A stretch of 20,000 nucleotides of DNA from an uncultured virus (IMG/VR IMGVR_UViG_3300020411_003822) (Duplodnaviria > Heunggongvirae > Uroviricota > Caudoviricetes): the IMG/VR virus record IMGVR_UViG_3300020411_003822. One strand, 5' to 3'. The position numbers and the translations under genes were made by a program. Positions 1-20,000 of this stretch are shown here, piece after piece (within the stretch, counting starts at the first letter, position 1; every line of letters starts with the position of its first letter). The notes beneath the pieces were generated by a model. That model worked only from the letters and a program-made list of their open reading frames with translations. It was not told where the DNA came from and searched no databases.

Positions 1-1
1 G

Positions 2-139
2 TATGTAGAAGACGAAAATGGAAAACTTGTGAGAAAAAGCACAGGAAAGAGGCTTACAATGGAAGAACATGAAGAAGCGATTATCAATGGTCGCTTTGCA
101 GAAACTGAACACAAGGGGGGCAGGGAGTCATCGTCCTGA
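2..139 (+). CDS. 3' end of hypothetical protein (partial, begins before window)
   Basis: Frame 2 is open from base 2: YVEDENGKLVRKSTGKRLTMEEHEEAIINGRFAETEHKGGRESSS*, TGA at 137-139. It reads through the ACTGAAC motif at 104 as T-E-H. Confidence 0.7.
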   Translation, partial: YVEDENGKLVRKSTGKRLTMEEHEEAIINGRFAETEHKGGRESSS

Positions 140-171
140 GGCATCCCATCCCTACGGATACCCTGCTCCCC
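115..171 (+). other. GC-rich stem-loop between cassette junctions
   Basis: GGGGGGCAGGG (115-125) pairs with CCCTGCTCCCC (161-171), 11 bp with one G-U; inner ATCC-CTAC-GGAT hairpin at 148-159. Confidence 0.6.
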
Positions 172-179
172 ACCTAAAC

Positions 180-701
180 ATGACTGAAACTGAACCAGTT
201 GAGGTAAAAGTTCTACCCTATGAAGGATATGAACTGACGGAATGGGAATTGCGTAGCAATCCCGACAAAAATGGATTGAGAAAGATAGAAGGAATTGATT
301 GCAAGACATCGTGGCCGACAGAAGTTGAAGTCGGACAGCACCTTGTAAGAAATAATCTCACCTTAGAAGAAGTGAAAAAAGTAGAACGAGGACCAATTAC
401 AACATGGATCTTGGGAGAATACATGCACAACGACAAAATTGTACAGTACAATGTCGAGAACCACAACAAACAATGGGTAATCATACTTGAAGAACAAACT
501 GAATTAGTCCAAGCGGAAATCAAACTTCATCTCAAAATGCGAGAAATTGCGCATGAGCATGTGAAGAAAAAAATCGAAGAAGCTGAGGCTAAGGGGGAAC
601 CTTTGTTCAAACCTACACGCTTCCGACACAAGGAAACAGGAGAGATTGTAACTCAAATTAACTTGATGCAGATCAAGAATTACGAGAAACTCGATGACTG
701 A
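180..701 (+). CDS. Hypothetical protein (array unit)
   Basis: ORF track gives 69..701, but ATG 180 follows the degenerate motif CCTAAAC and 69-179 overlaps the upstream gene and hairpin. The stop TGA lies inside the motif at 697. Confidence 0.75.
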   Translation: MTETEPVEVKVLPYEGYELTEWELRSNPDKNGLRKIEGIDCKTSWPTEVEVGQHLVRNNLTLEEVKKVERGPITTWILGEYMHNDKIVQYNVENHNKQWVIILEEQTELVQAEIKLHLKMREIAHEHVKKKIEEAEAKGEPLFKPTRFRHKETGEIVTQINLMQIKNYEKLDD

Positions 702-703
702 AC

Positions 704-994
704 ATGACTGGACAGGAACCAGAACAGGAAAAGGTTGGAGTTTGTGGATACTGCGATTTTGTGCAGGGATACCACCCTCACAACATGTTGCGTATTGACG
801 AGAACCCACGATTAGCATATGACTTTTGCAAGTCGTGCGGAGGGCATCATTTGCAACCAACATCACAATGCAAGGATTTCATACCGAGAAATCCAGATGT
901 GTATGAGGGTTCGATTTGGTTTTGCCAGGGCTGCGGTTCTGGAACTGAGTTCGAAATCACAATGAAAGAGGCCTTGAAAAAAGCAGATTACTGA
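704..994 (+). CDS. Small Cys-rich (zinc-ribbon-like) hypothetical protein (array unit)
   Basis: 96 aa; CGYC, CKSC, CQGC motifs; starts at motif ATG and stops in the next motif's TGA. Confidence 0.8.
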   Translation: MTGQEPEQEKVGVCGYCDFVQGYHPHNMLRIDENPRLAYDFCKSCGGHHLQPTSQCKDFIPRNPDVYEGSIWFCQGCGSGTEFEITMKEALKKADY

Positions 995-996
995 AC

Positions 997-1281
997 ATGG
1001 ACACATATTGCAGTTTATGTGGGGAACCTTTTGACATTGGAGAATTTTCATACATGGAAAGATTCGATGCAGAAGAGGCATCTAAGATATTCCGCCTATA
1101 CGGTTGCGGGATCTTATGGAAAATGGAAATGAATCCAGAATTGTCTTTGGAAGAGGCAAAGGAATTCAAATGTAGCCCAAGAAATGTTGAGATGAAACAC
1201 CTTGCAGATATGGCAGGCGCATTAGGCGACATCATGGGCGATGATATTGACGGATTAGCATCATTGATGGATGGATACTGA
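997..1281 (+). CDS. Small hypothetical protein with N-terminal CxxC (array unit)
   Basis: 94 aa; YCSLCGEPFD; bounded by motifs at both ends. Confidence 0.8.
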   Translation: MDTYCSLCGEPFDIGEFSYMERFDAEEASKIFRLYGCGILWKMEMNPELSLEEAKEFKCSPRNVEMKHLADMAGALGDIMGDDIDGLASLMDGY

Positions 1282-1282
1282 A

Positions 1283-1510
1283 ATGAGCAAAATCAAGGAA
1301 GAAGCGATTGACTTACGATCATCCTTGCACAAAGTAAGGGAAATTTGCAAGCAAAATGCAAAAATGATAAATGAAATCCCAAGCAAATGGACTCGTGCAC
1401 AAAGCGCGAAAGAATTTACGGGATTAGCCGATTACATCGGATGCTTACTCATAAAGGACGATAAGGGAAGAGAAAAGGCATTATTGCGCTGGGCGAAAAA
1501 AAACAAATGA
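1283..1510 (+). CDS. Small basic hypothetical protein (array unit)
   Basis: ORF track 1271..1510; start moved to ATG 1283 in ACTGAA-ATG (MSKIKEE...); stop 2 nt before the next motif. Confidence 0.75.
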   Translation: MSKIKEEAIDLRSSLHKVREICKQNAKMINEIPSKWTRAQSAKEFTGLADYIGCLLIKDDKGREKALLRWAKKNK

Positions 1511-1519
1511 ATACTGAAC

Positions 1520-1972
1520 ATGGCTCACTATTATTGCAAAAGATGCAAAAGACAAATGAAAATATCTTGGCAAGCACCCACTACCAAAATATGTGCAAGG
1601 TGCTGCAGAGAAGAAAGAGAGAGTACAGGAAAACCGATTCCTGGTCCTAAAGGACTGAACATGAAAGAAAAGGCCGATTGGTCCATTTGCGTTGATTGGG
1701 AAGTCGATGAAAATGATTGGATAACAGAGGAAAGAACAGAAAACTTGGCGAAACTATCCGTCTGTTTACTGTTCAACCATCGCTTTCCGAAGTGGATTTG
1801 GAAGGCACTTTGGTATAATCTGCCCTGGAAAGCAGCAGAAGCCACAGAGAAATACATCAAAGAACATTCAGATATTTTGGATGAAAAAGGATGGCCAGAA
1901 GCGAATGAATACATCAAGGAATTGAGAAAAACAATAAAGCAAACTGAACATGAGTTGGCGATGCCGATGTGA
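1520..1972 (+). CDS. Hypothetical protein, apparently an in-frame fusion of two array units (Zn-finger 1520-1660 + unit from ATG 1661)
   Basis: CKRC...CARCC in the first 47 aa; internal ACTGAACATG at 1654 reads G-L-N-M in frame; C-terminus reads through the 1943 motif as T-E-H. Confidence 0.75.
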   Translation: MAHYYCKRCKRQMKISWQAPTTKICARCCREERESTGKPIPGPKGLNMKEKADWSICVDWEVDENDWITEERTENLAKLSVCLLFNHRFPKWIWKALWYNLPWKAAEATEKYIKEHSDILDEKGWPEANEYIKELRKTIKQTEHELAMPM

Positions 1973-2240
1973 TGAAGATGAATTGCCAATCCTACGGGGA
2001 TTGGTAGATGAGATCCTCTGCAAAGCGGAGGAAATGGAACAAAGCACGAACCGCTTTCTAAGAGAGGTTGGTGCAGAATTGAAGAAAACAATTTGGGAAT
2101 CTAACAATGAACCCAAAAACGATGGTTCACCTATCTGGTGGCCGAGACACGAAACGATTAACGGCAACATCTGCTTAATCGAAGAGATTCTTGATGAGAA
2201 CCAAGAACCAATTAAGATGCGTGTTAAACACGAATACTGA
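1950..2240 (+). CDS. Small acidic hypothetical protein (array unit)
   Basis: 96 aa; starts at motif ATG and ends at the TGA in the motif at 2236. Confidence 0.8.
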   Translation: MSWRCRCDEDELPILRGLVDEILCKAEEMEQSTNRFLREVGAELKKTIWESNNEPKNDGSPIWWPRHETINGNICLIEEILDENQEPIKMRVKHEY

Positions 2241-2242
2241 AC

Positions 2243-2647
2243 ATGAGTATCTGCGGACATTGCAATACGGAAATTACATCTGAACCTATGAGCAAAGGTG
2301 TATATGGAGGGGACTGGATTTCCAGTTGCCCTATTTGCGAATGGTGTAGTGAAAGCGAAGAAGATTCGAAGATTAAACAGGGATTAACCCTTGAGGAGCT
2401 TGTCGAACATAAAGCCAAATTGAATAGCGTATATGCGAAATTACACGATCTTGTATTTCGAGCAAGAAGTGCAAAAGGAGCATATAGGCAACATTCGACC
2501 AGCCATACTCCCAACAAATCATTTGTGAACAGAACTATGTCAGAAGAAATAATGGTGGAACTTGGTGAAGCCATGAATCAACTTTTGGACAAAACTGAAC
2601 ACCCTGCTGTGCAAGCGCACGGCAGGGCTATTTTGCGGCCTCGATGA
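2243..2647 (+). CDS. Hypothetical protein with N-terminal zinc ribbon (last array unit)
   Basis: 134 aa; CGHC...CPICEWC; reads through the 2594 motif (T-E-H) into the hairpin region. Confidence 0.75.
   Translation: MSICGHCNTEITSEPMSKGVYGGDWISSCPICEWCSESEEDSKIKQGLTLEELVEHKAKLNSVYAKLHDLVFRARSAKGAYRQHSTSHTPNKSFVNRTMSEEIMVELGEAMNQLLDKTEHPAVQAHGRAILRPR
2602..2634 (+). terminator. Hairpin plus short T-tract closing the array (putative terminator or structural site)
   Basis: CCCTGCTGTGC-AAGC-GCACGGCAGGG (2602-2627; 11 bp, one G-U) followed by CTATTTT; a further T8 at 2663-2670. Confidence 0.5.
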
Positions 2648-2691
2648 AAACGGGGTCGCCTATTTTTTTTGGCCCTCATGAAAACGGGGTC
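2628..2691. repeat. Imperfect tandem direct repeat (2 copies, about 32-34 bp period)
   Basis: Exact ATGAAAACGGGGTC at 2644-2657 and 2678-2691, each preceded by CTATTTT...GGCC(C)TC. Confidence 0.8.
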
Positions 2692-2824
2692 ATTCTATGA
2701 TTCGACCACACTTTCTGCAACTACGAGGGTGGCATCCAGAGTGCCGAGGGCAGGGGTTTTCACATTTACATTCATCGGACATGCTCGCAGAATATCCGCT
2801 CGACTTCATAACGGTGTCGCTACG

Positions 2825-2837
2825 ATTAAACGGATGA
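2825..2837 (+). promoter_or_regulatory. Conserved upstream motif (putative promoter), copy 1
   Basis: ATTAAACGGATGA, 17 nt before ATG 2855. Confidence 0.65.
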
Positions 2838-2854
2838 AGCACTTGCCCTTTACC

Positions 2855-3154
2855 ATGACAACAGTTGGCGGTATGAATTGGAATGAATTTCGCAAGCAGC
2901 ACAAAGGAGAGGACAAAGAGAGAATCTCCGAACTATGGAAACTATACAAAGAAGGAGAATACGACCCCGAAGCTTCAACAAACATCGACCCAAATCACGG
3001 ACACGATCTGGACTACATCGCAGAAGTAGAAGCAGAGATGGCCGAAGAAGCCGAAGAAAATGAAGTCAAGAGAGAACCTGAGCAACAGGAATACTTGAAC
3101 GAGTTAAACAACGAAGAGAAAAGAACCGGTTTGAAATCAATCACTCACTGGTGA
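2855..3154 (+). CDS. Acidic hypothetical protein
   Basis: ORF track 2669..3154; start revised to ATG 2855 (MTTVGGMNWNEFRKQHKG...) from motif spacing and because 2669-2854 is repeat-rich; 3' end overlaps the convergent gene by 14 nt. Confidence 0.7.
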   Translation: MTTVGGMNWNEFRKQHKGEDKERISELWKLYKEGEYDPEASTNIDPNHGHDLDYIAEVEAEMAEEAEENEVKREPEQQEYLNELNNEEKRTGLKSITHW

Positions 3155-6089
3155 AGTTATTTTTCATCGCTTCCATTCTCTCAAGGTAATCCTTGAACTC
3201 ATGGTCTATCCATGTGATCGTGTCATAATTAGCACCATATCTGACTACTGTGCCAGGTTCCAGTTCACTGATTGGTATATCCGGCAATCTTTCATTCATC
3301 AATTTCCGCTCCTCTTTCGTTCTTTTCGGAGCCTTAATCAATTTCTTGTTGTAAACAGACCTTAACTGACTCTCAAACTTCTTCTCTTCTTTGGCAGTGG
3401 GTGCACTTGTGCCCTCAGAGAGATTGTATTCCTCCAATAATGAATCCAATGATTGAATTGCATACTTCCAATCATCGATTAATTCTATGAATGAATCCTG
3501 AGCCAATAACTCTTCCTTCATTTCAGCCCAAACTCGAAGATGTTGTTGTTGCTCAATATCCTCTTTCCTTCCGCCTGCAGAAAGAGTTTCAAGAATAGAA
3601 TCCGCTTCACCAGTCCAAGATTTACCCGTAACCTCAACGGCAAAATCATTCACTGCTGTATAAGCATCTTTCAATTGCGCTTTCAAAGCGAGAAGCTGTT
3701 TAGTCGGTACAGATGCATATTTGCCTTCTCCAGCCTCGCCAAGAGTTCCGTGTTTGTCCACTTGGCCAGCGATCTGACTTGAAAGTGGATGATTCATATC
3801 ATCAATCAATCCCATCGGTGCTGCACTAAGCAAAACTTGTGTCTGTCTCTCATAGGCCTGAGCAAGCACACTTTGGTAATGCCTGGGAACACCGTCAATA
3901 ATCTCAGTTCGAGCACCTTTGGTCGCAGCCCTACCTGTTACGGAAGCAGAACCAGAGCGGGCGTTTGACATGACAATATCACTACACAAGGAATCAGCGA
4001 GTAACAAGTAATGCTTGAAATGAACAGGAACAGTTTTCCCTCCAGAAAGTATCGTTTTCCCATTACCTTGAGCGTTGAACATATTGTGGGCAAGTTGCGC
4101 TCTTGCCGCTTCAATCCCAAGAACAAGTTCAACCTGCCTTGAATCACTTGTTGTTGTACGATTAAAATCAATTTTCAATTTCTGAGTCCCAGTCAAGTCA
4201 TCGTTGTAATCATAATTCGATGCAGTTATGAAATGACCCTTGAAATTATTCATTCGACCATCATTGATGTCTTTGTAAGAAAGCAAAATGTAGTATTCAT
4301 CCATTATTGGATCGTTAATGATTCGACCTCCATGCATAAAGGCAAGCGGATAATCAGAGTTTTGACCTTTACGACTTGCACCTGGATAAGTCAAAAAGGA
4401 AATATCATCAGGATAAATTGTGTATTCTCCATTCACCTTGTAATCAAGACTACCTATGTGCTTCGCAATATCGACTTGACCCATGTGATCTTCTGCTCTG
4501 TAATCAGCAACCATTCCAATTTCCGCTTCTTCGTATTTTCCATCTTCAACATCTTTTGCCTCAATGGTTTGGTCCCATTCCTGATAGGGTTTGCCATAAT
4601 TGAATTGAACCACATTAGCGTTGATATTGTACCATCCGTGATGACAATTTCCACAACGCCTTAATTTCCGACCAAGTTCAGCAATCTCGAAATCATATCT
4701 ATCTGATGTAGACATATCAATTTCAACCAAACCAACCGATTCATCTTGTAGCCTCTCTAATTCTTCATCAGTCAATCCTTCTGGGTTATCCTTGACTCCC
4801 GTAATATCAAAGGAACTACCAGCAGTAGCTTCAGCGAGCAAATTCGAAACAACAGTCGCATCATATTCCGTCTGAGGCCATCTTGAGTCCCATTCTGGAT
4901 CCTCCACCTTTTCAGTACCTTTCCTTCCAGCCTTGTGTACCAATTTAGCAAGAGTAACAGGGTGTTTACAGTTTCCACACACCTCCAAACGCATTAAAAT
5001 CTGCATCAAACTCATTTCAAGACGGAAGGTGAGGTATGGAAAAGTAAGTACAATGCCTGTAATTTTTTCATCACCTATCTCTACCGTCACGCCATTTCGG
5101 TCCGACATCTTACAATTCTTCCAAATAAAGTGAAGCGGATTATCTGCATCCCCTACTGTTCTAAAGGAGCCATCAGATGTTCTCAGTTGCCGCCTAATGA
5201 TGGTCCATAATTGTGCTACATCATTCAAATCGTTCTTCTTCAACTGGTTATACTCGAATGAGTTTCGATCAGACAATGCTAATTCAAGTTCAGATTCAGA
5301 TAAGTTGCTATTCAACATTCTTTCATTCTTCAAGTAAATGAAATATGATTGAGACTTTGCCGCCTCAAGTTGTGCTTTGAAGGCTAAATTCTGCAATCTC
5401 TTATGCTCATCAAGGACAGCCTGGTATTCTGGCAAAGGCTTTCCAGTCACCTCAACCATTTCGTCTAAAACTTCACTGTACTCTTGTTTCGTCTCATAAC
5501 GCTCTTCCTCAGGAAATGACCTAACCTTCTCATACGCCTTTTCAAGCACCCCTGAAAGCATCAATTGAATATGAGCAGGTTCATTCTTTACAATACCGCA
5601 ATGGTCGGACAAAACAGTTCTTTTCAAGCCCTTAGCAAGTTTTTCCGCCTTGTTCTTGTCGAATCTAATCTCCGGAGGTAACGCTAAAGCAACAAGTGCG
5701 TTCTTGTTCGGTGTCTTCCCTACCTCGATATTGAGAAGTTCTAATTCATCCTTGTTTGTAAGCACACCAGCATAGTGGAATGTTCTCATTCCTCCCTGAT
5801 ATGCAGGTTCAGAAATTGAAGTCGCAGCAATTGGGCCAATAGGCGTCATTGGATCTATCCTTGCTTCTAAAACAGATTTCTGTAAACCATCCAACACCTT
5901 CTTCACAAAATCATTGGGAACATCACTCAATTTCCTGTATTTTTCTGTAAGAGGTTCCTTTGTATCGGCATCCACGGCACCCATCTTAGTGGCAACATCA
6001 AGGAGCATCAAGTCATTAACAGCATAATGTGTATTGTCCAGGGAATCCCTCAAAAGATTCTGCCAGTCCAGTACGAGGTCCGCCGCCAT
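3141..6089 (-). CDS. rpo1C: Divergent, enlarged archaeal-type RNA polymerase subunit A'' (Rpo1C) homologue, about 982 aa
   Basis: Collinear A'' motifs: [30 protein letters not shown] (trigger loop; archaeal consensus [22 protein letters not shown]), KTP...[64 protein letters not shown]...QIAGQ. Start set at ATG 6089 by the upstream motif. Confidence 0.88.
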   Translation of the reverse strand: [982 protein letters not shown]

Positions 6090-6105
6090 GAAGTCGCTAA
6101 GCAGT

Positions 6106-6118
6106 TCATCCGTATGAA
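6106..6118 (-). promoter_or_regulatory. Conserved upstream motif, copy 2 (Rpo1C homologue)
   Basis: Minus strand TTCATACGGATGA, 16 nt before ATG 6089. Confidence 0.7.
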
Positions 6119-6135
6119 GAAAGCGACAGTTGAAA

Positions 6136-6801
6136 TTACGATTCAATCATTTCTCGAAGACGCTTAGCCTTGACTGGGCCGCCACAAACCTTCACAAACG
6201 ACTGCCAAGAACCATCCTTCTCAGGGTCTTTCCAAGATTCATATTCTCGTTGTACTTCCTCAGGAACTTCCATTATCATTTCCGCTGGAATATCTGGAGC
6301 GGAACCATTTGATTCAATCACGGGAGTCATGTCCTCCTCGACAGGGATTTGTTCAACCTCTTGCTCTTCCTCTTTCTCTTCATCTTCTCTCGAAGAAATC
6401 TCGTTGAATAATTCAGGATCACTGTATAACACATTAGTGTATGAAGGCTCATCAGATTTGATTCTCTCTTCCATTTCGTCTAATTTCCTGATAACAAGCC
6501 CTGCGAATTGTTGGTTAGCTTGTAGCATAGCCTCCGCATTCAAATGATGCAGTTTCCTCAAATTGTCAATATGTCCTGGAAGCCAAACAGGTTCCGCCAA
6601 AATCTGCTCAAATAGCGACATGCGCTTATCCATAGCATCCAACCTTCTCACGATTGCCTCAAAACCCAACAGTATTTTCTTGGTATCGATTTCCGTAGTT
6701 TCTGTTCCCTGCATGGTATCTTGTGGAACATCAGAGTTTGCATCTTGAGGGATTTCTGGAACAAAGCCAGGTCGAAACGAAGAAGCCCAGTCATCTGACA
6801 T
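6136..6801 (-). CDS. Acidic hypothetical protein with coiled-coil segments
   Basis: ORF track 6136..6807; ATG 6801 (MSDDWASS...) is 17 nt below the motif. Confidence 0.75.
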   Translation of the reverse strand: MSDDWASSFRPGFVPEIPQDANSDVPQDTMQGTETTEIDTKKILLGFEAIVRRLDAMDKRMSLFEQILAEPVWLPGHIDNLRKLHHLNAEAMLQANQQFAGLVIRKLDEMEERIKSDEPSYTNVLYSDPELFNEISSREDEEKEEEQEVEQIPVEEDMTPVIESNGSAPDIPAEMIMEVPEEVQREYESWKDPEKDGSWQSFVKVCGGPVKAKRLREMIES

Positions 6802-6818
6802 GAACAAAGCGATAACTC

Positions 6819-6831
6819 TCAGCCGTTTGAA
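6819..6831 (-). promoter_or_regulatory. Conserved upstream motif, copy 3
   Basis: Minus strand TTCAAACGGCTGA, 17 nt before ATG 6801; its TGA is also the RNase H stop codon. Confidence 0.7.
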
Positions 6832-7316
6832 TGTGTGGGAGAAAGCATACTTGCAATTCTCGCCAGCCGATCTGCATCGGTATTCTCTTCACGGGGCAAA
6901 TATTTGAAATCAATTCGCAGCACATTTGAAGTGAAATTGTTAATCAAGCCATTTCTAAGATACTGTACATAATTGTGCAATTCTTGTAATCGTGGCTCCT
7001 TGACTTTGTATTCACCGTTAATTTGCCTGATAACAAGTTGAGAATCGCTGTAAATGATAACTTCCATTAGACCAACCACATCTAAAGGACCTCTTGTGAC
7101 GGGGCCTCCAAGCCCTGTCTGCAAATACTTCAGCGCACCAATGACTGCATGATACTCTGCCTCATTATTCGTGGACTTAGGGGGGAGAGGTACTAAAAAT
7201 CGAGCAGTGGGCCTCCATTCATTGAGATTCGGGCCAAATGCCTGCTCAACATGTACGCCAGAACCACTGCCTCGACCAACAAAATTAGATCCATCACAAA
7301 AAATCTTCACTTTCAT
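6819..7316 (-). CDS. rnhA: Ribonuclease HI (type 1 RNase H)
   Basis: KIFCDGS, STNNEAEYHAVIGAL, IYSDSQLVIRQINGEYKVK, LPREENTDADRLA: D-E-D-D catalytic set intact. Confidence 0.93.
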   Translation of the reverse strand: MKVKIFCDGSNFVGRGSGSGVHVEQAFGPNLNEWRPTARFLVPLPPKSTNNEAEYHAVIGALKYLQTGLGGPVTRGPLDVVGLMEVIIYSDSQLVIRQINGEYKVKEPRLQELHNYVQYLRNGLINNFTSNVLRIDFKYLPREENTDADRLARIASMLSPTHSNG

Positions 7317-8062
7317 TCACAATCACACTCCGAACCACAACTCATTGGCTCTCTTCTATCAATTCGTTTGAAACAATGACTGCACATCAATACGCCTTGA
7401 CCTAACACCGGCCAAGAAATGCCCCCTGGCATGTATTTCTCCAAAACATCATCGATTTCCTGTCCAAATTGAATAACATCTCTCCGACTCAATCGAGTAA
7501 AGGGTGCTTTTGCAGTTACTTGCGATAACGGATGAGTAAAACAATCCTCCAGTGGCCCACTTCCTTGCTGAATAATGCGCCTCATCGAAGCAATCCATCT
7601 CTTGCCCGACATTCTCAAACTCATTCTGTGCACGGGGTGAACAAGAAGATTGTCGCCAAGCCCCGCATTATTTGAAACAACCAGTGCTACTGCATTTGAG
7701 GCATTGGGTGCACGAATGTCTATCTCTAATTGAGAATCAATATCAACAACATGCCAATCATATTCGTCACGATCTAACTCAAGTTCGAACGGCACCGGAG
7801 AATCAGACCAACTCCAACCTGTATGTTGCAGAACTTCTGTTGGAAGTTGAGTAGAGTAATGGGAACCTTCCGAATCAATAGCAACAATTCTGAAATACTT
7901 GTGTCCAGTTCTTTCTTCAATAAACAACCTGGATTGCTTTATTTCACAGTTTCCTTTACCTCTAATTTTAATTTTATGTCCTCTTTGCGGTCCTTCGAAA
8001 ACATTGTCTTGGTTGAACATAACAGGAGCGGGGAACCCTCTGCCTCTTGAAGCCTTCGTCAT
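7313..8062 (-). CDS. Hypothetical protein with C-terminal Cys cluster
   Basis: 249 aa; CSHC...CGSECDC; 4-nt ATGA overlaps with both neighbours. Confidence 0.75.
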   Translation of the reverse strand: MTKASRGRGFPAPVMFNQDNVFEGPQRGHKIKIRGKGNCEIKQSRLFIEERTGHKYFRIVAIDSEGSHYSTQLPTEVLQHTGWSWSDSPVPFELELDRDEYDWHVVDIDSQLEIDIRAPNASNAVALVVSNNAGLGDNLLVHPVHRMSLRMSGKRWIASMRRIIQQGSGPLEDCFTHPLSQVTAKAPFTRLSRRDVIQFGQEIDDVLEKYMPGGISWPVLGQGVLMCSHCFKRIDRREPMSCGSECDCE

Positions 8063-8571
8063 ATTTTCTTCCCCCCGAACAAAGCGCCAAAGATCATGGT
8101 AATTCCCTCAGCAACTTTGCCTAATGAAAGACCGGCCTGCTTTGATTCCCAAGTACCATGCAAAGCGTAATTCGCATAGTGCTCGCAGTTCCGTGTCAAT
8201 AAGTTGTAATCATTGCGATGCAACATTTCTTTCGCTCTATCAAGAACAGGTATAGGCTCATCTGGAACTTCAACGATTTCAATATCTCTGCCTTCGGAAA
8301 AACGAACATAATCAGTCAAACCAACCCTGGTGCCAGTATGGCTATCGGGAGCATCAACAGATGGACTCCAAACACGATTTAGCAACCTTGACGACCAAGA
8401 CTGCTCCGAAATCTCCCCCTCATAGACGCCCCCAAACTGATAGATTAGTTGCAATCTGGTATCAGGGTGATAATACTCAGAAGCTACACCATAATGGAAA
8501 AAACTGCCTCTCTGAAACCTTCTTCGAAGAATTGCACCAGGAGGAAAGGGCATTTCGGGCTCTTCGTCCAT
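8059..8571 (-). CDS. LRAT-like (H-box/NC) circularly permuted NlpC/P60 thiol enzyme
   Basis: PGAIL...FFHYGV (H-box), LDRAKEML, YNLLTRNCEHYANYALHGTWESKQ (NCEH motif); hydrophobic/amphipathic C-terminal tail. Confidence 0.88.
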   Translation of the reverse strand: MDEEPEMPFPPGAILRRRFQRGSFFHYGVASEYYHPDTRLQLIYQFGGVYEGEISEQSWSSRLLNRVWSPSVDAPDSHTGTRVGLTDYVRFSEGRDIEIVEVPDEPIPVLDRAKEMLHRNDYNLLTRNCEHYANYALHGTWESKQAGLSLGKVAEGITMIFGALFGGKKI

Positions 8572-8601
8572 GAGTGTCCTAACACTGTCTGCCTCATAGG
8601 G

Positions 8602-9000
8602 TTAATCCCAATCAGTTATTGGCTGGTGTCGAGAAGCCACTAAAGCAAAAACTCCTACAGTCTTGTATCTTCCATCTGCAGCTTTCAATACTCTACTGTT
8701 AATTCGTTTGAAATCAGGGTGGCGAAACACACCGCCTACAATTCGAGGATCACAATCTGCTGGCAACGGCAGTTCCGACAATACATCTTCAATAGTCACC
8801 TCTCCACTATCAGTTGCAATTCTCACAGCAACAGACCTTGCTTCCTCTATCCAAGAATAACGCAGGGGTTTTGTAGTCGAGGATAATTCAAGTTCTCGCA
8901 GTTTTTCCTTTAGTCGTGAAGATTGATCACTGGGCAATTTGAACATGCTCGTAATAACTCGCATTACTTTCTCCACATCATCTGCCTTCATTGGCTTCAC
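8602..9000 (-). CDS. Hypothetical protein, possibly winged-helix DNA-binding
   Basis: 132 aa (GTG 9000 or ATG 8991); GEVTIEDV...DPRIVGGVFR resembles small viral helix-turn-helix proteins; judged by eye only. Confidence 0.65.
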   Translation of the reverse strand: MKPMKADDVEKVMRVITSMFKLPSDQSSRLKEKLRELELSSTTKPLRYSWIEEARSVAVRIATDSGEVTIEDVLSELPLPADCDPRIVGGVFRHPDFKRINSRVLKAADGRYKTVGVFALVASRHQPITDWD

Positions 9001-9422
9001 TCCATAGGCGAAATTTCGATTAACACTGAGGGCGCTTCTCCTTGAGCAACTTGAACTTTCAAAACTTGTAGGGATGATATTTGCCGGTCATCATCAGCAA
9101 GCATACCAGAAGCAAATAGGGCATCCATGTAATGTTTAGCAATGTTATCCACATCAGGCCCGTTAGATTTCCACTGTGCTTGCAAAGGAGTTCTTTTCCT
9201 ATGCTTTGATTTAGGGCACGCAAATTTAGCGACAATACGAACTGCAATAGCCCCAGTCATGCGCTGAAAATCCTCAGGCAGTTGGCTTTTCGCCATAACT
9301 TGAATGTGAGCCTTACTCGATTTAGATTCCGCCTTCTCATATGCGATTGGCTTACCTGAGCGCGTTGAAAATCGAGGCCTACCCTGTGCCATAGGCGGCC
9401 CTGGAATCTCAATCTTGTACAT
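8997..9422 (-). CDS. rusA: RusA-family Holliday junction resolvase
   Basis: IPGPPMAQGRPRF, PDVDNIAKHYMDAL, DDRQI; start revised to ATG 9422 (MYKIEIPG), preceded by GGAGG. Confidence 0.92.
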   Translation of the reverse strand: MYKIEIPGPPMAQGRPRFSTRSGKPIAYEKAESKSSKAHIQVMAKSQLPEDFQRMTGAIAVRIVAKFACPKSKHRKRTPLQAQWKSNGPDVDNIAKHYMDALFASGMLADDDRQISSLQVLKVQVAQGEAPSVLIEISPME

Positions 9423-9753
9423 GCTTATCCTCCAACTGATCCAAAACAAAAGCAACCATGTCCGTCCACTTAGACCAAGAATTGACTCGCTTTAATCTCC
9501 CTAATTCATCCCTTACTTCGAGCGGAACATCACGACAAACGATGAACCCAGTATCTTCTTTGGTCCAATCAACTTGCATTGGGGTGATTTTCTCAGAGTT
9601 CTCAAGCACCCAGTAAGCCATATCTGCCCAAGAGTTCCAACCCATCTTGCGTCTGACTACAATCAAACGGTCCTTTACATCAAAAGGAAGCCCTCTCAGA
9701 ACAATATTTCCAGTTAGAACTGGAATCAGAACCTTCGGTTCATCGTCCTCCAT
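9409..9753 (-). CDS. Protein with two internal ribbon-helix-helix-like repeats (putative regulator)
   Basis: GNIVLRGLPFDVKDRL...MGWNSWADMAYWVLE and GFIVCRDVPLEVRDEL...NSWSKWTDMVAFVLD; start ATG 9753 (alternative 9759). Confidence 0.65.
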   Translation of the reverse strand: MEDDEPKVLIPVLTGNIVLRGLPFDVKDRLIVVRRKMGWNSWADMAYWVLENSEKITPMQVDWTKEDTGFIVCRDVPLEVRDELGRLKRVNSWSKWTDMVAFVLDQLEDKHVQD

Positions 9754-9769
9754 GCACATGCCAAGCCTT

Positions 9770-9782
9770 TGAACCGTTTGAA
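9770..9782 (-). promoter_or_regulatory. Conserved upstream motif, copy 4
   Basis: Minus strand TTCAAACGGTTCA, 16 nt before ATG 9753. Confidence 0.65.
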
Positions 9783-9794
9783 GTTAGGGCAAGA

Positions 9795-10526
9795 CTATCC
9801 CATTAATCGGCTCAAGACCTGCTCTGTTTCATCATTCTTTGTTAGCAAATTGGAAATTAAATTATCTTGGGGTTGTTTCTGTGAATCATCCTCCCAATAT
9901 TCATTGTATTCTGGATCAGGTGTACCATAATTCGATAATAACGGCTTATCCCTATCCTCTTCTTTCCGAATATGCTTGAGATAATTTGCAACTTTATCCA
10001 TATCAAGTGTGTCTATGAATTGAGATGCTTTACGAATTTCATCAGAAATGCCACGAATGTCAATGTCGTCAAAGGAATGTAATCCAGGGGCGACCTCATC
10101 TCGAACATTTTCAAGCAAATCCCTGATTGCGGGAACATTGATTCCATCAAGTTGCGTGTGGAAAGCTTCCAATCTGTTTGCGGCTACATGAAGCGACTCA
10201 AGCAATTCCACCATTCTCGCCTCCATGAGATCTGCTTTATCTTCAACCCGTACCGTAACAACAGAAATCAACAGGTTTGTGCCAATTGTAAACGCCAAAG
10301 CAGCAGCAAGAATGTATGTCCATGCAGTCGGATAGATGTAACTCACAACTGGAGCAGACATTACCAATAAAGCAGTAAATACGAACAATATGGACCGAAT
10401 GCGCTTATCATACTCGATAGATTCTCGCATACTGACAATGTCCTGTTCTAAACCAACAGGAGATTCCCATTCCTCCTCCTCCTCCTCATATATTGGGACA
10501 AGAGAAGGAAGCGACAAATCAATCAC
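9795..10526 (-). CDS. Membrane protein (2 predicted TM helices) with helical soluble domain
   Basis: Hydrophobic ILFVFTALLVMSAPVVSYIY and WTYILAAALAFTIGTNLLISVVTV; GTG start overlapping the upstream stop. Confidence 0.75.
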   Translation of the reverse strand: MIDLSLPSLVPIYEEEEEEWESPVGLEQDIVSMRESIEYDKRIRSILFVFTALLVMSAPVVSYIYPTAWTYILAAALAFTIGTNLLISVVTVRVEDKADLMEARMVELLESLHVAANRLEAFHTQLDGINVPAIRDLLENVRDEVAPGLHSFDDIDIRGISDEIRKASQFIDTLDMDKVANYLKHIRKEEDRDKPLLSNYGTPDPEYNEYWEDDSQKQPQDNLISNLLTKNDETEQVLSRLMG

Positions 10527-11047
10527 TCGCCTGATGTATTCGGCTCCTCTGAATCAGGTATGCCATCATTGTCATCGTCTTGATCTACATCATCAGGGAT
10601 TCCATCACCGTCAGTGTCCTTCTTGACGCCCATCATTTGTCCAAGACTGGTTACAGGCTTTACTGCAGCGCCAACAACGGCACCTGCGGCCTTTTGTGCA
10701 ACATTCTTTGGTTTTGGCTCTTCGACCTTCAATTCTGGAGCATCCTCATCTTTTTCTTCATCACGAACCCATTCTGGAACGCCGTCTTTCAAAACAAGAT
10801 GCAAAAGAAGCCATTGTTGTGCAACAGTCAGTGGCGCATCCAAAGCCTTCTCCTTGAATCCTTCGAAACGCCTATCTGTCAGCCCACCCTTAATGAAATT
10901 AACCAACCGAGCAAGGTCAGGTTCCCCAGCACCCAAATATCGCTTACAACGATTTACCCAACTGTCTCTTATCCTGATTCCTTTTGTCAAGAAACCAGGA
11001 AGCATTGTCTTTCCAAGATCATACGCATATAACGATTCATCACCCAT
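10523..11047 (-). CDS. Hypothetical protein with thrombospondin type-3-like Ca-binding repeat
   Basis: C-terminal KDTDGDGIPDDVDQDDDNDGIPDSEE. Confidence 0.75.
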   Translation of the reverse strand: MGDESLYAYDLGKTMLPGFLTKGIRIRDSWVNRCKRYLGAGEPDLARLVNFIKGGLTDRRFEGFKEKALDAPLTVAQQWLLLHLVLKDGVPEWVRDEEKDEDAPELKVEEPKPKNVAQKAAGAVVGAAVKPVTSLGQMMGVKKDTDGDGIPDDVDQDDDNDGIPDSEEPNTSGE

Positions 11048-11053
11048 TTCTGT

Positions 11054-12478
11054 TCACACTCCTTTAGCCGCAGCCAATACTCCCTCAATTACTTGCCGAT
11101 TCTCGGCTGCAGAGAGGAATTCGATGTCGTATGCAATATTTTTCTGCCCAGGTGGGTCGCAGTCTGCATAACTTGTAATAATCTCCATTAGAGATTCGTA
11201 TGATTCATGCTGGAAAACTTCCCATAGCTGATGGTCTCGCATGAATGAGCCGGCCATTTCTATTGAAACAACTCCTTTGTTGATATTTTGAACACTCATA
11301 CCAAGAATACGCAGGTTCACGATAACCAATAATTCCATGATTGAACGCTCGATTTGGTTCTGTACCGAAGTTGGATACATATCCTCTGCTCTTCGAACCG
11401 CTCTTTCAGTAGTTCTCTTCAAGATTTCAATGAATACTTCGTTACTCTTCCATTGGTCAGGCAATGTTTGATGTATTTGTTGCATTACTGCCCTACATTT
11501 GTCCTCAAAGGAAACTTCTGGAATCGGTTGTTGCATAGGAACAGGCTCTTCCCATTGTTGAAGAGCGGGTTCTGCGAATTGTGATTGAGCCTGTGGCATT
11601 GAATAACTCGGTGGTGCGCCTACTGGCGGACTTCTTGCCGACATAACAGATTTCAAACCAGTAGCGATACTTCCAGTAATCTCCGCAAGTTGTCCCGAAC
11701 GAATCAATGAGTCAAGAACAGATTCTTCTGTTCCCCCACCACCAGATCTCAATCCATCAAGTGCCATTCCAATGAGGGTTTCATCAGTTGTTGAACGACC
11801 CCCACCGTTTCGCATACTATCAATAACAAGACCCATCATTTGAGTTTGATTTTGATTCATAGCATTCATCATCATTGCTTGGTCTTGTCTTGAACGCTCA
11901 GAGTTCCGCTCTTGGCTTTCTAACAATTTCAACATGACAAGGCTATCATTCCCATCTTTCTTACTTGAGTTAGAACGAATCAATTCAGTCATTAGAGTAG
12001 CAAGCAATTGATCCGAACCTCCGCTTGCAACACCTTGCTGATACGATACACCTTGAGATTGCTCAAACTGATTTCTCGCATGATTCAAAGCAGCGACTTC
12101 CTGATAATGAGTTGTAGCATCTCGAATCGTACTTGAACCGCCTTGCGGCTCAATTGGAGTTGGCTCAAAGTTAGGAATGACTGGCGCAGCGACAGCGGGT
12201 GCGGCCTTAGCCTGAACTTTTCTCGCAGGGGGCCTGTTTCCAGCCGCCAACCAAGCCTCATGAGAAACTCGAATGACCTCGGAAGAAACGCCCATTTTCT
12301 TGGACACAAAATCCACATCAAGATTCCCTGCGGCATCATAGAAAATTGGTGTACCCACCAAATCAGTCCTACCTTCGTATTCCGGTGTGTTGTCAATCAA
12401 TTGTTGTGTCCAAACTGCCTTGAAGACAATGTCAAGTTCACTTTTCAAATCTTCCGTATTTCCTGGTCCATCACTCAT
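11054..12478 (-). CDS. Hypothetical protein (Q/M/P-rich central region)
   Basis: ORF track 11054..12490; ATG 12478 is preceded by GGTGA, an archaeal-type SD. Confidence 0.78.
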   Translation of the reverse strand: MSDGPGNTEDLKSELDIVFKAVWTQQLIDNTPEYEGRTDLVGTPIFYDAAGNLDVDFVSKKMGVSSEVIRVSHEAWLAAGNRPPARKVQAKAAPAVAAPVIPNFEPTPIEPQGGSSTIRDATTHYQEVAALNHARNQFEQSQGVSYQQGVASGGSDQLLATLMTELIRSNSSKKDGNDSLVMLKLLESQERNSERSRQDQAMMMNAMNQNQTQMMGLVIDSMRNGGGRSTTDETLIGMALDGLRSGGGGTEESVLDSLIRSGQLAEITGSIATGLKSVMSARSPPVGAPPSYSMPQAQSQFAEPALQQWEEPVPMQQPIPEVSFEDKCRAVMQQIHQTLPDQWKSNEVFIEILKRTTERAVRRAEDMYPTSVQNQIERSIMELLVIVNLRILGMSVQNINKGVVSIEMAGSFMRDHQLWEVFQHESYESLMEIITSYADCDPPGQKNIAYDIEFLSAAENRQVIEGVLAAAKGV

Positions 12479-12806
12479 TATTTTCACCACTTAATTCTCC
12501 TGGTCGGCTATGAATCATATCATCCACAACAGATCGCAGCCTTGCAAACCCTGCATCAAGCAAAGTTGCAGCCAAATCCGGAGTTGCTTGTCCCAACGGA
12601 TGAGCCGGCAACAGCCCATCCCCCTTGAGCCCACATCGGCTTCGAATTTGGTCGAGATTGCTTATGTCTTGCTCGCATATTGAAATCAAATGCGCATAAG
12701 AAAAGGGATTATCCATGAACAAACTCAAGTTCCGAATAATTCTTGATCCAATCTCTCTGATTGAATCAAGGTCTTCCTTGTTCAATTGCTCTATCGGCTC
12801 ACTCAT
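12471..12806 (-). CDS. Hypothetical protein
   Basis: ORF track 12471..12851; ATG 12806 (MSEPIEQL) is preceded by GGGGGA and overlaps the end of the upstream gene. Confidence 0.7.
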   Translation of the reverse strand: MSEPIEQLNKEDLDSIREIGSRIIRNLSLFMDNPFSYAHLISICEQDISNLDQIRSRCGLKGDGLLPAHPLGQATPDLAATLLDAGFARLRSVVDDMIHSRPGELSGENNE

Positions 12807-13140
12807 ACGGATTATCCCCCTTAGGCGCACTATCTGAATTAGATTCCGCACTTGGTTCTAAGGATTCGCTAATGAAGCTTGACAACTCTTCTAATTCGTA
12901 ATCAAAATCTTCCAGAATCTCTCTAACCTTCTCTGCATCATCATAGTACATAGCAAGAGCACGGCCCTTCGCAAAGTGCGCAGAACCAGGGTCGGTGTAT
13001 TTAATCGAGAGAACAGCATGATGCATGATGTGAATTACTTCTTCTCCATCTATGATGACATACCCGTCATCGGTAGGGATTAACTCGACATCAGACATGG
13101 AATTGCCGTTCATTAACTTGAGTTCATTAGCCTTGAGCAT
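12799..13140 (-). CDS. Hypothetical protein, first gene of the leftward unit
   Basis: ORF track 12799..13284; ATG 13140 (MLKANELK) is 17 nt below the motif. Confidence 0.72.
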   Translation of the reverse strand: MLKANELKLMNGNSMSDVELIPTDDGYVIIDGEEVIHIMHHAVLSIKYTDPGSAHFAKGRALAMYYDDAEKVREILEDFDYELEELSSFISESLEPSAESNSDSAPKGDNPYE

Positions 13141-13157
13141 GAATAGTCCCAACCCTT

Positions 13158-13170
13158 TCAGCCGTTTGAA
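13158..13170 (-). promoter_or_regulatory. Conserved upstream motif, copy 5
   Basis: Minus strand TTCAAACGGCTGA (identical to copy 3), 17 nt before ATG 13140. Confidence 0.72.
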
Positions 13171-13201
13171 GGTGGCGACTATTCGCCAATGGTCAGTATA
13201 G

Positions 13202-13409
13202 ACCATCAATGGTTGAAAAAAAACACAAAATAACAAAAAAATAATGTAATTTTGCACAAACCATTGATGGATGCATGCAAACAAACATCAATTCGACAAA
13301 CAAAGGTTTCAAGTTCCTTTGTTTTCTTTGATCAATGGTTTGGGCAAACCCACCCCCTTATTTCCAGTGGAGGCTGAAAAAACACGTGGGACTTACAACC
13401 ATCGATGGT
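13202..13409. repeat. Four iterated palindromic boxes ACCAT-YR-ATGGT in a divergent intergenic region
   Basis: ACCATCAATGGT 13202, ACCATTGATGGA 13260, TTGATCAATGGT 13328, ACCATCGATGGT 13398 (inside the perfect palindrome AACCATCGATGGTT); A-rich tract between the first two. Confidence 0.75.
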
Positions 13410-13428
13410 TTCACGCCCAATTTGGCTA

Positions 13429-13557
13429 TGCAACAAGGCATCCACTGCAACTCTAAACGAGCGAAGGCTTGATATTCCGGTTGTTGCACAGCGACAATTC
13501 CCGCCCTGAGGTTGTTGCATGAGAGACATTACAGACGCAACAGATAACGCAACAAGG
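13429..13557. promoter_or_regulatory. Cluster of GCAACA/TGTTGC boxes around the wHTH gene start (putative operator)
   Basis: TGCAACAA 13429, TTGTTGCA 13481 and 13512, GCGACAA 13491, GCAACAG 13537, GCAACAA 13549. Confidence 0.5.
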
Positions 13558-14904
13558 TGGGGGCTTTTCGCCAAGCGTTCCCAGAAGATATGGGCGGTCT
13601 ACGAACTTCTGATTCACAGAAATTTGATTGGCTCAAGAATAGCCGAATTATTGGAACTAAATCGTTCCACAGTAAGTCGCCACATCAAGAAACTGGAAGA
13701 GGGGCAGTACATCGTTAATGCACCAAGACTCGCAGACCACATGAAGCGAATCGAAGCAACAAGCAAACGCTCCGTAACAGGATTTTCAAAAGCGTACATC
13801 AGAGGGCCAAGATCTGCCGAAGCAGACCTGCTCTTAATCGAAGCAAAGGCCCAAGTGGGGGTGCGTGCGGGGCAGGCCGAGCAGACCCCAACCGAACCAC
13901 TACCAGGTGGCAACCGAGCCATGATCGACATTCACAGAATAGACTTCAATTTGCCAGCCGATACAAGCGCCCCAAACAAAGGGCTCCCGACACACCAAAG
14001 AACGCTTGAAGGATGGAAGAGCCTCGGTGTAACGCCAGGGAACTTAACCAGGGGATGGGCACATTGGAAAGCACCTCCTGTGGAAACGCAAATCGGTGAA
14101 TGGAATGTGTATCTGCGCAGAAGAGGAACGCCCACCAAAAATGAAGAAGGAGAAGTAATAGGCATAGAATGGGGAGATTTTTGCTTACCAAATCCTGTAA
14201 GAATAACTCTTCCAAACCGATTCTGGGTCACAGTCGAAGAAGCCATGAATGAAGAAGAACTACATTCAAGAATATGTGATTCAGTTTGGGCAGTCAGAAA
14301 TGAAGTAATGAAGAGATACGGATTCGTGCTTGGCTTCCCTCTATCCAAAACAAGCCAAATGTACGAGGCTGGTGCATTAAGGCACGACCCAGCCCTCGTT
14401 AAACAAATCAAAGAAGAGAGAACAGCTTCAGGCAAAGGAATGCTGGAGATTACAGATTCAATTACTGCAGACGGAAGCCATGATCTACTTGAGGAGGGCT
14501 TCGCTCATCTCGATTGCAAAACGCCAAGAGAGGCGGCAATGCAAGCAAACCCCGTTGTCGCACTTGATCATCTCTTGAAAGAATCAATGTCACACATGGA
14601 ACAAATGCGAAAGGTCGCAGATGAATCGGTAGTGACAATCGAAGAAATGGCGGTCAAAAGCAGCGATTCAATTACAAATCATTTCGAGGCTCACATGCAG
14701 AATCTGACAGAGAAAATGATGAACACATTCGAAGAGAAATTCAATGAATACATGAGAGTCTTCATGCAAGCACAAACCGAGAGAGCACGACAGATTTTGG
14801 AGAGATTCGAAGAGCGATTAGCGAATGTCGAGCCAAGCACTCCAGAAAGCCAAATGCTGATTTCTGATTTCTTCACAGATGATGAAGACGGCCCCGAAAT
14901 GTAA
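13519..14904 (+). CDS. Protein with N-terminal winged HTH, unknown central domain and C-terminal coiled coil
   Basis: 461 aa; IWAVYELL...GSRIAELLELNRSTVSRHIKKLEEGQYI is a clear HTH pattern. Confidence 0.8.
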   Translation: MRDITDATDNATRWGLFAKRSQKIWAVYELLIHRNLIGSRIAELLELNRSTVSRHIKKLEEGQYIVNAPRLADHMKRIEATSKRSVTGFSKAYIRGPRSAEADLLLIEAKAQVGVRAGQAEQTPTEPLPGGNRAMIDIHRIDFNLPADTSAPNKGLPTHQRTLEGWKSLGVTPGNLTRGWAHWKAPPVETQIGEWNVYLRRRGTPTKNEEGEVIGIEWGDFCLPNPVRITLPNRFWVTVEEAMNEEELHSRICDSVWAVRNEVMKRYGFVLGFPLSKTSQMYEAGALRHDPALVKQIKEERTASGKGMLEITDSITADGSHDLLEEGFAHLDCKTPREAAMQANPVVALDHLLKESMSHMEQMRKVADESVVTIEEMAVKSSDSITNHFEAHMQNLTEKMMNTFEEKFNEYMRVFMQAQTERARQILERFEERLANVEPSTPESQMLISDFFTDDEDGPEM

Positions 14905-15737
14905 TGTTCCAGTGGAACGGTGAAACGGGTTTATTTCAAGACATCGGCAGGCATCGGCAATGCATGGCCGGTGGCAACGCTGTAGATTTGGGCGGGAATC
15001 ACGCCTTCTCAGGACCTTTGAGAAGGGCAAGATGGGGAATTGATACTCAATTCTCAAGACCTGCTATCGGAGGCGTAGATCAACAACTCAGATACACCTT
15101 CTCTCCAGAATCCTCGGATGCTGAAGGCTTCATAACGACCATCAAGGTTTTACAAGAATTAACCAGCAAATATGTGACTAATCCCGAAGTAGTTCAATTT
15201 ACGAGAAGACTATTCAATCATGCTCGGATTAGAAACCATGATGAATTAGGGGAGATTCAAGCCTTAATTCAGTATTTTCAAGGAAGCTACACCACAAACA
15301 CGCCCGATGAAGAACTTGGATTACCTCTATTATTTGGAGACAAAGGGGCATACAGATACCAAAAAGACCCATATGGAAATGAACTATTCCAAAGCCCAGC
15401 CAAAGTCCTGAGAGACATTCAAGCAGGCGAATCAGGTGCGGATTGTGACGACATAGCCGCAGCAGCAGCCTGTTGCCTTGCCGCAGCCGGCTACCCTGCT
15501 ATGCTGATGATCGTAGATGCCGATTCAAGCAATCCAGGACAATTCAATCATGTAATGCTGGCAACCAAAACTCTCCAACCAAACCCAATTTTCGGGACCG
15601 ACTGGTTCCCCATCGAATTAATTCACCCGTTCGGAGCGGGGGAATCGGTCCAAATTTCGCAATACATTCCACTAATCGTTGAGCCATACGATATTGACAG
15701 AAAAACACAATCGCTGATCCCAGCAAGGTTTAGGTGA
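14904..15737 (+). CDS. Transglutaminase-like cysteine protease-fold protein
   Basis: YRYQKDPYGNELFQSPAKVL...GADCDDIA...LAAAGYP...FNHVML: DCDD catalytic Cys plus downstream His. Confidence 0.8.
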   Translation: MFQWNGETGLFQDIGRHRQCMAGGNAVDLGGNHAFSGPLRRARWGIDTQFSRPAIGGVDQQLRYTFSPESSDAEGFITTIKVLQELTSKYVTNPEVVQFTRRLFNHARIRNHDELGEIQALIQYFQGSYTTNTPDEELGLPLLFGDKGAYRYQKDPYGNELFQSPAKVLRDIQAGESGADCDDIAAAAACCLAAAGYPAMLMIVDADSSNPGQFNHVMLATKTLQPNPIFGTDWFPIELIHPFGAGESVQISQYIPLIVEPYDIDRKTQSLIPARFR

Positions 15738-16180
15738 AGAAAATGTACAGGGGACGAATACCAGGTGACGACAAAAAGCATGTAGGCCCAACAGGAGGCT
15801 TAGGCGGATTAGGTCATGTAGACAAGAAAAACCCCGCTCCAAGACCCGCTCCAAGAGAATTGCTAAAGGGAACAGCGCCACCACCGAAAGCAGGGACGCC
15901 TCCATCGATAAATCTGTCAAATAGTCCCTATGCCAACGAAAACAACTCTCCTCCTAACTTTCAAACACCTACTTTCGAGAGAATGCCAGCAGCAAACCCT
16001 GCACCAGAGATTAGCAAACTGGCCGCACCTTTAGGCAATACGAAGGGAACTAAACTATTCTCATGGAAAAACGCATTGTACCTCGGTGGCCTGATGACAA
16101 CGACATATGTGGCATACAAATACACTCACCGGCAAAGTGCCGAAGACTACGAAGCAGAATTGATGGAGGATGATGATTGA
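15734..16180 (+). CDS. Pro-rich protein with C-terminal TM helix
   Basis: GTG start overlapping the upstream stop; GGLGGLG motif; hydrophobic ALYLGGLMTTTYVAY. Confidence 0.7.
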   Translation: MKKMYRGRIPGDDKKHVGPTGGLGGLGHVDKKNPAPRPAPRELLKGTAPPPKAGTPPSINLSNSPYANENNSPPNFQTPTFERMPAANPAPEISKLAAPLGNTKGTKLFSWKNALYLGGLMTTTYVAYKYTHRQSAEDYEAELMEDDD

Positions 16181-16272
16181 TGATTGAGCACTTGCCAATC
16201 CAAGCCCTACCATTTCTTTTGGCATGGTGGTTAGGAACTTCAGCCGCTGAAATGAAAAACGGGAGGAATTGA
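16180..16272 (+). CDS. 30-aa hydrophobic peptide (not in ORF track)
   Basis: MIEHLPIQALPFLLAWWLGTSAAEMKNGRN*; TGATG overlap with the upstream stop, GGAGG upstream; stop 1 nt before the next ATG. Confidence 0.65.
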   Translation: MIEHLPIQALPFLLAWWLGTSAAEMKNGRN

Positions 16273-16273
16273 A

Positions 16274-16666
16274 ATGAGTATGTTTGGAAACAATATTTGG
16301 GCTACTGGTGAAATAAACCCTGCAAACTTTGCCGCAAACACAAATGTAAATCAGGCAAGTAGAGCAGAACAAAACAACAGCAACAACACGGTGACGGATT
16401 CATTCATTGGATCTCCCCTGGCGACCAATTCTCCTCCCTACCCTGTCCTAAACCTGGGAATGACTTACAATGAAGTCCCAAATCAAATCAAGATCATTTC
16501 AGCCATCGGAAGTATAGTCACAACAGGACTACTGATGGAAGCATTCGTATGGGGTTCAGGAAAGGAAATAGGTGGAAAGAAACTAATTTCGTTAGTTACT
16601 GGTGGATTGGCTTCAATACCAATATCCAAACAACTGGCAGAAGGCAGATTGCCAAAGGGTGAGTAA
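16274..16666 (+). CDS. Small membrane protein
   Basis: 130 aa; GGGAGG SD; two hydrophobic C-terminal segments. Confidence 0.75.
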   Translation: MSMFGNNIWATGEINPANFAANTNVNQASRAEQNNSNNTVTDSFIGSPLATNSPPYPVLNLGMTYNEVPNQIKIISAIGSIVTTGLLMEAFVWGSGKEIGGKKLISLVTGGLASIPISKQLAEGRLPKGE

Positions 16667-16667
16667 A

Positions 16668-18245
16668 ATGAAGAAGGTAGATGAAGCAACGGGTATGACA
16701 ATAGAAGTACCAGGTCACATGACAACACGCGGGAAATTCCCCTACGCTGGATTCTGGGCAGCAGTATCTCCTCAATTGGTGAGAGGGATACAGAAACACT
16801 GCTTGCCCAATGAAAACACTTCAACCATCAACGAAGCTTTGTCGAACTTAATCAATCTAACAAATGGTGAACAAGCAATCATCCTAAGCGAAAGATTGTG
16901 GTACATTGGTGAACTAATGGAACTCAACCCCACACTTCCAGTCGAAGGCAGGGCAGGTTTGGCTCTCGGATATGTTCAACCAAGCAAAGACGGAGGCAGG
17001 TTGGCAGTAGCATCTCGACTATTCGATGCACCAATTAGGGCGATTATCGCCCAAACAGCAGGCAAAACAAGAGCCGACAATTCAATGTCCAACTTATTGA
17101 ACGAGCAATCTTACTACAAAACAAAACTCGAACAATTGACTATTCAGTTGAGAAACCTTGAGCGTGAAGCAGGGAACAAACAAGAAATCGCCCAACTTCA
17201 ACAAAGGGCAACAACGATACAAAATCAGATCATAGGACTACAAAGAGAATGCGACAAGAGAGCAGAACAAATCGCAGAAATCCAAGCGGTCCGTGTACAA
17301 TATGCAAGTGTCAAAAAAACACATGACGCAGAACAGGCAGAAGTAAAGAAATTGCAAAACCAAATCAAAAATCTGCCAAACAACAATGCAAGAAGAGAAA
17401 ACGCTACAAAAGCACTCGCACCACTTCTGCAAAGAGTTCAATCAACAGGTATGTGGCTACAAAGAGTAGCAGTATCCGCAGATGATTCAGTAATCGGTGA
17501 TCTACAATCACTACAGAACAGTAAACTCGCTGAAATAAACCGACTAACAAATGAATACAACAACTTGGTAAACACCTACAACTCCAATGCAGAGAAATAC
17601 GAAACAGCAGTAGCTTCAGGACAACAAGTATGGTTGGAGATGCAACAAGTATCGAATCACATACAATCTATGGAATCCAACATCGCCAACGCTACAAACG
17701 CCATGTCCTCTTTCAACAACATAGAAACAAGCCAATTGACGAGAGTATGGGTCGCACACCTTGCAAATTGTAGGTCTGAAGCCGAAAGATTACTATTCCA
17801 AGCAAAGGCAAATGCAATGGGTGCAGTGCAAGGATCACCAATACCCAGGTCTGCAGAAGAACTGGTTGATGCAATGCATGTAAAACACTTCGAGGAATAC
17901 ATCGATGTGCTTAACCAAATCGGTGACTCGTTAGATGATGCCGAATACGAACTACTGGAAGAAATCGGACGACTCGGATTAGCAATGGCCTATGTTCCAG
18001 AAGGAAACCGATTGTATGCCATCTCAGAACTACGGAAATCAAGAAGAACAGTGGCTTACAGAAACCTCATCGAAGAAATCCTCGCACAAGGAGGACAGCC
18101 AGATATGGACAAGAAAATCAGAGCCCTATCAGCAGGTGGAAGAACACTACTCATCGAAAACGACAACGATCTTGTTGAAGTCAAACACTTAATCAGACAT
18201 CTGACTGATTCCAAGTTGAATCTCAAATACGGGGGTGGCAATTGA
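16668..18245 (+). CDS. Long coiled-coil protein
   Basis: ORF track 16602..18245; start revised to ATG 16668 (GGTGA SD, 1 nt after the upstream TAA); long Q/N/L/E heptad-rich centre. Confidence 0.8.
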   Translation: MKKVDEATGMTIEVPGHMTTRGKFPYAGFWAAVSPQLVRGIQKHCLPNENTSTINEALSNLINLTNGEQAIILSERLWYIGELMELNPTLPVEGRAGLALGYVQPSKDGGRLAVASRLFDAPIRAIIAQTAGKTRADNSMSNLLNEQSYYKTKLEQLTIQLRNLEREAGNKQEIAQLQQRATTIQNQIIGLQRECDKRAEQIAEIQAVRVQYASVKKTHDAEQAEVKKLQNQIKNLPNNNARRENATKALAPLLQRVQSTGMWLQRVAVSADDSVIGDLQSLQNSKLAEINRLTNEYNNLVNTYNSNAEKYETAVASGQQVWLEMQQVSNHIQSMESNIANATNAMSSFNNIETSQLTRVWVAHLANCRSEAERLLFQAKANAMGAVQGSPIPRSAEELVDAMHVKHFEEYIDVLNQIGDSLDDAEYELLEEIGRLGLAMAYVPEGNRLYAISELRKSRRTVAYRNLIEEILAQGGQPDMDKKIRALSAGGRTLLIENDNDLVEVKHLIRHLTDSKLNLKYGGGN

Positions 18246-20000
18246 TGCGAAGGGCACTGAAATTAACGAAAAGAGAAAGAAAACAGGTCGAGAGGGCCTT
18301 AAAAAAACTGGACTCTGCTTACGCTGCAGGTAAAGTGAACCCTTTAGTGTACAAAGACCAAAGAGCAAAACTACTACAAAATCTGCAAAGACCAAAATTT
18401 GCAACAACTGCTTTGGAAGAGAACCAAAGAGGGTTCTTTCAAAGAAGGAGAAACATGGAGTTTGGGCCAGCACCAGTGGGATATTGGGATGCAACAATCA
18501 AAAACAAAGAAGCAACCCTGCAAGTAAACCCCAACAAGGTACGGCAATCACTACTCTCAATCCACAACAATGAGTGGTGGAACGATGGCTTCCAAGAATC
18601 CCTCCGTGAATCTGCAAACGCAAGAGATCCAGTCAATCAAGCGAACCAACAGACACAACAAGAAATGTCATACTACCAGCAAGCGGTCCACCATGCACAA
18701 AATCTTGCGGGAACCGTTAATGCAAACACCTTTGAGGGCACAGACATTTGGCAAAACATCGAAAACTCGGAACCAGTATTGAGGGCTTTAGAAAGATTAG
18801 CCGAGAATGTCGAATACACTGTATTACGGATGACGACTATAGGAATGTCCGAGGAATTAGCAAGAGATGCAATCAGAAAAGCAGCAATTACCGCAGGTAA
18901 CGCAATGACTCAACAAGGCTACTCTCAAGCAAGAGCCGCTGAAATTACTGCAATGGTCGTCAAAGGGGAACTTTCAATCAATCAAGCAGTCAGCCAAGTG
19001 ACTTCCGACATCAATACTGCAAACCAAGCAATAGCCGCAATGAATAGCAACACGGCGAACCCATCCAATCCAATATGGAGAAACAATATGGATATTCATT
19101 CCATTGGGCCAAGTGGCGGTGGCGTCAGCTTATCTCAACTGCTTAACATGAAGAATGACTTAGTCAGCGACCTCGAATTAGAGAATGATCCAGCAGCAAG
19201 AAATCAAATCGCTGAAGCACTAAACAACTTACAAGCGGAAATCAACAGCAGACAGGCAGGCATACAAAGTGTATCAAATGCTCTCCCTGGTCCTCGCGGG
19301 CAACCTACGATGAACACACAAGGAAATGGTTACAATCCCACACAAAATTACCGCGCAAACCTATCCACAATGATGAACACAATCGATGCAATGTCCAGGG
19401 GTGGACCAGATCTATGGCAAATGGTGGACGACATTGTGACGATTCAAGGGAACATGTACTTCGATTACAGCGCAGGCAGTCCAACTTACATCACCTATGC
19501 AGCCAACAACGCACCAGAATACGATGCAGCCACCTCAATATACAGTCCTCCAAACACAGGAATATCGGTGTCCACCGTAATTACCAATGAAATGGATGAA
19601 TCCACGATCTTCCCATCAGGTGACTTCACAGTTTACTCATCCGGAAAGGCAAGCATACCTTCACTAAAATTAATCATTTCACAAATTATGAATGCACTGA
19701 ACTCTCCTCTAATCCCTGATAATGAAAGAGCGTACCTAATGTATCTGAAATACATCATGGAATTCAAAATCGCACACCTTGAATCTATTGTAGAGACAGT
19801 AGTACAGAATAACAGTGGCGGGAACAACAATGGCGGAAACAACAGTGGCGGGAACGCTAACAACCCCTACAATTTGCCGAATGATGCACAAAATCAAGCA
19901 CAAAATAATAGCGGAAACGGAGGAAACGGTGGCAACAACGCCAACGGCTTCAACAACGGTGGCAACAACGCCAACGGCTTCAACAACGGGGGCAATAACG
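18245..20000 (+). CDS. Large Asn/Gln/Ala-rich protein, partial (at least 585 aa; possibly virion-associated)
   Basis: TGATG overlap; reads MRRALKLTKRERKQVERALKKLDSAY... with no stop to the window end; absent from the ORF track, presumably because it has no stop codon in the window. Confidence 0.85.
   Translation, partial: MRRALKLTKRERKQVERALKKLDSAYAAGKVNPLVYKDQRAKLLQNLQRPKFATTALEENQRGFFQRRRNMEFGPAPVGYWDATIKNKEATLQVNPNKVRQSLLSIHNNEWWNDGFQESLRESANARDPVNQANQQTQQEMSYYQQAVHHAQNLAGTVNANTFEGTDIWQNIENSEPVLRALERLAENVEYTVLRMTTIGMSEELARDAIRKAAITAGNAMTQQGYSQARAAEITAMVVKGELSINQAVSQVTSDINTANQAIAAMNSNTANPSNPIWRNNMDIHSIGPSGGGVSLSQLLNMKNDLVSDLELENDPAARNQIAEALNNLQAEINSRQAGIQSVSNALPGPRGQPTMNTQGNGYNPTQNYRANLSTMMNTIDAMSRGGPDLWQMVDDIVTIQGNMYFDYSAGSPTYITYAANNAPEYDAATSIYSPPNTGISVSTVITNEMDESTIFPSGDFTVYSSGKASIPSLKLIISQIMNALNSPLIPDNERAYLMYLKYIMEFKIAHLESIVETVVQNNSGGNNNGGNNSGGNANNPYNLPNDAQNQAQNNSGNGGNGGNNANGFNNGGNNANGFNNGGNN
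19925..20000 (+). repeat. 30-bp coding tandem repeat (NGGNNANGFN) x2.5
   Basis: AACGGTGGCAACAACGCCAACGGCTTCAAC at 19925 and 19955, degenerate third copy from 19985; 15-bp NN(S/N)GG repeats at about 19808-19855. Confidence 0.9.

What the first reader, a model, noticed from the sequence alone, without database searches (positions are those of the whole stretch)
104..2601. Array of small genes delimited by an ACTGAACA(TG) junction motif: candidate new gene-cassette system
Seen: ACTGAACA occurs 8 times in the first 2.6 kb (104, 697, 990, 1513, 1654, 1943, 2236, 2594), with variants at 173 and 1277, and I did not find it in the remaining 17 kb. Every array gene starts at a motif ATG with no SD or TATA. 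The 3' ends ignore frame: the motif's TGA is the stop in 4 cases, a stop lies 2 nt upstream once, the ORF runs through as T-E-H three times, and it fuses in frame once. Inference: this frame-independence argues against simple stop/start coupling and fits units joined at a 7-8 bp crossover core (integron-like stockpiling without attC stems), or a sequence-specific mRNA processing or template-switch signal that yields leaderless monocistronic RNAs. No recombinase is in the window.
Basis: partly seen in the sequence, partly recalled or inferred. Interest (0 to 1): 0.92.

Follow-up and report, generated by a model that had tools for sequence, protein, structure and literature searches.

The report
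Seven-letter gene-boundary signal, archaeal virus-like elements
In a group of uncultured ocean archaeal virus-like elements, almost every gene of a 27-40 kb block of accessory genes starts directly after the same seven letters (ACTGAAC), which replace the usual ribosome-binding site and are also the exact points where whole genes are gained, lost and swapped between relatives.

Summary
ACTGAACA occurs 8 times in window 104-2601 against about 1 expected. This is the tail of an array of 45 ACTGAACATG copies over at least 26.6 kb on the window's own metagenome contig.

The same signal heads nearly every gene of one-directional 30-kb arrays in other uncultured elements. No cellular genome scanned showed such an array. 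A distant relative, a complete 128.8-kb genome, has a 40-kb array with ACTGACC instead.

- The elements look archaeal: an archaeal-type RNA polymerase A''-like gene, a thermosome, Rpb5-like and PCNA-like genes.
- The motif abuts ATG, with no ribosome-binding or TATA signal upstream.
- It also flanks tRNA genes and small hairpin units.
- It is essentially absent inside genes.
- Among alignments of at least 88% identity, 40 of 57 internal ends lie on it.
- RNA-library contigs never bridge it (weak).

Best reading (0.35): an RNA punctuation site that yields leaderless messages, with gene shuffling at the repeat as a consequence. It is not an integron.

The parts
104..110 (+). ACTGAAC copy without ATG, at the end of the upstream ORF (read through as T-E-H) and followed by a hairpin unit
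111..172 (+). 61-62 nt non-coding hairpin unit whose 11-bp terminal stem (GGGGGGCAGGG...CCCTGCTCCCC) fills the space between two motif copies
   Evidence: (104-182 folds at -29.6 kcal/mol, z -2.51, 3 of 200 shuffles as good); no homologue in the other fetched loci
173..182 (+). variant junction CCTAAAC+ATG; likely start (ATG at 180) of gene 180-701
   Evidence: an RNA-library contig ends at window 180
697..706 (+). ACTGAACATG junction: TGA stops gene 180-701, ATG starts gene 704-994
   Evidence: gene 704-994 is 81% identical to a unit in L079 that sits in another context
990..999 (+). ACTGAACATG junction: TGA stops gene 704-994, ATG starts gene 997-1281
   Evidence: gene 997-1281 is 77% identical to a unit in L104 with other neighbours
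1277..1285 (+). variant junction ACTGAA-ATG: TGA stops gene 997-1281, ATG starts gene 1283-1510
1513..1522 (+). ACTGAACATG junction; the upstream gene stops 2 nt before it; starts ORF 1520-1972
1654..1663 (+). ACTGAACATG junction read through in frame (ORF 1520 runs into the ATG at 1661); starts gene 1661-1972
1943..1952 (+). ACTGAACATG junction; the upstream ORF overlaps it (T-E-H) and stops at 1972; starts gene 1950-2240
2236..2245 (+). ACTGAACATG junction: TGA stops gene 1950-2240, ATG starts gene 2243-2647
2594..2600 (+). terminal ACTGAAC copy of the array, without ATG
   Evidence: the same layout at array or unit ends in G1, L072, L116, L137 and G004
2601..2696 (+). array end: hairpin CCCTGC...GCAGGG plus a T-run, then two copies of the element GGCC(C)TC-N-ATGAAAAC-GGGG, the second after T8
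   Evidence: the same element follows terminator-like hairpins in G1 and L116, only on the array strand
3141..6146 (-). 1001-aa protein like archaeal RNA polymerase subunit A''/Rpo1C, convergent on the array end; the same synteny in L137 and G004

Best explanation
ACTGAAC is the unit-boundary ('punctuation') signal of a long, one-directional array of accessory, probably early or anti-defence, genes. The array belongs to uncultured marine archaeal virus-like elements that resemble what the literature calls magrovirus group D.

Proposed mechanism:
1. The array is transcribed in a few long units. These run from conventional heads to hairpin/T-run ends.
2. The transcript is cut at each ACUGAAC by a sequence-specific factor that differs between element lineages.
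3. Each protein-coding RNA then begins at, or 1-3 nt before, its AUG. It is translated as a leaderless message, so no Shine-Dalgarno sequence is needed.
4. The tRNAs and small hairpin RNAs embedded in the array are released in the same way.
5. Every unit is flanked by the same 7-10 bp. Recombination between copies, within or between co-infecting elements, therefore inserts, deletes and reorders whole working units. This gives cassette-like turnover as a consequence.

Shown:
- the extent of the array;
- the lack of SD or TATA signals;
- the flanking of RNA units by the motif;
- avoidance of the motif inside genes;
- the lineage-specific motif variant;
- breakpoints at the motif.

Inferred:
- that the signal acts on RNA;
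- that the act is cleavage rather than initiation;
- that the messages are leaderless;
- that the host is a Poseidoniales archaeon.
For: - **Scale.** There are 45 ACTGAACATG in 33.4 kb of the own contig. G1 has 69 on one strand and 0 on the other; G2 has 44 and 0. 28 array loci were kept from the scans, three by-eye exclusions aside.
- **Position.** Of 490 ACTGAAC sites in those 28 loci, 436 are followed directly by ATG. Others have a 1-3 nt spacer.
- **No other signal.** Nothing is conserved upstream of -10. SD-like 4-mers occur at 82 of 439 motif starts against 390 of 2200 random array positions.
- **SD as the alternative.** Many array genes that lack the motif carry GGAG or GAGG 5-9 nt upstream, or a one-letter motif variant.
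- **Non-coding units.** The motif also bounds tRNA-Arg and tRNA-Lys genes on the array strand. It bounds 49-76 nt hairpins whose terminal stems start right after ACTGAAC and end right before ACTTAAC. One such hairpin is in the window at 111-172.
- **Avoidance inside genes.** In 361 ORF interiors (150,054 nt), ACTGAAC is expected 14.4 times. All 18 found are junctions (17) or the array-terminal copy (1).
- **Array ends.** The motif is kept at array and unit ends before terminator-like hairpins.
- **Lineage-specific variant.** The relative with a 25%-identical A''-like gene uses ACTGACC (60 copies). Its tRNA-adjacent variant changes at the same sixth position: ACTAACC against ACTTAAC in G2.
- **Not a host-wide signal.** Only 5 of 34 copies in a 1.9-Mb MAG lie outside the element contig. 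No cellular array appeared among 45 genome hits.
- **RNA libraries.** None of 18 contig pieces on the array bridges a junction (7.0 expected, P about 2e-4). Three end within 1 nt of the A of an ATG.
- **Breakpoints.** 40 of 57 internal alignment ends at 88% identity or more lie on the motif in both sequences, where 5.6% of positions would. There are clean single-unit indels in pairs that are 90-99.7% identical.
Against: - No RNA end has been mapped. The RNA evidence is Logan contigs of three runs from one study, which cannot show true ends. DNA carry-over and strain mixtures are possible. One of the three 'ends' continues 12 nt into a variant junction with a different upstream sequence, so that break reflects strain mosaicism and not an RNA end.
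- No nuclease candidate was identified.
- A 7-nt unstructured cleavage site recognised by a protein is known to me only for toxin-type RNases (recalled). It is not known as a genome-wide expression device.
- The base after the motif is nearly always a purine and the base before it is C. That is equally what a transcription start would show.
- Half of the upstream ORFs stop in the motif's own TGA (209 of 418), and two thirds lie in that frame. All motif variants contain a stop triplet. Both facts also fit translational coupling.
- The reverse complement is mildly depleted (1 found, 5.5 expected, P 0.03). A purely RNA-level signal does not predict that.
- The avoidance test could not be repeated in G004, where only 0.8 copies were expected.
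Confidence: 0.35

Rival explanations
1. Initiator-type mini-promoter. Each ACTGAAC directs transcription to start at the next base (A of ATG, G of the hairpin RNAs). The polymerase would be the host enzyme re-equipped with element-encoded subunits (A''-like, Rpb5-like, perhaps a TFIIB-like factor). The result is leaderless messages, much as poxvirus late genes start at TAAATG (recalled).
For: - A''-like genes sit next to the arrays in the window, L137 and G004. Rpb5_C proteins occur in G1 and G2, with a weak TFIIB match in G2.
- The motif variant goes with the A'' lineage.
- C at -1 and a purine at +1.
- The motif precedes tRNA and hairpin RNA units.
- The motif is avoided inside genes, and its reverse complement is mildly depleted.
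Against: - The complete genome G004 has no recognisable catalytic RNA polymerase domains. Rpb1_2 and Rpb2_6 gave 0 matches although the controls rang in 14 of 14 genomes. There is therefore no polymerase of its own.
- There is no TATA/BRE or any other upstream signal.
- There are no terminators at junctions, so transcripts from upstream starts should read across them. Yet 0 of 18 RNA contigs bridge one.
- The tandem hairpin units have no T-runs between them.
- Promoter-like and terminator-like elements exist only at array heads and ends.
Confidence: 0.2
2. Translation signal on an uncut polycistronic message. Ribosomes that terminate at or next to the motif's stop triplet restart at the AUG 0-3 nt downstream, and ACUGAAC enhances this restart in place of a Shine-Dalgarno sequence.
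For: - 209 of 418 upstream ORFs stop in the motif TGA and 102 more stop 2-6 nt before the motif.
- Every motif variant holds a stop triplet: TGA in ACTGAAC and ACTGACC, TAA in ACTAAAC and ACTTAAC.
- Motif-less genes in G004 start by plain stop-start overlaps such as TAAATG or TGAATG.
- SD-led genes substitute for motif-led ones.
- One ACTGACC-GTG start in G004.
Against: - The motif flanks tRNAs and non-coding hairpins, and it ends arrays where nothing is translated next.
- The bare 7-mer without ATG is purged from gene interiors, about 0 found against 14.4 expected. A start-enhancer would not require that.
- About 32 ORFs run through the motif by 9-54 nt, and some fuse in frame.
- The first gene after a terminator also has the motif, with no upstream ORF to restart from.
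- RNA contigs do not bridge junctions.
Confidence: 0.12
3. Dedicated site-specific recombination. ACTGAAC(ATG) is the crossover core of a cassette system, worked by an element recombinase. The expression role is secondary.
For: - Unit indels and reorderings lie exactly at the motif.
- One junction exists in three states in G2, L119 and L081.
- A 175-bp unit is 95% identical between otherwise unrelated lineages (L119 and L128).
- Gene order decays fast: the next gene is homologous in 11 of 57 pairs at 60-80% identity.
- The motif is avoided inside genes and its reverse complement is depleted.
- All copies point the same way.
- Serine recombinases occur in G1, G2 and G004.
- ACTGAAC matches the recalled integron inverse core RYYYAAC at 6 of 7 positions.
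Against: - Nothing is conserved and there is no dyad symmetry around the 7-10 bp. Recombinase sites known to me are 25 bp or longer (recalled).
- There is no space for attC-like structures, because stop and start codons sit in or at the motif.
- No tyrosine recombinase was found in what was scanned.
- This reading does not explain why motif genes lack SD or why ATG must abut the motif.
- Selection for intact genes, plus recombination at identical 10-mers, gives the same breakpoints.
- ACTGACC is not depleted in the non-array part of G004, 9 found against 6.4 expected.
Confidence: 0.1

Closest known systems
PeSL mobile regulatory cassettes of T4-type phages (PMC2839356, PMC4122927; seen only as search listing and abstract starts; details recalled)
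   Same: Repeated expression signals sit between small, variable, mostly unknown genes in hyperplastic regions. Insertions, deletions and replacements between close relatives have their ends at these repeats.
   Different: PeSLs are composite promoter plus stem-loop motifs of tens of bases in intergenic DNA of bacterial phages (recalled). Here only 7-10 nt are conserved, there is no promoter or stem-loop, the motif overlaps the stop and abuts the start codon, it replaces SD, it covers about nine genes in ten over 27-40 kb, it bounds tRNAs and hairpin RNAs, and the elements are archaeal-type.
Integron gene cassettes (attC, IntI; recalled)
   Same: One-directional stockpile of promoterless units of mostly unknown function, bounded by a short core, with unit-wise gain and loss. 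ACTGAAC fits RYYYAAC at 6 of 7 positions.
   Different: There are no attC hairpins and no room for them. No tyrosine integrase was found. The core abuts the ATG and acts as the expression signal. tRNAs and RNA hairpins are units too.
Poxvirus late promoter TAAATG and the 6-nt upstream conserved sequence of yeast linear killer plasmids (both recalled, not looked up)
   Same: A very short private signal at or near the start codon of each gene of a virus-like element that carries polymerase genes.
   Different: Those elements encode complete polymerases. G004 lacks recognisable catalytic subunits. Here upstream genes end inside the signal, and RNA contigs do not bridge it.
tRNA punctuation of animal mitochondrial transcripts, and transcription-regulating sequences or gene junctions of nidoviruses and mononegaviruses (recalled)
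   Same: Polycistronic genomes are resolved into units at a repeated boundary signal. The resulting messages are leaderless or nearly so. The boundary signals are also recombination hot spots in nidoviruses.
   Different: Those are RNA viruses or organelles. In mitochondria the boundary is a folded tRNA and not a 7-nt word. Nothing like it is described, to my knowledge, for DNA viruses or plasmids of archaea or bacteria. Searches found none.
Magrovirus 'group D' (Philosof 2017, PMC5434244, one passage read; Xu 2023, PMC10160649, four passages; PMC11706807, three passages)
   Same: Marine, archaeal-type thermosome, 'resolvase' and RNA polymerase A genes. No recognised capsid module. Discussed in those papers as possibly plasmid-like.
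   Different: A family-B DNA polymerase, named for group D, was not found in the complete relative G004. None of the passages read mentions a gene-start motif.

Membership tests
Integron | attC recombination sites (imperfect inverted repeats of about 57-141 bp, recalled) between cassettes | tested here: not met
   Nothing is conserved beyond the 7-10 nt. The upstream stop lies in the motif in 209 of 418 cases or 2-6 nt before it in 102, and the ATG abuts it, so no space is left.
Integron | adjacent tyrosine integrase (IntI) | tested here: not met
   Pfam scans of 20 window ORFs, 59 G1/G2 ORFs, 95 ORFs of five loci and 57+3 G004 ORFs found only serine recombinases and RusA. The own contig was seen only in part.
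Integron | core site GTTRRRY / RYYYAAC (recalled) | tested here: inconclusive
   ACTGAAC fits at 6 of 7 positions (G at position 4). The consensus is recalled and comes from no call.
PeSL-type regulatory cassette | composite promoter plus stem-loop repeat (recalled) | tested here: not met
   No promoter-like or stem-forming conservation around 436 junctions.
PeSL-type regulatory cassette | indel and replacement end points at the repeat in close relatives | tested here: met
   40 of 57 internal alignment ends lie at the motif. Clean unit indels are shown.
Shine-Dalgarno-led initiation | purine-rich GGAGG-like element 5-10 nt before the start | tested here: not met
   82 of 439 motif starts against 390 of 2200 random positions carry an SD-like 4-mer at -20..-8.
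Archaeal TATA/BRE promoter at each gene | A/T-rich box about 26 nt upstream of the start | tested here: not met
   Information content is 0.03 bit or less at -20..-40, in 436 sites. The same holds in 60 G004 sites.
Leaderless mRNA | RNA 5' end at the A of AUG (or up to about 5 nt before it) | not testable with these tools
   Only Logan contigs were available. 3 of 18 pieces end within 1 nt of an ATG (P about 2.5e-4), but contigs cannot show ends and one of them continues into a variant junction.
Leaderless mRNA | near-exclusive AUG start codon (recalled property) | tested here: met
   436 of 490 ACTGAAC copies are followed by ATG. None of the other 54 is followed by GTG or TTG. In G004 there are 60 ATG and 1 GTG.
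Magrovirus group D | thermosome, resolvase and RNA polymerase A genes of archaeal type; no capsid module (PMC5434244 passage) | tested here: met
   G004 has Cpn60_TCP1 (E 1.6e-101), Resolvase, RusA and Rpb1_5, with no capsid family among the Pfam hits. The window has Rpb1_5 and RusA. The thermosome's nearest named cellular hits are Poseidoniaceae and Poseidoniales at 34-35% identity.
Magrovirus group D | family-B DNA polymerase | tested here: not met
   PF00136 gave 0 matches in G004 (complete), G001 and G002. The controls rang in 6 of 14 genomes.
Element-encoded multisubunit RNA polymerase | catalytic large-subunit domains (Rpb1_2, Rpb2_6) | tested here: not met
   0 matches in G004, G001 and G002. 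The controls rang in 14 of 14 genomes.

The most novel reading that the evidence does not exclude
A family of archaeal virus-like elements runs its accessory genome as a string of plug-and-play units separated by a private 7-nt word. An element-encoded, sequence-specific factor cuts (or starts) the RNA at every copy. Messages become leaderless, and tRNAs and small RNAs are released. The same word is the sanctioned crossover point for exchanging units between elements. It would be a combined RNA-punctuation and gene-cassette system, unrelated to integrons and so far undescribed in any prokaryotic virus or plasmid.
Probability: 0.3. Interest if true: 0.9.

Novelty: new variant of a known kind. 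Interest (0 to 1): 0.8.

Why it matters
If the reading holds, a short private word can replace both per-gene promoters and ribosome-binding sites in an archaeal mobile element, and can at the same time make every gene a portable unit.

That would explain how these abundant ocean elements keep a 30-40 kb, fast-changing arsenal expressed whatever the gene order. The arsenal includes methyltransferases, a Mom-like gene, PAPS-reductase-like genes and many genes of unknown function.

It also gives a concrete handle on gene expression in uncultured Poseidoniales-type archaea: a 7-nt site, a lineage-specific variant, and candidate partner genes. It offers a simple marker (ACTGAAC/ACTGACC + ATG arrays) for finding and delimiting these elements and their units in metagenomes.

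Even under the most ordinary reading, a private start signal with recombination at the repeats, the density and invariance are unusual. I counted 436 of 490 ACTGAAC copies followed directly by ATG across the 28 loci that I classed as arrays.

Tried and rejected
- **Host-wide ribosome-binding site with an altered anti-SD.** Rejected. The genome-contig scan gave 45 loci, near the roughly 34 that I estimate by chance. Only one held an array, on a 19-kb contig binned with a MAG whose other 1.9 Mb holds 5 copies.
- **Protein-level signal (shared peptide).** Rejected. Upstream ORFs meet the motif in all three frames.
- **Assembly chimera at repeats.** Unlikely. A 10-bp repeat is below assembler word sizes, and the same junctions recur at 98-99% identity in contigs of different records.
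- **Other genetic code.** Not pursued. ORFs between motifs are open under table 11.
- **Guide RNA carrying the anti-motif in the array leaders.** No consistent GTTCAGT or GGTCAGT was found.
- **RNase P RNA or another known RNA in the leaders.** Rfam found only tRNAs.
- **Complete element-encoded RNA polymerase.** Not found.
- **Close relatives in public phage records.** There was no match in GenBank phages by protein or by DNA. The single-protein scan of IMG/VR found nothing, and the A''-like protein was not found in G001-G003.
- **Protein similarity between the window and the other array elements.** tblastn with 29 window ORFs found none in G1, G2 or L022 at E 1e-3.
- **Whole genome for the window.** None is held. 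Metagenome records could not be searched by handle.
- **Avoidance test in G004.** Too little sequence, with 0.8 copies expected.
- **Homologues of the window hairpin 111-172.** None in the fetched loci.
- **Coverage gaps in the RNA runs.** Parts of L085 without RNA-contig cover are not used as evidence.
- **Earlier notes of this scan.** Nothing on this motif, this genome or look-alike stretches.
- **Literature.** The motif strings hit only primers and the like (25 of 6,351 papers listed). Searches and passages on magroviruses and archaeal viruses gave no description of such a signal. Supplements were not opened.

Full report
**1. The observation**

ACTGAACA occurs 8 times in the window, all on the + strand between 104 and 2601. 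About one copy is expected, and 0 of 200 shuffles reach 8. The variants at 173 (CCTAAACATG) and 1277 (ACTGAAATG) are present. The TGA is the stop four times. A stop lies 2 nt upstream once. The ORF reads T-E-H three times. There is one in-frame run-through, at 1654.

Six copies are followed by ATG. The array genes have no SD-like sequence, while several other genes of the window do.

**2. The window shows only the tail of the array**

No genome is held for the window. A scan of metagenome contigs for two motif copies 270-300 nt apart found the window's own contig, held as L085 and L139. On it the window lies on the reverse strand, with 24 kb of further array upstream. In total there are 45 ACTGAACATG in 33,434 bases, and a single copy of the 7-mer's reverse complement (GTTCAGT) on the array strand. 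The window matches the contig for its first 9,426 bases and then runs past the contig's end.

**3. The motif heads arrays in many elements but in no cell**

- *Virus contigs.* The same pattern found two long contigs. In G1 (60.9 kb) there are 69 copies on one strand, all but one between 30.5 and 60.3 kb, and none on the other strand. In G2 (49.8 kb) there are 44 copies on one strand between 0.3 and 29.2 kb. In both, nearly every ORF of that half starts at a motif ATG, including ORFs of 300-500 aa.
Of the 114 loci counted, 61 held four or more copies. I classed 28 loci as true arrays after removing tandem coding repeats, CRISPR-like repeats and one duplicate. Three of the exclusions were my own judgement.
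- *Species genomes.* In 185,579 species genomes the pattern gave 45 loci, about what I estimate by chance. Only one was an array: a 19-kb contig binned with a 1.9-Mb MAG. That contig holds 29 of the MAG's 34 copies.

The signal is therefore private to these elements and is not a property of a host genome.

**4. What the elements are**

The window encodes these recognisable proteins:

| Window position | Strand | Match |
|---|---|---|
| 8997-9455 | - | RusA |
| 6819-7316 | - | RNase H |
| 8059-8571 | - | LRAT-like |
| 3141-6146 | - | Rpb1 domain 5, 1001 aa |

The best solved relatives of the 1001-aa protein are archaeal Rpo1C/A'' subunits (E 3e-13). Its 16 close relatives are all unnamed metagenome proteins.

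- L137 repeats the window's layout: array, hairpin, then a convergent A''-like gene and an LRAT-like gene.
- G1 and G2 encode Rpb5_C-domain proteins, a weak TFIIB-like match (below the Pfam cut-off), serine recombinases and large glycosyltransferases.
- Array genes with a recognisable family are Dam, N6/N4 and C5 DNA methyltransferases, a Mom-like protein, PAPS-reductase-like proteins, a PCNA-like protein and several DUFs. Most have no match at all. Only 14 of 103 G1/G2 array ORFs had any PHROG family. I read this mix as early or anti-defence genes, which is an inference.

A profile of the A''-like family found a complete 128,784-bp genome with direct terminal repeats, G004, whose A''-like protein is 25% identical. 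It encodes a thermosome, a serine recombinase, RusA, an LRAT-like protein and glycosyltransferases. The thermosome's nearest named cellular relatives are Poseidoniaceae and Poseidoniales proteins at 34-35% identity.

This gene set is what Philosof et al. called magrovirus 'group D', of uncertain nature (PMC5434244, one passage). Later papers discuss that group as possibly plasmid-like (PMC10160649 and PMC11706807, passages). However, G004 has no recognisable family-B DNA polymerase, so membership is open. It also has no catalytic RNA polymerase domains.

**5. The distant relative uses a different word**

G004 has a 40-kb array convergent on its A''-like gene. It has 60 ACTGACC-ATG copies on one strand and one on the other. 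There is one ACTGACC-GTG, and a terminal ACTGACC without ATG.

Next to a tRNA-Lys that G2 and G004 share, the junction is ACTTAAC-ATG in G2 and ACTAACC-ATG in G004. Position 6 of the word (A or C) therefore goes with the lineage in both forms. Position 4 is free (G, T or A). This points to a reader of the motif that evolves with the element.

**6. Anatomy of the junction**

Across the 28 arrays, 436 of 490 ACTGAAC copies are followed directly by ATG. None of the other 54 is followed by GTG or TTG. Others carry a 1-3 nt spacer, such as ACTGAAC-A-ATG or ACTGAAC-AC-ATG.

Outside the ten letters there is only a mild preference for A at -8 to -10 and A-rich codons after the ATG. There is no TATA-like or SD-like signal. 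G004 shows the same picture. SD-like 4-mers are as common at random positions (390 of 2200) as before motif starts (82 of 439).

The fate of the 418 ORFs that start at a motif and are followed by another motif:

| Where the ORF ends | Number |
|---|---|
| In the next motif's TGA | 209 |
| 2-6 nt before the motif | 102 |
| 7-51 nt before the motif | 22 |
| Runs through the motif by 9-54 nt | 32 |
| Followed by a gap of 70-957 nt | 53 |

The gaps hold genes with one-letter motif variants (tCTGAAC, CTTAAC) or with ordinary GGAG/GAGG elements 5-9 nt upstream. The motif and SD therefore look like alternatives.

**7. The motif is not only a start signal for proteins**

In the head region of G1's array, tandem 49-nt and 75-76-nt units each form a hairpin. 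The terminal stem begins right after ACTGAAC and ends right before ACTTAAC-A-ACTGAAC. L116 has the same unit type. The window itself holds such a unit at 111-172, between the copy at 104 and the variant at 173 (-29.6 kcal/mol, z -2.5).

tRNA genes lie on the array strand and are flanked by the motif:
- tRNA-Arg(TCT) is in the own array, G1 and L073.
- tRNA-Lys(CTT) is at the heads of the G2 and G004 arrays.
- In the own contig, the tRNA starts at the G of ACTGAACATG.

Arrays and sub-units end with ACTGAAC followed by a terminator-like hairpin. This is seen at window 2594, G1 45350, L072, L116 and L137. A conserved element follows such hairpins before the next unit.

**8. The bare 7-mer is avoided inside genes**

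In 361 ORF interiors (150,054 nt) an order-2 model expects 14.4 ACTGAAC copies. Eighteen are found, but 17 are real ACTGAACATG junctions that the upstream ORF runs through. The last is the array-terminal copy at window 2594. That leaves none truly internal.

Control words with the same TGA are near expectation: ACTGAAA 16 against 22.9, ACTGAAT 14 against 16.6, GCTGAAC 11 against 10.3. The reverse complement is mildly depleted, 1 against 5.5. An earlier, cruder count (24 against 19) had not separated functional copies from internal ones.

Avoidance means the 7-mer is active wherever it stands. That argues against a pure translation-restart enhancer. It fits a cleavage site, a start site or a recombination site.

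**9. Gene turnover happens at the motif**

Single array units of the own contig recur at 65-92% identity in other arrays, with other neighbours and in another order. Gene order decays quickly with divergence:

| Identity of the homologous pair | Pairs whose next gene is also homologous |
|---|---|
| 60-80% | 11 of 57 |
| 80-95% | 16 of 30 |
| 95% or more | 25 of 32 |

In megablast alignments of 88% identity or more, 40 of 57 internal alignment ends lie on a motif in both sequences, where 5.6% of positions would. The ends are not independent, since some loci are near-duplicates. Examples:
- L084 carries a 256-bp unit between two ACTGAACATG copies that its 90%-identical relative L126 lacks. The same unit sits, 92% identical, between unrelated neighbours in the own contig.
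- L119 differs from the 99.5%-identical L081 by one 311-bp unit. G2 has two other units at that same junction.

It does not by itself need a dedicated recombinase. Crossovers between identical 10-mers, filtered for intact genes, give the same result.

**10. RNA**

One search found three metatranscriptome runs of one study that hold 7-12% of the sampled words. They are kept as Logan contigs. When laid on L085, 18 pieces of 150-440 nt fall in the array part. None bridges a junction, against 7.0 expected on random placement (P about 2e-4). Three pieces end within 1 nt of the A of an ATG (P about 2.5e-4).

One of those three continues for 12 letters into ACTGAA-ATG with a different upstream sequence. 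That break is a strain difference at the junction and not an RNA end. Contigs cannot show true ends, and DNA carry-over is possible. I count this only as a weak hint that RNAs are discontinuous at junctions. If it holds, it fits cleavage better than start sites without terminators.

**11. Weighing**

- The signal has an expression role, shown by the missing SD, the abutting ATG and SD-led genes serving as substitutes.
- It acts as a bare 7-mer, shown by its avoidance inside genes.
- It bounds non-coding RNAs.
- It is read by something lineage-specific.
- It is the place where units are exchanged.

I favour RNA punctuation by cleavage, yielding leaderless messages (0.35). The rivals are an initiator-type start site for a host polymerase carrying element subunits (0.20), a translational restart signal (0.12) and a dedicated recombination core (0.10). 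The remainder is for something not yet thought of. In all of the first three, unit shuffling at the repeat is a by-product, as proposed for PeSLs in T4-type phages (PMC2839356 and PMC4122927, listing and abstract starts only).

**12. Novelty**

I found no description of such a signal. Motif strings hit only primers and the like. Magrovirus and archaeal-virus searches and passages gave nothing. The scan's own index held nothing either. Supplements were not read, and subscription journals are not covered.

The nearest known kinds are repeated regulatory cassettes that also mediate shuffling, and private start signals of viruses. This case differs in four ways: its size (7 nt), its position (overlapping the stop and abutting the start), its coverage (about nine genes in ten over 27-40 kb), and its inclusion of tRNA and hairpin units.

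Noticed in passing
window 111-172: A 61-nt non-coding hairpin unit with an 11-bp terminal stem sits exactly between two motif copies. Analogous 49-76 nt hairpin units stand in tandem at the head of the arrays in G1 (L015 about 1430-1840) and L116 (about 3640-3700). Their function is unknown and Rfam has no match.
   Followed up: partly
window 2637-2689; L015 about 2040-2070; L116 about 3790-3815: A conserved element GGCC(C)TC-N-(A/G)TGAAA(A)-N-G(A/G)GG follows terminator-like hairpins and T-runs at array ends and heads, on the array strand only (8 matches counting duplicates, 0 on the other strand). An ATG lies 26-28 nt after the T-run in the three cases I counted by eye. It may be the conventional promoter or head of a transcription unit.
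   Followed up: partly
L139:14216-14290 (-), L015:1847-1923, L073:811-885, L066:10656-10732 (-), L266:14795-14871 (-): tRNA-Arg(TCT) and tRNA-Lys(CTT) genes are embedded in or at the head of the arrays on the array strand, flanked by motif variants. The tRNA-Arg unit is shared at about 88-90% identity between otherwise unrelated arrays.
   Followed up: partly
L066 about 9200-11900 (- strand) and L266 about 13900-16300 (- strand): About 2 kb of GC-rich, apparently structured non-coding sequence lies upstream of the G2 and G004 arrays. It has iteron-like repeats (…TCTAGAG(A/G)GCCG(A/T)TGGCCTAT…) and stretches conserved between the two elements. Rfam finds only the tRNA. It could be an origin of replication or a large RNA.
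   Followed up: partly
window 3141-6146 (-); L137:13685-16159 (-); L264:9544-12063 (+): A metagenome-only family of 810-1001 aa proteins is related to archaeal RNA polymerase subunit A'' and carries a large insertion. It is always convergent on the array end. The complete relative has no catalytic polymerase subunits, so a swap of this subunit into the host enzyme is conceivable.
   Followed up: partly
L261:10015-18984 (-), L262:9896-16351 (-): G004 encodes giant ORFs of 2989 and 2151 aa, the latter with guanylate-kinase, DUF7831 and DUF5754 domains. Several further ORFs of 900-1070 aa have no family.
   Followed up: no
L063:9999-10823 (+), L067:5941-6900 (-), L261:2417-3370 (-): A serine recombinase (Resolvase domain, in G1 and G004 with part of the Recombinase domain) is conserved in G1, G2 and G004. 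In G1 and G004 a DUF7689 protein lies within about 3 kb of it. Its target is unknown.
   Followed up: no
L028 (PEQN01000004.1, about 3850-7450): A CRISPR-like array in a Leptospira MAG has a repeat that happens to contain ACTGAACATG (41 copies at about 71-nt spacing). It is unrelated to the finding.
   Followed up: no
window 9427-20000: The window matches its metagenome contig only up to window position 9426, where that contig ends. The rest of the window must come from another, longer or permuted record of the same element.
   Followed up: no
window 1520-1972: ORF 1520 runs in frame through the junction at 1654 into gene 1661-1972. This may be a fusion of a 47-codon unit with the next unit, or two products from one frame.
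   Followed up: no

Follow-up and report, generated by a model that had tools for sequence, protein, structure and literature searches.

The 20,000-nt stretch of DNA analysed here (IMG/VR virus record IMGVR_UViG_3300020411_003822; the window) carries on its minus strand, at 3141..6089, a gene whose 982-aa product is a homologue of the archaeal RNA polymerase (RNAP) subunit A''/Rpo1C. The gene belongs to a monophyletic, deeply diverged family seen on marine virus-like contigs only and is most likely a virus-lineage paralogue of archaeal rpo1C. A'' forms the C-terminal portion of the largest RNAP subunit, to which the trigger loop and the jaw belong together with some of the cleft; cellular archaeal rpo1C usually lies in an rpo5-rpo2-rpo1N-rpo1C cluster and encodes about 400 aa, with the trigger loop but without NADFDGD. 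In the reading we prefer, at roughly even probability, the A''-like protein replaces the host A'' and yields a virus-modified host polymerase. All features of the window located below are on the minus strand.

The gene occupies an open frame at 3141..6146, with its stop codon at 3141-3143. Its start was placed at ATG 6089 because of the family alignment and the upstream motif, which reproduces exactly the interval given in the original prediction. The protein matched the Pfam family RNA_pol_Rpb1_5 (PF04998) at 49 bits, above the curated cut-off of 28.5 (E 7.2e-13), and a custom A'' HMM at E 7e-27. A PDB sequence search at E<=0.01 returned 28 distinct sequences: the best seven were archaeal Rpo1C/A'' (E 2.7e-13 to 3.7e-9), the remaining 21 were eukaryotic RPC1/RPB1, and no bacterial beta' was found among them. 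Together with the predicted fold, these matches bear out the Rpo1C homology first claimed. With its 982 aa, it is roughly 2.5-fold longer than cellular A'' (391-397 aa in solved archaeal chains) and lies outside the ~350-520 aa range of cellular rpo1C products.

The most conserved region of the protein is the N-terminal arm of the trigger loop (residues 85-109, 5763..5837), in which 11 close members are on average 82% identical to one another. This arm includes the catalytic-type His105, and G85, S91, E94, Q98, R102, F104, H105, Y106, A107 and G108 are invariant in a 22-member family alignment with a mean column identity of 32%. The motif MRTFHYAGV, which had been recognised from the sequence at the outset, was found at residues 101-109 and contains the Arg/Asn-Thr-Phe-His signature of the trigger loop. 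The C-terminal core of A'' (residues 640-790, 3720..4172) aligns to A'' residues 259-359 and retains the LGIEAAR and H...D motifs; G658, I659, E660, R663, H693, D699 and E747 are invariant in the 22 members, and mean identity among close members is 70%.

Between these two blocks, sequence alignments to A'' stop at residues 162-165 and restart at 640. The intervening region at the jaw position (residues 165-640, 4170..5597), delimited by the alignment break and the fold, holds about 400 aa of virus-specific insertions. In the predicted model the jaw is retained and expanded, since the structural alignment still spans most of A''. A structure search of the model identified no other fold for this region, and its language-model neighbours were Rpb1_5/Rpb1_7 clusters (score 0.91, taken as a lead only). 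Within it, a pair of CxxC motifs (C371, C374 and C479, C482; 4644..4979) encloses a sub-insertion of about 100 aa. Across 22 sequences C371, C374 and C479 do not vary, and C482 is kept in at least 90%; judging from the motif, the four cysteines presumably bind zinc. The protein ends in an extension of about 190 aa (residues 795-982, 3144..3707), which the alignment and AF2 secondary structure resolve into a predicted helical hairpin (796-887) and a small alpha/beta unit. Five of the 11 close family members lack the final ~90 aa, and a fold search with the extension gave generic coiled-coil matches only (Z about 6-7).

The AF2 model of the A''-like protein (pLDDT 67) superimposed on archaeal A'' chains over most of their length, jaw included: 4ayb_C at Z 13.5 (rmsd 5.1, 254 residues aligned) and 9bct_C at Z 13.0 (339 of 378 residues aligned). 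In a representative-wide search of 48,161 chains, the best nine were all RNAP largest subunits. Only half of the columns highly conserved in archaeal A'' are kept in the viral protein (44 of 88), and the G-x-P-R motif conserved after the trigger loop in A'' is lost; the fit to a host enzyme is therefore uncertain.

The gene does not stand in an rpoH-rpoB-rpoA1-rpoA2 arrangement. Directly upstream lies a gene for an acidic 221-aa protein (6136..6801) with 27 homologues, which matched no family or fold in profile and fold searches. This partner gene is directly upstream of the A''-like gene also in two complete related genomes, G001 and G002, and in contigs L080, L083 and L085, and the partner and A''-like families have five 'longest contig' sizes in common. 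A protein identical to the window's partner protein sits on a 135-kb contig. An RNase H gene (6819..7316; Pfam RNase_H E 5.6e-8, PHROG 531) and a gene for a RusA-like Holliday junction resolvase (8997..9455; Pfam RusA E 2.9e-22, PHROG 140 E 1.7e-29) follow, as the original prediction had it; 21 of 28 scanned neighbouring ORFs have no Pfam family at E<=0.01. Nor did Pfam detect an Rpb1 N-terminal domain, an Rpb2 family or a family of ribosomal proteins in the window, in agreement with the reported lack of adjacent rpo1N, rpo2 and ribosomal genes.

A conserved motif, TTCAAACGG, was found in front of the A''-like gene and others, at a distance of 20-22 nt from the start codon. The copy of the A''-like gene, CTTCATACGGATGAA (6105..6119), was located by motif search and start spacing; its 9-mer core TTCATACGG (6110-6118) ends 20 nt before ATG 6089, with no Shine-Dalgarno-like sequence in between. 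The partner gene has the copy ATTCAAACGGCTGAG (6818..6832), whose core ends 21 nt before ATG 6801. Two further genes of the window are preceded by the motif: a 116-aa gene with ATG at +14 and +20 (copy CTTCAAACGGTTCAA, 9769..9783, by motif search), and the first gene of a minus-strand cluster (copy CTTCAAACGGCTGAA, 13157..13171, core ending 21 nt before ATG 13140), whose orthologue in G001 (741-1094) has the same motif in front. In relatives it precedes the partner gene, the thermosome gene and others. The upstream motif originally noted for this gene is a member of a motif family that related genomes have in common. Across 356.5 kb, 18 of 44 exact TTCA[AT]ACG[AG] sites had an ORF start 20-22 nt downstream, versus none of 17 in the reversed-sequence control. 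For leaderless mRNA, the canonical archaeal element has its centre some 25-27 nt ahead of the start, and the motif is at this core-promoter distance. TTCAAACGG is not TATA-like in sequence; from its placement where the TATA box of leaderless mRNAs would be, we infer that it may act as a promoter element.

Phylogenetic analysis together with cellular Rpo1C, a check suggested alongside the original prediction, grouped all 25 viral rows into a single clade (SH-aLRT 100), deeply branched internally and with a stem of 1.46; where the tree divides archaea from giant viruses, this clade falls with the archaea. Cellular A'' genes, four Poseidoniales/Thalassarchaeaceae rows among them, fell into separate clades. 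Sistership of the viral clade to Poseidoniales was not rejected (p-AU 0.44), and the tree does not show where the gene originated. Among the best 80 matches from 185,579 species genomes no viral-type copy was found, the kept matches being cellular-type A''. The protein had no match in 50,697 phage records and no prokaryotic-virus match in BFVD at E<=0.01.

The relatives G001 (127,570 bp) and G002 (128,784 bp) are complete, carry terminal repeats, are classed as viral by IMG/VR and are syntenic with the window, which agrees with the virus-like setting first proposed. Their A''-like proteins are 25-27% identical to that of the window, and the gene neighbourhood is kept in all three. This retained neighbourhood and the single deep clade indicate that the gene has long been kept in one lineage. 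Both genomes also carry a thermosome and a serine resolvase. The relatives encode a TFB-fold protein, for which all PDB fold matches at E<=0.001 were TFIIB/TFB/Brf chains (TMt 0.76 to P. woesei TFB), as well as a TFS-type zinc ribbon with a ...RSSDEP... hairpin; in the relatives, then, the search for TBP/TFB envisaged at the outset yielded a TFB-fold factor. No capsid or portal gene was recognised near the A''-like gene or in G001 and G002, and the element might therefore be something other than a virus. The host would be an archaeon; the relatives' thermosome is about equally close to Poseidoniales (39%) and to other archaea (37-38%).

The same genomes were searched for the other large RNAP subunits, A' (Rpo1N) and B (Rpo2). 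PF00623 was positive in 14 of 14 control genomes and in neither G001 nor G002, and no Rpb1_1-4 or Rpb2 family was present among their 116 and 107 ORFs (Pfam). In six-frame searches with archaeal HMMs, the best values were E 2.3 for A' and E 3.7 for B, while A'' was recovered at E 1e-31 to 1e-33 (7e-27 to 2e-37 over all viral sequences searched). Comparison of 16 G001 proteins of at least 440 aa with A' and B by hhalign gave a maximum probability of 1.4%, and no NADFDGD-like or D-x-D-G-D type motif was found in either genome. An A' or NADFDGD barrel was also not found over the ~27 kb searched of the window's own genome, which is at least 93 kb in size. A 29-residue Rpb2_5 match (E 0.0094) in contig L075 (12777-14390) was below the cut-off and was taken as chance.

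Because no A' or B is detectable in the complete relatives, the A''-like protein is probably built into the host RNAP in place of the host A''. During infection, the viral protein would take the place of A'' to give a hybrid enzyme that keeps a working trigger loop, and hence catalysis, and gains a much enlarged jaw bearing the presumed zinc site, plus a helical extension at the C-terminus. These added surfaces could be open to virus-specific partners or confer altered properties. The hybrid polymerase may act within a wider transcription-takeover kit that includes the TFB-fold factor and the TFS-like ribbon. More tentatively, and at somewhat below an even chance, the viral A'', the viral TFB and the TFS-like ribbon may form a chimeric machine that reads the non-TATA promoter TTCAAACGG. 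Points against replacement, besides the lost A'' columns, include that exchange of a core subunit needs RNAP to be assembled de novo while infection is under way, a slow route for a lytic virus, and that the absence of A' and B was shown for relatives 25-27% identical in this protein, not for the window's own genome.

Of the two mechanisms put forward in the original prediction, the swap into host RNAP is the better reading, and a dispersed RNAP encoded by the element itself is the less favoured one, because the complete relatives lack detectable A' and B. The A''-like protein could in principle be a subunit of such a complete polymerase whose partners are too diverged or oddly split, given that G001 has ORFs of 983, 1479, 1195, 1036 and 790 aa without Pfam or PHROG match, that ~27 kb of the window's own genome was covered, and that the conserved trigger loop implies use by some polymerase; some phage polymerases were at first missed by sequence and profile methods. 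However, A' and B are normally better conserved than the A'' that was so readily recovered, the large G001 proteins resembled neither, and the TFB- and TFS-like parts suit use of a host enzyme, which makes this explanation unlikely. We consider it equally improbable that the virus uses the protein as a decoy or poison subunit, which would bind host A', B or assembly intermediates, or fill the A'' site, and so sequester or shut off host transcription without forming an active hybrid. Changes in half of the conserved A'' columns and large insertions that might block normal function would fit such a role, and viruses are known to inhibit archaeal and bacterial RNAPs through the jaw or the DNA channel (ATV ORF145/RIP, T7 Gp2); by its PDB title, 7oqy is a host regulator bound to archaeal RNAP. 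A decoy, however, needs interfaces and not a catalytic loop, yet the trigger loop is the most conserved part of a very deep family, as is expected of a working polymerase part; moreover, an element without its own polymerase needs host RNAP for its genes.

Exaptation of the domain outside RNAP, for instance as a nucleic-acid-binding or replication accessory protein, would accord with the clustering with RNase H, RusA and unknown genes and with more than half of the protein length having no A'' counterpart. Nearly the whole A'' fold and the catalytic and cleft motifs are nevertheless kept, and we know of no activity of an isolated A'' module; we regard this explanation as very improbable. The chance that the gene is a cell's own rpo1C on a chromosome fragment, or that the window is an assembly chimera, appears negligible. 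No capsid or portal genes were recognised nearby or in relatives, as would suit a cellular origin, but syntenic copies occur on the two complete ~128-kb genomes, cellular A'' genes form separate clades without a viral-type copy among the best species-genome matches, and in 49 metagenome loci with an A' ORF bearing NADFDGD, A'' follows or is fused in nearly all. The window is not a chimera, as contigs from other runs span all or nearly all of it (X3 and X4, in 30 of 30 depth bins) and read through position 9426, the end of one public contig.

Replacement of the host A'' would mean that a deep, conserved virus-lineage family encoding one core RNAP module with an intact catalytic loop practises a new mode of takeover, by core-subunit replacement and not by an added factor or inhibitor. 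For the first time, a virus would be seen to replace a subunit at the catalytic centre of the core of a cellular multisubunit RNAP, which would parallel in nature the paralogous largest subunits that gave rise to specialised eukaryotic polymerases and would amount to a natural experiment on the limits of exchange and enlargement of the trigger-loop/jaw module. Archaeal RNAPs can be reconstituted from recombinant subunits, and the TFB-fold factor, the TFS-like ribbon, the small conserved partner protein and the promoter-like motif are candidate cognate parts.

Host RNAP is appropriated by phage sigma factors, T4-type modifiers, T7 Gp2 and the archaeal virus protein ATV ORF145/RIP. Virus-encoded TFB appears on the Aoguangviridae genome map (PMC10768690) and in the Asgard virus JinchiV1 (PMC13700489). 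The likely logic is shared, in that the host polymerase is remodelled and not brought along, and our relatives also carry a TFB-fold factor; those proteins, however, are accessory or initiation factors or outside inhibitors, whereas here a homologue of a core catalytic-centre subunit is encoded. The accepted working rule, as given in a review (PMC5569661), is that viruses of archaea have no RNAP genes and rely entirely on the enzyme of the host, in line with the original view that such a gene is unusual for an archaeal virus. However, Philosof et al. 2017 (PMC5434244) already mention 'DNA-dependent RNA polymerase A' on 'Magrovirus group D' contigs, which are possibly related, in a sentence that may refer to the A''-like gene. 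As described there and by Xu et al. 2023 (PMC10160649), these contigs are marine, have archaea-like genes and no recognised morphogenetic genes, and their nature was left open; the main text of either paper contains no analysis of the polymerase gene, and we found no characterisation of the A''-like gene in the literature. The gene would offer a first functional handle on abundant marine elements left open in print as virus, plasmid or other. Like group D, G001 and G002 combine a thermosome, a resolvase and an RNAP A gene. Unlike group D, they lack a detectable family B DNA polymerase, the defining gene, so their identity with group D is unproven: none was present among scanned ORFs, and PF00136 in six frames was found in neither genome, although it was positive in only six of 14 control genomes.

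Compared with cellular archaeal A'' (8cro_C, 4qiw_C, 2waq_C, 9bct_C), the viral protein shares the fold (Z 13), xRTFHYAGV, LGIEAAR and H...D. It differs in its large insertions with the four-Cys site and its C-terminal extension, and its gene lies outside the H-B-A'-A'' operon, on a virus-like element without A' or B. The jumbo phages phiKZ and AR9 have split beta/beta' RNAPs. Giant eukaryotic viruses also carry homologues of the largest subunit (ASFV 8q3b, Z 10.1; vaccinia 6rfl, Z 7.2), but both they and the jumbo phages encode catalytic and second-largest subunits, whereas G001 and G002 have the C-terminal module alone. The model of the A''-like protein also matched models from pithovirus and other giant viruses.

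The longest reading frame over the gene for the homologue of archaeal RNA polymerase (RNAP) subunit A'' (Rpo1C) covers 3141..6146 on the minus strand. The N-terminus MA(A/E)DLVL, found in all 11 close homologues, points to ATG 6089, and a conserved upstream motif lies exactly 20 nt before this codon. Given the homologue N-termini and the motif spacing, the A''-like gene was assigned to 3141-6089 (-), encoding 982 aa; the coordinates in the original prediction were thus exact. The protein matched Pfam RNA_pol_Rpb1_5 with 49 bits (cut-off 28.5, E = 7.2e-13), and the stretching of this match across residues 77-707 indicates a large insertion. Sequence search against the PDB yielded 28 distinct sequences at E <= 0.01, none of them bacterial beta'. 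The top seven were archaeal Rpo1C/A'' (E 2.7e-13 to 3.7e-9) and the remaining 21 eukaryotic RPC1/RPB1. In the PDB sequence alignments, residues 43-165 corresponded to A'' 22-147 and residues 640-766 to A'' 259-359.

An AlphaFold2 model built on 22 family members had a mean pLDDT of 67 and a pTM of 0.47. Model confidence was low in residues 77-118, the trigger loop, which is no surprise because this loop is mobile and was modelled without the rest of the enzyme. Foldseek ranked archaeal A'' and Rpb1 chains on top (e.g., 7ok0_C, E = 2.9e-6). A second structural aligner gave Z = 13.5 for 4ayb_C (254 residues aligned, rmsd 5.1) and Z = 13.0 for 9bct_C; in the latter case 339 of 378 residues were aligned over model positions 4..766, so the predicted structure contains a nearly complete A'' chain, jaw included. 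A search other than Foldseek against 48,161 representative chains returned RNAP largest subunits as all nine best matches (archaeal, ASFV, Pol II, two Pol I, Pol III, Pol V, Pol IV and vaccinia). Compared with A'', the protein has insertions of ~400 aa within residues 165-640 and a C-terminal extension from ~795, modelled as a helical hairpin (796-887) followed by a small alpha/beta unit, which is absent from five of 11 close homologues in the alignment. Structure searches with the 165-640 insertion and the C-terminal extension revealed no convincing fold besides RNAP, and residues 788-892 gave generic coiled-coil matches only (Z about 6-7).

Conservation was strongest in the trigger loop. Across 22 family members, with a mean column identity of 32%, its arm was invariant at G85, S91, E94, Q98, R102, F104, H105, Y106, A107 and G108, and the C-terminal core at G658, I659, E660, R663, H693, D699 and E747. 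In the paired CxxC motif, C371, C374 and C479 were invariant and C482 was conserved in at least 90% of members. Mean pairwise identity among 11 close members was highest in the trigger loop (82%), followed by the C-terminal core (70%) and the Cys-bracketed insert (65%), and lowest in the C-terminal extension (36%). The window protein kept 44 of the 88 columns conserved at >=90% in 78 cellular A'' sequences, which had been picked by a scan pattern containing RTFHYAG, inflating conservation at that spot. The viral family mean was 47% of these columns versus 70% for giant-virus Rpb1. The G-x-P-R motif after the trigger loop was not retained.

No similar sequence was found by tblastn in 50,697 phage records, and a first scan of viral contigs with the single window protein gave no match. 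A collection of 5.8 billion proteins contained ten relatives, all metagenomic (45-92% identity, 810-983 aa). The exhaustive search of representatives gave 134 matches at E <= 0.001; the 13 at E <= 1e-30 were full-length relatives or fragments aligning past the A'' core and, by sequence, belong to the A''-like family itself, while most weaker matches aligned only around the trigger-loop region. Among 59 matching IMG/VR loci, two were full-length at 25-26% identity. These two genomes, G001 (127,570 bp) and G002 (128,784 bp), have direct terminal repeats and an estimated completeness of 100%. The other 57 loci were partial matches, mostly to residues ~47-175 and on contigs whose names mark them as giant-virus MAGs. 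The best 80 metagenome loci comprised one identical copy (L075, on a 93,127-bp contig), ten viral-type loci (L076-L085) and, for the rest, cellular rpo operons. The best 80 matches from 185,579 prokaryote species, each represented by one genome, included no viral-type copy; they were cellular-type A'' aligning in the core only (best E 5e-12), with 79 archaeal titles and one bacterial-labelled MAG. The latter ('Desulfobacteria bacterium', L224) carries an archaeal rpoA2 that fell within the ANME-1 clade of the tree described below and is probably a mis-binned contig. DNA runs with a word share of at least 0.2 came from seven studies and bore marine, seawater or estuary labels, except for one coded organism; next to none of the sampled window words occurred in four RNA runs.

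The phylogeny was inferred from 244 core columns by a quick IQ-TREE run under a mixture model, with 25 viral, 78 cellular and 12 giant-virus rows, the last drawn at random from 57; three of 28 viral rows with fewer than 180 filled columns were left out. The viral family formed a single clade (SH-aLRT 100) with a long stem (1.46) and three deep subclades. A split with a support of 99 placed it with the archaeal rather than the giant-virus sequences, in a basal polytomy outside the Poseidoniales/Thermoplasmatota clade. IQ-TREE warned of long-branch joins, and in the AU test a tree forcing the family together with the Poseidoniales clade was not rejected (delta lnL 2.25, p = 0.44). The simplest reading would be that this lineage of elements captured the gene once, long ago, or that the gene evolved very fast, and that it was then inherited vertically over a long time.

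Seventeen of 27 window ORFs had BLASTP relatives in G001 and/or G002, and gene order was kept over 3141-20000, except for a small three-gene inversion in G002. The shared order runs from an unknown protein of 113-117 aa through a 478-aa protein, RusA, an LRAT-like protein and, in some cases, RNase H to a 221-aa gene and the A''-like gene; an HTH protein followed by large unknown proteins is encoded divergently from this cluster. The conserved 478-aa protein had no PDB match by sequence. Pfam families at the named ORFs bore out the earlier description of the flanks as RNase H (6819-7316), RusA (8997-9455) and unknowns; an LRAT/NlpC-like gene and an HTH protein are further neighbours, and 21 of the 28 neighbouring ORFs scanned had no Pfam family at E <= 0.01. 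The acidic 221-aa protein, encoded at 6136-6801 (-) and having 27 homologues, precedes the A''-like gene directly in every genome examined. An identical copy of the protein is encoded on a 135-kb contig. Five lengths given for the longest contig of a homologue (45,809; 13,079; 10,510; 17,093; 21,010) recur in the A''-like family. Conserved features of the 221-aa protein are a core, LVIRKLDEMEERIKSDEPSYTNVLYSDPELFNEI, and a tail of the form W...F.K.CGG; it matched no Pfam or PHROG family, and an Atlas search gave no usable match. The 221-aa protein is a candidate binding partner of the A''-like protein.

G001 and G002 share about 65 genes. Both carry a group II chaperonin (best PDB matches thermosomes, E = 1e-80), a serine resolvase, numerous DNA methyltransferases and glycosyltransferases, and giant multidomain proteins; G002 also encodes a PCNA-like protein. 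The element had been predicted to be virus-like. Family searches of both genomes revealed no capsid, portal or protease families, and packaging was represented by a 252-aa protein of G001 (86118-86876 (+), L064:10118-10876) whose match is to the C-terminal portion of a PHROG for large terminases (E = 3e-12). Together with a 993-aa protein (G001 75337-78318 (-), L074:5337-8318) containing an Ig-like domain of the 'virion structural protein' type, this was the sole virion-type signal in the complete 128-kb genome. These two matches make the label 'virus-like' a fair one; the element may nevertheless be non-viral.

Two further parts related to archaeal transcription were encoded by the relatives. 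A 363-aa protein of G001 (58114-59205 (+), L063:1114-2205), with a G002 homologue at L073:2130-3080 (+), had only sub-threshold Pfam TFIIB matches and, as a single sequence, no match in the PDB. TFIIB was matched at E < 0.1 by 10 of 12 members of its family, and with the family profile as query the top six PDB sequences were all human TFIIB (E 0.009-0.036). All PDB fold matches of its AlphaFold2 model (pLDDT 70) at E <= 0.001 were TFIIB, TFB or Brf; Pyrococcus woesei TFB (1ais_B) was aligned with TMt 0.76 and rmsd 3.4 over 233 columns. With two cyclin repeats and N-terminal conserved cysteines, the protein is predicted to have a highly diverged TFB/TFIIB fold, recognisable by profile and predicted structure only. 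In G001, genes for tRNA-Lys and tRNA-Arg lie just downstream. The second part is a TFIIS-type zinc ribbon (L064:15769-15981 (-); Pfam 24.5 bits, cut-off 21) inside G001 ORF 88514-95908, with the sequence C.C...QMRSSDEPET...C..C, whose QMRSSDEPET stretch we take to resemble the acidic hairpin of TFS/TFIIS. Other domains of this 2,464-aa protein are an ATP-dependent DNA ligase, DUF5824 and an FGase-like one, and adjoining giant proteins carry guanylate kinase and DUF7831; these are odd fusions or polyprotein-like architectures. Virus-encoded TFBs are already known from a genome map of Aoguangviridae (PMC10768690) and from an Asgard virus (PMC13700489).

By their archaeal character, A'', the thermosome, the TFB fold and PCNA point to an archaeal host, though to no particular one. 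The thermosome of the relatives was rejected as a more specific host signal, being 39% identical to a Poseidoniales MAG and 37-38% to three other archaea.

Partners of the A''-like protein were sought among the catalytic subunit A' (Rpo1N) and the second-largest subunit B (Rpo2). In six-frame translations, the catalytic domain RNA_pol_Rpb1_2 was detected in neither G001 nor G002 but in 14 of 14 control genomes. Of the 174 ORFs called in G001, 116 (>=110 aa) were scanned with Pfam at E <= 0.001 and one more at E <= 0.01; in G002, 106 of 158 ORFs (>=120 aa) were scanned at E <= 0.01, a 985-aa ORF split between two loci being left out. The only Rpb1 or Rpb2 domain in these was Rpb1_5 of the A''-like proteins. 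Custom archaeal HMMs were built from cellular operons in metagenome loci (A', n = 32; B, n = 32, with split B'' and B' ORFs concatenated; A'', n = 36) and searched against six frames of the window, G001, G002 and eight related loci. The A'' HMM recovered every viral copy (window E = 7e-27, G001 6e-33, G002 2e-31, other loci down to 2e-37), and the best A' and B values were noise (E = 2.3 and 3.7). For 16 G001 proteins of at least 440 aa, hhalign against the A' and B profiles gave probabilities of at most 1.4%, and the motif [..]D[FYW..]D[GAS]D was absent from all called ORFs of G001 and G002. For the window's own genome, the check covered about 27 kb, including an extension of 6.9 kb past the window in L075. 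Rpo1N and Rpo2 genes, noted earlier as lacking in the immediate surroundings, were thus not detectable in two complete relatives or in that part of the window's genome. A sub-threshold Rpb2_5 match of 29 residues (E = 0.0094) in a 537-aa DUF6011/DUF7007 protein (L075:12777-14390 (-)) was probably due to chance, as the B HMM was silent there.

Replacement of host A'' fits best with the invariant trigger loop, the complete A'' fold and cleft motifs, the lack of detectable A' and B, and the TFB- and TFS-type parts. The A''-like protein would take the place of A'' in newly assembled host RNAP, a reading to which we assign about an even chance, which is also the enzyme that the TFB- and TFS-type parts would act on. 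In that case the virus-specific business end would be the helical tail and the enlarged jaw with a presumed zinc site, perhaps docking the 221-aa partner or other viral factors, altering downstream-DNA handling or conferring insensitivity to a host or viral regulator. An element-encoded polymerase with unrecognisable partners seems unlikely: A' and B normally contain the most conserved parts of multisubunit RNAPs, so a set in which only A'' can be recognised is not expected. A decoy or poison subunit is weakened by the conservation of the trigger loop and is likewise improbable. We consider an exapted function of the protein quite improbable, and a cellular gene or a chimera extremely so. Reverse-complemented, window 1-9426 is identical to bases 1-9,426 of the L075 contig, past whose end the window extends; a single 5.4-kb contig covers 6394-11389, so the junction is real, and contigs of four other runs span 25 to 30 of 30 depth bins.

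Viruses that appropriate host RNAP and viruses that carry RNAP homologues are already known; replacement of a core subunit would be a bolder reading. Archaeal viruses encode no RNAPs according to the abstract of a review (PMC5569661), and in the openly accessible main texts searched we found no description of an orphan Rpo1C in archaeal viruses. Philosof et al. 2017 (PMC5434244) mention a 'DNA-dependent RNA polymerase A' on magrovirus group D contigs, which may be related; they report no closed genome and leave the nature of these contigs open. Xu et al. 2023 (PMC10160649) and a 2025 study (PMC11706807) describe group D as lacking recognisable structural genes, and neither text contains the term 'RNA polymerase'. 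Unlike in Magrovirus group D, PolB was not detectable in G001 and G002, which may or may not belong to that group.

The 15-mer CTTCAAACGGYTGAA occurred seven times in the window with up to three mismatches (1.44 expected; one of 200 shuffles reached seven). The four best of these copies all lie on the minus strand, each shortly before the start of a gene: the A''-like gene, the 221-aa gene, a 116-aa gene and the gene that opens the cluster. In 356.5 kb (window, G001, G002, L075 extension and six related loci), the core TTCA[AT]ACG[AG] had 44 exact sites versus 17 in the reversed sequence, and an ATG or GTG of an ORF of at least 60 codons followed exactly 20-22 nt downstream at 18 of 44 sites versus 0 of 17 in the control. 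In G001, G002, L080, L083 and L085 the motif stands before the gene that immediately precedes the A''-like gene, and in G001 it is also found before the thermosome gene and a glycosyltransferase gene. Across 359 upstream regions of G001, G002 and the window, Shine-Dalgarno-like sequences were strongly enriched (71 sites at -15 to -11) and canonical TATA hexamers rare (5 sites). Genes behind the TTCAAACGG motif lacked Shine-Dalgarno-like sequences and most of the others had them, which suggests two start modes, operon-internal SD-led and leaderless. In leaderless mRNA, the TATA box lies at a set distance from the start codon, and the 9-mer, ending 20-22 nt before the start, would occupy that place; the motif may also be a regulator site or an RNA element.

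Strain variation was seen near both ends of the window. An array of seven small ORFs (79-210 aa) at 69-2647 (+) lacks relatives in both G001 and G002; in five of these ORFs the start follows directly on one and the same junction, ...ACTGAAC-ATG, in which TGA is the stop of the preceding gene. Contigs of the sequencing runs X3 and X9 omit 293 nt (696->990) and 236 nt (1274->1511), both whole cassettes, so the array varies among strains. Imperfect 30-nt repeats (AACGGTGGCAACAACGCCAACGGCTTCAAC) at 19811-19984 (+) code for an Asn/Gly-rich stretch of a large protein running off the window end, and strain variants have small indels there. The L075 extension contains genes for a PAPS-reductase-like, a Mom-like and the DUF6011/DUF7007 protein, and Mom-like and PAPS-reductase-like genes are also found in G001.
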